NCBI GenBank assembly: GCA_964292275.1 | Contig: CAXYUZ010000011.1 | Location: 13,575 to 77,574 of the forward strand | Reading direction: 5' to 3' | Source: an uncultured Desulfuromonadaceae bacterium | Lineage (GTDB): Bacteria > Desulfobacterota > Desulfuromonadia > Geobacterales > Pseudopelobacteraceae | DNA: 64,000 bases | In this document: one piece after another, positions 1 to 64,000 of the stretch | Layout of the letters: each line of letters begins with the position of its first letter | Numbering within the stretch: the first letter of the stretch is position 1 | Notes under the pieces: generated by a model | Database searches by the model: none | Seen by the model: the letters and a program-made list of their open reading frames with translations, nothing else | What the model was told of the DNA's origin: nothing | Program-made: the position numbers and the translations under genes

Positions 1-1842
1 ATCACGCTCGAAGGACAGGAAAAAGACGTGACCACCGCCGGTCTGGCCCGCATGAACATGATTCTGCACGACTTCCCGACCGCCAACATTCTTTCTGGCA
101 ATACACTGGCCGCCCCCAAATTCAAAGACAAAGAGCAGTTACGCACCTACGACTATGTGGTAGCCAATCCGCCTTTTTCCGATAAAACCTGGAGCACCGG
201 CCTCACACCGTCCAATGACCCCTATCAGCGTTTCACCTGGGGAGAACCGCCCACCAAGCAGGGGGATTACGCCTATCTGCTGCACATCATTCGTTCCATG
301 CAGAGCAGTGGCAAGGGGGCCTGCATCCTACCGCACGGTGTGCTTTTCCGCGGCAACGCAGAGGCGACTATCCGACAGAAACTTGTCAAATCAGGCATTC
401 TCAAGGGGATCATCGGTTTGCCAGCCAACCTGTTTTACGGCACCGGCATCCCGGCCTGTATCCTGGTGCTAGACAAGGAAAACGCCACCAGCCGCAAGGG
501 TCTGTTCATGATTGACGCCTCCAAGGGATTCATCAAAGACGGCAACAAGAACCGTCTGCGGGAGCAGGATATTCACAGGATCGTCGATACATTTACCCGT
601 CAGGATGAAAGCGATCCTCGCTACGCCCGGATGGTGCCAGTCAGCGAAATCTCCGACCCTAAGAATGATTTCAACCTCAACCTGCCGCGCTACATCGACA
701 GCAGTGAACCGGAAGACCTGCAGGACATCAACGGACATCTGCACGGCGGCATCCCGGAGCGCGACCTTGATGCGCTTAGCGCTTACTGGCAGCAGCTTCC
801 CAGCGTGCGTGCCACTCTGTTAGAGTCCGCCGGACACCCCGGTTATGCCCGCCTAAAGATGCCACTGACGGAGGTCAAGCCCGCCATCCTTGGCCATACT
901 GAATTCACCGCCTTCAACCAGACCGCCACCAAACTCTTTACCGACTGGCGCACAGCCAACAGTCCGCGTCTGACCGGCTTTGATAAGGATGGACACCCCA
1001 AGGCGATGATTGAAACCATTGCCGAGGATCTGCTGGCAGCCTTCCGCCAGGCTCCGCTGCTGGATGCCTATGACATCTACCAGCACTTGATGGACTACTG
1101 GGCCGAAACCATGCAGGATGACGCCTACCTGATATCCGCCGACGGCTGGATCAAGGGTGCCCAGCCTCGCGAAATACTCCAGGTCAAAAATAAGGAGAAC
1201 AAACTTGTCTGGCCTGAGCCGCATGACTATTTGAAAGGCAAGCGCCGCTTCAAGTCAGACCTGATTCCCGCGCCAATACTGGTTGCCAGGTATTTTGCAG
1301 CTGAGCGGGATGCCATCGAAGCGCTTGATAATGACCTGGAGTCACTTGAACAGCAACTCAGCGAAATGCGCGAGGAACATGGCGGCGATGATGGACTGCT
1401 TGTCGAAGTAATTGAGGGCGAAGGCGAAAAGCAGAAAATTGTCGCAAAGGTTCTCAAGGCACGCCTGAAGGAGATTGGCAAAGACCCGCTATATGAAGAT
1501 GAACGAGAAGCGCTGGAGGCTTACGCGAAACTGATGGAGAAGCAGACCAACACCAAGGCCAAGCGTAAAGCCGCGCAGGAGGCGCTGGATAAGAAAATCG
1601 ACGCCAAATACCCAGCACTGACCGAGACCGAAATCAAGTCGTTGACAATTGATGACAAATGGATATCGCGGCTATCGGCAGCCGTTCAGGGAGAACTGGA
1701 CCGCGTTTCACAGACCCTCACCGGGCGCATCCGCGAACTGGCCGAACGCTATGCCACGCCGCTGCCACAGCTTGTTGATGAGGTGGCCGCCTTGGCAGCC
1801 AGGGTGGATGAACACCTCAGGCGGATGGGGGTGGCGGAATGA
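1..1842 (+). CDS. hsdM: Type I restriction-modification DNA methyltransferase subunit HsdM (5' truncated by window edge)
   Basis: Frame 1 is open from base 1. N6-adenine MTase motif VANPPF and an HsdM-like C-terminal coiled region. The stop overlaps the next gene start (ATGA). Confidence 0.85.
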   Translation: MTLEGQEKDVTTAGLARMNMILHDFPTANILSGNTLAAPKFKDKEQLRTYDYVVANPPFSDKTWSTGLTPSNDPYQRFTWGEPPTKQGDYAYLLHIIRSMQSSGKGACILPHGVLFRGNAEATIRQKLVKSGILKGIIGLPANLFYGTGIPACILVLDKENATSRKGLFMIDASKGFIKDGNKNRLREQDIHRIVDTFTRQDESDPRYARMVPVSEISDPKNDFNLNLPRYIDSSEPEDLQDINGHLHGGIPERDLDALSAYWQQLPSVRATLLESAGHPGYARLKMPLTEVKPAILGHTEFTAFNQTATKLFTDWRTANSPRLTGFDKDGHPKAMIETIAEDLLAAFRQAPLLDAYDIYQHLMDYWAETMQDDAYLISADGWIKGAQPREILQVKNKENKLVWPEPHDYLKGKRRFKSDLIPAPILVARYFAAERDAIEALDNDLESLEQQLSEMREEHGGDDGLLVEVIEGEGEKQKIVAKVLKARLKEIGKDPLYEDEREALEAYAKLMEKQTNTKAKRKAAQEALDKKIDAKYPALTETEIKSLTIDDKWISRLSAAVQGELDRVSQTLTGRIRELAERYATPLPQLVDEVAALAARVDEHLRRMGVAE

Positions 1843-2861
1843 CGAAGGAAAGGAAACTGCAAATCCGCAACAGCACCGCCGAGTTCCTGATCTTCACTCG
1901 GCAGGCGGGCGAGACCGGCATTGAGGTACGTGTCGCTGACGAAACGGTCTGGCTCACACAGAAACTTATCAGCGTCCTTTTTGACAAGGGGCGCAGCACC
2001 ATCACCGAACATCTGCAGAACATCTTTGCAAGCGGCGAACTGGATGAAAAAACAGTATGTCGGGATTTCCGACACACTGCCAAGGATGGCAAGGACTACA
2101 CTACACGCTTCTACAATCTTGACGCTATCATCGCCGTCGGCTTTCGTGTCAACTCCGCCCGCGCCATCCAGTTCCGCCAATGGGCCACCGGTATCCTGCG
2201 CGACTTTGCCATTCGCGGCTATGTGCTGGATAATGAACGATTGAAGAACGGTGCATTCCTGAACAAGGAATATTACGACAACCTGCTGGCAGAAATCCGT
2301 GAAATCCGCGCCAGCGAACGCCGTTTTTACCAGAAGATTACCGACATCTACGCCACCGCGCTGGATTACAGCGTTAGCGCTGAAACCACGCAGACCTTCT
2401 TTGCCACTGTGCAGAATAAACTGCACTTTGCCATTCACGGACACACCGCCGCCGAGCTGATTGTCGAACGGGCGGACAGCAGCAAGGAGCGCATGGGGTT
2501 GACCACCTGGAAAAACGCCCCCCACGGCAAGATTCTCAAACCGGATGTAGTTGTTGCCAAGAACTACCTCACCGAAAAAGAGCTGAAATCCCTCGACCGT
2601 ATCGTCACCATGTACCTGGACTACGCCGAAGACCAGGCCGAACGGAGAATACCCATGACTATGCAGGACTGGGCGCAGAAACTGAACGCCTTTCTCCAGT
2701 TCAACGAACGCGACCTGCTCGACCATCCCGGCAAGGTAACCGCCGAGGTTGCCAAAGCGTTTGCCGAAAGCGAGTTTGAAAAATACCGTGTTGTGCAGGA
2801 TCGTCTGTTTGAGTCTGATTTCGACCGGATGGTGAAGCGGCTACAGAAGGAGCAGGCATGA
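1839..2861 (+). CDS. rhuM: RhuM-family (virulence/Fic-like DNA-binding) protein embedded in the Type I RM operon
   Basis: 340 aa. N-terminal sequence (LIFTRQAGETGIEVRVADETVWLTQKLISVLFDKGRSTITEHL...RFYNLDAIIAVGFRVNSARAIQFRQWAT) is the typical RhuM family. 4-bp ATGA overlaps with hsdM upstream and hsdS downstream. Confidence 0.8.
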   Translation: MTKERKLQIRNSTAEFLIFTRQAGETGIEVRVADETVWLTQKLISVLFDKGRSTITEHLQNIFASGELDEKTVCRDFRHTAKDGKDYTTRFYNLDAIIAVGFRVNSARAIQFRQWATGILRDFAIRGYVLDNERLKNGAFLNKEYYDNLLAEIREIRASERRFYQKITDIYATALDYSVSAETTQTFFATVQNKLHFAIHGHTAAELIVERADSSKERMGLTTWKNAPHGKILKPDVVVAKNYLTEKELKSLDRIVTMYLDYAEDQAERRIPMTMQDWAQKLNAFLQFNERDLLDHPGKVTAEVAKAFAESEFEKYRVVQDRLFESDFDRMVKRLQKEQA

Positions 2862-4129
2862 GTGGAGAAGTGAAGCCGGGATACAAGCAGACGGAAGTAG
2901 GGGTGATTCCGGAGGAGTGGGAGGTGAAGCGGCTTGGTGAGTTAGCAAGTTTTGTTACCAGCGGCTCACGAGGGTGGGCACAGTTCTATTCTGAAAGTGG
3001 AGCCCTGTTTATTCGGAGCCAAAATGTTCGTGATGGCAGGCTTAGTTTCGACGACACCCAATATGTTACACCGCCGATTGGGACTGAGGGTAATAGAACC
3101 AAAGTGGAGCTGAATGATCTGTTAATAACTATAACTGGCAACAGTGTCGGCAACGTTGCTCTGGTGGCTCAGGCATTCGATGAAGCCTATATCAGTCAGC
3201 ATGTTGGCCTTGTGCGTTTAAATGAGCCTAAGTCGGCTGCGTTCATCTGTCGATATCTTTCTCCCAGTTCACCAGGAAACCCACAGATTACAGGGAGTCA
3301 GTCTGGTCAAAGTAAGCCCGGCCTGAATCTGCAAAACCTTAGAGATTTTTGGATTGCTCTTCCACCAACAACTGAGGAGCTCTATGCGATTGCGGCTGCC
3401 TTGAGCGATGTGGATGAACTGTTGAACGGACTGGACCGGCTTATCGCCAAGAAACGTGACCTTAAAAAGGCCGCCATGCAGCAACTCCTCACCGGCAAAA
3501 CCCGCCTACCAGGTTTTACTGGGGATTGGGAGGTAAAGCGATTAGGAAGTACGGCTACTCTCAAAGCACGCATTGGCTGGCAAGGATTAACGACAGCAGA
3601 ATATCTTGACAGCGGGGATTACTATTTGGTCACAGGCACAGAATTCAAGAATGGCTACATCGACTGGAACAGCTGCCACCACGTAGATGAATCTCGCTAC
3701 ATGCAGGACAAATACATACAGTTGAAAAGACATGATGTCCTAGTTACAAAGGATGGAACTATTGGCAAGGTAGCTTTAATTACTGAACTTCCAAAACCAG
3801 CTACTCTTAATAGCGGTGTTTTCGTAATACGGCCTTTAGAAAATGCTTTCCATCCAGAATTTTTTTATTATTTGCTCTGTTCTAAAGCTTTCAAGGAATT
3901 TCTTGGGCAACTCAGTGCCGGGTCAACGATTAACCACCTTTACCAGAAAGACTTCGTAAGTTTTACTTACAAAACTCCTCCAAGTATTGAAGAACAAGAA
4001 GCCATAGCTACTGTTCTATCCGACATGGACGCCGAACTGGCGGCGCTGGAAGCGCGGCGCGACAAGACCCGCCTGCTCAAGCAGGGGATGATGCAGGAGC
4101 TCTTGACCGGGAGGACAAGGCTGGTGTAA
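2858..4129 (+). CDS. hsdS: Type I restriction specificity subunit HsdS (two target-recognition domains)
   Basis: 423 aa. Two-TRD architecture with conserved central and C-terminal repeats (LLTGKTRLPGF...WEVKRLG ; LLTGRTRLV). The second TRD (about 3540-4000) is markedly AT-rich, typical of exchanged TRDs. Confidence 0.85.
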   Translation: MSGEVKPGYKQTEVGVIPEEWEVKRLGELASFVTSGSRGWAQFYSESGALFIRSQNVRDGRLSFDDTQYVTPPIGTEGNRTKVELNDLLITITGNSVGNVALVAQAFDEAYISQHVGLVRLNEPKSAAFICRYLSPSSPGNPQITGSQSGQSKPGLNLQNLRDFWIALPPTTEELYAIAAALSDVDELLNGLDRLIAKKRDLKKAAMQQLLTGKTRLPGFTGDWEVKRLGSTATLKARIGWQGLTTAEYLDSGDYYLVTGTEFKNGYIDWNSCHHVDESRYMQDKYIQLKRHDVLVTKDGTIGKVALITELPKPATLNSGVFVIRPLENAFHPEFFYYLLCSKAFKEFLGQLSAGSTINHLYQKDFVSFTYKTPPSIEEQEAIATVLSDMDAELAALEARRDKTRLLKQGMMQELLTGRTRLV

Positions 4130-4135
4130 ATCTTC

Positions 4136-4243
4136 TCACGCGGAGACGCGGAGAGCGCAGAGAAAGGCTTTTAAAAATGTGGAGTTTAAACCTATTACAA
4201 AGACTTGCTTTCCGATTTTCTCCGCGTCCTCCGCGGCTCCGCG
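4136..4243. repeat. Imperfect inverted repeat / stem-loop in the hsdS-GxxExxY spacer
   Basis: Left arm cacgcggagacgcggagagcg (4136-4156) against right arm ttctccgcgtcctccgcggctccgcgtg (4216-4243), giving about 19 bp of complementarity around a roughly 60 nt loop. Confidence 0.5.
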
Positions 4244-4270
4244 TGAAACTTTTGACTGTAATCACAGAGG

Positions 4271-4714
4271 TTGACCATGAAAGAACTCGACGACATAACT
4301 GGTATCATCATCGACTCCGCAATAAAAATACACAAAGATATTGGCCCCGGCCTTCTGGAATCAGTTTACGAAACAATACTTGCACGTGAGCTGGATCGGC
4401 GAGGCCTCAAGGTGGAACGGCAAAAGATTATCCGGTTTGAGTACGACGATATGATTTTTGAGGAAGGTTTTCGTACCGACCTGCTCGTCGACAGCCGTAT
4501 TGTCTTGGAACTTAAATCCGTGGAAAAACTGGCCCCAGTCCACAACAAGCAACTGCTTACCTATCTGCGTTTGATGAATCTCTCCGTCGGCCTGCTTATC
4601 AACTTCGGTGCCGCCACCCTCAAAGAAGGCTTAAACCGTGTTGTCAACAACTACTCCCCCCCAACATCTCCGTATCTCCGCGTGGATAAAAAGCAGGAGC
4701 AGCCCTATGCCTGA
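4271..4714 (+). CDS. GxxExxY-family protein (PD-(D/E)XK nuclease superfamily)
   Basis: 147 aa. Motif [10 protein letters not shown] followed by D...ELK signature residues ([13 protein letters not shown]). The stop overlaps the hsdR start (ATGCCTGA). Confidence 0.8.
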
Positions 4715-7700
4715 ACAACCCCGTTCCGAACGCAAAACACAGAACCGCGTTATTAACCTGTTTACAGACAGCCTTGGTTATGATTACCTCGGCGAATGGA
4801 ACAAGCGCGATAACAACCGTCCCATCGAAACGGAATATCTACGGGCAAACCTTGCGAATCGTGGCTACTCCCCTACCCATATCTCCGCCGCCCTGCAGAA
4901 GCTGGAAACTGCTGCCGATGCCACCGGCATTACTCTCTATCAAGCCAATATGCGTACCTATCAGCTTCTGCGCTATGGGGTGCCGGTACAGGTTGCCGCC
5001 GGACAGGCACATGAGACAGTTCACCTGATTGATTGGACAGACACGGGAAATAACGACTTCGCCCTGGCCGAGGAGGTAACGCTCAAGGGAGGCTATGAGC
5101 GCCGACCGGATATTGTGCTTTACATTAACGGTATCGCTATTGCCATAATAGAGCTCAAGCGCAGCTCGGTAGAAATTGCCGACGGTGTGCGACAGCTCAT
5201 CACCAATCAGGAGGAGATTTTCAACAAGGGCTTTTTCAGCACGGTGCAGCTTGTTTTGGCAGGCAGCGATTCACAAGGAGTGCTCTATGGCACCACCGGA
5301 ACGCCGGAACAGTTTTTTGTGCAGTGGAAGGATGAAAATAATGAAGAATTGACGGCAAATAGTCATTCTCAATTATCATCTCTCAATTCTCAATTCACCG
5401 CTGGTGAACTGCTCGACCGGCCACTGGCACAGTTGTGCAGCAAGGAGCGGTTGCTCGACCTGATTCGCAACTTCGTTATTTTCGATGCCGGTCAGAAGAA
5501 GGTGCCGCGCCAACATCAGTTTTTCGGAGTGAAAGCGGCCCAGGAACGCATTGCCAAGCGCGAGGGTGGCGTTATCTGGCATACGCAAGGGAGCGGCAAG
5601 AGCATCCTGATGGTGCTGATTGCCAAGTGGCTGCTGGAGTATGACCCGGACGCCCGCATCCTCATCATCACCGACCGGGACGAGTTGGACAAACAGATTG
5701 AGGGGGTTATGAAGAACGCCGGTGTAATCGGCGCTGAATCCCCCTCCCCGCGTATAACATCACGGGCTGAATTTATCCAAAAGCTTGGGGAGTCTACGCC
5801 ACGGCTGCTGTGCGCCCTGATCCACAAGTTCGACGTGGCCGACCTGAAGGGGCCATCATCCAAGGTTACCGGACGCTTCTATGTATTTGTGGATGAGTGC
5901 CACCGTACCCAGGGTGGCGACATGAACAAGCAGATGAAGCGCTGGTTGGAGGGTGCTATCTTCATCGGCTTTACCGGCACACCGCTCCTGCGTAAGGACA
6001 AGCAGATGACGCGGGATGTTTTCGGCACCTACATTCATACCTACAAGTTTCATCAGGCTGTAGCCGACAAGGTCGTGCTTGACCTGAAATATGAGGCTCG
6101 CGACATTCCGCAGAAGCTGACATCACGAAAAGCCATTGATGACTGGTTTGAGAAAAGAACAAAGGGATTGAACAACTTTCAGAAGGCTGTGCTGCGCAAA
6201 CGCTGGGCCACGCTTGAGAAGCTGATGAGCTCCGGCGGTCGCAAACAAATGATCGTCAACAGTATCATTGAGGACTTCGGCCTGAAGCATCGCTTGAGCA
6301 ACGACCGCGGCACGGCCATTCTGGTGGCAGCCAGTATCTACGAAGCCTGTCATTATTTCCGACTGTTTCAGAATACATTCTTCGGCTGTTACTGCGGCAT
6401 CATCACCTCTTTCGAGCCAAACCCTAATGCAATCTCACGCGAACCCAAGGAGAGTGACGAACGTTACAAGTTCGACACCTACACCAAGCACGTACTCAAG
6501 AGTGGCCAGACAACCAAACAGTATGAAGATGAGGTCAAACGCAGATTTATCGAGGAACCGGCCAATCTCAAGCTCTTGATCGTAGTTAGCAAGTTGTTGA
6601 CCGGCTTTGATGCGCCGAGCTGCACCTACATCTATCTGGACAACGAGCTGCACGACCACAACCTGTTCCAGGCCATCTGCCGCACCAACCGGCTTGACGG
6701 AGACGACAAAGATTACGGCTATATTGTGGACTTCAAGGAGTTGTTTGGCGACGTACAGCAGGCCATTGCGGTTTACAGCTCCGACGAACTGGACATTGAC
6801 GAGGCTGGCGGTGATAACAATGTCCACCTGAAAAACTGGCTGGAAGAAGGGAAGAAACAGCTCGACCAGGCCCGAGAGGCGCTGCGTTATCTGTGCGACC
6901 CGGTTCCAGTACCGCGCGAAATGGAGCAATACCTACACTACTTCTGCGGCGACGCCACCAATCCAAACGCCCTGAATGAGACCGAACCGCTGCGGGTTTC
7001 CTTCTACAAGGCGGTTGCCACCTTTGTCCGCGCCTTTGCCGCCATTGCCCAGGAGTTGACCGACGCAGGCTATACGGATGCCGAAGCGGCAGCCATCCAG
7101 AAGGAGGTAGAGTTTTATAGCGACATCAGAGGCGCCATCAAGAAGCACTCCGGCGAGGAGCTAGATATCAAGCCCTACGAAGCGGATATGCGCCACCTGA
7201 TCAACAGCTATATCCAGGCTGACCCGGCGGCAGAGCTGGGGGAGCTGGGCGATATGTCACTGACCGAGCTTATCATTGAGACCGGCATCCATGACGCCAT
7301 TGCCAAGTCACTCAACAAAAAGGGCAAACTCTCCAAAAACGCCATTGCAGAAGGAATTATCAACAACGTCCGTAAGAAGATAATCAGAGAACAACTGACC
7401 GACCCTCGGTTCTACGAGCAGATGTCCAAACTGCTTGATGACCTGATAAAGCAAAGCCGGACCGACGCGAAAGCCTACGAAGAGTTTCTGCGCAAGGCCG
7501 AGGCGTTGGTAAAACGACTGGCGACACGGCAACCAGAAGCAGGTATTCCGGCAGTTCTGCACGGGAAAGACGAGGCCATAGTGCTCTTCAACAATCTGTC
7601 TACGATTCCTGCCACCACATTCCAATACCCTACTGAAGACGAGGAAAGGGCAATGCTTGCCCTTGAACTGGATCATGTTGTCTGTTCAGAAGCCCCTGCC

Positions 7701-7826
7701 AACTGGCAAGGAGACGACGCGCGGGAGATTCAGGTTATGAATGCCTTGTACCCCAAGATGTCCCGTGACCGGGAAGCGACCAGAGCAATATTTGAAATCA
7801 TCAAGAATCAACCGGGCTACCAATGA
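4707..7826 (+). CDS. hsdR: Type I restriction enzyme endonuclease/helicase subunit HsdR
   Basis: Walker A HTQGSGKS and DEAH/DECH box [10 protein letters not shown], with a length typical of HsdR. Start chosen at ATG 4707 (MPEQPRSE...), overlapping the stop of the preceding gene. The track's 4638 start would overlap 77 bp. Confidence 0.85.
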
Positions 7827-8539
7827 ACACGACGATACAGATTGGGGAGCTGTCAATTCAGGTAACCAGAAAGAAGATCAAGAATGTCCACCTGTCAGTG
7901 CATCCGCCTGACGGTCATGTGACACTTGCCGCCCCCTCCGAAACCCGTTTGGAAGTGGCACGGGCCTATGCGATATCTAAGCTGGGCTGGATAAGGGAAC
8001 ATCAGGAAAAGCTGAAGAATCAGGCGCGAGAAACACCGCGCCAGTTCATTGAGCGGGAAAGCCATTATCTTTGGGGGCGGCGTTATCTGCTGACAGTTGT
8101 TGAGCAGGATACCAAGCCCAGCATAAAGCTCGATCATAAACGGATAACCCTGAACGTCCGCCCTGGAAGCTCTGTAGAAAAACGCGCAGACGTCATACAC
8201 GAATGGCACAAGTCACTGCTCCACAAGGTTGTGCCGGGAATTATCGCTGTATGGGAGACCAGACTAGGGATAAAGGTTGCGGGCTATTTTCTGCAGCGCA
8301 TGAAAACCAAGTGGGGAAGCTGCAATCACCAGGCAGGACACATCCGCCTCAATACCGAGCTGGTGAAGAAGCCGAAAGACCTGCTGGAGTATGTTATCGT
8401 TCACGAAATGCTGCATCTGCTGGAGGCAATTCACAGCGAACGCTTTATGACGTTACTGGATGAGCACTATCCGACTTGGCGAGAGGCCCGTGCAGAACTT
8501 AACGAACTGCCGCTGGCGGCTGAGACCTGGAGGGAGTGA
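7823..8539 (+). CDS. DUF45/YgjP-like zinc metallopeptidase (NCBI 'M48 family') commonly linked to hsdR
   Basis: 238 aa. HEMLHL (HExxH) motif in [23 protein letters not shown] overlap with the hsdR stop. Confidence 0.75.
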
Positions 8540-8909
8540 TTCATAAAGGCTATGGCGTTTGGCGTGCTGAATAAAATAGACTAAAGTGAAAAAGATATTT
8601 CACCTTAAATTTATTTGTGAGTTAAATTTGTTATGCCTGAGTCCAAAATTAATTATTAACCATAGGTATAGTAGATTATTTGGGTAAAAAATATATGACA
8701 GGCTGCGTCGCAAAACAGACATTGATTGTCTATTAAAAATATAGATATAGCAACATACGCTATTTATCAAGCATATTTTCAAAAAATAAATTCAAACTAC
8801 TGAGAGATGCTGGGCTACACCTTGTTGCCTACAGATTAAAATAAACAAGTATCAGATCAATCTTGACAACTACAGATTAACACTGGTAACAATTCTTTAG
8901 AGAGAGACC

Positions 8910-9041
8910 ATGCTTAAAAACATTCATCTAAAAGTTATCGCCATTGTTTCCAGACGCAGTCGCCCCACAATAATCATGATATGCGCCCTTCTGACAATAC
9001 TCCTCTGCTGCTTGACTACATTACCGGCGACTACTCAATGA
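8910..9041 (+). CDS. Hypothetical 43-aa hydrophobic peptide (not in ORF track; below size cutoff)
   Basis: ATG preceded by a purine-rich agagagagacc. Encodes MLKNIHLKVIAIVSRRSRPTIIMICALLTILLCCLTTLPATTQ, a single TM-like segment. Lies in the AT-rich spacer. Confidence 0.2.
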   Translation: MLKNIHLKVIAIVSRRSRPTIIMICALLTILLCCLTTLPATTQ

Positions 9042-9096
9042 CCTTTTCAAGATAAATTAGAAAGACTTACATTAAAACATCACAGGAGCAAACTGT

Positions 9097-9540
9097 ATGG
9101 CTCGCGGCAGCTCTGACATTACAACCCTTTTAGCCCCATTGATGATCCGGCTGCCACTGGGCATGATCATGATGGCACATGGTTCCCAAAAACTGCTTGG
9201 CATTTTCGGCGGTCTGGGGCTGACCGGAACATTACGCTCATATGAAGAGCGGATGCATATACCACCCGTTTTTACACTGCTGGCCATCATAGCCGAATTT
9301 GCCGGCGGTTTCGGAATTCTGTCCGGTTTCCTGACCCGCATCTCTGCAGCTGGCGTAACAGCCGTCATGCTGGTTGCAATGTACAAGGTTCACTGGGCTA
9401 ACGGCTTTTTTATGAATATGAACCTCGTCGCCGGACATGGACATGGTATTGAATACAACCTTGCCCTGCTCGGTATGGCGCTCTACCTGGTCATCGCAGG
9501 CGGCGGACAATGGTGTCTGGACAGACTTATTTTCAAATAG
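9097..9540 (+). CDS. DoxX family membrane protein
   Basis: 147 aa with four predicted TM segments. DoxX-like N-terminus (LAPLMIRLPLGMIMMAHGSQKLLG). Confidence 0.7.
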   Translation: MARGSSDITTLLAPLMIRLPLGMIMMAHGSQKLLGIFGGLGLTGTLRSYEERMHIPPVFTLLAIIAEFAGGFGILSGFLTRISAAGVTAVMLVAMYKVHWANGFFMNMNLVAGHGHGIEYNLALLGMALYLVIAGGGQWCLDRLIFK

Positions 9541-9583
9541 ATAGCAACATGCTTTAATGGTTAATTGCACAAGGAGCAGTAAA

Positions 9584-11167
9584 GTGAACAAAAACAATCA
9601 ACAGGAAGTAGATCGCCGCAGGACATTTGCCATCATCAGCCACCCGGATGCCGGCAAGACAACCATAACCGAAAAACTGCTGTTATTCGGCGGCGCAATC
9701 CAGCAGGCCGGTGAAGTCAGGGCCCGTAAATCCGCCCGACACGCCACATCGGACTGGATGGAGCTGGAAAAGCAGCGCGGCATCTCCGTCACATCATCGG
9801 TGATGAAGTTTACATATCGTGAAAACGAGATCAACCTGCTCGACACCCCGGGACATAATGACTTTTCGGAGGATACCTACCGCGTATTGACTGCCGTCGA
9901 CTCGGTCCTGATGGTGATTGACTCCGTCAAAGGGGTCGAAAGCCAGACAAAGAAACTGTTGGAGGTCTGTCGCCTGCGTCACACCCCGATCATGACATTC
10001 ATGAACAAACTCGACCGCGAAGGACAGGAACCGCTTGATCTGCTGGATGACATCGAGAAGAATCTCAACATGCAAACGGCCCCGATTACATGGCCGGTTG
10101 GAATGGGTAAACGTTTCAAGGGAACCTACCACCTCTACACAAAACAGTTGACCATATTTGATGCCGAGGCCGATGATGGTACCGGCAGCATCCTGACCGT
10201 TGAAGGGCTGGACGATCCACGCCTTGATGAACTGCTCGGCAGCCAGGTCGAAGAGCTGCGCCATGATGTCGAGCTTCTGGAAGGGGCTGCCCATCCATTC
10301 GACAAGGAGGCCTATCTGGCAGGGGTCCAGACACCGGTCTTCTTCGGCAGCGCCATCAACACATTCGGTGTTCAGCAGCTTCTGGATGCCTTCATAGAGC
10401 ACGCGCCCGCACCGCTGCCACGCGAAACCGCAACCCGTCAGGTATCACCGTACGAGGAACCATTCAGCGGATTTACCTTTAAAATCCAGGCAAACATGGA
10501 TCCGGCCCACCGGGACAGAATCGCATTCTTCAGGATTTGCTCAGGCAAGTTCACCCGTGGCATGAAGGTGCGTCATGTTCGTCTGGGACGCGATGTCCAG
10601 ATTGCAAACGCAACCATCTTCATGGCCCAGGATCGTACCAATGTCGAAGAAGCCTGGCCTGGCGACATCATCGGTATCCACAACCATGGTACGATCAAGA
10701 TTGGTGACACGTTTACAATGGGTGAGGAGCTGAAGTTCATCGGCATACCAAGCTTTGCACCGGAACATTTCCGCAAGGTCAGGCTGCTCAATCCGATGAA
10801 ATCCAAGGCGCTGGAGAAGGGGCTCGTTCAACTGGCTGAAGAGGGGGCCACTCAGGTGTTCAAACCGCTGATGGGTGCCGATTGGGTTATCGGCGCTGTT
10901 GGTCTGCTTCAATTCGAGGTTGTTATGCACCGCCTGGAGTTTGAATACAGCGTCAAGGTCGCCTTTGAACCAGTCAGCTATGTCACCGCCCGCTGGGTAT
11001 CAGGCGAGAAAAAGAAGATTGAGGAGTTTGAGAAGAAAGAGGCCATGAGCCTCTATATCGACGGCGAAGGAAAACTGACCTATATGGCCGGAAGCCAATG
11101 GCGACTGGAAAATACAATGGAAACCTGGAAGGATCTACAATTCCACAGCACCAGTGAACATTCCTGA
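9584..11167 (+). CDS. prfC: Peptide chain release factor 3 (GTPase)
   Basis: G1 motif [17 protein letters not shown] and NKLD motifs, canonical RF3 N-terminus ([14 protein letters not shown]). Start placed at GTG 9584, 7 nt after AAGGAG. The track ATG is 9557. Confidence 0.9.
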
Positions 11168-11410
11168 CAATGCCGCAGATCACGAATCCATCACTAAAAA
11201 ACAGCCCGGCCAGATTTTCGTTCAAGGCCACCTGGCAGGCAATCTGCGGAATCCCGACCGATCATTTTCCGCTAATCCTGCCAGGGGCACACCAAATCGC
11301 CGTTTGGTTCATTCTCAAGCAGTTAAAACGGCTTGGATTTTCAAATTGCCGGGTTACCAAAACCGGATCAGGGCTGGTTGTACATGCCCACCGCTGAGTT
11401 CATTCAAAAT

Positions 11411-11449
11411 AGCAAAGGCGACCCTGATTAGGGTCGCCTTTGCTATTTT
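11411..11449. terminator. Bidirectional rho-independent terminator between convergent prfC and cheB
   Basis: Perfect 15-bp stem agcaaaggcgaccct/agggtcgcctttgct, followed by a T-run. Confidence 0.8.
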
Positions 11450-11473
11450 ACAAACTATAAACTATAAACCGGT

Positions 11474-12559
11474 TCACCCGGAAAATTTGGATATTTCAAA
11501 ACCAATCTGCCCCAGCGGCAGAACAACATCGGCAACGCCTCCATCAACACAGGCCTTGGGCATGCCATAAATAGTAGAGGTCGCTTCATCCTGAACAATC
11601 GTCACGCCACCCTTCCCCTTCAACTGCTGCATCCCCTTGAAACCATCATTGCCCATACCGGTCAGAATCACACCCAGCATGGAACCATTGGTGGCCTCGG
11701 CCATACTGGACATAAGCAGATCCACAGACGGAATATAAACATACTGAGGGTATTCGCTGATTGGACTAACCTTGACAACAACCGTATTGCCACGTTTAAC
11801 CAGCGACGTATGCATTCCGCCTGGTGCAACCAGTGCCAACCCTGGTTTTAAAACATCACCGTCAACCGCCTCACGAATAGTCATTGAACATTTTGCATTC
11901 AAACGCTCTGCATATGGGCCGGTAAAGGCCTTGGGCATATGGATCCCAACAATAATGCCATAAGGGAAATTGACCGGAATCCTGGACAGAACCTCTTGCA
12001 ATGCAACTGGTCCCCCCGTTGATGCGCCAATACCAACATAGTTTATTCTTTTACCGGCCAGCTTGGAGTTAATTGCCCGCTGAGTGGATGGGGCAGCAAC
12101 CGCCGGCCTTGGAGCCGATGAAACAACCGGCCTGCTGATCCTGGAGCGAATCGCCTCCTTGACCTTACGAACCAGTTCAACACGAAAGATATTCTGTGCC
12201 TCGGAAGAATCGGTAACATTTTTGGGAATATAATCGATTGCACCTGCCTCAAGGGCCTCAAATGTCGAACGGGCACCCTCATTGGTCAGTGTCGAGACCA
12301 TGATAACCTTGGTTGGCGCCTTGACCATAATCTGACGCAACGCCGCAATGCCATCCATTTTAGGCATTTCAACATCCATTGTTATCAAGTCAGGTTTTAG
12401 GGCAACCGCCTTTTCAACCCCCTCAACACCATCGGCCGCAACACCGACAATATCTATATCTGTTTCCTTTGAAAGAATACTGCGTATCGCCATTCTCATA
12501 AAAGATGAGTCATCTACTATAAGAACGCGTGTTTTTCCAGTCTGGGTAGGAAGCATCAT
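11474..12559 (-). CDS. cheB: Chemotaxis response regulator protein-glutamate methylesterase CheB
   Basis: N-terminal receiver (VLIVDDSSFMR...DLITMDVEMPKMDG) and C-terminal methylesterase domain. Confidence 0.9.
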   Translation of the reverse strand: MMLPTQTGKTRVLIVDDSSFMRMAIRSILSKETDIDIVGVAADGVEGVEKAVALKPDLITMDVEMPKMDGIAALRQIMVKAPTKVIMVSTLTNEGARSTFEALEAGAIDYIPKNVTDSSEAQNIFRVELVRKVKEAIRSRISRPVVSSAPRPAVAAPSTQRAINSKLAGKRINYVGIGASTGGPVALQEVLSRIPVNFPYGIIVGIHMPKAFTGPYAERLNAKCSMTIREAVDGDVLKPGLALVAPGGMHTSLVKRGNTVVVKVSPISEYPQYVYIPSVDLLMSSMAEATNGSMLGVILTGMGNDGFKGMQQLKGKGGVTIVQDEATSTIYGMPKACVDGGVADVVLPLGQIGFEISKFSG

Positions 12560-12597
12560 ATCCGCCTGTGATTTAGTAAACCCTGTCCGGGCAGAAA

Positions 12598-13488
12598 CTA
12601 TTTACTGAAAATGGAACTGACCAACTCCTTGACATCCGGAATGGCATCGTCAAGTTCATAGCAGAAACGTTCCACATCCATATCTGCAAGGTCAGGGGAT
12701 TTGGCCTTGAGGATATTCCAGGCCTCCTCTTCAACGAGATTGAAGCTGACCCACTCCCTGCCGCCGTAGTCAAGGCCACGAACGGTGCAGAAAAGATCCG
12801 ACAGATTCACAATTGCGCACAGAACAGGATCAATGGTTGCCTCAGCCGGTTTATGATGCGAGGCAATTACCTCGATATAGGCCTCTGGAAAGTTCCATTT
12901 TCTTGCCATGCACTGCCCGATTTCGCAATGGCTGGTACCGAACTGTTCAATCTCTGCATCGCGGAGAGAACTATTCTTGCCCTTGATTGAATCAAGCACC
13001 TGCTTGAATTCTTCGGCCTTGTAATTACTCAGGAATACAACGCCAAGGTTATGAATGATGCCGCTGATATATGCCTTCTCAAGATCCTGATAGCCCACCT
13101 TTCTGGCAATAATCTTGGAAACCATGCCAACCCCGAAGGCATGCTCCCAAAAAGCACTCATCTCGAATGCCCCGGTATCATTCTCAAAAGCACTGATGAA
13201 TGAGGTGGTCAGCGCAACCTCGCGTATATGACGAAGGCCAAGGTATATCAGGGCCAATTTCAACGATGTTATCTCGTGTGATGGCTTATAAACTGGTGAA
13301 TTAAGCATCTTCATCACCCGGGCAGTCATAACCTGATCCGAAAGCATCAAATCAGCTACCTGCTCAATACTGACATCAGGCTGATCAAGAAGTTGCAATA
13401 CCTGAGTTGCAACAGCCGGAATCGTAGGCAGATCCTCTATCTTGTCTACAAGCTGTTCTGCCTTTTCAATCAATGCACTCTTATCCAT
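12598..13488 (-). CDS. HDOD domain signalling protein within the che operon
   Basis: 296 aa. HDOD-type N-terminus (LPTIPAVATQVLQLLDQPDVSIEQVADLMLSDQVMTARVMKMLNSPVY). Confidence 0.75.
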   Translation of the reverse strand: MDKSALIEKAEQLVDKIEDLPTIPAVATQVLQLLDQPDVSIEQVADLMLSDQVMTARVMKMLNSPVYKPSHEITSLKLALIYLGLRHIREVALTTSFISAFENDTGAFEMSAFWEHAFGVGMVSKIIARKVGYQDLEKAYISGIIHNLGVVFLSNYKAEEFKQVLDSIKGKNSSLRDAEIEQFGTSHCEIGQCMARKWNFPEAYIEVIASHHKPAEATIDPVLCAIVNLSDLFCTVRGLDYGGREWVSFNLVEEEAWNILKAKSPDLADMDVERFCYELDDAIPDVKELVSSIFSK

Positions 13489-13504
13489 ATATCAACCTTT
13501 CAGA

Positions 13505-14332
13505 TTATTTTTTATAGGTAAAGCCGCCTGGAAAATGAACTGTCTTGAATTTGTCATTTACACCATGCAGAGACTCGGATTGGCCGACAAAGAAATATCC
13601 ATAGGGCTGAAGATTGTTATAAAAATGTTGTACAACTTTGGATTTTGATGCGGTATCAAAATAGATCAGAACATTTGCACAAAAGATAATGTCAAATGTC
13701 TTCATAAAGATCATCTTGTTATCATCGTAAAGGTTCAGCTTGTTAAATGTGACAAACTTTTTGACCTCTGGAGACAGGATGAATTTACCATTGTCCTCAC
13801 GAATATACTTACGCTTATAGACATCCGGTATGTTGCGAACGGAGTAGGCGTTATAAACCCCTTCCTTTGCCTGTGCCACAACCGTCTCGTTGATATCCGT
13901 ACCAACAATTTCTATGATCCAATCCTTGAGAAGCGTAGCCCTCTTTTCCTGCAGGATCATCGCCATGGTATAGGCCTCTTCACCAGACGACGAGGCAGCA
14001 CTCCAGATCCTTAATTTTTTAAAACCCATTTTGCTTTTTATATCAACGATCTCGGGTAGAATACGATTTTCAAGTGCATTCAACTGTGGAACATTTCTGA
14101 AGAAATAGGTTTCATTGGTCGTAATTTCATCCATCAGATACTTCAGCTCATCACTACCACGTGAAGACTTGAGAAGCTGATAATAATCCAGATGTGTCTT
14201 GGTGCCGGTTGCATCCATTCTGCGTGAAAGCCGGCTTTCAAGAAAATATTTTTTGGTTGTATGAAAATACATACCACATATATTATAGATAAAATCACGT
14301 AACAGTTCAAAATCCTTGTCTGATATCGCCAC
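13505..14332 (-). CDS. cheR: Chemotaxis protein methyltransferase CheR
   Basis: 275 aa. SAM-dependent MTase fold with a CheR N-terminal domain. Sits between cheA and cheB. Confidence 0.85.
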   Translation of the reverse strand: MAISDKDFELLRDFIYNICGMYFHTTKKYFLESRLSRRMDATGTKTHLDYYQLLKSSRGSDELKYLMDEITTNETYFFRNVPQLNALENRILPEIVDIKSKMGFKKLRIWSAASSSGEEAYTMAMILQEKRATLLKDWIIEIVGTDINETVVAQAKEGVYNAYSVRNIPDVYKRKYIREDNGKFILSPEVKKFVTFNKLNLYDDNKMIFMKTFDIIFCANVLIYFDTASKSKVVQHFYNNLQPYGYFFVGQSESLHGVNDKFKTVHFPGGFTYKK

Positions 14333-14425
14333 GTTCTATCCCTTCACTTCAATTGGTTTAATTTGTATTTTCGTCACGTCCAGGGGTGTTAAAGCGGTAT
14401 TTGATACACCATCACCCCCAACATG

Positions 14426-16246
14426 TCAACGGACAGAACCGCTATCACCATCTTCAACAAGGCCGATCGGATCAATAATCAAGGCAACACGGCCATCCCC
14501 AAGGATCGTTGAACCGGCAATTCCAGGGATATTAGCCAGATAATTGCCAAGTGACTTGATTGCAACCTCCTGCTGTCCGACAAGCCGTGTCACGACTAAC
14601 CCCATCCGTTTATCAGCACTGCCAACAACAACCACATAGCAAAAATCATCCGGTTCACTATTCCGTTGAACCCTGAAAACTGTTTCCAGACGTACAAGCG
14701 GCAGCACCATATCACGCAACTTAAGCACCTCTTGGCCGCCGATTATATGGAATTGACGCTGATCAACCCGTAATGTTTCCAGTACTGATGACAGGGGAAT
14801 TGAATAGATTTCACCCTCAACCTCTACCAGCAGTGATTGAATGATTGCCAATGTCAAGGGGAGGCGCAGGATAAATTCTGACCCCAGCCCTTTCTCACTC
14901 TTGATCTCAATCAGACCGTTAAGCTTTTTGATATTGGTTTTGACAACGTCCATGCCAACGCCACGGCCGGAGAGATCGTTGGCCTTATCCTTGGTGGAGA
15001 AACCGGGCAGGAAGATCAGGTCGAACAGTTCACGCTGGCTCATACCGGCCAACTGTTCCTCTGTGACAAGCCCCTTTTCAAGGGCCTTACGACCAACCCT
15101 GTCAGTATCTATACCATTACCATCATCCTTGATACTGATAATGATCTGGTTGCCTTCGTGAACCGCGGCAAGGATCAACGTGCCCCCCCGGGGTTTACCG
15201 GCGGCCATACGCACTTCAGGGGTCTCCAGTCCATGATCCATTGCATTGCGGATCAGGTGGATCAACGGATCACCGATTTCATCGACAACCGAGCGGTCCA
15301 ACTCGGTCTCCTCGCCAAAGATCTGCAAATCAACCTCTTTGCCAAGATCCCGGGCCATACTGCGAACAATACGCGGGAATTTTTTAAAGACCTTCTCGAC
15401 CGGGAGCATGCGCATCTTCAGAACCTGCATCTGCAGTTCCGAAGTCACAAAATTCATCCGCTTGGTAAGCTTGCCGAATTCATCATTGAAATCGAGATTA
15501 TTGGCATAACCCTGCTGCAAATTCTGATTAATCTGAATCATGCGATTTCGCTCAAGGACAAGCTCGCCAACCTGATTCATCAGGTCATCGAGACGCTTGA
15601 CATCAACACGCACGGTTGTGTTATCGGACAGATCGTCACCCTTACCTTCAGCTGGCTTGGGCGGCGTTGGACTCTTTTTGGGGACAACATCACCGGCACT
15701 CTTCTGCGGAATTGTAGCCGGAACAGGTTCATTAACCGGTGTTGAAGCGGTCTCTTCTGCCTTGGCCGAAGCTGGTTCAACAACCTCTTCACCCGGCGTC
15801 TGGGACTCGGCAACCGCCTCAACCGGTTGCGCTGGCTGAGGCGCAACAACTGATTCCGTCAATAAGGGCAACAACTTGGCAATTGTACCATCAATCTCGC
15901 GTTCCTGGATGTCACCGGCCTTGATATCACTGACCAGAACCTTGACCAGATCCGTAGCTTCAAGAATAACGTCCATTATCTCAGGAGTGACAAACAACTC
16001 CCCCTTGCGCAGACGATTCAGGACATCCTCTGTCTTATGTGTAACCCGGACGAGAAGATCAAAACCAAGGAAACTGGAAGCACCCTTTACCGTGTGAATG
16101 GATCTGAATATACGGTTAAGTAGATCGGCATCATCCGAACTTTTCTCCAGGGCAATCAAATCATCATCAAGCTTTTCGAGCAACTCGGCTGTTTCGGCAA
16201 GAAAGCCTTCCAAAAGTTCCTGATCTTCACAATCTATCGGCGACAT
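14426..16246 (-). CDS. cheA: Chemotaxis histidine kinase CheA
   Basis: 606 aa. HPt domain (SIHTVKGASSFLGF), HATPase_c, and a C-terminal CheW-like domain. Confidence 0.9.
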   Translation of the reverse strand: MSPIDCEDQELLEGFLAETAELLEKLDDDLIALEKSSDDADLLNRIFRSIHTVKGASSFLGFDLLVRVTHKTEDVLNRLRKGELFVTPEIMDVILEATDLVKVLVSDIKAGDIQEREIDGTIAKLLPLLTESVVAPQPAQPVEAVAESQTPGEEVVEPASAKAEETASTPVNEPVPATIPQKSAGDVVPKKSPTPPKPAEGKGDDLSDNTTVRVDVKRLDDLMNQVGELVLERNRMIQINQNLQQGYANNLDFNDEFGKLTKRMNFVTSELQMQVLKMRMLPVEKVFKKFPRIVRSMARDLGKEVDLQIFGEETELDRSVVDEIGDPLIHLIRNAMDHGLETPEVRMAAGKPRGGTLILAAVHEGNQIIISIKDDGNGIDTDRVGRKALEKGLVTEEQLAGMSQRELFDLIFLPGFSTKDKANDLSGRGVGMDVVKTNIKKLNGLIEIKSEKGLGSEFILRLPLTLAIIQSLLVEVEGEIYSIPLSSVLETLRVDQRQFHIIGGQEVLKLRDMVLPLVRLETVFRVQRNSEPDDFCYVVVVGSADKRMGLVVTRLVGQQEVAIKSLGNYLANIPGIAGSTILGDGRVALIIDPIGLVEDGDSGSVR

Positions 16247-16283
16247 TTATACTCTCCTTGAAGACAACTGAATGAAGTCAGAA

Positions 16284-16780
16284 TTAAAGTGAGCCAAACA
16301 GACTTTTTTCCTCGCCGGAAAACATCTTCTCAAGGTCGAGCAAAACAAGCAGCCTGTTGGCCTGATTGATAACACCGGCAATACATTCCTGGTCAATTCC
16401 GGTCGCTACGACTGCCGGTGAAGGCTGAATCTCGCTGCCAGATATGCGAATAACCTCGGAAACGGCATCAACGGTAAATCCCATCAACTCACCATCAACA
16501 TCCATAACCATAATCCGCGTCTGCATATCGTTTTCAGACTCCATGAGGCCAAATTTCTTACGCATGCAGATAATTGGAATAACCTTGCCGCGCAGATTAA
16601 TAACACCATCAACATAATGAGGTGTATTAGGCACACGGGTAACCACCGGCATGCGAATGATTTCACGAACCTTCAGCACGTCAACACCGTACTCTTCTTT
16701 ATCAAGATTAAAACTGACAAGTTGAATCAGTTCACTACGGGATTCATCCGATTTTACAGCCACTAATGCATTACTCATCT
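16284..16780 (-). CDS. cheW: Chemotaxis coupling protein CheW
   Basis: CheW domain. Start taken at the internal Met (MSNALVAV) preceded by GAGGGGG. The track start 16835 adds 18 aa. Confidence 0.85.
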
Positions 16781-17109
16781 TCACACCCCCTCTGTAATTA
16801 TACCTGATGAATCCTTGCTTCCGCAGGCAAATCAAAACAACTTTTCACTCTTGAATCTAACATGTAAAAAACACATTATCAAGCCGGTTAGTCAGTTTAT
16901 ACAACCCCATCCACAATAGCCCGATTATATGTTTCATTTTTCATGAATTTTCTATTTCAAACATCCAACCCCTCCACGCTAAACCAGAGTTGCAAACAGA
17001 ATAAATTTACCACCAACAGGGCAAAAGTCACGTCCAGTCATTTTCTTGACTTTTGATTTTTATCACTATAATATTTAACACTAAACAAAACTCTCCACAT
17101 CGGATATAT

Positions 17110-18504
17110 ATGCAAAAATTCAGTCCCATTCTCATAATCGACAGCGAAACCAAAAGTCGTGACCTGATATCGGCTTTTTTGACATATCAAGGTTTCAACA
17201 CCATTACAAAAACTGAGAATGAATCTGTTTTCGATATTTTAAACGAACAGCAGCCTGCGATCATCATTGCAAAACTGTCAGATCTGGACAACATATCCAG
17301 TCAGTTCTGTACAGAGGCAAAAAAAATCAATCCATCGCTTATCCTGATCTGTTACGGCCAAAAAGACAAACTCCCACTTCAAAACCGGGAAACAGAAAAT
17401 ATCTTCCATGTTTCACAACCACTTAACCTTGATGAACTGGAAAGCATTGTAATGCGCGCCCGCGAACAGCAGACCATAAAACAACAGGAGGAACAGGCAA
17501 ACGGTGTCAAAAAACCACATGCCCTGTTCTCCAAGATCATCGGCAAAAGCAAACCAATGTTTGATCTCTTTGAGATCATCGAGAAGGTTGCGGAATCCAA
17601 TGCAACGGTACTAATCCAGGGTGAATCAGGGACTGGCAAGGAACTTGCAGCAAGAGCAATACACCAACTGAGCGAAAGAAACGGCAAAAACTTCATACCG
17701 GTCAACTGTGCCGCCATTCCAGACGACCTTTTGGAGAGCGAACTTTTCGGCCACGTCAAGGGTTCATTCACCGGGGCCTACGCCAATCGCGCCGGACGAT
17801 TCGAAATGGCTGACAAGGGGACCCTGTTTCTGGATGAGATCGGGGATATGAAAGCCAATCTTCAGGTAAAATTGCTGCGTGTCTTGCAAAATCGCGAAAT
17901 CGAACCGGTTGGGTCAACTAAATCCCAAAAGGTTGATGTCAGGATTATTGCCGCCACCAACAAAAATCTGGAAGAGATGGTCGCATCCAAGGATTTCAGG
18001 GAGGATCTCTACTACCGTCTCTCTGTCATTCCGATCACAATTCCGCCGCTCCGGGAGAGAAAGGACGACATCCCGCTTCTGATCAACAACTTTCTGACAC
18101 TCTTCAACAGCGACAGAAGACATGCCGTCAAAGGATTTTCACAAGAAGCACTGGATATTCTCAGCAACTACGACTGGCCCGGCAATGTCCGGGAATTGGA
18201 AAATCTTGTCGAACGCCTGGTGATCCTTAAAAACAGCGGATTCATAACACCTGACGATCTGCCGGAAAAATACATGCCGGCACGCCCCCAGGTCCAGTTG
18301 GCACTTGCCAGCAGTACGGATCCGTTACCGGATGAGGGTATCTGTCTCAACTCTGCCGTCGAACAGTTTGAAAACAGACTGATTCAGCAGGCGTTGACCA
18401 GAACCGGAGGCAACAAAAAAGAAGCCGCTTCATTGCTGAATCTGAAGAGAACAACCCTGATTGAGAAACTAAAGAAGAAAAACCTGACGTTTAACGACGA
18501 CTAG
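17110..18504 (+). CDS. Sigma-54-dependent Fis-family transcriptional activator with degenerate receiver domain (FleQ/FlrA-like)
   Basis: AAA+ sigma54-interaction domain ([21 protein letters not shown]-like GSFTGA) and a C-terminal HTH. The N-terminal REC-like domain lacks the phospho-acceptor Asp (AIIIAK) and the conserved Thr/Lys. Start taken at the Met after the AT-rich leader. Confidence 0.8.
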
Positions 18505-18512
18505 GAGTTACC

Positions 18513-19343
18513 ATGTCAATCGGCGTCAACGAAAACAGTGCCATCCTCTCTGAGTTACTGGTCAAAGAACCGGCAGAGCCGTCAAAAATCCGTCAACAAG
18601 ATGGATCAGGCGACCTATTTGCAGGAAAGCTCGACTCGGCAATCACCAACAGTGCTCAAAACAGTGCCGCCAGTCAGGATTCTGCCCGCGCACTGGCCGA
18701 GGTTCTGAGACTGCAGATGCTTCACTCCACCATCTCTCTGGCTGGAGACACACCACAGGCCAGTACCATTCCACCTATGTTGAACCGCCAGTCAGCCGCT
18801 ATGCAGTCATTGATCAAGGCCTACAGCGACAATCTGCCTGAGACTGAAAAAGCTGTTACACCTGGCGCTGCAATGCAGCCACTACCCGAAATCAATGACA
18901 CTTCCAAAGTCACAAAGGTGACAGCCGGACAGAGCAGTGCCACGGGGCAGTCCTACTCCCTGCAGGGCATTGACGCCATCATCGCCAAGGCGTCCAGCCG
19001 TTACGGCGTTGACGCCGGGCTTATCAAGGCCGTAATCAAGGCGGAGAGCAACTTCAATCCCAATGCCGTATCCCATGCCGGTGCACAGGGATTAATGCAG
19101 CTGATGCCAGGCACTGCCCGCGGACTAGGGGTTACAAACTCATTCGATCCCGAGCAGAATGTGATGGGTGGCACCCGTTTTCTCCGCGACATGTTGAAAC
19201 GTTATAACGGTGATGTCGACTCTGCCCTGGCAGCCTACAACTGGGGGCCGGGAAATGTTGACCGGCGACCGAACAACCTCCCACGCGAAACAAGAAACTA
19301 CCTTATCCGCGTCAAACAGCTCTACAATTCATATACAGCCTGA
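18513..19343 (+). CDS. Lytic transglycosylase (SLT) domain protein, possibly FlgJ-like
   Basis: SLT motif [23 protein letters not shown]...YNWGPG. The N-terminal region has weak rod-binding-like character. Confidence 0.7.
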
Positions 19344-19472
19344 ACAGGCATCACCGCCCCTCCTTTCCAGACAATCACCAATCCGGACAATCGAGCCGCT
19401 TGCAGTTGCACGATGAATATTTAATGCTATTCTCTAGACAAGGATCGTATTTCTATTTCAGGAGGGACAGCT

Positions 19473-19691
19473 ATGTACGGAGATGATCGGGTTTACAAGA
19501 AAATTGAGGTAATTGGAGTTTCAAAGGTCAGCATCGAAGCCGCCATTCAGACTGCCATTGCAAAGGCAAATACATCACTGGAAAAACTGTCATGGTTCGA
19601 GGTTCAGGATGTACGCGGTCATATCGGACCTGACGGAAAGGTCGCCGAATATCAGGTACTGCTCAAGGTGGCGTTTCAACTTAACGCCTGA
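19473..19691 (+). CDS. Dodecin family flavin-binding protein
   Basis: 72 aa. Pattern VYKKIEVIGVS..EAAIQTAI...LSWFEVQDVRGHI...EYQVLLKVAFQL matches the dodecin fold signature. Confidence 0.75.
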   Translation: MYGDDRVYKKIEVIGVSKVSIEAAIQTAIAKANTSLEKLSWFEVQDVRGHIGPDGKVAEYQVLLKVAFQLNA

Positions 19692-19713
19692 ACTGTCACA
19701 TAAATAACGATAA

Positions 19714-19750
19714 CAAGCGGGGCAGTCAATTCGGCTACCCCGCTTGCTTT
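19714..19750. terminator. Bidirectional rho-independent terminator
   Basis: Stem caagcgggg/ccccgcttg with a T-rich tail, between convergent dodecin and MBL genes. Confidence 0.7.
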
Positions 19751-19759
19751 GAAGCGCAA

Positions 19760-20665
19760 TCAGACACTCAGCCTTGTCCGTTCCTCGGCGGATAAGCCCT
19801 GAACATACTCCGCCATGCCGCGCAAGGTATTGCCGAAGAAATTTCGTTCTCTGGACTGAATATCAGCAGGAAGACAACCAAGATTTTTGAAGTTTTCATC
19901 CCTTTCCAGCAGCCAGGCCATCAGCCGTTCCCCGTCACCATCGGTCTCAGCAACACCCCTGACCCAGAGTTTAAGCTGACGCCGGGCAATTTCAAGATGT
20001 TCCAGCGCATTTTCAACCAGACCATAATGGGCAAACACCATCCTGGCCGGTGCAAGCGCAATCACCCGTTCAATCGACTCCAATGCCACCTCGAGCATGA
20101 ATTTTGGCGGGGTCGCCGGACGCATATAAATTTCACCATCAAGATCACAACGAACACCAGCCACCTCACCGGCAAACAGAAGATCGCCCAAAAGATAGCT
20201 ACAGTGATGCGGGGCATGACCAGGCGTAAAGATGGTGCGAATCCCGCTCTCGCCAACAAACTCTTCATAACAGATGTTCGCCTCCGGTACGGCAACAATT
20301 TCGCCATACGCCTCAGCCACCGCACCAAGCACCTTGCGGGAACCCTCCCACAGCTTTTGCGGCGCAACCATATGACGAATACCATCCGGATGACAGATGA
20401 CCTTTGCCCCGGGAAATTCCTGCAGCAGCGCACCGGTCCCGCCGGCGTGATCAATATGAATATGGGTCAACAGAATATAATCCAGCTGTTCAACGCCAAG
20501 CTGACGCAGAGTAGAGGCAAGTTTTGGAATAGTTGACAAAGGGCCGGGATCAACAACCAATGTCAAACCTTCATCACGATAAAGCCAGGAACTGATAAAC
20601 TTCCGAAACCCCTCCAGGGCAACCTGATCCAGGTCGATACATACAAGCCTGTTGCTCAATGGCAT
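19760..20665 (-). CDS. MBL-fold metallo-hydrolase
   Basis: HxHxDH motif (LLTHIHIDHAGG). Confidence 0.8.
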   Translation of the reverse strand: MPLSNRLVCIDLDQVALEGFRKFISSWLYRDEGLTLVVDPGPLSTIPKLASTLRQLGVEQLDYILLTHIHIDHAGGTGALLQEFPGAKVICHPDGIRHMVAPQKLWEGSRKVLGAVAEAYGEIVAVPEANICYEEFVGESGIRTIFTPGHAPHHCSYLLGDLLFAGEVAGVRCDLDGEIYMRPATPPKFMLEVALESIERVIALAPARMVFAHYGLVENALEHLEIARRQLKLWVRGVAETDGDGERLMAWLLERDENFKNLGCLPADIQSRERNFFGNTLRGMAEYVQGLSAEERTRLSV

Positions 20666-20948
20666 CTTCTCTCCTTAAACAAAAAATCATCCTTCACATT
20701 AGTCCTGCTCGAAAGTTGACAATTTCACCTGAAACAACTGTTTTTGTCAAGATTTCTACAGGATCTGTTCAGAACAAATTATGCATAGCACGCGGATTTA
20801 ACCGGGATTAGTCAGATTATTGACCTTTGAAAGCGGGGCAGTCTAACGAAGGTGTAGAAGCGTGACACGAGCCACGAATCCCCTGCTGACAAAAAAGGCC
20901 CTGCCCGCAATTGCAGACAAGGCCTTGAAACCGGTTACAGTCAGAAAA

Positions 20949-21686
20949 CTAAAGTTCTTTTTCCAACGCATCCGCCCGGTCGCCAGGGGCTGGATGACTG
21001 GAGAAAAGGCTCTTATCGTTACCGTACATCTTTTGCAGCTTACGCAGTGCACTGACAGCAGCCTTTGGATCGTAACCATTCTCTTTCATGAATTTAAGCG
21101 CATACATATCAGCGTCAAGCTCATTCGACTGTGAATACTGGGCATGAGCAAGCTTTTCAGCCAGATCGCCAAGGGCAGACTTCGACAATGCAGCAGCAGC
21201 TCCGCTGCCACTGGCAGCAGCACCTTTTTTCAAGGCAGATGTCGCATAGGCGGTCTGCAGGGCTCCCTTGCTGTGTCCAAGACTGACATGGCCGATTTCA
21301 TGACCGATTACATAACGAATCTCATCGTCTGTCATTACCTTCATCAATCCGGCAAAGACACGAACAGTACCGTCTGCCATGGCAAAAGCGTTAACTTCAC
21401 GCACAAGATAGACCTTGATATCAAGATCCAAACCATTTTCGCTCTTCATTCCCTTGGTAATCTTGGCAAGGCGGACCCCGTACTGATCCCTTTTCGACGC
21501 AACCTTATTCAGCTTGTCATATTCTTTTTTAGCGGCAGTTGCGACACTCTTGACCTCTTCATCGGAGAGTGTTGCCGCCTTGGCCGCATCCTTTCCGGCA
21601 TCAACCATACCACCGATATCCCATGCCTGCGCACTCTGGGCAAACATAACAGCAACAATCCCGGCCAACAAAAACCTCTTCAGCAT
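20949..21686 (-). CDS. M48 family metallopeptidase, secreted/lipoprotein (LoiP/YcaL-like)
   Basis: Signal peptide MLKRFLLAGIVAVMFAQSAQA. HExxH motif HEIGHVSLGH with a downstream E. Confidence 0.75.
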   Translation of the reverse strand: MLKRFLLAGIVAVMFAQSAQAWDIGGMVDAGKDAAKAATLSDEEVKSVATAAKKEYDKLNKVASKRDQYGVRLAKITKGMKSENGLDLDIKVYLVREVNAFAMADGTVRVFAGLMKVMTDDEIRYVIGHEIGHVSLGHSKGALQTAYATSALKKGAAASGSGAAAALSKSALGDLAEKLAHAQYSQSNELDADMYALKFMKENGYDPKAAVSALRKLQKMYGNDKSLFSSHPAPGDRADALEKEL

Positions 21687-21879
21687 CTAGTTTTCCCCCT
21701 GTTTCCCGTATAAACGGTTAATTCAAAAAAACATACATGAGTGTTTTCAAATAGTCAACAACGGATAAATAATTCTGGCTTGCATCGACACCTGTTTACG
21801 TGGCATAATTTAATGTTTTTACGGCCAGTATGGCCCGGCAAACAGATGAAATTTTAACATGACAAAACAGAGGAATTCC

Positions 21880-24210
21880 ATGGCAACCCTTTATATTATC
21901 GGCAGCGGTCCTGGCGACGTAAAACATATGACCGAAGCGGCCCTGTCTGCGATTGCAGAATCCAACACCATCGTCGGTTACGGTAATTACATCGATCTGA
22001 TCAAACCACTCACCACCGGCAAAACAATCGTATCCACCGGCATGATGCGCGAGGTTGAACGTTGCAAAGAAGCGATCCGCCTGACCCGTGAAGGGAACAA
22101 CGTCGCCCTGATCTCCGGCGGTGATGCCGGTATCTACGGCATGGCCGGGCTGATCTTTGAACTTCTTGAAAACGAACTGACTACCGGCGAGGCATTGCCG
22201 CAACCGGAGGTACAGGTCATCCCCGGCATATCGGCCGTACAGGCAGCCGCTTCCGTACTTGGCGCCCCGCTGATGCACGACTTCGCCGTCATCTCCCTCT
22301 CCGACCTGCTGACCCCCTGGGAACTGATCAAGACAAGGATTGAGGCCGCCGCCAAGGCCGACTTCGTCATGGTCATCTACAACCCGCGCAGCAAGACCCG
22401 GGTGACACAGATTGAGGAGGCAAGACGAATCTGCCTCAAATCACGTCCAGCAGAGACACCGGTCGGCATTGTCCGCAATGCCTGTCGCGACGACCAATCG
22501 TTCACGGTCACAACCCTGGGTGAAATGCTCGAACACGAGATTCACATGTCCACCATCGTTACCATCGGCAATGCCAGCAGCTTTATTGACAGCCATGGCA
22601 GAATGGTGACCCCGCGCGGTTATGCCAGAAAATTCAACGCCAACCAGCCTCCCTGCGATACAGACAAACAAAACGATCTCAAACAGCAAGCCAACGCACT
22701 CATGTTCTGTGGCACCGCCTCCGATGTGGGCAAATCCGTTCTCACCGCCGGTTTCTGCCGCATGCTCGTCAACCGTGGTATCAGTACGGCACCGTTCAAA
22801 TCCCAGAACATGTCACTGAACTCATTCGTAACCCTGGAAGGGGGCGAAATCGGCCGCGCCCAGGCCATGCAGGCCGACGCCTGCAAGATCCCGCCCCACA
22901 CCGATATGAACCCGGTACTGTTGAAACCGAACTCTGACACCGGCAGCCAGATCGTGGTCCAGGGACGCCCGGTTGGCAACATGAATGTCCATGAATACGA
23001 TGCCTATAAACCACAGGCATTTGAAAAGGTCACCGAGAGTTTCACCAACCTGTGCAACAATTTCGATTTCATCGTTGCCGAGGGGGCCGGAAGCATCTCC
23101 GAGATCAACCTCAAGCATACAGACATTGCCAACCTGAAGGTGGCTGCCATGGCCGGAGCCCCGGTGATCCTGATTGCCGACATCGACCGTGGCGGTGTCT
23201 TCGCCCAGATCGCCGGTACAATTGACCTGTTGGAGCCGGAGGAACGTGCCCTGGTCAAAGGGGTGATCATCAATAAATTCCGTGGTGATGAATCGCTGCT
23301 GACACCCGGCATCGAATTCATTCAGGAGAAAACCGGCGTACCGGTGCTGGGTGTGATCCCCTGGCTTGCGGAACTCTCTCTTCCGGCCGAGGACAGTGTC
23401 ATCCTCAGTCAAGAGATCAAGAAAACGGCCATGACAAGCGGCAAGGAGATGATCAAGGTCGGCGTCATCCGCCTGCCGCGCATCTCCAACTTCACCGATT
23501 TTGACCGCCTGCAACGTGAAGAGGACATCATCCTCAACTACATCACCACCCCTGAACAGATCGAAGGATTGGATATCCTGATCATCCCGGGCAGTAAATC
23601 CACTATCTCAGACCTGCAGTTCCTGAAAGAACGCGGCCTGTTCGATGCAGTCAAAAACTTCAACGGACGCATCATCGGCATCTGCGGCGGTTTCCAGATG
23701 CTGGGCAACCGGATCAGCGACCCGCAGGGCGTTGAATCGGGCATTGCCGAGGCAGATGGATTTGGACTGCTGCCGGTATCCACCGAGATGACCATTGAGA
23801 AGGAAACTCACCTGGCAACGGGAACCGCAGCAGCAGGGGCAACCCTGATTGCAGGCGGATACAACGGAGAAATCAGCGGCTACGAGATTCACATGGGACA
23901 GACCACCGTTGACCCTGAACGGCCATTTGCCAAACTACACAAACGTGGTGAACAGGATGTCTGCATCGCAGATGGTTCCGTGTCAGCAGACGGCCGGATC
24001 TTCGGCACATACCTGCACGGCGTCTTTGACAACTGCCGCTTCCGTGACGGTTACCTGAACCGTATCCGCACTGAAAAGGGAATGCCGACCAAGGACAACA
24101 GCGCGGCTGTTGAGCCGGATCCTTTTGATCTGCTGGCCGATCACATGGAACGTCATCTTGACATGGCCAAACTATTCGAGATCTGCGGGCTGGATCGTGT
24201 TTCTGCCTGA
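21880..24210 (+). CDS. Fusion protein: precorrin-3B C17-methyltransferase (CbiH/CobJ) N-terminal + cobyric acid synthase (CobQ/CbiP) C-terminal
   Basis: Residues 1-250 are a tetrapyrrole methylase (YIIGSGPGD...). Residues about 270-776 are CobQ, with a DGC/AAA-like ATP-binding N-terminus (FCGTASDVGKS) and a GATase1 domain (IIGICGGFQMLG). There is no stop between the two parts. Start taken at ATG 21880 after AGAGGA. The track start is 21859. Confidence 0.8.
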   Translation: MATLYIIGSGPGDVKHMTEAALSAIAESNTIVGYGNYIDLIKPLTTGKTIVSTGMMREVERCKEAIRLTREGNNVALISGGDAGIYGMAGLIFELLENELTTGEALPQPEVQVIPGISAVQAAASVLGAPLMHDFAVISLSDLLTPWELIKTRIEAAAKADFVMVIYNPRSKTRVTQIEEARRICLKSRPAETPVGIVRNACRDDQSFTVTTLGEMLEHEIHMSTIVTIGNASSFIDSHGRMVTPRGYARKFNANQPPCDTDKQNDLKQQANALMFCGTASDVGKSVLTAGFCRMLVNRGISTAPFKSQNMSLNSFVTLEGGEIGRAQAMQADACKIPPHTDMNPVLLKPNSDTGSQIVVQGRPVGNMNVHEYDAYKPQAFEKVTESFTNLCNNFDFIVAEGAGSISEINLKHTDIANLKVAAMAGAPVILIADIDRGGVFAQIAGTIDLLEPEERALVKGVIINKFRGDESLLTPGIEFIQEKTGVPVLGVIPWLAELSLPAEDSVILSQEIKKTAMTSGKEMIKVGVIRLPRISNFTDFDRLQREEDIILNYITTPEQIEGLDILIIPGSKSTISDLQFLKERGLFDAVKNFNGRIIGICGGFQMLGNRISDPQGVESGIAEADGFGLLPVSTEMTIEKETHLATGTAAAGATLIAGGYNGEISGYEIHMGQTTVDPERPFAKLHKRGEQDVCIADGSVSADGRIFGTYLHGVFDNCRFRDGYLNRIRTEKGMPTKDNSAAVEPDPFDLLADHMERHLDMAKLFEICGLDRVSA

Positions 24211-25171
24211 TCCGCTCGTCATAGCCGCGGCATGCGCACTGGATCTGACAATTGGCGATCCGCGCTGGCTGCCGCACCCGGTCATACTGATCGGCAGGCT
24301 GATCTCGACGCTGGAATCACTGTTGCGCCGTTCACACCTGCCGCTCAAGGGGGCTGGTGTGCTGCTGATGCTGCTGACCGCCGGAATAACCGCCGGTGCA
24401 ACAGCCACACTGCTCTATGCAGCCGGGCAGTACCTGCCCCATGCAGCGGCAGTTCTCATCGCAATCATCATCTCCAGCACCTGCCTGGCGGCACGCTCAC
24501 TGCACCGCGAATCGGCCGTTGTGGCCGAGGCGCTGTTTAACGGCGATATTCAGACCGCACGGACCAGACTGGCCTGGATCGTCGGCCGCGATACCGATCA
24601 ACTGGAAGAACCGGAGATCTGGCGGGCACTGATCGAGACCGTGGCGGAAAACACCGCCGACGGCATCATATCGCCACTCTTCTGGCTGGCGGCGGGTGGC
24701 CCGGTCGCCTGCATGGCCTTCAAGGCAGTCAGCACGCTTGATTCCATGGTCGGCTACAAGAACGAACGTTTCATCGACATGGGTTGGGCCTCAGCCCGGA
24801 TGGACGACCTGCTCAACCTGATCCCGGCCCGTCTGACCGCCGGATTAATGGTGTTTGCCGCACCGCTGACCAGGCTTTCATTTGGCAATGCGCTTAAAAT
24901 CACACTGCGCGACCGTCACAATCACCCGTCACCCAACAGCGCCCACCCTGAATCGGCGGCGGCCGGCGCACTTGGGATCCGCCTCGGCGGCAACTCGACC
25001 TATTCCGGTAAACTATCCGTAAAACAGTACATCGGCGATCCGCTGCATCCCATCGACGGCAACAGTTATCGCGGCATGATCCGGCTGATGTATGCATCAA
25101 CCCTGCTGATGACGCTGCTTTCCGTTGCAGCGGTCGCAATCCTGAGAGGTACCTATGGCACACATCTATGA
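24197..25171 (+). CDS. cbiB: Adenosylcobinamide-phosphate synthase CbiB/CobD
   Basis: N-terminus LVIAAACALDLTIGDPRWLPHPVILIGRLI is canonical for CbiB. Start proposed at GTG 24197, overlapping the upstream stop. The track ATG 24110 would overlap by 100 bp. Confidence 0.75.
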   Translation: MFLPDPLVIAAACALDLTIGDPRWLPHPVILIGRLISTLESLLRRSHLPLKGAGVLLMLLTAGITAGATATLLYAAGQYLPHAAAVLIAIIISSTCLAARSLHRESAVVAEALFNGDIQTARTRLAWIVGRDTDQLEEPEIWRALIETVAENTADGIISPLFWLAAGGPVACMAFKAVSTLDSMVGYKNERFIDMGWASARMDDLLNLIPARLTAGLMVFAAPLTRLSFGNALKITLRDRHNHPSPNSAHPESAAAGALGIRLGGNSTYSGKLSVKQYIGDPLHPIDGNSYRGMIRLMYASTLLMTLLSVAAVAILRGTYGTHL

Positions 25172-26231
25172 TCACGGCGGCAACATTTTCTCCGTTGCCA
25201 GACAACGAGGCTTTTCTGCAACAGAATCGATCGACTTCTCGGCCAGCATCAACCCGCTCGGACTTTCTGCGAATGTCAAAAACGCCATCAGCACTGCCAT
25301 TGACAGCCTGATTCACTATCCGGACAACAGCTGCGGCGAACTGAAACAGACCCTGGCCGAGATCCACGGTCTGACAGCAGAGCACTTCTCCATCGCCAAT
25401 GGCTCCACCGAGACCATCTACAACCTGCCTGCCATGATCAGGGGTAAAAAGGCGCTAATCGTATCACCGGCCTTCAGTGAATACGCCTACGCGCTGCAGC
25501 AGCACCATTGGGAGGTACGACACTTCATCCTTTCAGCGGACAATGATTTCGACCTCGACCTCAACCAACTTGAAGCCGCCCTGGAAGAGGGGTATGACGC
25601 CCTCTATATCTGCAACCCGGGCAACCCGAGTGGCAAGCTGTTCCCCCCGGAGACGATAACAGAAGTCTACAGGCTCTGCGGTGAGTTCGGCACATTCATG
25701 GTTCTGGATGAGGCCTTTATCGACTTCTGCCCGGAATCTTCCGCTGCCGAAGAGATACTCAAGGGAGAACATGGCATCGTCCTCCGTTCCATGACCAAGT
25801 TCTACGGATTCCCCGGACTGCGTCTGGGCTACGCTCTGGCAGTTCCGTCGCTGATCAGCCGACTTTCCGCCATGGGAGGACCATGGAGTGTCAACACCCT
25901 GGCTCAGGCTGCCGGATTGGCCGCCCTGCGCGATAAGGAGTACGCTGCAAACACGCTGACATATATGGAGTCAGAACGTAAACGAATGTTCAGCCTGCTG
26001 TCCGGGATCGAGCAGATCACACCCTATCCATCCAGGGCCAACTTCCTGCTGTCAAAACTGAACAACGCCATGACCGCCAGTGAACTCAAGGAACGACTGA
26101 TGCAAAGCCGGATCCTGATTCGTGACTGTTCCACATTCACCGGTCTCTCCAGTCAGTTTTTCCGTGTTGCCATCAAAACCACAGCGGAAAACGACAAACT
26201 GATCCACTGCCTGAAGGAAACTTTTGCGTGA
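25155..26231 (+). CDS. cobD: L-threonine-O-3-phosphate decarboxylase (aminotransferase class I/II; CobD in Salmonella nomenclature)
   Basis: 358 aa. N-terminal HGGNI motif and a PLP-aminotransferase fold. Follows cbiB with a 17-bp overlap. Confidence 0.75.
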   Translation: MAHIYDHGGNIFSVARQRGFSATESIDFSASINPLGLSANVKNAISTAIDSLIHYPDNSCGELKQTLAEIHGLTAEHFSIANGSTETIYNLPAMIRGKKALIVSPAFSEYAYALQQHHWEVRHFILSADNDFDLDLNQLEAALEEGYDALYICNPGNPSGKLFPPETITEVYRLCGEFGTFMVLDEAFIDFCPESSAAEEILKGEHGIVLRSMTKFYGFPGLRLGYALAVPSLISRLSAMGGPWSVNTLAQAAGLAALRDKEYAANTLTYMESERKRMFSLLSGIEQITPYPSRANFLLSKLNNAMTASELKERLMQSRILIRDCSTFTGLSSQFFRVAIKTTAENDKLIHCLKETFA

Positions 26232-26322
26232 CTTGCAGCACCTGGACATGCTAAAAACTTTTTCATGACCAGCGGCTTAACACCAGTCATTCAAAGTCAT
26301 AATCACGCCAGATGGAGAACCG

Positions 26323-27720
26323 ATGGAATACAAGATCAAGATCACCTGCCCGGAATGCAACTTCTTCAAGGTTTTCCCGGAAGATCTCCTGCCGAATGGT
26401 GCAAAAACACTGACCTGTCCAAAATGCAATAAAACCTTTCCACTGACCGCCGATTCAATCGCCGTACATTGCGAGCCTGACCCGCCGGCCAGTGTCACAA
26501 ATCCCCCTGCATCAGCAGTGCCACCACCATTGCCAGACAGCACCGACACAGCAGCTCAAATACTACCCCCGCCACTGCCGCAAACAGGTCAACAACCTGA
26601 ACCAGGCGAAACATCCAGCCAGCAGGCCGCAACCCCTCCGCCAATCCCGGTTACCGGTCAGCCAGAGGGACAAACACCCGGCAACCCGCAGACCCTGAAT
26701 TTCGACTTCAAGGGAACAGCAAAAGAATACTTCGGCATCTGGATCGTCAACACCCTGCTGCAGATCATCACCTGCGGAATCTACTCCCCCTGGGCCAAGG
26801 TGCGCCGGAGAAGGTTCTTCTACGCCAGTACCCTGCTGCATAACGAGCCGTTCGACTACCTGGCGGATCCTCTGGTGCTCTTCAAGGGGTGGCTGATCGG
26901 CGCTGTCATGCTGATCCTCTACAGTGTCAGCAATCAGATCAGCCCTTTCCTGAGCATGGCCATCGGTATGATCATATTCGTCGCCATCCCCTGGCTGATC
27001 GTCCGCTCCAAGGTATTCAACAACAGCAATTCAGCGCACCGCAACATCCGTTTCGGATTCAAACCAAACTACCATGAATCCTACGCCGTCTTCATGGGAC
27101 TGCCGATGCTGGTGCCAATCACACTGGGAGCGGCAGCACCCTACGTCAAGTACAGCCAGATCAAGTTTCTGGTGGAGAATACACTTTACGGATCAACACC
27201 CTTCACATTCACTGCAAAGGCCAAGGATTTTTATAAACTTTACATCAAGGTCTTTGGCGGTTTTCTGGCGCTTTTCATCATTACGATCGCATTCGGCAGC
27301 ATGTTGGATCTCAGCAGCTTTTTTTCCAAAAAGGCAACAGAGATATCCGACATGCCCGTTTTATTTTTCCCGCTGATGATCTTCGTGGTGATCAGCTATT
27401 TTCTGCTGATTGTCTACCTGACCACCGAACTGACCAACCTGACCTGGAACAAGACCACCATTACCGGCAACAGCTTTAAAAGTGTGCAGAACCCGTTCAA
27501 GGTGGCCTGGCTTCTGTTCACAAACCTTTTGGCAATCACCCTGACATGCGGTCTGCTGACCCCCTGGGCGACGGTCAGAATGACCCGTTACCGTCTTGAA
27601 TGCCTTTCTCTGGAAACAACCAACGGCATCAGCAGCTTTACCTGCGGCGACCAGAACTACACCACAACCGCCACCGGCGAAGAGATCAGCGATGTATTCG
27701 GCATCGATATCGGTTTATAA
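26323..27720 (+). CDS. Zinc-ribbon (MJ0042-type) + Pro-rich linker + DUF898 (YjgN-like) polytopic membrane protein
   Basis: N-terminal CPEC...CPKC zinc ribbon, about 90 aa of Pro/Thr/Gln-rich linker, then two internally duplicated membrane halves (GIYSPWAKVRRRRFF / GLLTPWATVRMTRY). Confidence 0.65.
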   Translation: MEYKIKITCPECNFFKVFPEDLLPNGAKTLTCPKCNKTFPLTADSIAVHCEPDPPASVTNPPASAVPPPLPDSTDTAAQILPPPLPQTGQQPEPGETSSQQAATPPPIPVTGQPEGQTPGNPQTLNFDFKGTAKEYFGIWIVNTLLQIITCGIYSPWAKVRRRRFFYASTLLHNEPFDYLADPLVLFKGWLIGAVMLILYSVSNQISPFLSMAIGMIIFVAIPWLIVRSKVFNNSNSAHRNIRFGFKPNYHESYAVFMGLPMLVPITLGAAAPYVKYSQIKFLVENTLYGSTPFTFTAKAKDFYKLYIKVFGGFLALFIITIAFGSMLDLSSFFSKKATEISDMPVLFFPLMIFVVISYFLLIVYLTTELTNLTWNKTTITGNSFKSVQNPFKVAWLLFTNLLAITLTCGLLTPWATVRMTRYRLECLSLETTNGISSFTCGDQNYTTTATGEEISDVFGIDIGL

Positions 27721-27728
27721 AAACGGCC

Positions 27729-28769
27729 ATGAACAAGTCAGAAGCGGGATATTACGACGGCAAGGTTTCAACACGCTCACAGGTTTCACTGATCAGTGAC
27801 AATCATACCCTGACCATTGTTGGCGACGGGATCCACCAGATCTACAAGCTTGACGAGGTCCGTGTTTCGGACAAAATCGGCTCTGCCAGACGAAATATCC
27901 TTCTGCCGGACGGTGGACTCTGCGATCCGGACAGACAGGCGTTTGCCAATGATCTGGAACGTCTCCAGAAGCGTGGCCACGCAAACAACATTATCCACAA
28001 GCTGGAAATAAACCTGCACTATGCCCTGGCAGCCCTGCTGCTGACGGCCCTGCTGGTCTTTGCCTTCATCCGCTTTGGCGTACCTCCGCTATCAAAATAT
28101 GTCGCCTTTGCCATCCCCCCCTCCACGGAAAACATGCTCGGCAAACACACCCTGGAAACCCTCGACACCCTGGTCTTCAAACCGAGCAAATTGAATCAAG
28201 AGCGCCGCAAACAGCTGACGGCCCGTTTCAAACAGGTCAGCGCCGCCATTCCCGGAACAGAACAGTGCCGTCTTGAATTCCGCAGCGGAGAATCAGTGGG
28301 TGCCAATGCCATGGCGCTCCCATCGGGCATTGTAGTTGTCACCGATGATCTGGTGGCACTGTCTAAAAACGACGACGAACTGGCCGGCGTCATGGCCCAC
28401 GAACTTGGCCATGTCCTGCATCGCCACATCCTGAGACACTCACTGCAAAGCTCGATTACCGGCCTGCTCATCGCAACACTGACCGGGGACATCACATCGG
28501 CCACATCCATCTCGGCCTCACTGCCGACAGCGTTGGTCAACGCCTCTTACTCCCGTGACTTTGAACGCGAAGCGGATGATATGGCCATCAGCTATATGAA
28601 AAAGAGCGCCATTCCGGTTAGCCGCTATGCCGACATCCTCGCCAGACTGCAGAGCCAGCTTGACGGCAAAAAGGGTTCCAAAAACAAGGACGAGCTGCCA
28701 TTCAAAAATTACCTCTCCACACACCCGGAAACAACCGAACGAATCAAACGCGTGCAGGAGTCGCACTGA
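27729..28769 (+). CDS. M48 family zinc metalloprotease (HtpX-like) with novel N-terminal cytoplasmic domain
   Basis: HExxH motif MAHELGHVLHRH plus downstream FEREAD. A TM hairpin follows an N-terminal soluble domain of about 100 aa. Start sits 8 bp after the DUF898 gene stop. Confidence 0.75.
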   Translation: MNKSEAGYYDGKVSTRSQVSLISDNHTLTIVGDGIHQIYKLDEVRVSDKIGSARRNILLPDGGLCDPDRQAFANDLERLQKRGHANNIIHKLEINLHYALAALLLTALLVFAFIRFGVPPLSKYVAFAIPPSTENMLGKHTLETLDTLVFKPSKLNQERRKQLTARFKQVSAAIPGTEQCRLEFRSGESVGANAMALPSGIVVVTDDLVALSKNDDELAGVMAHELGHVLHRHILRHSLQSSITGLLIATLTGDITSATSISASLPTALVNASYSRDFEREADDMAISYMKKSAIPVSRYADILARLQSQLDGKKGSKNKDELPFKNYLSTHPETTERIKRVQESH

Positions 28770-28834
28770 TTCCGATCCAGAACGCCGGGTTCAATGGCAA
28801 CTCAACAGCGACAACAACTAAGGGAGCCTTCTCC

Positions 28835-29440
28835 GTGAAACAGTTCACCAGCAGACTATTCATCACCCTCATCGCACTGACTCCCATCTCCGTTCCGTTC
28901 ACGAACAACGCCCTTGCCGAAACAGAAAACCACAAGGCAACAACAAATCCCGCCAATCCGGCAGAGCATTCCGATCAGTTACCGGGACTCGCCAACGTGG
29001 GAACCATCGCGCCAGGGATCTATCGCGGCGCGGCACCGGAAAAGAATGGCTACGCCACACTGAAGAGGATGGGGATCAAGACTGTCATTGACATGCGGAC
29101 AACCGATAATGAACAGGCCGACGTTGAGGGTGCCGGCATGCGGGCGATTAGCGTACCGATCAAAATGACTCGCAAAGGGCTAAAGGAGAAGGTCGAACAG
29201 GTCATGACGCTGATGGCCGATCCGGCCAACCAGCCGGTCTACATCCACTGCCGCCACGGTCAGGACAGAACCGGAATCGTCTCCGCCGCCTACCGGATGA
29301 AATACCAGGGGTGGTCACTCAGGGATGCAAAGAAGGAGATGCAGACATTCGGATTCAATGACATCTGGGTCAACTTCAACAGCTTCATCACCAAATACGG
29401 CAAGGATCTGCAAAGACAGAACAGGCTAAGCAAGAGGTAA
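28835..29440 (+). CDS. Secreted protein tyrosine/dual-specificity phosphatase
   Basis: Signal peptide. PTP loop HCRHGQDRTG (CX5R). Confidence 0.7.
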   Translation: MKQFTSRLFITLIALTPISVPFTNNALAETENHKATTNPANPAEHSDQLPGLANVGTIAPGIYRGAAPEKNGYATLKRMGIKTVIDMRTTDNEQADVEGAGMRAISVPIKMTRKGLKEKVEQVMTLMADPANQPVYIHCRHGQDRTGIVSAAYRMKYQGWSLRDAKKEMQTFGFNDIWVNFNSFITKYGKDLQRQNRLSKR

Positions 29441-29477
29441 TCCCCGAAGACATCTCAAAATTTCTGGAGCAACTGCA

Positions 29478-30614
29478 ATGACAACCCCTAAAACACGTAT
29501 TGCTGTATTCAGCGTTTCGGCCGGCGCCGGGCACGTTCGGGCGGCCCAGGCGATCCAGGCCGCGGCGGAAAAATGGTATCCGGACGTCGAGGTTACCCAC
29601 ATTGATCTGCTCGAAATCGTGCCAGAACTCTTCCGCAAGGTCTATTCGGAAACCTACATCAAGATCATCGAAAGGCACCCTGCCTTCTGGGGCTATCTCT
29701 ATGCCCGCTCGGACCGCGAAAAGGTCGATTCCGCCCTCTCCCGCCTGAGACTGGCAATCGAAAGGTTCAACACCAGAAATCTCCAGCAACTGCTGAAGGA
29801 ACTAAACCCGGATCACGTCATCTGCACCCACTTCCTGCCGGCCGCCCTGCTGTCGCGTAAGATTGCCAAGGGAACCTTCAACAAGCCGGTCTGGGTACAG
29901 GTAACCGATTTCGACCTGCACGCGCTCTGGGTCCAGGAAAACCTGAGCGGCTATTTTGCCGCCAGCGACGAAGTGGCCTGGCGCATGTCCCGGCGCGGTA
30001 TAAACGCGGATACGGTGACTGTCAGCGGAATCCCGATCATGCCCGTCTTCAGCGAACAGCTCTCACGCCGTGAGTGCGCCGCCGAATTCGGCCTCGATCC
30101 CGACAAGACAACCATGCTGATGATGTCTGGTGGCAACGGTGTCGGTGATATGGGGGCACTGGCCCTCGAACTGATGAAGCTGGATGGGGATTTTCAGCTG
30201 ATCGCCCTGGCTGGCAAGAACGAGGGACTTCTGAGCGCACTGCAGGCAATCGCCTCACGCTACCCGAAACGGCTGTTCCCGATGGGATTCACCAGGGTGA
30301 TTGAACGACTGATGGCTGCCAGCGATCTGGCGATTACCAAACCGGGGGGACTGACAACGGCAGAGTGTCTGGCCGTCGGACTCCCCATGGTGGTTGTTTC
30401 ACCCATACCGGGTCAGGAAGAGCGCAACGCCGACTTCCTGCTGGAAAACGGCGCGGCACTGAAAGCGCCCGATGCAGACTCACTGATCTGGCGCATAAAG
30501 GGGCTGCTGAACAACCCGGCCAGACTGCAGCAGATGGGTGCTGCCGCACGTGCCCTGGGCAAGGGGGATGCCGCCAGACGGGTGCTGGAGCGGATACTGT
30601 CACCGCCGGAATAA
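29478..30614 (+). CDS. MGDG-synthase-like glycosyltransferase (GT28 family, UgtP/MurG-like)
   Basis: N-terminus IAVFSVSAGAGHVRAAQAI and a C-terminal GT-B domain. Confidence 0.65.
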   Translation: MTTPKTRIAVFSVSAGAGHVRAAQAIQAAAEKWYPDVEVTHIDLLEIVPELFRKVYSETYIKIIERHPAFWGYLYARSDREKVDSALSRLRLAIERFNTRNLQQLLKELNPDHVICTHFLPAALLSRKIAKGTFNKPVWVQVTDFDLHALWVQENLSGYFAASDEVAWRMSRRGINADTVTVSGIPIMPVFSEQLSRRECAAEFGLDPDKTTMLMMSGGNGVGDMGALALELMKLDGDFQLIALAGKNEGLLSALQAIASRYPKRLFPMGFTRVIERLMAASDLAITKPGGLTTAECLAVGLPMVVVSPIPGQEERNADFLLENGAALKAPDADSLIWRIKGLLNNPARLQQMGAAARALGKGDAARRVLERILSPPE

Positions 30615-30700
30615 TAATATCGTGACATAGATTTTAAATGATGCGTTACGAGGCCTTGCCGCTAACACACCATTTAAAATCTGAGACTCCTGCAAAATAA

Positions 30701-30790
30701 TTGTCATCCCCGAGTGCCGTTATCAGGGATCCAGACTTTTCAGGCAATCAGAATCTGGATTCCCGATCAAAACCGCTTCGGGAATGATAA
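30701..30790. repeat. Palindromic copy of MITE-like repeat family (module + inverted module)
   Basis: ttgtcatccccgagtgccgttatcagggatccagact ... agaatctggattcccgatcaaaaccgcttcgggaatgataa. The arms are inverse complements and each resembles the 38024-38060 module. Confidence 0.6.
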
Positions 30791-30863
30791 TTTTGAACTT
30801 TTACAAGAAACTTGCTCAATATTTTTTACTATCACATCAACAGTAACCACAGGAGATCAAACC

Positions 30864-33137
30864 ATGGGCTTTATCATCAGTCACTACCAGCTATTAATCG
30901 GGCTGGTTCTGCTTATCATCCTGCTCTGGAACTCGATAGTCATTGTCGGCGGCAATGAGATTGCGGTTCTGGAACGCAAGTACTTCGGGGCCAAGATGCC
31001 GCAGGGGCGGGTTGTCGCCATGTCCAGCGAGATCGGCGTCCAGGCGCGTACCCTCGGCCCTGGCCTGCATCTGCTGATTCCGTTCCTCTACACGACTAAA
31101 AAACAGCTCTTCACCAACATTGCCGAAAATGAGATCGGTATGCTCGAATCCATTGACGGCGATCCCGTACCGGCGGGCAAGATCTTTGCCAAGGTGGTCG
31201 AAGGGCACAACGCCTTCCAGGACGGCGAAGCCTTCCTGCACAACGGCGGTGAAAAGGGGCCGCAGATCCAGATCCTTCCACCGGGTTGCTATCGTATCAA
31301 CCCGGCCCTGTTCCGGATCAAGAAGCTTCCCGCAGTGACCGTTGAAGAAAACGAGGTTGCCCTGATTTCCTCCGTGGACGGTAGCCCGATACCTCCCGGC
31401 AAGATTTTTGCCAAGGTGGTCGAAGGGCACAACGCCTTCCAGAACGGTGAGGCATTTCTACAGAATGGCGGTGAAAAAGGGCCACAGATTGAACTGCTCC
31501 CCCCCGGCACCTACCGGATCAACCTCGATCTGTTCACCGTCCGCAAGGTTCCGGTAGTCATCATCGACAAAGGTCAAATTGGCGTTGTAACCTCCATGGA
31601 CGGGGAACAGATCCCGGCTGGACGGCTTCTGGGACGTCAGGTTCCAAAACATTCCAACTTTGAAAACGGCCAGGCCTTCCTGCACAACGGCGGTCAGAAG
31701 GGGCCGCAAATTGACATACTGCTTCCCGGTACATACCGTATCAATACCGATCTGTTCCATGTCGAGATCAAGGATGCCACTGTCATCCCGGCCAACAAGG
31801 TCGGTCTGGTAACCGCACTGGACGGTGAACCGCTCCCCGAGGCCGAATATGTCGCCAAACCGGTCACCGGCCATACAGATTATCAGGATGCATCCAAATT
31901 TCTGACTGCCGGGGGGCAGCGCGGCCCGCAGTTTGATGTACTCAAACCGGGCACCTATTACATCAACCCGCTGACCTTCAAGGTCGAACTGGATGACGTG
32001 GCAATAGTCGAACGCGGTCAGGTAGCCGTTGTCGTCTCCAACGTGGGTGAGGAACCGCCTGAGATTAAAAACGCTGTGGAGAGCACCGACAGTGAATCCC
32101 TGCAGGGAGTGGACGAACGGGTAAATCTGGGGATTGAGCGCTATGTCGTACCAAAGGGATTCCGCGGTATCCAGCAGGAGGTGGCCGGCCCCGGTTTCTA
32201 CTACCTCAACCGCCGCGCCTACATCGCCTATGTGGTTGACACAACCAACATCAGCGTTGACTGGGACGACGGTGCAGAAACCCGTTTCAACCCGCTCAAG
32301 GTCGTCTCCCGCGACGGCTTTGAAATCAACGTATCGGTCAAGGTTGTTATCCGTGTCCGTCCGGATCAGGCACCATATATGGTCTCCAAGATCGGTTCCA
32401 CCGAGAATCTGATCCAGCATGTCATCCACCCGATGATCGACTCCAGCTTCCGCAACCAGGCATCATCCACCTCGGCGATGAACTTCATGCAGGATCGCCA
32501 GGAGGAACAGCGCAAGGCAGAGGAACGCGCCCGCAAGGAACTGGAAAAATACCATGTGGAATGCGTCTCCGTACTGATCTGCCAGATCATGCTGCCGCAG
32601 GATCTGATGGACACCCAGACCCGCAAGATCATTGCCCAGCAGCAACAGGCCATGTACCAGGATCAGCAGAAGGCCGAGCAGACCCGTATCGCCACCGAAA
32701 AAACACGGGCCGAGGCCGACCAGCAGAAAAATCTGGTAGAGGCGGAGATCGGCGTCAAGATTGCCGAACAGAACAAGGAGAAGGCGATCCGCTTCGCCGA
32801 GGGTGATGCCGAGGGGATCCGCCTCAAGGCAGAGGGTGAGGCCAAGGGTATCAAGGCACGCGGTGAGGCAGAGGGGGCAAAAATTCTCGCCATGGGTGAG
32901 GCGACTGCCAAGGCCTACGAACTGCAAAACCGCGCCGTCGGCCAGCAGGGTGTTACCGCCATCGAAATCGCCAAGCAGATTGCCAGCGGCAACATCAAGG
33001 TCACACCGGACTTTCTGGTTCAGGGGGGTGAAAACATGGGAGGGCTACTGTCGGCATTCCTGACCCAGATCATTGCCGGCAAACAGGCGGCTGCGACCGT
33101 CCAGAACAGTGATCAAACGGAAGTAAAAACGATCTGA
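30864..33137 (+). CDS. Flotillin-like (SPFH/band-7 + flotillin C-terminal coiled-coil) membrane protein with ~5 tandem N-terminal repeats
   Basis: Start at ATG 30864 after AGGAGA; the track start 30714 lacks an RBS. N-terminal TM segment. About five tandem repeats of roughly 75 aa of type (D/N)G.P.P.GKIFAKVVEGHNAFQ.GEAFL.NGGEKGPQI..LPPGTYRIN, then SPFH and an Ala/Glu/Lys-rich coiled coil (EAEGAKILAMGEA). Confidence 0.75.
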   Translation: MGFIISHYQLLIGLVLLIILLWNSIVIVGGNEIAVLERKYFGAKMPQGRVVAMSSEIGVQARTLGPGLHLLIPFLYTTKKQLFTNIAENEIGMLESIDGDPVPAGKIFAKVVEGHNAFQDGEAFLHNGGEKGPQIQILPPGCYRINPALFRIKKLPAVTVEENEVALISSVDGSPIPPGKIFAKVVEGHNAFQNGEAFLQNGGEKGPQIELLPPGTYRINLDLFTVRKVPVVIIDKGQIGVVTSMDGEQIPAGRLLGRQVPKHSNFENGQAFLHNGGQKGPQIDILLPGTYRINTDLFHVEIKDATVIPANKVGLVTALDGEPLPEAEYVAKPVTGHTDYQDASKFLTAGGQRGPQFDVLKPGTYYINPLTFKVELDDVAIVERGQVAVVVSNVGEEPPEIKNAVESTDSESLQGVDERVNLGIERYVVPKGFRGIQQEVAGPGFYYLNRRAYIAYVVDTTNISVDWDDGAETRFNPLKVVSRDGFEINVSVKVVIRVRPDQAPYMVSKIGSTENLIQHVIHPMIDSSFRNQASSTSAMNFMQDRQEEQRKAEERARKELEKYHVECVSVLICQIMLPQDLMDTQTRKIIAQQQQAMYQDQQKAEQTRIATEKTRAEADQQKNLVEAEIGVKIAEQNKEKAIRFAEGDAEGIRLKAEGEAKGIKARGEAEGAKILAMGEATAKAYELQNRAVGQQGVTAIEIAKQIASGNIKVTPDFLVQGGENMGGLLSAFLTQIIAGKQAAATVQNSDQTEVKTI

Positions 33138-33146
33138 CCGGATCGC

Positions 33147-35387
33147 CTATGACGGCAGGGTTGTTGAGTCCTTGGGAGGGTTCTGACAGGAAACCTTGCC
33201 GCCACAGGCGGCCGGCCGATCCGGCATGAAACGGCAGAAGAGCAGATCGCTGCTGTTGCAGGAGATTGCGTCACCACTCCCCCTGAAACAACAGACTCGA
33301 TCAATGTCACGCATGACAGCTGCATGACGTGGATGTGTACTCAAGAACAGCTCGGTCAGTTTATCCACCGGCATAGGCCTGGCATAGTAGTACCCCTGCA
33401 CCTCATAACAGTCATGGGCAAGCAGATAGGCCTCCTGCTCGGCATATTCAATCCCTTCGGCAACCACCTCCAGATGCAGACTGCGGGCCATGCTGATAAT
33501 TGCCGCCAGCAGCTGGTTATCCTCCTCATCCTCATGGACATGCTGCAGAAAGGAGCGGTCGATCTTGAGCACATTGACCGGCAGATGCCGCAGCTGACTG
33601 AGCGAAGAATAACCGGTACCAAAGTCATCAATACTGATCTGAACTCCCAGCCGTTGCAACTCCCTCAAGTAGCCGACCGAATGTTCAAAGTTCTCCATCA
33701 GGGCCCCCTCCGTAATCTCCAGTTCGAGCGCCTGCACACAGAGCCTGTTCTCAACGATTGACTCCTTGACAATCTCGATCAGATTCTGGCGTTGCAGCTG
33801 CAACGGCGAGACATTAACGGAGAGACGGGGGAGATAAACCCCCTGGAGGTGCCACTTCTGAAGCTGATGGCATGCCTCGCGGATCACCCATTCACCAATG
33901 GCCAGAATCTGGCCGGTACTCTCGGCCAGCGGAATGAATTTATCGGGGGGGATCAGTCCCAACACGGGATGATTCCAGCGGATCAGCGCCTCCGCGCCGG
34001 CCCAGCATTTCTTCTGCAGGTTGATCCGCGGCTGGTAATACAGTTCAAGCTCGCCCTGCTCCAGCGCCCTGTGCAGGTCATTCCCCAGGCCAAGCCGCTC
34101 GGAAACCTTCAGGTGAAGCGCGCTGGAAAAAAGTTCCACATTATTTTTGCCCTTCTCCTTGGCCAGATACATGGCCGTATCGGCGCACTTGACGAGCAGA
34201 TCAACCGTTGTCCCATGTTCAGGATAGAGCGCTACCCCGATACTGGCCGACACAAACAGGCTGTTGTCCAGAATTATATATGGCTCAAAGAGACTCTTGA
34301 TGTGCTTTCTGGCAACCATCTGGGCATTTTTAAAACTCTTCACATTTTGCAGAAAGATGATGAACTCATCCCCCCCCAGACGCGCCAGGGTATCATCGGC
34401 ACGGGTCAATCGCGACAATCGCTGCGCAGTTTCCTGGAGCAGGATATCACCGACCTTGTGACCATGGGTGTCGTTAATCAATTTGAAATCATCCAGATCA
34501 ATGAACAGAATCGCCAAAACCTCGCCTGCACGCTCGGCACGCTGGATCGCCTTTTCCAGGCGGTCATTGAAGAGCGTTCTGTTAGGCAGTTTGGTCAACG
34601 AATCAAAATTCGCCATCTCGTGCAACTGGGCCTGACGCTTCAGCAGGGCATCATCACGCTGGGAGATTTCGGAAAGCATTTCATTGAAACTATCCGATAG
34701 CTGATCAATCTCCTCCGTATCACTATGGGCAACCCGCTTGGAAAAGTCCTTGTTCAGACTGACGTCACGCATCGCTTTTGCAATGTCAATCAGCGGCTCC
34801 GTAACAACCCGCTGGAACCGTTCGGCCAGGAAATAGCTGATGGCCAGTGAAAAAAGCATGATGATCACACCGATCCCGGCACTGACCATGATTTTATCGG
34901 CGATAACCCGGCTATCCTGCTCGACAAGTGTTGTGCCGACACGACTCCCGTCCCTGTAAATAGGGCGTTCGACAACAATGGCCAGATTCCAGATACTGGC
35001 GCCGACCTTCTTGCGCAACAGCTCCAGTTGGATGTTATTATCCTCTGGCTGCAAAAAGGCGGTGTCCTGGCTGTAACGCGCACTGATCCGTCCCTGTTCA
35101 TTCAAGACAAAAAACTGTTTTATGGATGGATCGGCCCTGAGTGAAACCAATGAACGCGCAATGGCCTGATCATCACCAAAGGTCAGCGCAGCGCCAACAT
35201 CGATGGCGACAATATCACTCAACGATACCAGCCGGTTGACACTTTCACGATTAAAGGAAATGTAGTTATGCACCAGAAAGCAGACAAAGGAGGCCATCAA
35301 CACAACCAGACAGGCCAGCATAATGACAAGCCGCTGCTTGTTGCGAAAACTGCCGACAGAATGGAAGAAACTTTCGAAGCGCTGCAT
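33147..35387 (-). CDS. YfiN/TpbB-like membrane sensor with periplasmic domain, HAMP, GGDEF (RLGGDEF) and EAL (EALIRW) domains
   Basis: Two TM segments flank a periplasmic domain of about 140 aa. Both GGDEF and EAL signature motifs are intact. About 60 aa of C-terminal tail after the EAL domain is low-complexity. Confidence 0.8.
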   Translation of the reverse strand: MQRFESFFHSVGSFRNKQRLVIMLACLVVLMASFVCFLVHNYISFNRESVNRLVSLSDIVAIDVGAALTFGDDQAIARSLVSLRADPSIKQFFVLNEQGRISARYSQDTAFLQPEDNNIQLELLRKKVGASIWNLAIVVERPIYRDGSRVGTTLVEQDSRVIADKIMVSAGIGVIIMLFSLAISYFLAERFQRVVTEPLIDIAKAMRDVSLNKDFSKRVAHSDTEEIDQLSDSFNEMLSEISQRDDALLKRQAQLHEMANFDSLTKLPNRTLFNDRLEKAIQRAERAGEVLAILFIDLDDFKLINDTHGHKVGDILLQETAQRLSRLTRADDTLARLGGDEFIIFLQNVKSFKNAQMVARKHIKSLFEPYIILDNSLFVSASIGVALYPEHGTTVDLLVKCADTAMYLAKEKGKNNVELFSSALHLKVSERLGLGNDLHRALEQGELELYYQPRINLQKKCWAGAEALIRWNHPVLGLIPPDKFIPLAESTGQILAIGEWVIREACHQLQKWHLQGVYLPRLSVNVSPLQLQRQNLIEIVKESIVENRLCVQALELEITEGALMENFEHSVGYLRELQRLGVQISIDDFGTGYSSLSQLRHLPVNVLKIDRSFLQHVHEDEEDNQLLAAIISMARSLHLEVVAEGIEYAEQEAYLLAHDCYEVQGYYYARPMPVDKLTELFLSTHPRHAAVMRDIDRVCCFRGSGDAISCNSSDLLFCRFMPDRPAACGGKVSCQNPPKDSTTLPS

Positions 35388-35391
35388 CGTG

Positions 35392-35916
35392 TCAGTTCCT
35401 GATGTCGTTAGCCAGCTTTAGCAGTTGGGTACCAAATGAGATCGCTGCCTTGCGGGCAGCCCCCTGGTTGAGATCAAAGGTAATCCGGTTATTTAAGGTT
35501 ACCAGCTGGACCATCCCCCCCTGACGGCTGAAATCGCGCATATCACTGATGGTCAGAATTCCGCGCCGGTTGGCCTCTGCCAGCAGAGAGGCAAGCCGGT
35601 AACGCTCGGACGATGCAATGAACAGGACCTGGCAGCAGCCAAGCTGATCAAGACTCCTGATCCGGCGAACCTCCAATGGCCGCCCCTTGATAATTTTACC
35701 CCGGCTGGTTTCCAGAACCTCATCCAGCGGTGTATTACCGATCAACCCGATTACAAAGGTTGAACAACGCCCCGCTGACGCAGGATAGGTCACAAAGATC
35801 GGCATATTCAGCAGATAGTTGGCCTTGACGCGGTATTCCTGCGGAAAGTCAGCGGCAGCCATTGCTGAACAGGTAAACAGACTGAAGAACAATATGAGCA
35901 GGAGACGTTTGATCAT
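35392..35916 (-). CDS. yfiR: YfiR family periplasmic protein (DUF4154)
   Basis: Signal peptide and YfiR-like sequence (FPQEYRVKANYLLNMPIFVTYP...). Immediately upstream of the GGDEF-EAL gene. Confidence 0.7.
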   Translation of the reverse strand: MIKRLLLILFFSLFTCSAMAAADFPQEYRVKANYLLNMPIFVTYPASAGRCSTFVIGLIGNTPLDEVLETSRGKIIKGRPLEVRRIRSLDQLGCCQVLFIASSERYRLASLLAEANRRGILTISDMRDFSRQGGMVQLVTLNNRITFDLNQGAARKAAISFGTQLLKLANDIRN

Positions 35917-35918
35917 GT

Positions 35919-37931
35919 TCAGAACCGCCAGGTTGCCTTGACTCGAAAACTGATCCCGTCCTGCGCAATTTCACGCAATGCCTCACCGCGGCTGTTATAC
36001 TGTTCAGAACCGGCCGGATGAGAGTAACGGGAATCAAACAGGTTATAGACCGAGGCAGATAGATCCAGATTTTCGATGATATCGCGGCTTAACAGCGTCA
36101 GATTAAAGATAACGCCCCCGGCGATCCGCTCACCAAGACTGTTCAGCCGGGCACTGTTGTAAACCCCCTCCAGGGTTGCAAAACTTTTCCTGAGCGGAAG
36201 GGGCGCCGTCAATGACGCCTTGGCGATATGGCGGGGTGAGTTGGTCACGAAACGTGCTGAATTAGTATTTCTTACATCCTGATAGGTATAATTGATCCGG
36301 CTGATAAAACCGTTTTCCCAGCGCCCCTCGGCATAGAGTTCCGCCCCCTTGGCCTCAACCTGGCTCTGATTCTCGTAAACCAGAAGGCCGTTTGCATCAG
36401 TGACCTGTTCGATCAGATCGCTGATTCGGGTATAAAATCCGTTGATACCAGCCTTGTAATTTTCACCGATATACTGGTCCACCCCTAGCTCGACCGTACG
36501 AATCTTTTCCGGCTTAAGATCCGGATTGCCGCGGGAACTGATCTGATCACCATAATAGAGCTCATAGGCATTGGGTGCCCGGAACGCCTCACCATAGGAG
36601 AGACGCAGCACCGTTGTCAGGGACGGTTTCCAGATCAGGGCCGCACGCGGGTTAACGGTTGAACCGAAGTTGTCGTAATGATCCCAGCGCAAACCGGCAT
36701 TCAGTATCAGATTGTCAAGAATATGGTATTCGTCCTGCAGGTAATACCCCTGTACAAAGAGGCGGCGATTGCTGTCAAGGTAACTGTTGTATTGCGGCAG
36801 AACATCAAAATTCCGCTGCTGCTGACTGAACTGCCAGCGATGTTCCATACCGCCGGTCAACTGATGGGAACCAAGCGACTTGACAAGAAAGATGTCACTG
36901 CCGATCCAGTCCGCCAGCGTCGTATCACGATTAACCGTTCTTATCTGTGTAAGCTCATCCAGGCGGGGATAATCACCATCGAACTCATAATGGTTATAGG
37001 TCAGACGCGCGTTGATATCTGCAAACCCGGCATGGTGATTGTAGTTGATACCGGCCAGCGTATGACGGTCACTGATCTTGGCAGAAGGATCATTTGATGT
37101 CGTTCCATAGGATGCGGTGGGATTATCCTTGTCCCTGGTCTGGTGCAGCACCAGCATGGAGAAGTCCTTCCAGCTCCCCTTGGCCAGCAGATCCCAGGAG
37201 TTTTCACCATCCATCCCCCTGGAAATTCCGCCATTTGTCGCCGCATATTCCGGGAACCAGAGCTTCTGTATCCCGGCAATATCGCGATAGCTGCCGGAGA
37301 TCATAAAATCGGCGCCATTATCAAACTTGCTGCCACCGCTAACGCGCCCGGTCCATGCATTAAAGCTGCCGCCAGAGGCGGAGATTTCCCCCCCGGAAAG
37401 ACTGTTGCCATCACGGGTAATGACATTGATAACCGCCAGAAAGGCATTGGTGCCATAGAGCGACGAACCGGGACCACGGATAACCTCTATTCGCTCGATC
37501 AAGTCCATATCAACCGGGAAGTCGCTCCCCAGCGGGGCCTGTTCATATACCGCGTCATTCAGACGATAACCGTCAACCAGCAGCAGGATCCGGGTATTGT
37601 AATCACCCAGCGGACTGAAACCGCGCAGGCCAACATAGTGATAGCTGCGGTCGTAGGTCGTATAGAAACCACGTACCCGGTTCAGCGCCTCGGCAAGATT
37701 GCGATAACCGCTATTACGGATATCATCGCGGGTAATAATTGAAATCGATGCCGGGGCATCAACCAACTCCTGCTGATACTTGCTGGCGCCGGTAACCGTG
37801 GTCACCTCGGTATTAAGCAGTGATTCCAGCGCATTGGGTGAATTTTCAAGCGCAGCGACGATTTCACCGGCAAAGGTAAAAGGCGAGTTCAGGAGGAGAA
37901 ATAATACCATCAGTGGGAACGTTATCTTCAT
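35919..37931 (-). CDS. TonB-dependent outer-membrane receptor
   Basis: Signal peptide, a plug domain (DAPASISIITRDDIRNSG), a beta-barrel and a C-terminal aromatic (RF). Its stop lies 2 nt from the yfiR start. Confidence 0.85.
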   Translation of the reverse strand: MKITFPLMVLFLLLNSPFTFAGEIVAALENSPNALESLLNTEVTTVTGASKYQQELVDAPASISIITRDDIRNSGYRNLAEALNRVRGFYTTYDRSYHYVGLRGFSPLGDYNTRILLLVDGYRLNDAVYEQAPLGSDFPVDMDLIERIEVIRGPGSSLYGTNAFLAVINVITRDGNSLSGGEISASGGSFNAWTGRVSGGSKFDNGADFMISGSYRDIAGIQKLWFPEYAATNGGISRGMDGENSWDLLAKGSWKDFSMLVLHQTRDKDNPTASYGTTSNDPSAKISDRHTLAGINYNHHAGFADINARLTYNHYEFDGDYPRLDELTQIRTVNRDTTLADWIGSDIFLVKSLGSHQLTGGMEHRWQFSQQQRNFDVLPQYNSYLDSNRRLFVQGYYLQDEYHILDNLILNAGLRWDHYDNFGSTVNPRAALIWKPSLTTVLRLSYGEAFRAPNAYELYYGDQISSRGNPDLKPEKIRTVELGVDQYIGENYKAGINGFYTRISDLIEQVTDANGLLVYENQSQVEAKGAELYAEGRWENGFISRINYTYQDVRNTNSARFVTNSPRHIAKASLTAPLPLRKSFATLEGVYNSARLNSLGERIAGGVIFNLTLLSRDIIENLDLSASVYNLFDSRYSHPAGSEQYNSRGEALREIAQDGISFRVKATWRF

Positions 37932-37988
37932 ACAAAGCCCTCTTAAAAATGCCGACAGAAATCAGTAATAACGGGCCATCAATACAAA

Positions 37989-38125
37989 GCCTGATTAGCG
38001 TACATCTTCCACTAGTTACCAAAATTGTCATTCCCGAAACGTTTCTGATCGGGAATCCAGACTTTAACTTTCTGAAATTGTAGATCCCCGATAAAAACAT
38101 TCGGGGATTACATTCTGAATAGCGG
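37989..38125 (+). repeat. MITE/REP-like repeat element copy B (two internal hairpins)
   Basis: About 85% identical to 38941-39078. Hairpins ATTCCCGAaacgtttctgaTCGGGAAT and ATCCCCGAtaaaaacatTCGGGGAT. Confidence 0.75.
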
Positions 38126-38192
38126 AAAAATCACGCTCATCAGGATGCGAAATATTACTATTTTTATAACAGACAATTCACCAAAGGCAAGC

Positions 38193-38780
38193 TCAGGGCG
38201 ACTTCTGGCCGAACAGGCCGATCATCATAGCAGTGGGGTCCTGCAGTCCTTCTGGTCGCTTCCCATACCAGCCAGATGTCCATTTCAGGGCACCGGCGGC
38301 ATAGAGTTCAAAATGAAGCTGTTTCGTGCCACTGACCTGACCAATCACATCTCCCGCCGCCAGCCGTTGGGAGGGTTTCAGCAGGGGTTTGCGAAGTTCG
38401 GCGTAATTGGCAACAAAATCACCATGATCCACCAGAACCGCATAGGTCACCTCGCCGTTGCGGCGGATATAAAAACGGGCTATCCGGCGGACAACGCCAT
38501 CCTTGATCGCCCGCACATCCGTACCTGCCCCCCCTGGCGGGTAGAGGTCAACACCGGCATGCCGTCTGCGCCCGCCATTACGCGGCGCACCAAAGAACGG
38601 ATAATCATCCGACCCGCGCGGCCAGTGCCCGCAACCAATCGACGTATCCCTCTCAAAGGGATATCTGGGCCTGCCTTCAAAGGGTGGCGTCAGTGCACCG
38701 GCCCCATCGGCCAGGGCCACCACCGGCAAACAGATCAAAAACAACCATCCAGACAGCAGCAAATTTCGTATCATCTTCAT
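38193..38780 (-). CDS. M23 family (LytM-like) metallopeptidase, secreted
   Basis: Signal peptide. HxxxD (HAGVDL) and HxH-like (LHFELY) motifs. Flanked on both sides by direct copies of the 135-bp repeat. Confidence 0.7.
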   Translation of the reverse strand: MKMIRNLLLSGWLFLICLPVVALADGAGALTPPFEGRPRYPFERDTSIGCGHWPRGSDDYPFFGAPRNGGRRRHAGVDLYPPGGAGTDVRAIKDGVVRRIARFYIRRNGEVTYAVLVDHGDFVANYAELRKPLLKPSQRLAAGDVIGQVSGTKQLHFELYAAGALKWTSGWYGKRPEGLQDPTAMMIGLFGQKSP

Positions 38781-38940
38781 CCAATCACCTCAGGGGGAAG
38801 AATATCAGGCGACAAGCGATTGCGAAATCCATTTTTGAAAGGCTGAACAAGAAAATGAAACGATCAGTTCCGTACTGTCCGTTGAGGTTATCCGTGGAAT
38901 TCACTCCGCAAAACCGTAATCAACCGGGCTAAAAAATATG

Positions 38941-39078
38941 ACCTGATTAGCGTCAATCTTCCGTTAGTTACAAACTTTGTCATTCCCGAAACGATTCTGA
39001 TCGGGAATCCAGTCTTTAACTATTTGAAATCATGGATCCCCGATAAAGACATTCGGGGATGACATTCTTAATAGCAGA
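38941..39078 (+). repeat. MITE/REP-like repeat element copy C
   Basis: Direct-orientation copy of 37989-38125. Confidence 0.75.
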
Positions 39079-39277
39079 TGAATAGTTCTAATCAGAAAAC
39101 ATGATGGAGTTTTTTTGCAGAACACGCCGGGATCAGACAGAATCTTTTACCCACCAGCAGCCAAATGACTTTTCAATTGAAAAAAAATTCCGGCAACTGC
39201 ATTATTCAGAAGGATTGGAACTTATTGAAAGTAGAGACTAAGTGAAACCTGCTCTATAACCTGGTTTTTCCTCTGAT

Positions 39278-39362
39278 ATTGTTCCGGTGATTAAACATTT
39301 AAACCCTGCTGTAGGGGCGTATTGCATACGCCCAGATTGGGCGAACATCGATTCGCCCCTAC
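39278..39362 (+). ncRNA. Conserved ~85-nt structured element (copy 1), 5' of ABC-2 transporter operon; candidate cis-regulatory RNA or promoter module
   Basis: atattgttccggtgattaaacatttaaa...GTAGGGGCG tattgcatacgcccagattgggcgaacatcgatt CGCCCCTAC. A 9-bp closing stem with internal hairpins. Two further copies show compensatory changes. Confidence 0.4.
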
Positions 39363-39410
39363 TATTCATATATTTTATCACTGGATCAATAACAACAAGG
39401 AAAATGACAA

Positions 39411-40331
39411 ATGATAACTGCAAACAATCTGGTCTTTGACTATCCCGGCACAAGGGCGCTGGACAACATCTCATTTACAATCCGCAAGGGGAGCATCACG
39501 GCACTGGTCGGCCCCAACGGTGCGGGCAAAACAACCCTACTGCGCTGCCTGGCGGCGCTGGAGGAACCGGCATCCGGCACAATCTCCATGAACGGCCGCA
39601 ACATACTGGCCGACCCGCGCAGCACACACCGCCAGCTCGGCTACCTCTCCGACTCGTTCGGACTATATGAAGAGCTGACTGTACAGCAATGTCTGCACTA
39701 TGCCGCCATGTCGCATGGCATTTCTGAAGGCGAGTACGGTGAAACCATCGACCGCTGCGTCAAGCAACTGGAGATTGCCGACAAGATGCAGATCAAGGCC
39801 GGCGCACTGTCACGCGGACAGCGCCAAAGGTTGGCAATCGCGCAGGCAATCATCCACAAGCCCCAGTTTCTGCTGCTGGACGAACCTGCATCCGGCCTTG
39901 ATCCCGAGGCCCGCCACAGCCTGGCCGTTCTGTTCAAACGCCTGCAGAACGACGGCATGACACTGCTGGTTTCATCCCACATCCTTTCAGAACTGGAGGA
40001 ATACTCCACCGACATGCTGGTGCTGCATGGCGGCAGGATCATCGAGCACAACGCCGTTACCGCCACACAAAACAACCAGCTTGACACCCTGGAAATCAAG
40101 CTTTCATCCCCTGCCCCCGGACTGGGAGCATATCTGACAGCGCAAGCGGGGATAACAGATCTGGAATGCAGCGAGTCAGAGGCAACCTTCTCCTTCAACA
40201 GCTCAGCCGCTGAACAGCACCAACTGCTTAAAGGGCTGATAGCAAACGATTTCCAGATCTGCAGCTTCAGCGAACAGCGCCGCAACATGCAGGAAGCCTA
40301 TCTTAAAACCGTCAAGGGGGTGTCAAAATGA
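39411..40331 (+). CDS. ABC transporter ATP-binding protein (ABC-2 type)
   Basis: Walker A GPNGAGKTT, ABC signature LSRGQRQRLAIAQA, Walker B LLLDEP. Confidence 0.85.
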   Translation: MITANNLVFDYPGTRALDNISFTIRKGSITALVGPNGAGKTTLLRCLAALEEPASGTISMNGRNILADPRSTHRQLGYLSDSFGLYEELTVQQCLHYAAMSHGISEGEYGETIDRCVKQLEIADKMQIKAGALSRGQRQRLAIAQAIIHKPQFLLLDEPASGLDPEARHSLAVLFKRLQNDGMTLLVSSHILSELEEYSTDMLVLHGGRIIEHNAVTATQNNQLDTLEIKLSSPAPGLGAYLTAQAGITDLECSESEATFSFNSSAAEQHQLLKGLIANDFQICSFSEQRRNMQEAYLKTVKGVSK

Positions 40332-41623
40332 GCTTTAATCCCGAATTCCGCCGTAATCTCTGGCTCGAAATATCCCCTTACCGGCTAATCGGCATGCCGC
40401 TGATACTGGGTGCCATCTTCTATCTGGGATACTTGAGCGATGATCATCGCCTGGGTGAATCCGTCGCCAAGCTATCAACTGCACTCCTGTCCATAATCGC
40501 CCTGATCTGGGGGAGCAAACTGGCATCCGAGACCGTAATGAACGAAATTCGCGACCACACCTGGGATGGACAGCGCATGTCTGTCATCACCCCCTGGCAG
40601 CTGACACTGGGCAAGCTGTTTGGCAGCACCATCTACCCCTGGTACGGCGCACTGATCTGCACCGCTGCCTTCTGCATATCAAACGTCGATTACGGCACAT
40701 CCGATACGCTGAAAATTGCCCTGATACTGATTTTGTCAACCGTTCTGGCCCACTCCGTCAGTCTGCTATCCAGCCTGATTGCCATCCAGAAGGAACGCAA
40801 GACCAACCGGGGCCAGACAGCGGCCATGCTTCTGCTGGGGATCATCGTCGCCGGTCCGTTTTTCAGCATGGCGCTTGGCCGGAATGACGCCGTACAGTGG
40901 TACGGACTGGAATATTCCGGGCTCAATTTTCTGCTGGCATCGATCACGGCCTTTGCACTCTGGGGGGTCATCAGTGTGATCCACATGATGCGCATAGAGC
41001 TGAAGATGAAAAACATGCCCTGGACCTGGCTGGCATTCGTGCTGTTCTGCATGCTCTACATCTCAGGCTTTTTCTGCCGTGTACACAATACCCAATTCAT
41101 ATCGGCACCGATCCTGGCCGCCCATTTTGTAGCCGTTGCAGCCGTGTACTTCATGGCCTTTGCCGAACGCAAAGACCGGATCCACCTGCAGATGGTAATT
41201 GCCAATGCCTCGTCCGGCAACTGGCGCGGTTTTCTGGAACGCGCGCCAAGGTGGCTGCTGACGATTCCGTATGTTATCATCAGCGGGGCGGCGGTCATAG
41301 CAACGGCTGAAAAAAACCTTCCCAACATCATTGTCATGGTTATCGCCATCCAGCTGTTCATCATCCGCGATCTGGCGATGATGCTCTTCTGCAACCTGGC
41401 AAAAAACAACCGCCGCGCAGATATGCTCTTTGCGCTCTATCTGGCCCTGCTCTACGGAATCTTCCCGGCAATACTCATGGCCATGGACCAGAAGGATGCA
41501 ACCGTACTCTTCTGGCCGCAACACGATTCAAACCTGTTCTGGGGGATAGCGGCGCCATTCGCCGGCGCACTTGCCGTCTGCCTGGCCACGGTTAAACGCT
41601 GGAAAAGCGGTGCGATAAGATAG
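40328..41623 (+). CDS. ABC-2 family polytopic membrane permease (putative)
   Basis: 431 aa with at least 10 predicted TM segments. ATGA overlap with the ATPase gene. Confidence 0.6.
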   Translation: MSFNPEFRRNLWLEISPYRLIGMPLILGAIFYLGYLSDDHRLGESVAKLSTALLSIIALIWGSKLASETVMNEIRDHTWDGQRMSVITPWQLTLGKLFGSTIYPWYGALICTAAFCISNVDYGTSDTLKIALILILSTVLAHSVSLLSSLIAIQKERKTNRGQTAAMLLLGIIVAGPFFSMALGRNDAVQWYGLEYSGLNFLLASITAFALWGVISVIHMMRIELKMKNMPWTWLAFVLFCMLYISGFFCRVHNTQFISAPILAAHFVAVAAVYFMAFAERKDRIHLQMVIANASSGNWRGFLERAPRWLLTIPYVIISGAAVIATAEKNLPNIIVMVIAIQLFIIRDLAMMLFCNLAKNNRRADMLFALYLALLYGIFPAILMAMDQKDATVLFWPQHDSNLFWGIAAPFAGALAVCLATVKRWKSGAIR

Positions 41624-41703
41624 CAAGTGACGTGTACCATCAATAGCGAACAGCATGTGTTGACTCATACGGCTTTCTGCTGTCAGTAACATTCCATCTC
41701 GGG

Positions 41704-43206
41704 TTACGGCATTATCAGTCTGATGTTATCCGCAGGTCTCTCAAATGCCTTGTATTTCTCCAGGGCATGGCAGGCTGCCGTCAAATCGCCGAAATCTATT
41801 TTGCTGATAAATTCCTGGGCGACGCACATGACTCTTATGAACGCACTTGGATCCTTGTGATTGGAGAGCAGTTTCAGGGATGAGATATATTCGTTGCGGT
41901 ATACGCTTGGAATGATGATCCGGCAGATACCTGCAGCCACAAGCTCGGCATTCATCATTGCCCGCGCAGTCCTGCCATTACCGTCGTCAAACGGGTGCAC
42001 CTCGGATACCAGATACATCATGAACAATGCGCGTGCCAAAGGATCAATCAAAGAGTTGTAGAACGCAAAACCTTGCGTAAGTGTGCCCTTTACCAGTTCC
42101 GGTGAAACAAAATAGGTTGTGCCGGCCCGGTTTCCTTTCTCTTTCAGTTCCCCAGGTCTTTTGTCCGGACGGCCCGCCAGGATCATGGCATGACGGTTTC
42201 TCAAAAGCTCCAGAAAAGATGCGGCATCTGCAGGTTTACGGCGCATATCCTCCAGATTGCCGACCACGCGATAAGTGCCAAGGATATCGTGAGCGTCCTC
42301 AGGACGTGACTGGGGGATTACTCCTGAAAAAATGATTCCCAGGGCTTCATCTACTTCAAATTCAGTCCCCTCAATAAAATTGGAAAAATAGGCATCGAAA
42401 AAACTTTCATTGTAAAAAGCATTCCCGGGCTCGTAAAGGCAACCTCTTTCAGGTAATACCTCGCGTGCCAGAGCAGTGCGGAGAGCTTCAAACTGCTCCA
42501 GCCGCACAGGATCATATGGCTCGCCGCTGAAGTACGATTTTGCTACCATGGTTTTCAATTCAGCTTCCCGTGTCCGGAGCAGGCTGCCAATAATACGGTC
42601 CAACTGCTGAAATTCTTTTTCATGACCTAAATCAGCTGCAATGCTGCGGGCATTATCCCGTATCCTGTTCAACTCATCTTCGCCCTTTATGCGCAGGATG
42701 ATGGTCAATTTTTCCTCGACAGCCGTCTGTCCTGCCGATTTGGATATTCCCCCCTTGTCTTTTGTCGGTGCAAGGTTTTCCAGTAACAGCCTTGCAGTGG
42801 AAGACATATAAAGTCCTCCAACGAACGGCATATCACCATTTGCAGGCCCCGAGCCTATAATCCTGATAATACGCAAACCGGGCAACTCGGTGGTCTTTTT
42901 ATAGTTATAGGAGATAAAAACCGAGCCATCCGCAGCAGGTTGATTTTCAAGCGCAGTGCGGAACCCGATCACCCCTCCGGGTGCCAGCATGCCGACAATC
43001 TGCCAGCGGTTCCTGGCGACAATTACCTCCACCGGCTCGCTCATATTGCGTGTGTACAGACGTGGGCCGATTTTTCTGATGATACCCTGTTTAACCATTT
43101 GCGATACTTCGCGTGACGTATCGCTCTCGGAGAGAAAAACTTCCTGTTGAATATTTTTGTTCCGTAAAGTCATCTGGATACCCGCATCTGGAGATTTTGG
43201 TAACAA
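41704..43206 (-). CDS. Fic/DOC family protein (AMPylase-like) with large N-terminal domain
   Basis: Fic motif HPFDDGNGRTARA. 500 aa. Confidence 0.8.
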   Translation of the reverse strand: MLPKSPDAGIQMTLRNKNIQQEVFLSESDTSREVSQMVKQGIIRKIGPRLYTRNMSEPVEVIVARNRWQIVGMLAPGGVIGFRTALENQPAADGSVFISYNYKKTTELPGLRIIRIIGSGPANGDMPFVGGLYMSSTARLLLENLAPTKDKGGISKSAGQTAVEEKLTIILRIKGEDELNRIRDNARSIAADLGHEKEFQQLDRIIGSLLRTREAELKTMVAKSYFSGEPYDPVRLEQFEALRTALAREVLPERGCLYEPGNAFYNESFFDAYFSNFIEGTEFEVDEALGIIFSGVIPQSRPEDAHDILGTYRVVGNLEDMRRKPADAASFLELLRNRHAMILAGRPDKRPGELKEKGNRAGTTYFVSPELVKGTLTQGFAFYNSLIDPLARALFMMYLVSEVHPFDDGNGRTARAMMNAELVAAGICRIIIPSVYRNEYISSLKLLSNHKDPSAFIRVMCVAQEFISKIDFGDLTAACHALEKYKAFERPADNIRLIMP

Positions 43207-43271
43207 TATTCGGCTACATTGTTATTTTTAGCAACCTAAATTACATATTCACCACAAATAGCACCTTAAGA

Positions 43272-43310
43272 AAGCAAAAAGGCTGCCCGTTTGGGGCAGC
43301 CTTTTTGCTG
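43272..43310. terminator. Bidirectional rho-independent terminator
   Basis: Stem aaaaaggctgccc/gggcagccttttt. Confidence 0.75.
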
Positions 43311-43452
43311 AGCATTCAATAGAAAAACCTAGGTCAAATTCCAGATAAACACCCCTCAAAACCATAACCATTTGATTTAAAAGGATATATTTTTTGTTGA
43401 AAATATTTTAAAGGAATTTTTCCTATAATTTAAAAGTTTACCTGTCAATAAA

Positions 43453-43725
43453 TCAAATAACCGAAGGGGAACGACTGGCAATGCGATCGTACCCAGCCAT
43501 GAAGCCATCAGCCGCCAACCTGTAGCCGCGGCTGTCTGTTGCTGTAAGCATGCGGTTTGCTTCGTCGTATGTGAAGCTGTAACCTATGTTGCTGTTTGTT
43601 GCGGTGAGGATGTTGTCGTTGGCGTCGGTTACGGCACTGATGATGCCGTCGGCGGTGTAGCTGTATGCGGTGGCGTTGCCTTTGGGGTCGGTCTGTCTGG
43701 TCAGGCGGCCAGCCCACTCAAACAT
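43453..43725 (-). pseudogene. Rhs repeat-protein fragment (internally deleted, truncated copy of main rhs)
   Basis: 90 aa matching the main Rhs segment GRLTRQTDPKGN..YSYTADGIISAVTDAN...ILTATNSNIGYSFTYD...RMLTATDSRGY, with a 32-aa internal deletion and a divergent tail. Confidence 0.7.
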
Positions 43726-44383
43726 AATAAACTAACGAAAACCATATCATGTTATTAAAACTATGAACCACAATACTAGACCAAATTGACTTTGTTTTTT
43801 CATATACTAACGCATATATGATGCCGGGGATAAATAGGTGTACAAAGTCAATTCGTAATCCATGCAATACCATGTAAATGAATGCCGAAACAATTACACC
43901 AGTTGATACACAAAAGTCGGATTTAATTATATTGTAAATATAGCGTCTGCAATAAACTGCTTCTAAAACAGGACCAACGAAGCAAAGCATAACCAAAAAA
44001 TAGAGTCTAGCTACAGGCCCGTAATTTAAAAACAAAGTATATTCCTTAGGCTTGGCAAGTAACTTGTTCAGCCATATGCCATATGGAAAATTGATTAACA
44101 CACATAATATTAATCCGCATACACAATAATAAATAAACTTGTTAAAATCAGTGATCTTAGTTTCTTGTGGACTATAAAACAACCCCAGGCAATAGGTCGT
44201 AGTTAAGATCAAAAGGAATAATATTGTGTGTGATACCAGGTGCTCATTCAAATATTTAACTGGAATAACAACATGAACGAGTTGAGTTAATATAAAGTAA
44301 AATATTAACGAAAATATCACATGTTTACTATTTTTAATTTTTGCCATGGCCTTATCAATATTCATGCAAGCTACCCAATGCAA
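43718..44383 (-). CDS. CPBP (CAAX protease/Abi) family intramembrane protein; putative immunity protein for orphan Rhs-CT
   Basis: 221 aa, polytopic, AT-rich. CPBP motifs (PVLEAVYCRRYIY ; VLHGL ; HSFNNMIW). Overlaps the end of the orphan rhs-CT ORF. Confidence 0.65.
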   Translation of the reverse strand: MHWVACMNIDKAMAKIKNSKHVIFSLIFYFILTQLVHVVIPVKYLNEHLVSHTILFLLILTTTYCLGLFYSPQETKITDFNKFIYYCVCGLILCVLINFPYGIWLNKLLAKPKEYTLFLNYGPVARLYFLVMLCFVGPVLEAVYCRRYIYNIIKSDFCVSTGVIVSAFIYMVLHGLRIDFVHLFIPGIIYALVYEKTKSIWSSIVVHSFNNMIWFSLVYYV

Positions 44384-46245
44384 GTATTTGGATTGTCTTT
44401 ATATTTCGGCTTGTTATTGTTAGGTGTTTTGTAATTCTTAAAAGAAGGATTATTGGGATCAATTGGCAAGGGATCCTTCGGCGGCTTCGTTAAAAGGAAT
44501 CCTGGTAAATCAAAATACCCAGGTGAACCATTCATAAACTCATTAGCTAAGAATCTGCCAGCTTTATCTAACGCCGGGAGATACGGTGCAACACGCTCAA
44601 TTAAATTCAAGAATGGGATCAAGCCAGTAGGGTCTGTAAAATTCACCGGATTATTTTGGACATATCCATACAAATTAACATCCCCACCCGCAAATGAAAT
44701 GGGGTCACGTGATATGAATCTTCCTTCCACCGGGTCGTAGTATCTGGCGCGGTAGTAGTGCAGGGCGGTTTCTCTGTCCCATTCTCTGCCGGTGAAGGTG
44801 TAGGTGTTTTTGAAGTCGGTTGTCTGCCTTGGTATGCCGAATGTGGTGTAGCTGTAGCTTTGTACTGTGTTGCCGTTGTTGTCGGTTATGGCGGTGGTGC
44901 TGCCCAGTCCGTCGGTATGGTAGTAATAGTACTGTCCGTTTCTTTCCATGGCAAGGTGTTCGTCGGTGTTTATGCCGTGGGTGTAGTTGGTTGTTGTGTT
45001 TGTGGTTGTGCCGTTTTCTGTTGTTGCGGTTGTTTCTACGGCTATGTTGTCGTTGTCATAGATGTAGTTTGTGGTGGTTGTTTTGGTGTTGCCGTTGGTT
45101 GTTATGGTTGTCTGTTTTTCTGTTCTTCTGCCGAATGGGTCGTATTTGAATGTGATGGTGCGTTTGTCGGTTTTGTTGGTGAGTTCGGCTTTTATGAGGC
45201 GGTTTTCCGGATCCCAGGTGTATGTCCAGTTTTTGTCGGTGTTGTTTGTGGTTTTGGTGATGGGGTTGCCGTTGTTGTCGTGGGTGTAGCTGTATTGTTT
45301 GCCTTTTACCAGTTGGTTTGCTGCTTCATGCTGGTATCTGGTGTCATGTGGTCCAGGGCCTTGTGTGCGGTTGCCGTTGGCGTCGTAGGTGTAGGTTTCA
45401 TATCCTTTGGGTGTTGTGGCCTGTGTCAGGCGATAGATGGCGTCATAGGTGTATGTTTCGTTTGTACTGCCGGTTTTTGCTGTGCGGTTGCCGGTTTTGT
45501 CGAGGGTGTATTCTGCCTTGGTGATGATGCTGTTGTCTGCTTTGGTGTGGGTGATGGCTGTCAGGCGGTCGGCATCGTCATAGGAGTAGGTTGTCTTGCT
45601 GTTGTTGGGATAGTTGAGTGTTGTTCTGCGGTTGTTGTTGTCGTAGCTGTAGCTGAATGATCCTGCCAGTGATGTTATGGATGTGAGTCTGTTGGCATCG
45701 TCGTAGCTGTAGGTTGTGGTTTTTGCGGGGGTGCCGGTTTTATTGATGGTGGCGGTGGTGCGGTTGCCGTTTATGTCGTAGGTGTAAGCAATGTTGTAGC
45801 CGCGGCTGTCTGTGGCTGTCAGCATGCGGTTTCTGCTGTCATAGGTGAAGCTGTAACCTATGTTGCTGTTTGTTGCGGTGAGGATGTTGTCGTTGTTGTC
45901 ATAGCTGTAGCTGATGCTGCTGTTGTCCGGCCATGTTTTTGATGTGATCCGGTCTGCAGCATCGCGGGTGTAGGTGATGGTTTTGCTGTTGGCGTCGGTT
46001 ACTGCGCTGATGATGCCGTCGGCGGTGTAGCTGTATGTGGTGGTATTGCCTTTGGGGTCGGTCTGTCTGGTCAGGCGGCCGGCTTTGTCGTATTCATAAC
46101 TGGTGCTGTTGGCAAGCGGATCTGTGAGTGATACCAGTTTGTCATTGCCGCCACCGCCGCAGGATGCACAGCCGGAGCCGCTGTAGGCCAGTGCGGTGGT
46201 GTGGTTGAGGGGGTGGCGGCTTTTTATTTTATGTTTCCTTCTATT
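44371..46245 (-). CDS. Orphan Rhs C-terminal cassette: Rhs repeats + PxxxxDPxGL boundary + alternative CT toxin domain; lacks start codon upstream of internal Met 45825
   Basis: The open frame runs from the TGA at 46246-46248 to the stop at 44371, with no ATG/GTG/TTG before 45825. 44640-46222 is nearly identical to main rhs 47577-49137. The CT sequence after NPVNFTDPTGL differs from the main gene. Confidence 0.7.
   Translation of the reverse strand, partial: NRRKHKIKSRHPLNHTTALAYSGSGCASCGGGGNDKLVSLTDPLANSTSYEYDKAGRLTRQTDPKGNTTTYSYTADGIISAVTDANSKTITYTRDAADRITSKTWPDNSSISYSYDNNDNILTATNSNIGYSFTYDSRNRMLTATDSRGYNIAYTYDINGNRTTATINKTGTPAKTTTYSYDDANRLTSITSLAGSFSYSYDNNNRRTTLNYPNNSKTTYSYDDADRLTAITHTKADNSIITKAEYTLDKTGNRTAKTGSTNETYTYDAIYRLTQATTPKGYETYTYDANGNRTQGPGPHDTRYQHEAANQLVKGKQYSYTHDNNGNPITKTTNNTDKNWTYTWDPENRLIKAELTNKTDKRTITFKYDPFGRRTEKQTTITTNGNTKTTTTNYIYDNDNIAVETTATTENGTTTNTTTNYTHGINTDEHLAMERNGQYYYYHTDGLGSTTAITDNNGNTVQSYSYTTFGIPRQTTDFKNTYTFTGREWDRETALHYYRARYYDPVEGRFISRDPISFAGGDVNLYGYVQNNPVNFTDPTGLIPFLNLIERVAPYLPALDKAGRFLANEFMNGSPGYFDLPGFLLTKPPKDPLPIDPNNPSFKNYKTPNNNKPKYKDNPNTCIG
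44640..46222. repeat. 1.58-kb direct repeat (orphan copy) of rhs core
   Basis: Near-identical to 47577-49137 with only a few substitutions. Ends at the PxxxxDPxGL-encoding boundary. Confidence 0.85.
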
Positions 46246-46667
46246 TCAGATAGTTCTAAGAGAGCGTCATCTAATTCTTCTCGTGTTTCAATATCAAATG
46301 GCTTCATTGAGTTGATAAGATTTATTAACTGCTTGTATTTTAAAATAGCTGTGCTTAATTCTCCCATATTTTTGTAATTTTGAGCTAAATCATGTAATGC
46401 CCTTATATTATCAGGCTGAATACTCAAAACTTTACAATAGCAATCTCTTGCAGCCATCATATCATTGACGACATTTTTATCATTTGAGCCATCAAGTTCT
46501 CTTGCAAACGCACCTAATTCTAAAACATTACCATTAAGTATCAATGCATCTATATCGTTAGCATTATTACCAAGCAACTTCTTGAGTATACAGATTGCTT
46601 TGTTGTAATTACCTACTAATGATTCTTTTTTTGCGGACTCCAACAATTGAATGCGATTTGTTTTCAA
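46224..46667 (-). CDS. TPR-repeat protein (AT-rich), possible immunity/adaptor gene
   Basis: 147 aa with TPR-like helical repeats. AT-rich codon usage unlike the flanking rhs. Confidence 0.5.
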   Translation of the reverse strand: MKTNRIQLLESAKKESLVGNYNKAICILKKLLGNNANDIDALILNGNVLELGAFARELDGSNDKNVVNDMMAARDCYCKVLSIQPDNIRALHDLAQNYKNMGELSTAILKYKQLINLINSMKPFDIETREELDDALLELSEIEGNIK

Positions 46668-46675
46668 AACAATCC

Positions 46676-46762
46676 TCGTATTTGAATTTGACGATACATT
46701 TGTCAGCTTTATTAGTGAGTTCGGCTATTATGAGCCGTTTTTCGGATCCCATGAAACATGGG
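46676..46762 (-). pseudogene. Decayed rhs fragment
   Basis: cgtatttgaatttgacgatacatttgtcagctttattagtgagttcggctattatgagccgtttttcggatccca is about 80% identical to rhs 45131-45210 and 48060-48140, with AT-shifted substitutions. Confidence 0.6.
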
Positions 46763-46774
46763 AGCAATGAGAAT

Positions 46775-47149
46775 TTACTCAATATATCTTAAAGTTAATT
46801 CACCGCCATCCACTAAATCCTTCATTTGTTCATTGTTTTCCAGTATGTACTGAGAATAAGTAAGTTCTGTCCCACTTACAGGGCGATCATGATCTAAATC
46901 AAATGGTTCAGGATTGCTTATGTTAATTAATTTCCTAAGACCTTCATAAACCATTTTTGCTGCTTTGTTATCGAGAGTCATATCATTATTATAAAAAGCC
47001 TCATTCCTACCAATGACTTCTGCTTTCTCAAGCGCTTCCGTTGATGTTTCGGCTTCAATCAAAACAAAATTTTCATAAACTGGTATTTGTGATTGTGGTT
47101 GTTCAAGGGTTTTAATACTCATAATTATACTTGCAACATACCAAGTCAT
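46775..47149 (-). CDS. Putative Rhs immunity protein (small cytoplasmic protein)
   Basis: 124 aa. ATGA overlap with the main rhs stop. AT-rich. Confidence 0.55.
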   Translation of the reverse strand: MTWYVASIIMSIKTLEQPQSQIPVYENFVLIEAETSTEALEKAEVIGRNEAFYNNDMTLDNKAAKMVYEGLRKLINISNPEPFDLDHDRPVSGTELTYSQYILENNEQMKDLVDGGELTLRYIE

Positions 47150-50100
47150 TTTTTCTCCTTACACTTATCGTTTTGAGTAGAATTTTTTCGGCATCCCAGT
47201 ACTTTTTGAGCTGTTTTAATTTTCATTCTTTCGGCAGTTGATGATGCGTTATTATACTGTTTTATCAGCCAATTACATGGGTCTGGTTGTTGACTAGCTT
47301 CTCTTGAATATTCATTGGCTTTGTTTTGAATACCCCCTTTAGCCATTTGAATTGGTATAGGAATTTCCGGATTAAGCATTGGTTTACCTGTCCAATATCT
47401 CCATGCTTGTACTACCAAGTTATCAGAATTATAATTGTTTTTTAGCCATTCAACGGGGTCTGGACCAGGTCCAGGTTTAATAAAGTTAGGTTTACCGGTA
47501 ATTGGAATTAAAGGTACCGATATCCAAGGAATAGCTATCAATCCATCTGGATCAACCCAATTAACCGGATTCCCTTGGACATACCCATACAAATTAACAT
47601 CCCCACCCGCAAATGAAATGGGGTCACGACTTATGAACCTCCCTTCCACCGGGTCGTAGTATCTGGCTCGGTAGTAGTGCAGGGCGGTTTCTCTGTCCCA
47701 TTCCCTGCCGGTGAAGGTGTAGCTGTTTTTGAAGTCGGTTGTCTGCCTTGGTATGCCGAATGTGGTGTAGCTGTAGCTTTGTACTGTGTTGCCGTTGTTG
47801 TCGGTTATGGCGGTGGTGCTGCCCAGTCCGTCGGTATGGTAGTAATAGTACTGTCCGTTTCTTTCCATGGCAAGGTGTTCGTCGGTGTTTATGCCGTGGG
47901 TGTAGTTGGTTGTTGTGTTTGTGGTTGTGCCGTTTTCTGTTGTTGCGGTTGTTTCTACGGCTATGTTGTCGTTGTCATAGATGTAGTTTGTGGTGGTTGT
48001 TTTGGTGTTGCCGTTGGTTGTTATGGTTGTCTGTTTTTCTGTTCTTCTGCCGAATGGGTCGTATTTGAATGTGATGGTGCGTTTGTCGGTTTTGTTGGTG
48101 AGTTCGGCTTTTATGAGGCGGTTTTCCGGATCCCAGGTGTATGTCCAGTTTTTGTCGGTGTTGTTTGTGGTTTTGGTGATGGGGTTGCCGTTGTTGTCGT
48201 GGGTGTAGCTGTATTGTTTGCCTTTTACCAGTTGGTTTGCTGCTTCGTGCTGGTATCTGGTGTCATGTGGTCCGGGGCCTTGTGTGCGGTTGCCGTTGGC
48301 GTCGTAGTTGTAGGTTTCATATCCTTTGGGTGTTGCGGCCTGTGTCAGGCGATAGATGGCGTCATAGCTGTATGTTTCGTTTGTGCTGCCGGTTTTTGCG
48401 GTGCGATTGCCGGTTTTGTCGAGGGTGTATTCTGCTTTGGTGATGATGCTGTTGTCTGTTTTGGTGTGGGTGATTGCTGTCAGTCGGTCGGCATCGTCAT
48501 GGCTGTAGGTTGCCTTGCTGTTGTTGGGATAGTTCAGCCCTGTTCTGCGGTTGTTGTTGTCATAGCTGTAGCTGAATGATCCTGCCGGTGATGTTATGGA
48601 TGTGAGTCTGTTGGCATCGTCGTAGCTGTAGGTTGTGGTTTTTGCGGGGGTGCCGGTTTTATTGATGGTGGCGGTGGTGCGGTTGCCGTTTATGTCGTAG
48701 GTGTAAGCAATGTTGTAGCCGCGGCTGTCTGTGGCTGTCAGCATGCGGTTTCTGCTGTCATAGGTGAAGCTGTAACCTATGTTGCTGTTTGTTGCGGTGA
48801 GGATGTTGTCGTTGTTGTCATAGCTGTAGCTGATGCTGCTGTTGTCCGGCCATGTTTTTGATGTGATCCGGTCTGCAGCATCGCGGGTGTAGGTGATGGT
48901 TTTGCTGTTGGCGTCGGTTACTGCGCTGATGATGCCGTCGGCGGTGTAGCTGTATGTGGTGGTATTGCCTTTGGGGTCGGTCTGTCTGGTCAGGCGGCCG
49001 GCTTTGTCGTATTCATAACTGGTGCTGTTGGCAAGCGGATCTGTGAGTGATACCAGTTTGTCATTGCCGCCACCGCCGCAGGATGCACAGCCGGAACCGC
49101 TGTAGGCCAGTGCGGTGGTGTGGTTGAGGGGGTTTTTAACCGTCAGGGGCTGGCGGTTGTAGTTGTAGGTGTAGTTTGTGCTTCTGCCGTTGGCATCGGT
49201 TATTGATGAGCGGTTGCCGATTTTGTCATAGGCCAGTTGGGATATGTTGCCAAGGCTGTCGGTGATTTTAACCGGGCGGTTCATGGTGTCATATTCAACA
49301 GTGGCTGCCTTGCCGGCCGGGTTGGTGGCGGTGAGCAGGTTGCCGTTTATGTCATAGCTGTATGTTGTGGTGTTGTTGTTCTGATCGGTTATGCTGCTGA
49401 TGTTGTTGTATGTGTCATAGGCGATTGTTACCACTTTGCCAGCCGGATCGGTAATGGTAAGCGGATTGCCTTTGGAGTCATAGCTGTAGCTGACTACGGC
49501 ACTGGCAGGATCGGTCGTTTGCAGCAGGTTGCCTTTGGTATCATAGCTGTTGCTGGTGACGTTGCCCTTGGGGTCGGTGGCGGTGAGTACCTGGCCGCGG
49601 CTGTTGTAGGTGAATGAGGTGACACGACCAAGCGGATCGGTGATTGATGTGGTGTTGTTGTCGGCGTCGTATGTGTAGCTGGTGGTTTTACTGCCCGGTT
49701 CGGTGCGGGTAAGCAGGTTGCCTTTTGAGTCATAGGTGTAACTTGTTGTATTGCCCAGCGGGTCGGTTATTGCGGTTGGTGCATTAAGGGTTGGATCGTA
49801 TTTTCTGATCCAGATACCTCCGTCTTTCTCGGTGATGGTGCTGGTGGTGCTGTCGGTATAGGTGATGTACTTGGTACGCCCTTCAGGGTCAGTGGCGGCG
49901 CTGTTTTTGCCGGCGGCATCATATACGTTGGTACTTTGAAACCCTTCCGGGTTGGTCTTCTGGCTCATTCTGCTGTTTGAATCATAGACATAGTTCCAGC
50001 TGTTGCCTGCGGGATCGGTAACCTTGTTCAACAGGTTGCTGGTATAGGTAAAGCTGGTGGTTCTGCCGGCAGGGTCAGCAATGGCGGTGATATAGCCGTT

Positions 50101-51114
50101 GGTGACAGTAAAGGTAAGCTTGCGGCCAACCGGATCGGTGATGGAACTCAGATAGCTGCCGTTATAGGTAATGACGGTTTTGTTACCGTTGCTGTCGGTA
50201 ACAGCGGTCAGCAGGCCGGAGTTGTTAAATGACTGCACCAGGCCGTTTTTAAAGGTGCGGGTGTATGTGGAATCACTGTTCTTTACAATGACTGAATCAT
50301 CGGAACTGTTGGCAGGTGGCAGATAACTGCTGCCGGAAAGGGTAAAAACAAGGTTGTCACCATCACCGAGACGAAGTGTAATGGCGCTGGATGATTCCTT
50401 GAGGCTGATGTTGTAACCATGTGTCCAGCCACGCCCAAGCGGCAGATCGGTTGTATCGAGGCTGTTGTAGGATATGTCAAAGGATAAACTCTCAGGTTTG
50501 GCGATGACGGTCTGGGAGTGGTAGTAGTTGCCGCTTTTCAGGTTGGCGGCTGAGTTGGTTGTTGCGGTGTTGGCCGGGCAGGTTTTGCATTGACCGAGGT
50601 CGCGGGGGGGAATAACCGGTGGCGGCGGTGGTGGATAGTTGCAGGTAATCAGGTCGTTACTGGCTGCGCCGCCAGCCCCGAAGAACACCTTTTTGATGAC
50701 ATCGGTATAAACCTGCTTATTGGCAAGGGTGCCTATATTAACTCCTTCAATGGTGCCGGTGTAAGATTTATGCACCAATATGAAGTGTGTGCCCTTGCTG
50801 TTACGGAATACCTTGTTGACATTGTATGAGTTGTTCAAGCCGTATTGCTGCAGTGAGGCTGGGGTTGTTGTGCTGTCGCCATATGAGGCTTCATAGTGTA
50901 CTTTACCGTTCACACAGGTGATTAACGTATCAATGTAATGATGGGTTGTGCTGTCATTGTCACCGGCAGCCGGACAGGTGTCTGCGGTATATTCAATGCC
51001 GATGTTATTAATGCCGTTTTGTACACTGCAAACGCCTTCCGCATTTACAACGGTCGGGGCAATTAATAACGCGGCCACGCTCAAGGCTGAACAGATTTTT
51101 TTAAACGAGAACAT
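47146..51114 (-). CDS. rhs: Rhs/YD-repeat polymorphic toxin, full length, with Sec signal peptide and variable C-terminal toxin domain
   Basis: 1322 aa. Signal peptide MFSFKKICSALSVAALLIAPTVVNA, dozens of YD/Rhs repeats (xYxYDxxGN), the Rhs core, a NPVNWVDPDGL boundary, then about 170 aa of unique CT. Confidence 0.9.
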   Translation of the reverse strand: MFSFKKICSALSVAALLIAPTVVNAEGVCSVQNGINNIGIEYTADTCPAAGDNDSTTHHYIDTLITCVNGKVHYEASYGDSTTTPASLQQYGLNNSYNVNKVFRNSKGTHFILVHKSYTGTIEGVNIGTLANKQVYTDVIKKVFFGAGGAASNDLITCNYPPPPPPVIPPRDLGQCKTCPANTATTNSAANLKSGNYYHSQTVIAKPESLSFDISYNSLDTTDLPLGRGWTHGYNISLKESSSAITLRLGDGDNLVFTLSGSSYLPPANSSDDSVIVKNSDSTYTRTFKNGLVQSFNNSGLLTAVTDSNGNKTVITYNGSYLSSITDPVGRKLTFTVTNGYITAIADPAGRTTSFTYTSNLLNKVTDPAGNSWNYVYDSNSRMSQKTNPEGFQSTNVYDAAGKNSAATDPEGRTKYITYTDSTTSTITEKDGGIWIRKYDPTLNAPTAITDPLGNTTSYTYDSKGNLLTRTEPGSKTTSYTYDADNNTTSITDPLGRVTSFTYNSRGQVLTATDPKGNVTSNSYDTKGNLLQTTDPASAVVSYSYDSKGNPLTITDPAGKVVTIAYDTYNNISSITDQNNNTTTYSYDINGNLLTATNPAGKAATVEYDTMNRPVKITDSLGNISQLAYDKIGNRSSITDANGRSTNYTYNYNRQPLTVKNPLNHTTALAYSGSGCASCGGGGNDKLVSLTDPLANSTSYEYDKAGRLTRQTDPKGNTTTYSYTADGIISAVTDANSKTITYTRDAADRITSKTWPDNSSISYSYDNNDNILTATNSNIGYSFTYDSRNRMLTATDSRGYNIAYTYDINGNRTTATINKTGTPAKTTTYSYDDANRLTSITSPAGSFSYSYDNNNRRTGLNYPNNSKATYSHDDADRLTAITHTKTDNSIITKAEYTLDKTGNRTAKTGSTNETYSYDAIYRLTQAATPKGYETYNYDANGNRTQGPGPHDTRYQHEAANQLVKGKQYSYTHDNNGNPITKTTNNTDKNWTYTWDPENRLIKAELTNKTDKRTITFKYDPFGRRTEKQTTITTNGNTKTTTTNYIYDNDNIAVETTATTENGTTTNTTTNYTHGINTDEHLAMERNGQYYYYHTDGLGSTTAITDNNGNTVQSYSYTTFGIPRQTTDFKNSYTFTGREWDRETALHYYRARYYDPVEGRFISRDPISFAGGDVNLYGYVQGNPVNWVDPDGLIAIPWISVPLIPITGKPNFIKPGPGPDPVEWLKNNYNSDNLVVQAWRYWTGKPMLNPEIPIPIQMAKGGIQNKANEYSREASQQPDPCNWLIKQYNNASSTAERMKIKTAQKVLGCRKNSTQNDKCKEKK
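47577..49137. repeat. 1.58-kb direct repeat (main rhs copy)
   Basis: See 44640-46222. Confidence 0.85.
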
Positions 51115-51235
51115 TTTTAATTCCTTTGTATCGATTTTTCAAATTCACATGGTTCGACAGGCTCACCATGAACGGAATATAAGATGGTTATCATTATGAT
51201 TTTCGAAATCCGTTCACCCTGAGCTTGTCGAAAGG

Positions 51236-52399
51236 TTACTGCACCACCACCCCGCCAACCACCAGACTCCCTTTTGATACCGTTAGAGATCCGCTGATTG
51301 CTGTTGTGCCGGTTTGTGTTGTGTAGCTGCTGTTGTAGCCGCCTTGCAGTTGTATGTTTATATCGCGGTTGAGGTTTATGGTTTCTGCCATCGGCACATC
51401 CCATGCCTTGATGGTTGCATCGTTGTTTGCGGCGTTGTAGGCATTCTGGATGGTGGAGTGGTAATTTGCGCTGCCGTTGGTCAGGTAGACCTGATGGGCG
51501 GTGTCGGGTTGGAAGGTGGCGGTTACGGTGCTGTCTGCGCTGAATGTGAATTGGCAGTCGCCAGTGCCGCTGCATGGGCCGCTCCAGCCACTGAAGGTGG
51601 AGTATGACGGGGTTTGCTGGAGTGTTATCGTATCACCGATGTTGAATGTGGCAGAGCAGTTGCTGCTGCAGGCGATGCCGGTTGGTGTGCTGACGACAAC
51701 GCCCCTGCCGGTGCCGCTGAAGGTAAGGTTGAGTGTGGCGGTGGTCAGTGGCAGGTATTTGAACTGAAATGAACGCCCGCCCAGATTATATGCGGCTCCG
51801 TAGAGTGTTGTCGTGCTGAGATAATGGCTGTGATCATCTTTGGAGATACCGGAACCGGCATCACTGTTTGCGGTTGGAAATGACCTGTAGTCGAAGCGGA
51901 TGGTTCCGTCCGGGTAGAGTATGGCGGCAAAGTTGTTCTGCGTTGCAGATCCTTCCTGATTGTAGTCATCACCCTGCCATTCGATGACTACCCGTTCCGG
52001 TGATGACTTGTGCTGAATAAAAACACCGCCATTCAGATATGACGATTGATCACTGTTAAGAACGGATATGACCGGACCTTTACCGGCATAGGGGAGTGAA
52101 AAGCCATAAGCGGAACCAGGATTACCGAACCAGATATTACCGTTGGTATCCACTGTGATCTGATTGTAACTCTGGCGGTAAAAGGTAAATCCGGAGAATG
52201 AGGCGGGAAGGTTGTAGCTAATGGTTTCATCATCACCGCTGACCGTATCGTAATCAACACTGGAAGCCTGTGGTACAAGCGCAGCGGTGCCGTCCCAAAC
52301 AAATGGCGTCACCTCTGAAATCTGGTAGACGCCATCATCTGCCGCAAAGAGCATGCACGGGGCAAGCGTCAACGCAGCAAGCAAAAGCCGGGTTTTCAT
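51236..52399 (-). CDS. Secreted protein with InlB-B-repeat-like C-terminal domain, upstream of rhs
   Basis: Signal peptide. The C-terminal segment TGIACSSNCSATFNIGDTITLQQTPSYSTFSGWSGPCSGTGDCQFTFSADSTVTATF resembles the bacterial InlB B-repeat pattern. Confidence 0.5.
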   Translation of the reverse strand: MKTRLLLAALTLAPCMLFAADDGVYQISEVTPFVWDGTAALVPQASSVDYDTVSGDDETISYNLPASFSGFTFYRQSYNQITVDTNGNIWFGNPGSAYGFSLPYAGKGPVISVLNSDQSSYLNGGVFIQHKSSPERVVIEWQGDDYNQEGSATQNNFAAILYPDGTIRFDYRSFPTANSDAGSGISKDDHSHYLSTTTLYGAAYNLGGRSFQFKYLPLTTATLNLTFSGTGRGVVVSTPTGIACSSNCSATFNIGDTITLQQTPSYSTFSGWSGPCSGTGDCQFTFSADSTVTATFQPDTAHQVYLTNGSANYHSTIQNAYNAANNDATIKAWDVPMAETINLNRDINIQLQGGYNSSYTTQTGTTAISGSLTVSKGSLVVGGVVVQ

Positions 52400-52517
52400 C
52401 TGATCTCCATGAAATGAGAATAAACATCACAAATACAATTAATTAATAAACTTTTTATGGATTACAGATTACAGAAAGTCAAGATTATTTTAAATATACT
52501 TTCCTAATAGAAGGCAA

Positions 52518-52560
52518 GAAAAAACCCGCACAATCCAGATTAACGGAGGCGGGTTCTTTC
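52518..52560 (-). terminator. Rho-independent terminator after hpnH
   Basis: On the minus strand: aacccgcc-loop-gcgggtt followed by TTTTTTCTT. Confidence 0.7.
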
Positions 52561-52637
52561 TTCTTTATTGACAAGTAAGCGATTGTTTTTATTACATTCA
52601 GCCTAAAACAGAGAAATACAAACAAACCTGTAAAAAA

Positions 52638-53636
52638 CTATGTAAGATTCCAAATAAACATTTCCCAAACGTCTTTCCAGCTCTTGCCGATCTCGTTGAC
52701 GACCGACGGTTCAAAACCGCAGTGCATCATGCATTGGGCGCAGCGGGGGTCTTTGCCGACGCCGTATTTTTCCCACTGGGTTTTTTCCATCATCTCCTTG
52801 TAGGTCGGATAATGGGCATCGGTGATCAGGTAGCAGGGCGCCTTCCATCCCTGGGTATTGCGGGTCGGGTTACCCCAGGGGGTACACTCCAGTTTCTTTT
52901 CCCCTTTGAGGAAGCGCAGATACATCGGTGTTGAGAAAAAGCGATGTTTCTTGCTCATCTCATAAACATCGGCAAACTTGCGTTCGATGTCACGTCTCTC
53001 CAAAAACAGCTTTTCACCAACCGCCTCGTAGCCGAAACCAGGGGCAACCAGCAGGCCATCCACACCGAGTTCCTCCAGATGGGTAAAGAGCATCTCAATC
53101 TCGACCAGGTCGGTTTCATTGAAGATGGTGGTGTTGGTGCAGACGCGAAATCCAAGCTGCTTGGCCTTTTTAATGGCAGCCATGGCGGTCTTGAAGGCCC
53201 CCTTGCGCTCCACGATCCGGTCATGGGTCTCTTCCAGGCCATCCATGTGAATGTTGAGGGTAAAGTTCTGGTGAGGGGTCATACTGTCCAGCGCCTTTTC
53301 CAGCAACAGTGCGTTAGTACAGAGGTAGATATGCTTGCCACGGTCGAGGGTGCCCTTGATCAGTTCAAAGATGTGAGGATAAAGGAACGGTTCGCCGCCG
53401 GTGATGGTGACAACCGGTGCCGGGCAATCATCCACCGACTTGAGACAGTCCTCCAAGGTCATCATCTCCTTGATGGTGTCAGCGTATTCGCGGATGCGTC
53501 CACAGCCGGAACAGGCCAGGTTGCAGAGGTGTGTCGGCTCAAGCATCAATACCAGTGGAAACTTCTCCACCTTGTTCATCTTGTTGCTCATAATGTATTT
53601 CGTCAGATCGTAATTGAGGCGCATTGGAAAACGCAT
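52638..53636 (-). CDS. hpnH: Radical SAM protein, adenosylhopane synthase HpnH-like
   Basis: CxxxCxxC motif (CNLACSGC). Co-located with shc and hpnA. The start is uncertain; internal Mets at MSNKMNK are possible. Confidence 0.7.
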   Translation of the reverse strand: MRFPMRLNYDLTKYIMSNKMNKVEKFPLVLMLEPTHLCNLACSGCGRIREYADTIKEMMTLEDCLKSVDDCPAPVVTITGGEPFLYPHIFELIKGTLDRGKHIYLCTNALLLEKALDSMTPHQNFTLNIHMDGLEETHDRIVERKGAFKTAMAAIKKAKQLGFRVCTNTTIFNETDLVEIEMLFTHLEELGVDGLLVAPGFGYEAVGEKLFLERRDIERKFADVYEMSKKHRFFSTPMYLRFLKGEKKLECTPWGNPTRNTQGWKAPCYLITDAHYPTYKEMMEKTQWEKYGVGKDPRCAQCMMHCGFEPSVVNEIGKSWKDVWEMFIWNLT

Positions 53637-53716
53637 GTAAGTTTAATCCTTTCATTTACCCTGTCTGGCCACCGGTTTCCCGGTGTGCCGAAAATTACAG
53701 CTATCTTTGACCAGCA

Positions 53717-55600
53717 CTATTTTTTTAAAAATTCTTTGACAGACGCCGCGATTCCTGCCGCGTCAATGCCGACATCCTTACGCAGCTGCGCCTGGCTACC
53801 CTGTTCGACGTAGCAGTCGCCGATGCCCAGACGTTTGACACGGACATCCTGCATAGCGTTATCGGAGAGCAGTTCCAGTACCGCGCTGCCAAAGCCGCCC
53901 TGAAGAATATTCTCTTCAACCGTGACAATCACGCCGCAGCGCCTTGCCTGAGCCAGAATCAGATCCGCATCAAGCGGTTTGACAAAACGGGCATTGATTA
54001 CAGCGGCTGAAATTCCGGCCTGACGCAGTATCTCGGCCGCTTGCATGGCCGGATAAACGGTGGAGCCGATGGCAACGATAGCAAGATCGTCACCGCTGGA
54101 GAGCAGTTCTCCCTTACCGATCTCAAGCGCCTTGATTTCCTGGTCGAGCTCGACACCATAGCCAGCGCCGCGCGGATAGCGCATGGTAATCGGACCGCCG
54201 GAATAAACGGCTGTCTTGAGCATATGCCGCAGCTCGTTCTCATCCTTGGGGGCCATAACGGTCAGACCGGGCAAATGACGCAGATATGAATAATCCAGCA
54301 CACCATGGTGGGTCGGGCCGTCATCACCAACCAGTCCGGCGCGGTCCATACAGATTGAGACCGGCAGTTTTTGCAGACAGATGTCATGAAAGACCTGATC
54401 ATAGGCCCGCTGGACAAAGGTTGAATAAATCGCCGTTACAGGACGGAATCCATCGGCAGCCATACCGGCCGCAAAGGCCATGCCATGCTGTTCAGCAATG
54501 CCGACATCAAAGAAACGCTCCGGGAAACGCTCCGAAAACTTTTTCAAGCCGGTTCCGTCGGGCATGGCAGCGGTAATGGCGACGATCTTGGGATCCTGGG
54601 CCGCCAGTTCAACCAGTGTATCACCGAAGACCTCTGTATAACTCTTGGCCGCCCCCTTGGCCGCACCCTTGCCGGTAGCAAGATCGAAGACGCCGACACC
54701 ATGAAACTTGTCCGGGTTATCCTCGGCCGGCTGATACCCCTTCCCCTTCTTGGTCATGACATGCACCAGCAGCGGCCCTTCCAGCTGGGTTACACTGTTG
54801 AACACCTCGATCAGCTGCGGCAGATCATGCCCATCTAATGGCCCGATATAGTCAAAGCCGAGCGCCTCGAAAAGCGATCCGGGAGTCAGAAAGCCCTTCA
54901 ACGAATTCTCCGCCCGTTTTGCAAAGTGAAGGATATCCGTGCCGATGGCCGGGATATGCCCCAGCAGAGACTGCATCTCCTTTTTGAGGTCGCGGAAATA
55001 GCGGCCGGTCATCTTGCGTGAGATAAATGTGGAAAAGGCACCGACGTTTTTAGAGATCGACATCTCGTTATCATTGAGTACAACCAGCAGATTCTTCTTG
55101 AGATGGCCAGCCTGGTTGAGCGCCTCAAAGGCCATGCCGCCGGTGAGCGAACCATCACCGATGACAGCGATCGAACGATTTTTGTTGCCGAGAAGATCAT
55201 CACCTGCGGCCAGTCCCAGCGCCGCCGAGATAGAGGTGGATGAATGACCGACGCCAAAGGCGTCATGCTCGGACTCGCAGCGCTTCGGAAAACCGGAGAT
55301 CCCCTTGTACTGGCGCTGGGTGTGAAAAAGATCGCGCCGGCCGGTAACAATCTTGTGCGTATAGGCCTGATGACCGACATCCCAGACAATCTTGTCCGCT
55401 GGCGAATTGAAACAGTAATGCAGGGCAAGGGTCAGTTCCACCACCCCAAGATTTGAGCCGAGATGGCCACCCGTGGTGGATACCGTCTCAAGCAGAAACT
55501 GGCGGATCTCGCCAGCCAGTTCGGGAAGCTGTTCAGGCTTGAGTCTCTTCAGATCAGTGGGAGAATCAATTTTAGAAAGTAAATTTGGCATAGCTGTCAT
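53717..55600 (-). CDS. dxs: 1-deoxy-D-xylulose-5-phosphate synthase
   Basis: 627 aa. TPP-binding GDG...N motif ([16 protein letters not shown]) and a transketolase-like domain. Confidence 0.9.
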
Positions 55601-55654
55601 CCCATCAGAATCGTTAAGCGTTTATCCTGCATTAGCCTCGCTGACAGGACCGTT

Positions 55655-56641
55655 TCAGACAAATCCATTCTGTCTGAACCACTCTACGGCACGCTGCAAG
55701 GCATCCTTAACCGGAGTTTGCGGCAGTCCCAACTGGCTTACCGCTTTTGATGAATCAAAAAACATGAATTTGGCCGCCATTTGCACGCCTGCCAACGGGA
55801 TCAGCGGTTCTCTGCCGGTCAGACTGGAAAGTGCCTCATTAACATAGGCCGCCATGAGTATCGGTGTGTAGGGGAGCCTGAAACCGGGCGCCTTCAGGCC
55901 GGTAATCTCCTCCAGAATACCGAAGATGGAACAGAGGGTCAGGTTCGTGTTGCCAAGGATATACTTCTCGCCGACATTTCCCTTCTGCTCCGCCAGAAGG
56001 TGACCACGGGCGCAATCCTCGACGGAAATGATATTAAGCCCGGTATCCAGATAGGCCGGCATCTTGCGCCGCAGAAAATCAACAATGATCTTGCCGGTCG
56101 GCGTCGGTTTGATATCCATCGGCCCGACCGGGGTCGACGGATTGACAATTACCAGCGGCAATCCCATGGCAACGAAGCGGTCTGCTTCGCGCTCCGCCAG
56201 GAATTTACTCTTCTTGTAGTCGCCAACCATATCCGCCAGCGTTACCGGGGTATCCTCATTACCAGGCCTGCCATCGCCGGGATTGCCCAGTGTGCCGACG
56301 CTGCTGGTATAGACCACCCGCTCAAGGCCGTTCTTCAGTGCTGCATCCAAAATGGCCGCTGTCCCGTCAACATTTATGCGGTACATATCCTCAGGGTTGC
56401 GGGTCCAGAGACGGTAATCAGCGGCAGCATGAAAGAGTGAATTGCACCCCTTCAACCCCTGCAGCAAACCATCCCGGTTCCGCAGATCCCCCTCCCACAG
56501 TTCCACATCAAGCCCGGCCAGGTTTGAACGGTCGGAGCCGGCACGCACCAACGCCCTTACCTCACGTCCATCCTTGAGCAACTCCCTGACAATGCTTGCG
56601 CCTATGAACCCGGTTGCACCGGTAACAAATGTCTTCATCAA
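55655..56641 (-). CDS. hpnA: NAD-dependent epimerase/dehydratase, hopanoid-associated sugar epimerase HpnA-like
   Basis: Rossmann motif VTGATGFIG. Positioned between shc and dxs. Confidence 0.7.
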   Translation of the reverse strand: MMKTFVTGATGFIGASIVRELLKDGREVRALVRAGSDRSNLAGLDVELWEGDLRNRDGLLQGLKGCNSLFHAAADYRLWTRNPEDMYRINVDGTAAILDAALKNGLERVVYTSSVGTLGNPGDGRPGNEDTPVTLADMVGDYKKSKFLAEREADRFVAMGLPLVIVNPSTPVGPMDIKPTPTGKIIVDFLRRKMPAYLDTGLNIISVEDCARGHLLAEQKGNVGEKYILGNTNLTLCSIFGILEEITGLKAPGFRLPYTPILMAAYVNEALSSLTGREPLIPLAGVQMAAKFMFFDSSKAVSQLGLPQTPVKDALQRAVEWFRQNGFV

Positions 56642-56755
56642 ATCCTGCCGTTCGAATTCCGGTCCAGATTCATCAGACCATTAAAAAAGGGGAAAGCCCC
56701 GCTGCGGCAAACTCGGGGCTTCCCATCACCATTATCGCCTGCCGAACCAGACAGA

Positions 56756-58792
56756 CTATTTCGCAGCCGTCAACCGCCGGTATTTGCCCAACGCGGTCAA
56801 TGGGAAGCAGTTACGGTAGATATGATACTTGATCATGAAATATTTCGGGAAGCCGGTACCGGTAAAGGCCTCCTCATCCCAGGTGCCATCCTCATTCTGA
56901 GTGCTGAGCAGATACTCGACACCCCTGGCAGCAGACCTGGAATCAACCTCACCGGCGGCAAAGAGTGACAGCAGCGCCCAACCGGTCTGGGAGGCGGTAC
57001 TGGGACCATTTCCCATCAGGGAGCGATCGTTGTATGATTCACACACCTCGCCCCAGCCACCATCCAGATTCTGCCTGGACTTGAGCCAGCTGACCGCCTT
57101 GCGGACATAGGGCTGATTCATATCCTCGCCAATTGCCTCCAGACCGCAAAGCACCGACCAGGTACCATAGATGTAGTTGACGCCCCAGCGCCCGAACCAT
57201 GGCCCTTCCGGCTCCTGTTCCCGCTTGAGAAACTCGATTGCCCTGGCAGCGGCCGGAAATGTAATCGGATAGTCGAAATTGCCCATCAGCTCAAGCATCC
57301 GACCAGTCAGATCGGCAGTCGGCGGATCAATCAACGCCTCCAGGTCGGCAAAGGGGATCTTGTTGAGCATATGCTTGGTGTTATCCTTGTCAAAGGCACC
57401 CCAGCCGCCATTTTCGCTCTGCATCCCCAGACACCAGGCAATACCGCGCTTGATGGCCTGTTCCTTGTGCTTCTTGTCGCGAACCTTGACATCCTTGATG
57501 GCCATGATGACAAAACCGGAGTCATCAACATCGGGATACCAGTCGTTCAGAAATTCGAAGGCCCACCCCCCCGGCTCCAGCTCAGGTGATTTGACCTGCC
57601 AATCCCCCTTGCGCCGCACCTCAAGATCTAGCAGCCACTGGGATGCCTTGACCAGCGACGGGTGATCCTTCGGCACCCCGGCCTCCTGCATGGCCACCAG
57701 TGCCAGTGCCGTATCCCAGACCGGAGAGACGCAGGACTGCAAGACGATCGAATCATCATCCTCGATACAGAAATTGGCCAGCGCCTCCAGTCCCTTGACA
57801 ATGGCAGGATGGTCATTGGCATAACCAAGGCAGTGCAGTGCCAGAATCGCATTCAGCATGGCCGGCTGGATGCCGCCCCAGTCACCGGTAGGTTCCTGAT
57901 GCTCCAGAATCCACTGTTCCGCTACGGCAATCCCCTTTTTCTTGAAGGGCCTGATCGGGCTGGACTCATAAACCTTGAGCAGGTGATCAACACCGATGAA
58001 GAAGTTTTTCCAGGTAAACCAGCCATCTTCCTTGGATATGGTGTAATCGGTGGGGCGCGGCGGACGGACAAACAGCTCCTGCACCCTGGCGGATGGCGGC
58101 AGCTTACGAACCGGACGCTCGGCCATGACCAGCGCCAGCGGAATAATGGTAGCGCGGGCCCAGCTGGAAAATTCGTACATATTCAGATAGGCCCAGTCCG
58201 GCAATAGCATCAGCTCGATCGGCATGGAGGGGACGCCAAACCAGGCAAACTCGCCAAACAGGGCCAGAAATGTCTTGGTAAACACGCGGGCCTTGATGAT
58301 GCCGCCGTTAGCCAAAACAAACTCCCGCGCCTTGCACATGGCAGGGTGGTCAGCCGGATAGCCGGCCAGCTTCAGGGCAAAATAGGCCTCAATGGTTGTG
58401 GAGAGATCACCCGGGCCATTGAACCAGACCGCCCAGCTACCATCACTGGTCTGCTTGCTGAGGATATAGTTGGCCAGCTTGCGTTCACGCACCCTGTCAA
58501 CCATGCCGAGAAAATGAAACAGCATGATGTATTCAGCGGTGATGGTAACATTCGACTCCAGCTCGGCCCACCAGTAACCATCGGGCAGCTGTTCGCGAAA
58601 AAAGAAGTCGCGTGTCCTTTCAATTGCCTTGTCAAGGGGACTTTTTGCGGAACCGACCATCTTCTTCCAGATCGATGGCGGCAGATGATGTACCTTTGAA
58701 CTGTTCTTTTTGGATGAATCTACTGCTACAACAACCGGTTCTGTATTTAAAGATGTCAGTGAGGTTGAAATCTGATACTTGCCTGGATTCAT
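56756..58792 (-). CDS. shc: Squalene-hopene cyclase
   Basis: 678 aa. QW repeats and the DxDD-type motif (DVDDSG). Its N-terminus aligns to characterised SHCs. RBS AGGAGC sits upstream of ATG 58792. Confidence 0.9.
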   Translation of the reverse strand: MNPGKYQISTSLTSLNTEPVVVAVDSSKKNSSKVHHLPPSIWKKMVGSAKSPLDKAIERTRDFFFREQLPDGYWWAELESNVTITAEYIMLFHFLGMVDRVRERKLANYILSKQTSDGSWAVWFNGPGDLSTTIEAYFALKLAGYPADHPAMCKAREFVLANGGIIKARVFTKTFLALFGEFAWFGVPSMPIELMLLPDWAYLNMYEFSSWARATIIPLALVMAERPVRKLPPSARVQELFVRPPRPTDYTISKEDGWFTWKNFFIGVDHLLKVYESSPIRPFKKKGIAVAEQWILEHQEPTGDWGGIQPAMLNAILALHCLGYANDHPAIVKGLEALANFCIEDDDSIVLQSCVSPVWDTALALVAMQEAGVPKDHPSLVKASQWLLDLEVRRKGDWQVKSPELEPGGWAFEFLNDWYPDVDDSGFVIMAIKDVKVRDKKHKEQAIKRGIAWCLGMQSENGGWGAFDKDNTKHMLNKIPFADLEALIDPPTADLTGRMLELMGNFDYPITFPAAARAIEFLKREQEPEGPWFGRWGVNYIYGTWSVLCGLEAIGEDMNQPYVRKAVSWLKSRQNLDGGWGEVCESYNDRSLMGNGPSTASQTGWALLSLFAAGEVDSRSAARGVEYLLSTQNEDGTWDEEAFTGTGFPKYFMIKYHIYRNCFPLTALGKYRRLTAAK

Positions 58793-59007
58793 TCACAAAG
58801 CTCCTGAAATCAGCAAATGTTTATACGTTTGCGAAATGTGCTTTTGTAACATATACGGCAATCAATGTATATAATTTTTCTGTTTCAGCTGGCACGGATA
58901 CCGCCTGCAGGCCGCCTTGGGAGCGCCCGTCAGGCAACAACTGAAAATTTGCCAGCACACAATTGCTGTGATATAGATGTAACCTTATTTTTGCATCATT
59001 CAACATA

Positions 59008-59091
59008 TTGTTCCGGCAGTTAAACATTAAAACACTACCTGTAGGGTCGTATTCATTCGCTCAGCTTGGGCAAACATCGGTTCGTCCCTAC
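59008..59091 (+). ncRNA. Conserved ~85-nt structured element (copy 2), 5' of yhbY operon
   Basis: catattgttccggcagttaaacattaaa...GTAGGGTCG tattcattcgctcagcttgggcaaacatcggtt CGTCCCTAC. The inner hairpin shows a C to U change, keeping a GU pair. Confidence 0.4.
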
Positions 59092-59168
59092 CGGTTCATA
59101 TTTAAACCACTGAAGCAATAAAAAACGCCAAAACAACTGACACACCCGAGTCACGAGGAGATTAATAC

Positions 59169-59471
59169 ATGCTGACAGGCAAACAGAAACGCCACCTCAG
59201 AGCCCTTGGGCACAAACTGAAACCATTGATCCAGATCGGCAAGAAAGAGATTGAGGAGTCATTGATCAACGAGGCCAATGCGGCCCTGGATCACCACGAA
59301 CTGATCAAGGTCAAGCTTCTGGAGAGTTGCATGCTGGATAAAAACGAATCATCGGCAATCCTGGCCAAGGCCTGCCATGCAGAGGTGGCCCAGATCCTGG
59401 GTCGAACATTCCTGCTCTACCGCCAAGCAGAAACGCCAATTATCGTACTCCCCACCACCAAGGAAAAATAG
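59169..59471 (+). CDS. yhbY: YhbY/CRS1 (CRM domain) RNA-binding ribosome assembly protein
   Basis: 100 aa. KQKRHLRALGHKLKPLIQIGKKEI...VKL matches YhbY. Confidence 0.8.
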   Translation: MLTGKQKRHLRALGHKLKPLIQIGKKEIEESLINEANAALDHHELIKVKLLESCMLDKNESSAILAKACHAEVAQILGRTFLLYRQAETPIIVLPTTKEK

Positions 59472-59472
59472 A

Positions 59473-60126
59473 ATGGAATTCAAGGCTGTATATTTTGATT
59501 TGGACGGCACTCTGGTCAACTCGCTGGATGATCTGGCCGATGCTACCAATCACATGCTGAGCGGCATGAACCGCCCAACCCTGACCAAACCGGCCGTACG
59601 GCGACTGCTTGGCCGGGGGGTACGCGACCTTGTCGCCAAGGCGTTACAGAGCGATTCCGCTACAGAGATCGAGAGCGGTGTAAAACTGTTTATCGATTTC
59701 AACATCCGTCACATTGCCGACAAGAGCAGACTCTATCCCGGAGTCATCGAGACCCTGGACAAGCTCTCCGACAGGGGGGTCCGGCTGGCAGTCATCTCCA
59801 ACAAGAATGAAGAGCTCAGCCGGCTGATCCTGAAGAGTCTGGCGGTGGATCACTACTTCCAGAACATCTGCGGCGGCGACACCTTTAGCGAGATGAAGCC
59901 CTCCCCGCTTCCGCTGCTGCGCGTCAGCGAGATGATCGGCATCACACCGGATCAGGCTGTCATGGTTGGCGACAGCATCAACGACATCCTGGCCGGTAAA
60001 ACCGCCGGCATCAAGACCATCGCCTGCACATGGGGGTTCGGCGAGCAGGAAGAATTTATTAACGCCGACTATCTGGCTGGCTCCTGCCCGGATCTGGACA
60101 AGCTCCTCCACCAGCAGGCAAACTGA
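59473..60126 (+). CDS. HAD-superfamily hydrolase (phosphoglycolate phosphatase-like)
   Basis: Start at ATG 59473, 2 nt after the yhbY stop. Motif I is FDLDGTL. Confidence 0.8.
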   Translation: MEFKAVYFDLDGTLVNSLDDLADATNHMLSGMNRPTLTKPAVRRLLGRGVRDLVAKALQSDSATEIESGVKLFIDFNIRHIADKSRLYPGVIETLDKLSDRGVRLAVISNKNEELSRLILKSLAVDHYFQNICGGDTFSEMKPSPLPLLRVSEMIGITPDQAVMVGDSINDILAGKTAGIKTIACTWGFGEQEEFINADYLAGSCPDLDKLLHQQAN

Positions 60127-60131
60127 CCGCC

Positions 60132-61871
60132 ATGTACGGCTGGAACGGAGTCATACTCCATATCGACCTGGGACAACGTACCAGTCAACGACAGCAGATC
60201 CCTAAGATATTACTTGAAGAATACCTTGGTGGCAGAGGGCTTGCCGTCCGTTTGATGCGGCCGTTTTACAGGTTCGACCCGTTTGACCCGCAAATGCCGC
60301 TGTTCCTCTCCTGCGGGCCACTCTGCGGAACAGCCGCACCAGCGTCGGAACAGCTGTTCATCACAACACGCTCGCCGCTGACCGGCACCATCTTCAGCAG
60401 CGGCATGGCCGGCAGCCTCCCCATACAGCTCAAGGCAGCCGGTCTTGATGCCATCACCATCTCCGGCCGCAGCAGCACTCCACTAAACATCACAATCACC
60501 CCCAGCGGCGTGGAGTTCACCCCGGCGGACACCCTCTGGGGGAGCGACACACCAACAGCCATTACCGCTTTAGGGAAAAATAGCGCCGTGGCGGTCATCG
60601 GACCTGCCGGTGAAAACCTGATCCCGTTTGCCAACATCATCTCCTCAGACGGCAACAGCTCCGGACGCGGCGGCGCCGGTGCGGTCATGGGCTCAAAGAA
60701 TCTCAAGGCCATCACAATCAGTGGCGATAACACCACACCAGTTGCAAACCAAAGTCTGTTTGAAAAAGCCCGCCAGGATATCATCCGGCTCTTCAATGCC
60801 TCACCAGTCATCTCCGGCCCGCTTGGCATGACCGAATTCGGCTCAACGGTGCTGGTCGACCTACTGGCCCAACGCCGTATGACACCGACCAACAACTTCC
60901 GCCAAACGTTTTTCGAACAATCCACCAACTACTCCGCCACGGCAATCAGATCCCGCTATGCCCCATCCGCCAAGGGGTGTTACAACTGCCCGATCCGTTG
61001 CAAAAAGGTGACCCAAACCGGCGAGCAGCTGCCCGACTACGAGGCGATTTCGCACTTCGGGGCGCTGAACAACAACGCCAATCTGGACGAAATCATCCAG
61101 GCCAGCAACGCCTGTAGCAGATTCGGACTTGATCCGCTGACAACCGCTGCGACCATCGCAACCTGGCGCGAAATCATGGCTGAGCAGGGAACCGGCAGCG
61201 AAATCCCCCTCCTGATCGAGGAGATTGCCTTCCGGCGCGGCAACGGCCAGCTGCTCTCCCTCGGCGCGGCACGGCTGGCTAAAGAACTGGGGCACCCCGA
61301 ACTGGCCATGTGCGTCAAGGCGCTGGAGCTCCCCCCCTACGACCCGCGCGGCGCCTATGGCATGGCACTCGGCTACTGCACAAGCCCACACGGCGGCTGC
61401 CACCTCCCCGCCTACAGCATCACCCATGAAATCCTGCGCAAACCGGTGCCGACAAACCGCTTCTCCCTCTCCGGCAAGGCGCGCATCATCTCGATTGCCG
61501 AGGAAAACAACGCCGCCGTCGATTCGCTGGCCGTCTGCCGGACTGCCTTCCTGGGCGCCAGCCTGGAGGAGTACGCCGAACTGTTGACCGCCGTAACCGG
61601 TCTGGAATACACATCAGGCCGACTGGCGCAAATTGGCCGCCGGATTATCCTGACGGAGCGTTTCTACAACTGTGCCAACGGCTTCCGCCGCAAGGACGAT
61701 TTCCTGCCAGAGCGTTTCTTCAAAGAGCCGGGGAGCAGCGGTGACGGCATCCAGATCCCGCCGCTGGACGCCACACGCTTTGAGGCAGAGCTGGATAAAT
61801 ACTATCGGATTCGCGGATTGAATTCGGAGGGATGTTTTGATGAAATGAACTTCCTGGAACAACAGCCGTGA
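60132..61871 (+). CDS. Aldehyde:ferredoxin oxidoreductase family (tungsten/molybdopterin) enzyme
   Basis: AOR N-terminal domain MYGWNGVILHIDL. 579 aa. Confidence 0.8.
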   Translation: MYGWNGVILHIDLGQRTSQRQQIPKILLEEYLGGRGLAVRLMRPFYRFDPFDPQMPLFLSCGPLCGTAAPASEQLFITTRSPLTGTIFSSGMAGSLPIQLKAAGLDAITISGRSSTPLNITITPSGVEFTPADTLWGSDTPTAITALGKNSAVAVIGPAGENLIPFANIISSDGNSSGRGGAGAVMGSKNLKAITISGDNTTPVANQSLFEKARQDIIRLFNASPVISGPLGMTEFGSTVLVDLLAQRRMTPTNNFRQTFFEQSTNYSATAIRSRYAPSAKGCYNCPIRCKKVTQTGEQLPDYEAISHFGALNNNANLDEIIQASNACSRFGLDPLTTAATIATWREIMAEQGTGSEIPLLIEEIAFRRGNGQLLSLGAARLAKELGHPELAMCVKALELPPYDPRGAYGMALGYCTSPHGGCHLPAYSITHEILRKPVPTNRFSLSGKARIISIAEENNAAVDSLAVCRTAFLGASLEEYAELLTAVTGLEYTSGRLAQIGRRIILTERFYNCANGFRRKDDFLPERFFKEPGSSGDGIQIPPLDATRFEAELDKYYRIRGLNSEGCFDEMNFLEQQP

Positions 61872-62278
61872 GCTGGTTCAAGGCCAAGCCAGCCCCTCAG
61901 CCACCCACCAGCAACGGTGATCTCGGCAAACTGGGTGAGAATCTGGCAACGGAATTCCTGCTGGCAGCCGGATACAGGATCATTGAACGCAACTTCCGCT
62001 GCAAGGGGGGCGAGATCGATATCATCGCCCATGACCCTGTTCAGAATAGCCTGGTCTTTGCCGAGGTAAAAAGCCGCCGCGGCCTCTCCTACGGTGTCCC
62101 GCAACTCGCCGTAACCCCCTTCAAACAACGCCAGATCTCCAAGGCGGCCCTGACCTACATCTCACAACACAAACTGCACAACCAGAACGCGCGCTTCGAT
62201 GTGATCACAATCCTGTTCAATGCGGGTGGCAGTCACACGGTTGAGCAGATCCGGAATGCGTTTGAACTGGCCTATTAA
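61868..62278 (+). CDS. yraN: YraN family (UPF0102) endonuclease
   Basis: GE(I/L)DII...VFAEVKSRR matches the YraN signature. ATGA-like overlap with the AOR gene. Confidence 0.8.
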   Translation: MSWFKAKPAPQPPTSNGDLGKLGENLATEFLLAAGYRIIERNFRCKGGEIDIIAHDPVQNSLVFAEVKSRRGLSYGVPQLAVTPFKQRQISKAALTYISQHKLHNQNARFDVITILFNAGGSHTVEQIRNAFELAY

Positions 62279-62292
62279 AAGCCTGCCGAGCC

Positions 62293-62368
62293 GTAGCTGT
62301 TCGCCCAATCAGGGCGCATGTAATACGCTTCTACATCAGGCATTTGAATATTTAACCACCGGAGCAAT
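62293..62368 (-). ncRNA. Conserved structured element (copy 3, reverse orientation, 3'-truncated), between convergent yraN and cstA
   Basis: Revcomp reads tattgctccggtggttaaatattcaaa...GTAGAAGCGtattacatgcgccctgattgggcgaaca. It shares the 5' two-thirds with copies 1 and 2 but lacks the closing-stem 3' strand. Confidence 0.35.
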
Positions 62369-62396
62369 AAGATCACCTGTTGCAACCCCCGCCAAT

Positions 62397-64000
62397 CTAG
62401 GCCAGCGGCAGATCGTCGGGGCCATGGGGTGAAACGACCGGGCAGTAGATCTTTTCCCGTTCATCATTCATGCCGGGCGGTTTTTCCAACTTCAGCAACC
62501 TGATCCAGACCCGGACATTCTCGACAATAATCAGCGCCACCAGGATAATAATGACCAGACTGAGAACGGTATTAAGCAGCATCCCCTTGGCCAGATAGAG
62601 CCTGATATTCATAAAACCAGCCGCAAATGTGGTGACAGCCATAAAGGCACATGGCAGACCGGTGATCAGCGCATAGTATTTCCTGGTCGAGATCCGCAGG
62701 ATGATCGTTGTACCAATCGCCAGGGCCAGGGCCGCCAGGGTCTGATTGGTCACGCCAAACATCGGCCAGATGGAGGAGACATCCCCGGTGTAGAGCATGT
62801 ACCCCCAGGCAAAGGAGACTGCACCGCTGGTCAGCACGATACCTGGCACCCAGTCGGTTCGCTTGAAGGGAACATAAAAATTTCCGATGATATCCTGAAG
62901 GATGTAGCGTGCCACGCGGGTCCCGGCATCAATCGTTGTCAGAATAAACAGCGCCTCGAACATGATGATAAACTGAAACCAGTATTTCATCGTATGCTGC
63001 AACCCCTCGCCGATATTCGAAAAAATGTAGGCCGTGCCAACGGCCAGCGAAATGGCCCCGCCAGGACGATGGGCAACATCAAGGCCGACCAACCGGCACA
63101 GTTCCGGCAGATTCTGCACCGGCATGTTCAATTTGGCAAAGGCCTCGGCAGAGGTATTGATGGCAAAGTAGTCATTGGGGACCAGGGTAACGGCGGCCAG
63201 GAGCGCCATCAGACCGACAAAGGCCTCCGTCAGCATGGCGCCGTAGCCGACAAAGCGGATCTGGCTCTCCCTTTCCAGCATCTTGGGGGTCGTACCGGAA
63301 CCGATCAGGGCGTGAAAGCCGGAGATGGCGCCACAGGCAATTGTAATGAAGACATATGGCCAGACCGGACCGGGAATGATCGGCCCGCCCCCGGAGATGA
63401 AACTGGTCAGAAACGGCATCTGCACAGTCGGATTCACATAGAAGAGCCCCAGCGCCAGCCCGCCGATGACGGCAATCTTCATGTAGGTACTCAGGTAATC
63501 ACGCGGAGCAAGCAGCAGCCAGACCGGCAGGGCAGCGGCACAGAAGCCATAGAGGGGCAGAATAATCGACAGACTCTGCTTGCTGAAGGTGAACCATCCG
63601 GCAATGGACGACTCGGCAACCGGGGCGCCGAAGTAAACGGCCGCAAGCACCGCCAGCACGCCAAAAACAGTTCCGGACACAATCGCCCCCGGCCTGATCT
63701 TGAACATATACAGACCAACAAGCATGGCAATCGGGATGGTCATCGCAATCGTAAAAACGCCCCAAGGGTTGTTATAAAGCGCGTTGGCAACCGCCACGGC
63801 CAGACCGGCCAGGGCAACGATAATGATAAACAGCGTCACGAAGGCCGTAGTTATGCCGGTAAGCCGGCTGACATCCCTGCGGGCGATAACCGCCAGCGGC
63901 TGTCCCTGATGGCGGACCGAGGCAAAGAGCATGATCATGTCATGCACGCAGCCGGCAAAGACCGATCCGAGCAGAATCCAGAAAAAACCTGGGCCCCAGC
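62397..64000 (-). CDS. cstA: Carbon starvation protein A (CstA family pyruvate/peptide transporter), N-terminus beyond window
   Basis: Polytopic membrane protein with CstA-like conserved segments. The ORF is open to the window edge. Confidence 0.8.
   Translation of the reverse strand, partial: WGPGFFWILLGSVFAGCVHDMIMLFASVRHQGQPLAVIARRDVSRLTGITTAFVTLFIIIVALAGLAVAVANALYNNPWGVFTIAMTIPIAMLVGLYMFKIRPGAIVSGTVFGVLAVLAAVYFGAPVAESSIAGWFTFSKQSLSIILPLYGFCAAALPVWLLLAPRDYLSTYMKIAVIGGLALGLFYVNPTVQMPFLTSFISGGGPIIPGPVWPYVFITIACGAISGFHALIGSGTTPKMLERESQIRFVGYGAMLTEAFVGLMALLAAVTLVPNDYFAINTSAEAFAKLNMPVQNLPELCRLVGLDVAHRPGGAISLAVGTAYIFSNIGEGLQHTMKYWFQFIIMFEALFILTTIDAGTRVARYILQDIIGNFYVPFKRTDWVPGIVLTSGAVSFAWGYMLYTGDVSSIWPMFGVTNQTLAALALAIGTTIILRISTRKYYALITGLPCAFMAVTTFAAGFMNIRLYLAKGMLLNTVLSLVIIILVALIIVENVRVWIRLLKLEKPPGMNDEREKIYCPVVSPHGPDDLPLA

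Follow-up and report, generated by a model that had tools for sequence, protein, structure and literature searches.

The window, by which we mean the whole stretch of 64,000 nucleotides that was analyzed, harbors on its minus strand what is very probably an Rhs polymorphic-toxin locus of a Geobacteraceae host, composed of one expressed "main" gene and an array of displaced or orphan modules. The HpnH cluster places the host in Geobacteraceae. [quoted passage not shown] The main Rhs, immunity gene, orphan cassette, and rhs fragments that an earlier note had described for this island are thus all present:

51236..52399, minus strand: accessory gene for a 387-aa secreted protein with signal peptide and GGAG Shine-Dalgarno motif, 121 nt upstream of rhs
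47146..51114, minus strand: main rhs gene, 1322 aa, with Pfam and NCBIfam domains and a Sec-type signal peptide
47559..49133, minus strand: direct repeat copy B, inside main rhs (aa 661 to ~1185; BLASTN)
47149..47541, minus strand: main CT, ~130 aa after DPDGL, a variable linker followed by a conserved ~65-aa C-terminal module
46775..47149, minus strand: immunity gene of the main CT, 124 aa, DUF4288, without signal peptide, AAGGAG Shine-Dalgarno motif
46676..46751, minus strand: rhs scar, a core remnant fused directly to the TPR-like gene, 83% identical to 48059-48135
46224..46667, minus strand: TPR-like ORF, 147 aa, TTG start, GAGGA Shine-Dalgarno motif, with TPR families below Pfam cut-offs
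44371..46245, minus strand: orphan rhs-CT, open frame of 624 codons, homologous to the main gene from 46214 (main aa 661)
44640..46214, minus strand: direct repeat copy A, the orphan core (BLASTN)
44374..44622, minus strand: orphan CT, 82 aa after DPTGL, with homologs P0007 (78%) and P0008 (59%)
43718..44365/44383, minus strand: CPBP/Rce1-like intramembrane protease homolog (61.5 bits, cut-off 22.4) and presumed immunity partner of the orphan CT
43453..43725, minus strand: terminal rhs scar, matching rhs at 43521-43710 as two pieces (91-93%) split by an internal deletion
43273..43309, minus strand: intrinsic terminator, a strong hairpin with U-run that closes the array (-29.7 kcal/mol, z -5.55)

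A strong terminator is found solely at the end of the array; the consensus terminator scan did not list this hairpin, and its internal terminator-like sites are at chance level, as are the matches of the promoter scan across the locus. The base composition is uneven in the way that had been noticed before, with a GC content of 0.30-0.37 in the AT-rich immunity genes versus 0.46-0.57 in the rhs core.

The main gene was correctly recognized as a full-length Rhs with a Sec signal. Its N-terminus (MFSFKKICSALSVAALLIAPTVVNA/EG) combines a basic n-region with a hydrophobic core and VNA as cleavage site, and this signal peptide (aa 1-25) is followed by a lineage-specific N-domain for which a word-index search found no homolog, a poly-Pro linker, DUF6531, the RHS/YD shell, the core, and the CT. 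Pfam and NCBIfam matches comprise RHS_repeat (E 9.6e-99), DUF6531, and Rhs_assc_core TIGR03696 (E 7.7e-26), and the Rhs-associated core ends in PVNWVDPDGL (aa ~1182-1191). The tip after this PxxxxDPxGL autocleavage motif, a small helical domain, belongs to an Rhs-CT family that is widespread and uncharacterised. Its conserved module (47149-47349; MAKGGxQNxxNEYxRxAxxxPDPCxWLxxQY...KIKxAQKxLGCR) is predicted to form a three-helix bundle (AF2 mean pLDDT 76, ~90 in the core). The family has 146 representatives at E<=1e-3, C-terminal in every one, and the ten longest members are all Rhs proteins; 17 standalone representatives start at MAKGG, and the Met that opens the module is invariant. A search for a PDB match to the main CT gave none. 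Ntox34 (PF15606; Zhang et al. 2012, PMC3482391) likewise describes an Rhs C-terminal domain that is small and all-alpha and in which Cys and Lys are conserved, and a weak Pfam match to it covers the same region, but this match reaches just 14 bits against a cut-off of 25; the GNxxD ... WxCxH signature is not evident in the main CT, whose partner is DUF4288 rather than the Imm-HEAT of Ntox34.

The DUF4288 gene is tightly coupled to rhs, as had been proposed: its start codon and the stop codon of rhs overlap as ATGA, behind an AAGGAG motif, and in three of three independent loci (L066, L067, and L068) a main-type CT is directly followed by a DUF4288 gene of 124 aa with 47-58% identity.

The orphan has neither a Shine-Dalgarno motif nor an ATG, GTG, or TTG codon in its first 140 codons before 45825, where its first in-frame start codon lies, also without a Shine-Dalgarno motif; in strain L054, this ATG reads ATA. 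The match to the main gene begins 10 nt past the stop codon of the preceding gene, and the orphan core matches TIGR03696 (E 3e-26) and ends in PVNFTDPTGL, in agreement with the start-less frame and DPxGL boundary of the earlier account. BLASTN of the two repeats returned 1575 bp at 97.7% identity with 36 mismatches, no gaps, and an offset of 2919; the longest identical tracts measure 523 and 508 bp. The near-identical 1.58-kb repeat hence stands, while its second copy, previously placed at 47577-49137, is off by 18 and 4 nt and properly spans 47559-49133. Main and orphan part ways ~12 codons before DPxGL, and the tips after the motif (130 aa in the main gene, 82 aa in the orphan) share no similarity, so that the orphan indeed carries a different CT. 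It consists of one predicted helix and a conserved Pro/Lys/Asn-rich tail ending in C-x-G; its AF2 model is not interpretable at a pLDDT of 52. Neither CT matched a known toxin fold, as the earlier note had stated, and the orphan tip, with only 82 aa and no confident fold, may not be a toxin at all.

The gene behind the orphan tip was rightly assigned to the CPBP family, and its immunity role is suggested by position and conserved pairing: a CPBP gene comes after orphan-type CTs in L061-L065, and L061 has them as a tandem CT-CPBP-CT-CPBP array. The copy in the window has three clustered non-synonymous changes with largely intact catalytic residues; the substitution E136A in the EExxxR motif may indicate decay. 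Both decayed rhs fragments noted before (43453-43725 and 46676-46762) match rhs, at 91-93% and 83%, respectively. The terminal scar starts exactly at the CPBP stop codon and resembles the start of a third, truncated orphan.

A further module had gone unrecognized: the TPR-like ORF (46224-46667), also present in L054-L058, lies behind the 77-bp scar and is best read as an orphan immunity gene left behind after the deletion of its toxin.

Upstream of rhs lies a conserved gene for a secreted accessory protein, which is linked to this Rhs lineage. The protein itself has no Pfam or NCBIfam match, while its family combines a conserved ~200-aa N-terminal domain with subsequent InlB B-repeat or Ig-like domains (Flg_new_2 in 9 of 17 members). 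Homologs with 40-60% identity occur in 37 metagenome contigs, around 25 of which have a same-strand Rhs gene within a few kb. T6SS or T2SS genes were found neither among the Pfam-annotated genes within ±10 kb of the locus nor among ten large ORFs scanned in the window's first 35 kb. Export of the Rhs protein may be Sec-dependent and T6SS-independent, possibly involving the secreted accessory protein. A comparable case would be WapA of Bacillus subtilis, reportedly described by Koskiniemi et al. in PNAS in 2013 as a Sec-dependent, T6SS-independent Rhs/YD toxin that shares the N-terminal Sec signal, Rhs/YD repeats, and polymorphic CT/immunity pair with the main Rhs; WapA is said to be anchored to the cell wall of a monoderm, whereas a nearby TonB-dependent receptor gene marks our host as a diderm, and an extra outer-membrane step would be needed here.

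The array may have arisen by C-terminal displacement, in which new core-CT-immunity cassettes entered the core by recombination and shifted older tips downstream, and the immunity genes would stay expressed by read-through and protect against kin that use those tips. Each putative toxin can be given a tentative site of action from its partner: the main tip would act in the cytoplasm, since its immunity protein is soluble, and the orphan tip at the inner membrane, since its presumed immunity protein, CPBP, is integral to the membrane as in Abi-type bacteriocin immunity. From the textbook layout we further infer toxin switching, the use that the earlier note had seen for the cassette, and its elements (start-less orphan, shared identity, DPxGL, differing CT, and own immunity gene) hold. 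RecA-dependent recombination between the 1575-bp repeats would join the N-terminal 660 residues of the main protein to the orphan, giving an Rhs of 1274 aa for delivery of the orphan tip, and the intervening unit would be lost or, after unequal sister exchange, duplicated. This unit measures 2919 bp (e.g., 46215-49133), which corrects the deletion endpoints of 46223-49137 given before. With a plain deletion, the main immunity gene would be lost as well and the cell left exposed to its siblings, which is why work in Salmonella proposes that duplication comes first (PMC3967940). The assemblies showed no junction of a recombinant; since short-read assemblies break inside the repeat, it would not be visible in them.

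The same layout equally fits the model of a displaced former tip (PMC2935791), which predicts exactly this arrangement. In its strict form the orphan and scars would be mere leftovers, with no toxin reservoir and just the immunity genes kept against kin, and we regard this as possible but rather unlikely. It would account for two of three downstream modules being reduced to scars, for the TPR-like gene persisting without a toxin, and for the clustered changes in the CPBP gene. However, the orphan keeps an open frame of 624 codons in which core domain and CT are both intact, a 97.7% repeat with identical tracts of >500 bp makes recombination at some rate mechanistically unavoidable, and orphan activation has been demonstrated in Salmonella, where the repeat is both shorter and more divergent. 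We hold it improbable that the orphan is not silent, with an internal promoter driving its transcription, translation beginning at a non-canonical start shortly before DPxGL, and the product forming an intracellular toxin-antitoxin or addiction module with its immunity gene. In Salmonella, internal promoters do express orphan Rhs toxins, and the main and orphan tips are both made in this way (P2 promoter 89 nt upstream of the motif, CTG start; PMC7043789). Here, both repeat copies contain a promoter-like site (44954-44926 and 47873-47845), and the invariant Met and standalone MAKGG-start representatives indicate that main-type tips can exist as free ORFs. Yet promoter-like matches are no commoner than in shuffled sequence, no start codon or Shine-Dalgarno motif was found for the orphan in the region described above, and a membrane protein as partner fits an envelope-acting rather than an intracellular toxin.

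With similarly low probability, CPBP could be a processing or maturation protease for a Pro-rich C-terminal peptide or, equivalently, the 82-aa tip a cleavable tail or sorting signal and no toxin. The CPBP family includes C-terminal sorting-signal proteases (NCBIfam matches to MrtJ, MrtS, and myxosortase models), the mostly intact catalytic residues would fit such a role, and the orphan tip has a conserved C-x-G end and a Pro-rich tail better conserved than its helix; but the scores against sortase-type models are far under their cut-offs, and the tip has no transmembrane segment, in contrast to CTERM signals. Moreover, the slot after DPxGL with a small downstream gene is the canonical toxin/immunity position, and the tandem array of L061 resembles polymorphic cassettes. 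Abi/CPBP proteins are reportedly established bacteriocin immunity factors, a role that is said to go back to Kjos et al. in 2010; in Firmicutes, the polytopic CPBP gene is likewise said to come immediately after a short secreted peptide toxin, whereas here the peptide is the putative toxin tip of an Rhs protein in a diderm. That the repeat or the whole orphan is a metagenome mis-join is extremely improbable. The source is probably a MAG (the proteins occur solely in metagenome-derived records), short contigs break within the repeat, and differences between the two assembled strains, which fall almost entirely inside the repeats and look concerted, could stem from repeat collapse. But the separate assembly L054 has the same architecture at 99.72% over 20,375 bp without gaps, the junction from main CT through immunity and TPR-like genes into the orphan start recurs in three further short contigs, and the 36 differences between repeat copies are identical in both assemblies. 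The layout as such recurs in L054-L058. Both CT/immunity pairings also recur in unrelated contigs and thus represent genuine cassettes, and related loci carry diverse short CTs and orphan arrays.

We therefore return to a main gene with displaced modules and possible switching. Its closest parallel is STM0291/STM0292 of Salmonella Typhimurium (Koskiniemi et al. 2014, PMC3967940), where a full-length rhs is also followed by a same-orientation, start-less fragment with a shared core, divergence at PxxxxDPxGL, and its own immunity gene. There, an expressed chimera arises when the shared stretches recombine, as would by analogy be expected here: 522 bp at 95% identity suffice to activate the Salmonella orphan toxin, and our repeat of 1575 bp at 97.7% is three times longer and more similar. 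Unlike Salmonella, our host is a Geobacteraceae anaerobe whose Rhs has a Sec signal instead of a T6SS-linked N-terminus, and its tips and immunity proteins are unrelated. The enterobacterial rhs arrays behind the displacement model (Jackson et al. 2009, PMC2935791) likewise have core fragment/tip/small ORF units downstream of an intact gene, tips that are AT-rich relative to the core, and scars of older units; lineage and delivery domain differ, and one unit here is only a scar with an immunity-like gene. Orphan cdiA-CT/cdiI and rhs-CT/rhsI pairs (Poole et al. 2011, PMC3150448) are similarly modular, displaced, and delimited by a conserved motif, with two-partner secretion and VENN for CdiA compared to an Rhs shell and DPxGL here. 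Part of the context of Abi/CPBP bacteriocin immunity is provided by PMC9298176. The main/orphan layout, already known from enterobacterial rhs loci, is thus found here in Geobacteraceae with two uncharacterised CT/immunity pairs.

All relevant genes of the rhs locus, as resolved by an ORF table and a repeat finder, lie on the minus strand. They include a full-length rhs gene ("main") and, downstream of it in the same orientation, a 5'-truncated rhs fragment ("orphan") that ends in a C-terminal domain ("CT" or "tip") of its own.

51236-52399, minus strand: gene of a 387-aa signal-peptide protein without family assignment, just upstream of rhs
47146-51114, minus strand: main rhs ORF, 1322 aa (PF05593, DUF6531, TIGR03696)
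46775-47149, minus strand: predicted main immunity gene, 124 aa, DUF4288; overlaps the rhs stop codon (ATGA), with an AAGGAG Shine-Dalgarno sequence just upstream
46245-44371, minus strand: orphan rhs-CT open frame, homologous to the main gene from 46214
43273-43309, minus strand: hairpin with U-run at the end of the array (-29.7 kcal/mol, z -5.55)

The main protein contains a shell of RHS/YD repeats (PF05593, E 9.6e-99, 15 stretches; TIGR01643, E 4.9e-80) and an Rhs-associated core (TIGR03696, E 7.7e-26, residues 1116-1192) with the motif PxxxxDPxGL; the core sequence, RYYDPVEGRFISRDP...PVNWVDPDGL, includes the DPxxGRF aspartyl-protease region. Inspection of its N-terminus (MFSFKKICSALSVAALLIAPTVVNA, followed by EG) shows a basic region, a hydrophobic core, and an AxA-like site, as in a Sec signal peptide, and family searches found no PAAR-like N-terminus and returned no assignment for the N-domain behind the signal. 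The earlier note had described a full-length Sec-signal Rhs with a tightly coupled small gene, and the ORF table, the RHS and TIGR03696 matches, and the ATGA overlap bear this description out. With neither PAAR nor VgrG context, we rejected the identity of a T6SS-delivered effector: T6SS and T2SS families were absent among the genes around the locus and the ten large ORFs scanned in the window's first 35 kb, with the test for vgrG, EagR, and tss context confined to the 64-kb window. Scanning a genome collection with the main Rhs returned distant relatives only (identity of at most 36%) and offered no comparison at strain level. A word-index protein search gave no match for the Rhs N-domain; the same tool missed the Rhs of L054, a second metagenome assembly of the same locus that contains the query identically, and its negatives are therefore weak. 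Exact-protein look-ups matched the immunity and 387-aa proteins and gave no match for the main Rhs, Dxs, and the CPBP protein, partly because start-codon calls differ.

A BLASTN comparison of the two halves of the region aligned 44640-46214 in the orphan core with 47559-49133 inside the main gene over 1575 bp at 97.7% identity (36 mismatches, no gaps, offset 2919), which rules out a chance origin of the repeat. The longest identical tracts are 523 and 508 bp, and the near-identity stops some 12 codons short of DPxGL. At the protein level, main and orphan remain nearly the same as far as GYVQ(G/N)NPVN and are unrelated past DPxGL, where the main protein continues for 130 residues and the orphan for 82. 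The near-identical direct repeat reported in the earlier note thus stands on this alignment, with its slightly mis-stated second interval corrected to 47559-49133. Homology of the orphan starts at main residue 661, 10 nt past the stop codon of the preceding gene, and leaves it devoid of translation initiation and export signals. Its frame has no ATG, GTG, or TTG before 45825 (140 codons), and the ATG found there lacks a Shine-Dalgarno sequence and is missing in L054. The claim of a start-less orphan with an intact DPxGL boundary therefore holds; its description as promoterless found no support in promoter and terminator consensus scans of the locus, which gave matches at chance level.

The array contains further debris of the same kind. 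Two decayed fragments that had been noted alongside the larger genes are recognizable by BLASTN as rhs remnants, one at 46676-46751 (83% identity) and one at 43521-43710 (two pieces of 91-93% identity with an internal deletion). A TPR-like ORF of 147 aa (46224-46667, minus strand) is fused directly to the first of them, a 77-bp scar; the ORF starts with TTG behind a GAGGA Shine-Dalgarno sequence of its own, and TPR families match it below the Pfam cut-offs. Scar and ORF together, which the earlier note had left unread, are probably a third module whose toxin part was deleted and whose immunity-type gene was left behind. With its start exactly at the stop codon of CPBP, the terminal rhs fragment resembles the orphan, which sets in directly after the TPR stop, and it probably represents the remnant of one more orphan. 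Immunity-gene regions are AT-rich relative to the rhs core, as had been claimed (GC 0.30-0.37 versus 0.46-0.57). The hairpin at 43273-43309, which the consensus terminator scan had missed, sits between the rhs array and a Fic gene and has an A-run on its other side that makes it potentially bidirectional. From the main gene down to this hairpin there is no terminator of similar strength, so that the immunity genes could plausibly be expressed by read-through. The Fic-domain gene itself (500 aa, 41704-43206, minus strand) lies directly downstream of the array, and a Fic gene is also found near the orphan cassette of Parachitinimonas caeni (L066 11261-12142, opposite strand); judged by a likeness confined to the Fic motif, this co-occurrence is probably coincidental.

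The arrangement recurs in independent assemblies. L054, an 81-kb ENA metagenome contig that also encodes the immunity protein, is collinear with window positions 36775-57149 at 99.72% identity and without gaps, and three more short contigs cover the main CT, the immunity gene, the TPR gene, and the first ~90 nt of the orphan before they end inside the repeat, as expected with short reads. The agreement shows that the structure is not a mis-join peculiar to one assembly. Over the 20.4 kb compared, the window and L054 differ at 57 positions, 54 of which fall into the two repeat copies and occupy the same 27 relative positions in each, and in either assembly the two copies agree in their allele. 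Window and L054 have the same 36 differences between the copies, and the variable blocks lie precisely within tracts in which one copy matches the other. Most of the repeat changes are synonymous (16 of 25 codons), the terminal rhs scar shows a third mixture of repeat alleles, and additional mosaics are present in short contigs of other samples. Gene conversion between the copies would produce such concerted differences, and a pattern like it could also arise from repeat collapse in short-read assembly. The other 3 of the 57 differences are all non-synonymous and clustered in a 48-nt stretch inside the CPBP gene (window 43912-43959). They comprise M146I, G152C, and E136A, the latter altering the EExxxR catalytic motif in the window copy, while L054 and a homolog from L061, one of the orphan-type CT loci, are canonical. 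A patch of conversion, selection, or decay of the orphan's immunity gene could each account for this cluster.

The two tips are unrelated in protein comparison. For the 130-residue main CT, six homologs have only the last ~65 residues in common, a module of the form MAKGGxQNxxNEYxRxAxxxPDPCxWLxxQY...KIKxAQKxLGCR. Searching 1.84 billion representatives with a profile of the main CT gave 146 matches at E<=1e-3, all with the module at the extreme C-terminus, and the 10 longest checked were all Rhs proteins; the main gene thus carries, after the motif, a variable CT common to other Rhs scaffolds. A 124-aa DUF4288 gene lies directly 3' of the main-type CT in all three inspectable loci (L066-L068, from Parachitinimonas caeni, a JGI metagenome, and an NCBI MAG), with 47-58% identity to the window's protein, so that the pairing holds in 4 of 4 loci with the window included. 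Together with the gene overlap and the strong Shine-Dalgarno sequence, this conserved pairing argues for genuine recurrent cassettes in which the DUF4288 partner is the putative cognate immunity protein of the predicted main toxin tip. A literature search found no mention of DUF4288 in any paper. Because this partner is soluble and without a signal peptide, it suggests a cytoplasmic target of the main tip. Ntox34 (PF15606) matched the main CT below threshold, with 14.1 bits versus a gathering cut-off of 25; among 7 family members the best value was E 0.0015, and none of 10 long members matched at E<=1e-3, so that any relationship to Ntox34 would be distant. Ntox34 is associated with Imm-HEAT immunity (PMC3482391), and the partner in all four loci is DUF4288 instead. 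The module in the window (47149-47349, minus strand) opens with a nearly invariant Met (MAKGG). Standalone ORFs of 35-83 aa that start no more than 12 residues from this Met were seen in 17 of 148 family members examined (among them P0018, P0033, and P0050), which hints at free-standing or internally initiated forms of the tip.

For the 82-residue orphan CT, we found two homolog clusters (78% and 59% identity); its best-conserved part is a Pro/Lys/Asn-rich tail whose last residues are C-x-G, and an AlphaFold model was not usable (pLDDT 52). A CPBP gene then follows the orphan-type CT in L061-L064 (66% identity to the window's) and L065 (40%). The window's CPBP protein, a homolog of Rce1-like intramembrane proteases, matches Pfam PF02517 with 61.5 bits (cut-off 22.4) and shows the motifs EAxxxR (through E136A), YxxxH, and HxxxN, compared with EExxxR, FxxxH, and HxxxN in the reference. 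The orphan, as proposed in the earlier note, has a different CT and its own CPBP-family gene, and this conserved adjacency makes CPBP a candidate immunity protein of the orphan CT. A literature search linked CPBP to Rhs immunity in no paper, with apparent matches being locus-tag coincidences. CPBP is polytopic and suggests that the orphan tip may act at the membrane or in the periplasm; Abi-type bacteriocin immunity offers an analogy for CPBP protection against such a tip. A tandem CT-CPBP-CT-CPBP array fills L061 1-2201, where the end of an rhs gene with a different CT (ending HCGR) is followed by CPBP, an orphan-type CT with a TTG start and without rhs core, and a second CPBP. Each of these two unrelated short tips is paired with CPBP, and both end with a Cys 2-3 residues from the C-terminus.

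Homologs of the 387-aa protein upstream of rhs occur on 37 metagenome contigs (L069-L105, 40-60% identity), and on around 25 of them an Rhs gene lies on the same strand no more than a few kb away. The usual order there is rhs, CT, immunity gene, and 387-aa homolog; the immunity gene is DUF4288 or CPBP in several contigs (L098, L092/L093), the tips are diverse and short (75-150 aa), and some loci contain orphan arrays. Some of the loci also have the Rhs N-domain in common with the window (28-35% identity). The family combines a conserved N-terminal domain of ~200 aa with InlB B-repeat, Ig-like, or PKD domains and reaches lengths above 1200 aa in some members; a PDB profile search with the 387-aa protein gave no match. 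Judged by genomic context, it is a conserved uncharacterised Rhs-linked accessory gene, and its product is a candidate accessory protein or adhesin for Sec-dependent Rhs toxins.

The locus has the layout of enterobacterial rhs loci, for which a displacement model proposes that incoming core-tip-immunity cassettes recombine with the resident core and push tips downstream (PMC2935791). In Salmonella Typhimurium, recombination with the main gene over a shared stretch of 522 bp (95% identity) switched on a start-less orphan, a step proposed to follow duplication and thereby retain the main immunity gene (PMC3967940); the repeat of our locus is both longer and more similar. The anatomy of the locus and its recombination substrate are directly observed. 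Crossing-over between the copies would lose or duplicate a unit of 2919 bp and, by arithmetic from the coordinates, create a chimera of 1274 aa in which the signal peptide, N-domain, and shell are joined to the orphan tip. Alternatively, the orphan could be expressed internally as a toxin-antitoxin-like module, as is known in Salmonella (PMC7043789), and this would be compatible with recombinational activation. Our analysis confirms the observation of the earlier note and supports its interpretation, and we infer that recombination between main and orphan takes place and confers an advantage.

HpnH from the window falls into a 90%-identity cluster with Geobacter sp. AOG2, a Geobacteraceae MAG, and Oryzomonas sp., and among the neighbours are hopanoid and isoprenoid genes together with genes for a TonB-dependent receptor and an aldehyde:ferredoxin oxidoreductase. 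Cluster and neighbours place the host in the Geobacteraceae, as an anaerobe with a diderm envelope. A type I restriction-modification system (HsdM, HsdS, and HsdR; window 28-7826, plus strand) is unrelated to the rhs locus. It is conceivable, if rather unlikely in its entirety, that the rhs locus represents a distinct system by which anaerobic diderms deliver Rhs proteins independently of T6SS, and whose hosts may be Geobacteraceae and relatives known from metagenomes. A Sec-exported Rhs with a lineage-specific N-domain may work there with a secreted accessory protein of the 387-aa family to deliver unusually small tips (75-150 aa), and both tip/immunity pairings may be undescribed. A peptide-like, membrane-directed tip may be neutralised by CPBP and a ~65-aa helical tip by DUF4288, and the core repeats may be under ongoing gene conversion that keeps the orphan recombinable.

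Arrays of main and orphan rhs genes and their recombinational activation are already established, and our core finding therefore confirms the field and does not extend it. It extends the main/orphan architecture to the Geobacteraceae, a family of environmental and biotechnological interest. The added interest is modest and lies in two putative toxin/immunity pairings without literature (the widespread ~65-aa "MAKGG" tip with DUF4288 and the short Pro-rich tip with CPBP), in a predicted Sec-dependent Rhs that a diderm encodes next to a conserved accessory gene, and in possible concerted repeat evolution. The concerted strain differences, if real, would be a natural case of gene conversion maintaining the substrate for switching, and the accessory gene could help to explain how signal-peptide Rhs toxins exit from or dock on diderm cells.

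What the first reader, a model, noticed from the sequence alone, without database searches (positions are those of the whole stretch)
43718..44383. CPBP (Abi/CAAX-protease) membrane protein as the cognate immunity partner of an Rhs C-terminal toxin
CPBP/Abi proteins are classic bacteriocin immunity factors in Firmicutes. Here one is encoded in the immunity position directly 3' of an orphan Rhs-CT and overlaps its stop. That suggests the orphan toxin acts at the membrane or envelope, and it is an unusual Rhs immunity type.
Basis: inference. Interest (0 to 1): 0.55.

Follow-up and report, generated by a model that had tools for sequence, protein, structure and literature searches.

The report
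CPBP protease partner of small Rhs toxin
A membrane-embedded CPBP protease gene sits right after a spare ("orphan") Rhs toxin tip, and the same pairing recurs in nine unrelated DNA contexts, so the two are true partners and the protease is probably a new kind of immunity factor for Rhs and type VI secretion toxins.

Summary
Window 43718..44365 (minus strand; the TTG start at 44383 is unlikely) encodes a 215-aa multi-pass membrane protein. It matches Pfam PF02517 (Rce1-like/CPBP) at E=9e-17. It lies 5 nt after the stop of an orphan Rhs fragment. That fragment shares 1575 nt at 97.7% identity with the full-length rhs upstream and diverges exactly at the DPTGL motif.

The tip behind that motif ("CT-A", 82 aa) matches no known toxin family. 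It is basic, proline- and asparagine-rich, and has no transmembrane segment. CT-A relatives were found in nine independent metagenomic contexts. These include Rhs tips, stand-alone orphans, a mobile element, and a small protein directly after an hcp gene. In all nine, a CPBP of the same subfamily is the next gene.

Two other short Rhs tips (CT-B, CT-C) are each followed by their own divergent CPBP. Both partners are under purifying selection, and the catalytic Glu, Arg, His, His and Asn are invariant.

The best reading is a cognate toxin–immunity pair in which an active intramembrane protease protects the cell. Immunity is inferred, not shown. The main rival is a toxin-maturation protease. I found no published description of this pairing. 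It is a new variant of a known kind.

The parts
47146..51114 (-). Full-length Rhs protein (1322 aa). It has an N-terminal Sec-type signal peptide (by inspection), DUF6531, 18 RHS repeats, and its own C-terminal tip after VDPDGL.
   Evidence: PF05593 E=1e-98; PF20148 E=1.5e-10.
46775..47149 (-). DUF4288 protein (124 aa) in the immunity position of the main Rhs tip. It overlaps the rhs stop codon.
   Evidence: PF14119 E=2.7e-10.
46224..46667 (-). TPR-like protein (147 aa). It is preceded by a ~25-codon Rhs core remnant (ORF 46609..46782) and is probably the surviving partner of a decayed orphan module.
   Evidence: TPR hits, all below curated cut-offs.
44640..46214 (-). Orphan rhs core. It is 1575 nt long and 97.7% identical to main rhs 47559..49133. 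The frame is open but has no start codon before the ATG at 45825.
44371..44639 (-). DPTGL cleavage motif plus the CT-A tip (82 aa after DPTGL, ending ...NTCIG) and its TAG stop. CT-A belongs to a previously uncatalogued family with no Pfam, NCBIfam or PDB match.
   Evidence: dN/dS is 0.08-0.16.
43718..44365 (-). CPBP-A intramembrane glutamic protease homologue (215 aa from the conserved ATG; the alternative TTG start is at 44383).
   Evidence: (PF02517 E=9.3e-17). dN/dS is 0.14-0.22.
43453..43725 (-). Rhs core fragment (90-aa ORF). It is 93% identical to two pieces of the main rhs (aa 705-736 and 768-800) with an internal deletion, and is the remnant of a further orphan.
43273..43309 (-). 16-bp G+C-rich hairpin flanked by A and U runs. 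It is a likely terminator closing the rhs locus before the Fic gene.
   Evidence: dG -29.8 kcal/mol, z = -4.8.

Best explanation
CT-A and CPBP-A form a cognate toxin–immunity cassette of the polymorphic-toxin type.

CT-A is a small effector domain of about 9 kDa. Different scaffolds can carry it: the tip of an Rhs cocoon, released at DPxGL, or a small protein encoded next to hcp in a type VI secretion cluster. CPBP-A is an inner-membrane protease with an intact active site. It protects cells that carry it, most likely by cleaving the incoming peptide at the membrane and less likely by binding it. This would match what has been proposed for the Abi/CPBP immunity proteins SkkI, PlnI and PlnL of class IIb bacteriocins.

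In this window the cassette is a silent orphan. It has no start codon or secretion region, but 1.5 kb of near-identical core would let it recombine into the expressed rhs gene. The CPBP gene, tightly coupled 5 nt after the tip, would protect against neighbours armed with CT-A.

Shown: CPBP family membership, orphan status, obligate linkage, purifying selection, and conservation of the catalytic residues.
Inferred: toxicity of CT-A, the protective role of the CPBP, proteolysis as the mechanism, and the membrane or periplasm as the site of action.
For: 1. CPBP membership: PF02517 at E=9.3e-17.

2. Orphan architecture: the homology break falls exactly at DPTGL.

3. Linkage: CT-A relatives occur in nine independent contexts.
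- The window, with sister contigs L001 and L002.
- L003 and L004.
- L005-L008 and L011, which are one locus.
- L009.
- L013.
- L014 and L015.
- L016 and L017, which are one locus.
All nine have a CPBP-A gene starting from 13 nt before to about 70 nt after the tip's stop codon. One copy is cut by a transposase and two by contig ends. Conversely, every CPBP-A found is preceded by a CT-A.

4. Change of delivery scaffold: in L016/L017 the CT-A-like domain is the C-terminal half of a 136-aa protein lying between an hcp gene (PF05638 E=1e-32) and a CPBP-A gene (PF02517 E=8e-20). A second Hcp-extension protein follows. This is a classic hcp-effector-immunity layout.

5. Partner switching: L011 carries Rhs-CT-B followed by CPBP-B, and L015 carries Rhs-CT-C followed by CPBP-C. 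CPBP-B and CPBP-C are 17% and 26% identical to the window's CPBP-A, respectively. Each pair is followed by an orphan CT-A/CPBP-A.

6. Selection: dN/dS is 0.08-0.16 for CT-A and 0.14-0.22 for CPBP-A, with dS of 0.2-1.5.

7. Active site: E135, R140, H168, H201 and N205 are invariant in all nine CPBP-A/B/C sequences. The second Glu is present in eight of nine.

8. Composition: the cassette is A+T-rich (CT-A 40% and CPBP 31% G+C, against 52% for the window), like the other tip-and-partner modules of the locus.

9. Precedent: Abi/CPBP proteins act as immunity factors for sakacin 23K and plantaricins EF and JK, with proteolysis suggested as the mechanism (PMC8538875, citing Kjos et al. 2010).
Against: - No experiment supports toxicity or protection.
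- CT-A matches no toxin family. It is hydrophilic (GRAVY -0.63), 17% proline, and has no transmembrane segment. AlphaFold gives only one low-confidence helix followed by disorder (pLDDT 56). Nothing in CT-A itself says toxin or membrane.
- CT-A is more conserved than its partner. That is not the pattern expected from an arms race at a binding interface.
- CPBPs in other toxin operons are thought to be maturation proteases (SagE and SkfC-type; PMC3578759 for the context). Fewer than 1% of Abi proteins lie in bacteriocin loci (PMC3578759).
- The window's own copy has E136A plus two further substitutions close to motif 1, so it may be functionally altered.
- The family is rare. It is absent from 185,579 GTDB species representatives.
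Confidence: 0.65

Rival explanations
1. The CPBP is a maturation or processing protease for the tip rather than an immunity factor. It would trim or activate CT-A, for example at its conserved near-C-terminal cysteine. This would be analogous to Rce1 acting on CaaX tails, or to the CPBP-type proteases assigned to toxin or peptide maturation (SagE, SkfC, MroQ).
For: - The catalytic residues are strictly conserved, so an enzymatic role is under selection.
- A single Cys lies 3-4 residues from the C-terminus in most CT-A members (CIG, CTG, CRG, CGN, CNGK). The same is true of the unrelated CT-B (HCGR) and CT-C (RCPKK).
- Strict co-inheritance of substrate and enzyme would produce the same linkage.
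- The literature records CPBPs in small-toxin operons whose role is unresolved or is processing (PMC3578759).
Against: - The hcp-linked member P0014 lacks both the tail and the Cys, yet keeps a CPBP-A 58% identical to the window's copy.
- P0010 and P0012 have 15-16 residues after the Cys.
- The window's main Rhs tip also ends with a near-terminal Cys (…DKCKEKK) but is partnered with DUF4288. The Cys may therefore be a feature of this Rhs clade.
- The motif is C-x-x, not C-a-a-X.
- From general knowledge of Rhs structure, the tip is sealed inside the cocoon in the producer, out of reach of a membrane protease.
- Gene order (tip, then a tightly coupled downstream gene, including after hcp) is the immunity position.
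Confidence: 0.15
2. CT-A is not a toxin. It would be a non-lethal cargo, such as a signalling, adhesion or kin-recognition peptide. The CPBP would be its receptor or a modulator, as described for LsrS, or for Abx1 and SpdC-type CPBPs that act through protein-protein interaction.
For: - CT-A has no enzymatic or pore-forming signature and is mostly predicted to be disordered.
- It is unusually well conserved.
- Some bacterial Abi-domain proteins work without protease activity (Abx1; PMC3578759).
Against: - Tips of Rhs proteins and small genes placed after hcp are, in characterised cases, toxins with immunity genes downstream (general knowledge; Zhang et al. 2012, PMC3482391).
- Orphan arrays and partner switching among A, B and C types are hallmarks of toxin-immunity diversification.
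- The invariant catalytic residues argue against a purely binding role.
Confidence: 0.12
3. The adjacency is coincidental. The CPBP would be an unrelated housekeeping membrane protease that happens to lie next to an rhs remnant.
For: Most bacterial CPBP genes are not in toxin loci (PMC3578759).
Against: - Linkage holds in nine of nine contexts with different flanks (see the calls cited above).
- The CPBP's G+C content is 31% against 52% for the genome.
- The subfamily was never found away from a CT-A.
Confidence: 0.02

Closest known systems
Abi/CPBP bacteriocin immunity proteins of Firmicutes (SkkI, PlnI, PlnL; Kjos et al. 2010, as summarised in PMC8538875)
   Same: Both are multi-pass PF02517 proteins with the Glu/His/His-Asn motifs. 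Both are encoded next to a small secreted antibacterial peptide and are proposed to protect by degrading it.
   Different: Here the toxin is not a free double-glycine-leader bacteriocin. It is the tip of an Rhs cocoon, or a protein encoded next to hcp. The loci carrying it have diderm hallmarks: a TonB-dependent receptor gene in the window and hcp in L016/L017. The peptide is 82 aa, hydrophilic and proline-rich. Sequence similarity to other CPBPs is confined to the catalytic core.
Rhs orphan toxin–immunity modules (rhs-CT/rhsI; polymorphic toxin systems, Zhang et al. 2012, PMC3482391)
   Same: Shared features are core homology with the main rhs, a break at the DPxGL motif, a variable A+T-rich tip, a tightly coupled downstream gene, and arrays of displaced modules.
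   Different: According to that survey, known Rhs immunity proteins are almost all small cytoplasmic, non-enzymatic binders. Here the partner is a catalytically intact intramembrane protease, and the tip matches no catalogued toxin domain.
Membrane-targeting Rhs and T6SS/T7SS toxins with membrane-embedded immunity proteins (for example Tse5/Tsi5, Ssp6/Sip6, EsxX, TelE; PMC12744356 and PMC10434224 for the last two, the others from my own knowledge)
   Same: In both, a small toxin domain is delivered by a polymorphic scaffold and the immunity protein sits in the cytoplasmic membrane.
   Different: Those toxins are hydrophobic or carry glycine zippers, and their immunity proteins are small non-enzymatic membrane proteins. 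CT-A has no transmembrane or glycine-zipper segment, and the partner is a protease homologue.
Rce1 and the sorting-type CPBPs (myxosortase, MrtJ, MrtS)
   Same: They share the catalytic fold and motifs. Their substrates are defined by a cysteine near the C-terminus.
   Different: CT-A ends in C-x-x, not CaaX, and has no C-terminal transmembrane sorting signal. NCBIfam scores are far below the cut-offs (34.7 against 75 bits for MrtJ; 23.2 against 100 for Mrt_core).

Membership tests
CPBP / Rce1-like intramembrane glutamic proteases (Pfam PF02517) | Match to the family HMM above the curated threshold | tested here: met
   E=9.3e-17, 61.5 bits against a cut-off of 22.4, profile positions 4-93 of 93.
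CPBP / Rce1-like intramembrane glutamic proteases (Pfam PF02517) | Motif 1, E-E-x-x-x-R | tested here: inconclusive
   The window has E135-A136-V-Y-C-R140. The first Glu and the Arg are present and the second Glu is replaced. Sister contigs L001 and L002 and all seven other CPBP-A/B/C sequences have EE. From my own knowledge of Rce1 mutagenesis and structure, the first Glu is the catalytic one. I did not verify this here.
CPBP / Rce1-like intramembrane glutamic proteases (Pfam PF02517) | Motif 2 (F-x-x-x-H) and motif 3 (H-x-x-x-N/D) | tested here: met
   Y164-M-V-L-H168 and H201-S-F-N-N205 are present. H168, H201 and N205 are invariant in nine of nine sequences.
CPBP / Rce1-like intramembrane glutamic proteases (Pfam PF02517) | Multi-pass membrane protein | tested here: met
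   Kyte-Doolittle 19-residue windows give at least six hydrophobic peaks and a GRAVY of +0.84. The AlphaFold model is all-helical but has a pLDDT of 42, so it was not used for fold comparison.
CPBP / Rce1-like intramembrane glutamic proteases (Pfam PF02517) | Proteolytic activity | not testable with these tools
   Needs biochemistry.
Abi-type bacteriocin immunity proteins | Encoded next to, and inherited with, a specific secreted toxin | tested here: met
   Nine of nine contexts.
Abi-type bacteriocin immunity proteins | Confers protection against the cognate toxin, dependent on the conserved motifs | not testable with these tools
   Needs co-expression and competition assays.
Rhs orphan toxin–immunity module | Rhs core homologous to a full-length rhs in the same locus, without its N-terminal region | tested here: met
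   1575 nt at 97.7% identity, with no start codon before 45825.
Rhs orphan toxin–immunity module | PxxxxDPxGL motif followed by a tip unrelated to that of the main gene | tested here: met
   The orphan reads NNPVNFTDPTGL followed by CT-A. The main gene reads GNPVNWVDPDGL followed by a different tip. Homology ends at 44640.
Rhs orphan toxin–immunity module | Tip belongs to a recognised toxin family or is demonstrably toxic | tested here: not met
   No Pfam, NCBIfam, PADLOC or PDB match. Toxicity itself is not testable here.
Sorting-type CPBPs (MrtJ, MrtS, myxosortase) and the Rce1 CaaX system | Score above the NCBIfam cut-off; substrate with a C-terminal transmembrane sorting signal or a CaaX box | tested here: not met
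   All NCBIfam hits are below their cut-offs. CT-A ends C-I-G, with no C-terminal transmembrane segment.

The most novel reading that the evidence does not exclude
A set of catalytically intact CPBP intramembrane proteases (types A, B and C) act as enzymatic immunity proteins. They would destroy small peptide toxins delivered by Rhs or type VI secretion as these reach the inner membrane. That would make them the first proteolytic immunity mechanism in polymorphic toxin systems. The single near-C-terminal cysteine of the tips may serve as a CaaX-like recognition or cleavage determinant. The three clustered amino-acid changes next to motif 1 in this strain would then mark ongoing adaptation of the protease.
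Probability: 0.3. Interest if true: 0.75.

Novelty: new variant of a known kind. Interest (0 to 1): 0.6.

Why it matters
Immunity proteins of Rhs, CDI and T6SS toxins are almost always small, non-enzymatic binders. An intramembrane protease in that role would add a new immunity mechanism. It would link Gram-positive bacteriocin immunity with polymorphic toxins in bacteria whose loci carry diderm hallmarks. It would also provide natural peptide substrates for bacterial CPBP proteases, whose substrates are mostly unknown.

The work also defines a new small effector domain (CT-A). The domain is used on at least two delivery scaffolds and can be tested directly by co-expression.

Tried and rejected
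- Genome collection scans. The CT-A profile found nothing in genome contigs. The CPBP profile found only a distant Clostridium perfringens CPBP. The organism therefore could not be named, and the family is absent from the species representatives.
- Viral contigs. The CPBP scan found nothing. The CT-A alignment was too diverse to scan with.
- The CT-B homologue search returned nothing.
- PDB sequence search with the CT-A profile gave no hit up to E=10.
- PADLOC gave no defence-system match for the CPBP or CT-A.
- AlphaFold models. CT-A reached pLDDT 56 and the CPBP pLDDT 42 with the shallow alignments allowed. Both are too poor for fold searches, so none were run.
- Promoter and terminator consensus scan of 43200..47300 gave counts no higher than in shuffled sequence. 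Independent transcription of the CPBP could not be assessed.
- Relationship between the tips. hhalign of CT-A against CT-B and CT-C gave probabilities below 1%. CT-B against CT-C gave only a weak BLASTP hit (E=0.006).
- The idea that the near-terminal Cys is specific to CPBP-paired tips was weakened. The hcp-linked member has no Cys, and the DUF4288-paired main tip also has a near-terminal Cys.
- The idea that the window and L001 had swapped their main and orphan core variants was tested and rejected.
- Kjos et al. 2010 (PMC2849437) is not held in the library. It is cited only through PMC8538875 and PMC3578759.

Full report
**1. What is at the coordinates**

On the minus strand the locus reads as follows.
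- A full-length Rhs protein at 51114..47146: 1322 aa, signal peptide by inspection, DUF6531, 18 RHS repeats.
- A DUF4288 gene at 47149..46775, overlapping the rhs stop codon.
- A ~25-codon Rhs remnant followed by a TPR-like gene at 46667..46224.
- An orphan Rhs fragment.
- The ORF in question.
- A 90-aa Rhs core fragment at 43725..43453.
- A strong hairpin at 43309..43273 (dG -29.8 kcal/mol, z = -4.8).
- A Fic-domain gene.

The ORF 43718..44383 matches PF02517 (Rce1-like/CPBP) at E=9.3e-17, 61.5 bits against a cut-off of 22.4. NCBIfam gives only sub-threshold similarity to several CPBP subfamilies, and PADLOC gives nothing. The protein is hydrophobic (GRAVY +0.84) with at least six hydrophobic segments.

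**2. Orphan status and gene junction**

Window 46214..44640 is 97.7% identical over 1575 nt to 49133..47559 of the main rhs. The homology stops just before the DPTGL motif. The frame is open over the whole homology, but the first start codon is the ATG at 45825, and there is no N-terminal or secretion region. This is a textbook displaced rhs-CT cassette.

In the homologues the conserved start is an ATG 5-6 nt after the tip's stop codon. In the window the sequence reads TAG-cttgc-ATG, which places the start at 44365. The coupling is tight either way.

The cassette is A+T-rich: CT-A 40% and CPBP 31% G+C, against 52% for the window. The other tip-and-partner modules of the locus are A+T-rich too.

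**3. The tip (CT-A)**

The 82 residues after DPTGL are IPFLNLIERVAPYLPALDKAGRFLANEFMNGSPGYFDLPGFLLTKPPKDPLPIDPNNPSFKNYKTPNNNKPKYKDNPNTCIG. They have no Pfam, NCBIfam, PADLOC or PDB match.

The peptide is 9.2 kDa with a pI of 9.1 and a GRAVY of -0.63. It is 17% Pro and 13% Asn, has a single Cys, and has no transmembrane segment. AlphaFold with a three-sequence alignment gives one helix (residues 2-34 of the 87-residue input, which includes DPTGL) followed by disorder, at pLDDT 56.

**4. Comparative evidence for a cognate pair**

The CPBP has only three close relatives among 5.8 billion clustered proteins. A full HMMER scan of 1.84 billion representatives with the CT-A profile found eight true relatives. 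I read the DNA around each of them. The contexts fall into nine independent groups.

| # | Loci | Context |
|---|---|---|
| 1 | Window, L001, L002 | Orphan behind a full-length rhs |
| 2 | L003 | Rhs core, then CT-A, then a CPBP 67% identical to the window's |
| 3 | L004 | A different sequence before DPTGL, then CT-A and CPBP |
| 4 | L005-L008, L011 | Stand-alone 83-aa CT-A plus CPBP-A, lying behind an Rhs gene that ends in a different tip (CT-B) and its own CPBP-B |
| 5 | L009 | Short Rhs remnant with CT-A; CPBP-A cut after about 85 codons by a transposase |
| 6 | L013 | A divergent, longer CT-A with CPBP-A overlapping its stop codon by 13 nt, next to two integrases and a primase |
| 7 | L014 | Rhs fragment with a CT-A variant, then the start of a CPBP-A |
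| 8 | L015 | Rhs fragment with a third tip (CT-C) and CPBP-C, then an IS30-HTH::CT-A chimera and the start of a CPBP-A |
| 9 | L016, L017 | A 136-aa stand-alone protein whose C-terminal half is CT-A-like, lying directly after hcp and before CPBP-A, followed by a second Hcp-extension protein |

In L016 the hcp gene matches PF05638 at E=1e-32. Its CPBP-A is 58% identical to the window's and matches PF02517 at E=8e-20.

In all nine contexts the gene after the tip is a CPBP-A. No CPBP-A was found without a CT-A in front of it. Two further CT-A carriers gave no information. The contig of P0010 (a full-length 1340-aa Rhs) ends 17 nt after the gene. No DNA was available for the contig of P0008.

**5. 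Selection and active site**

Pairwise dN/dS is 0.08-0.16 for CT-A and 0.14-0.22 for CPBP-A, at dS of 0.2-1.5. Both are therefore functional coding sequences even in orphan positions.

In an alignment of nine CPBP-A/B/C sequences, E135, R140, H168, H201 and N205 are invariant. The second Glu of EExxxR is present in eight of nine, and the window is the exception. Selection is thus on an enzyme, not merely on a membrane binder.

CT-A shows no detectable similarity to CT-B or CT-C (hhalign probability below 1%). CT-B and CT-C may be distantly related to each other.

**6. Interpretation**

Five features together are the signature of a polymorphic toxin–immunity cassette.
- Position immediately downstream of the tip.
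- Strict co-inheritance.
- Use of the same tip on two delivery scaffolds (the Rhs cocoon and an hcp-linked small protein).
- Arrays of displaced modules.
- Switching of the CPBP type with the tip type.

CPBP/Abi proteins are established immunity factors for some class IIb bacteriocins (SkkI, PlnI, PlnL), and proteolysis of the bacteriocin has been suggested as the mechanism (PMC8538875, citing Kjos et al. 2010). I therefore rate [quoted passage not shown] as most likely (0.65).

Family membership, linkage, selection and motif conservation are shown. Toxicity, protection, proteolysis and the site of action are inferred.

**7. Rivals**

*(a) Maturation protease (0.15).* CPBPs in small-toxin operons such as sag and skf have unresolved or processing roles (PMC3578759). 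Most CT-A members, and also CT-B and CT-C, carry their single Cys 3-4 residues from the C-terminus.
Against this:
- The hcp-linked member lacks the tail and the Cys yet keeps CPBP-A.
- Two members have 15-16 residues after the Cys.
- The window's DUF4288-paired main tip also ends …DKCKEKK.
- The motif is not CaaX.
- The tip is enclosed in the Rhs shell in the producer (general knowledge).

*(b) CT-A is a non-toxic cargo and the CPBP is its receptor or modulator (0.12).*

*(c) Coincidental adjacency (0.02).* The linkage data refute this.

**8. Comparison with what is known, and novelty**

The 2012 survey of polymorphic toxin systems states that nearly all immunity proteins are cytoplasmic, globular and non-enzymatic. 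It mentions CPBP only as a relative of the PrsW processing peptidase (PMC3482391). A 2026 Morganella T6SS survey lists CPBP genes among "miscellaneous" cluster genes, without assigning a role (PMC13129497). Searches combining CPBP, CAAX or PF02517 with Rhs, T6SS, LXG or immunity found no description of this pairing.

The system works like Abi-type bacteriocin immunity and like Rhs orphan modules. What is new is the combination and the tip family. I therefore call it a new variant of a known kind.

The family is rare. It is absent from the GTDB species representatives and from viral contigs.

**9. Unexplained**

Over 20.7 kb the window and contig L001 align without gaps and differ at 57 positions. 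Every annotated single-copy gene checked is identical except the CPBP. It carries three substitutions within 48 nt, all non-synonymous: E136A, M146I and G152C. L002 agrees with L001 at these sites.

The other 54 differences are 27 positions changed identically in both the main and the orphan rhs core copies. The 36 main-versus-orphan differences are the same in both assemblies. The possible causes are adaptive change in the protease, a local mutational event, gene conversion, or assembly error. These cannot be separated without the reads.

Noticed in passing
window 43912, 43928, 43959 (CPBP codons 152, 146 and 136 from the ATG start): Among the annotated single-copy genes checked across the 20.7 kb shared with contigs L001 and L002, the only differences from L001 are three non-synonymous changes within 48 nt of the CPBP gene: G152C, M146I and E136A. 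The last removes the second Glu of the EExxxR motif. No synonymous change accompanies them.
   Followed up: partly
window 47559..49133 and 44640..46214: Both the main and the orphan rhs core copies differ from both copies in L001 at the same 27 positions. The 36 main-versus-orphan differences are identical in the two assemblies. This points to concerted evolution or gene conversion between the copies, or to a repeat-polishing artefact.
   Followed up: partly
window 46224..46782 (minus strand): A ~25-codon Rhs core remnant (…RLIIAELTNKADKCIVKFKYEDCFE…) precedes a 147-aa TPR-like gene. It looks like a decayed orphan module whose tip has been lost while the putative immunity gene survives.
   Followed up: no
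window 43453..43725 (minus strand): The 90-aa Rhs fragment directly after the CPBP matches main Rhs aa 705-736 and 768-800 at 93% identity, with an internal deletion. Its Rhs similarity ends (…MLTATDSRGY) at the motif that begins the called orphan ORF. It is probably the stump of a further orphan.
   Followed up: partly
CT-A family members; L011 62..1027; L015 349..966; window 47146..47560: A single cysteine lies 3-5 residues from the C-terminus in three tip classes, of which CT-A shows no detectable similarity to the other two: CT-A (CIG, CTG, CRG, CGN, CNGK), CT-B (HCGR) and CT-C (RCPKK). The window's main Rhs tip also has one (DKCKEKK). This may be a shared processing, lipidation or disulfide determinant of this Rhs clade.
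   Followed up: partly
L016 4542..7826 (JGI 3300076802, 1.59-Mb contig); L017: A type VI secretion auxiliary cluster with this gene order: hcp, a 136-aa CT-A-like protein, CPBP-A, a 257-aa Hcp protein with a C-terminal extension, and a 190-aa protein. It shows that the CT-A domain is also used outside Rhs proteins.
   Followed up: partly
L013 1..4400 (JGI 3300009784): An orphan CT-A/CPBP-A pair lies next to two tyrosine integrases and a Toprim/primase protein. This suggests the cassette can be carried on an integrative mobile element.
   Followed up: no
window 41704..43206 (minus strand): A 500-aa protein has a C-terminal Fic domain (PF02661 E=9e-13) and an N-terminal AbiEi-like region. Its best PADLOC hit is SoFic (E=3e-20). 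It is a possible defence or toxin-antitoxin gene next to the rhs locus.
   Followed up: no
window 44758..45660 and 47677..48579 (plus strand): Long 300-aa antisense ORFs run through both rhs core copies. They are artefacts of the skewed composition. The gene caller used for L001 called this antisense ORF instead of the orphan rhs.
   Followed up: no
window 47146..47562 and 46775..47149 (minus strand): The main Rhs tip (about 130 aa) has only a weak Ntox34 hit (E=0.059). It is paired with a DUF4288 protein, so DUF4288 is a candidate immunity family for this tip.
   Followed up: no
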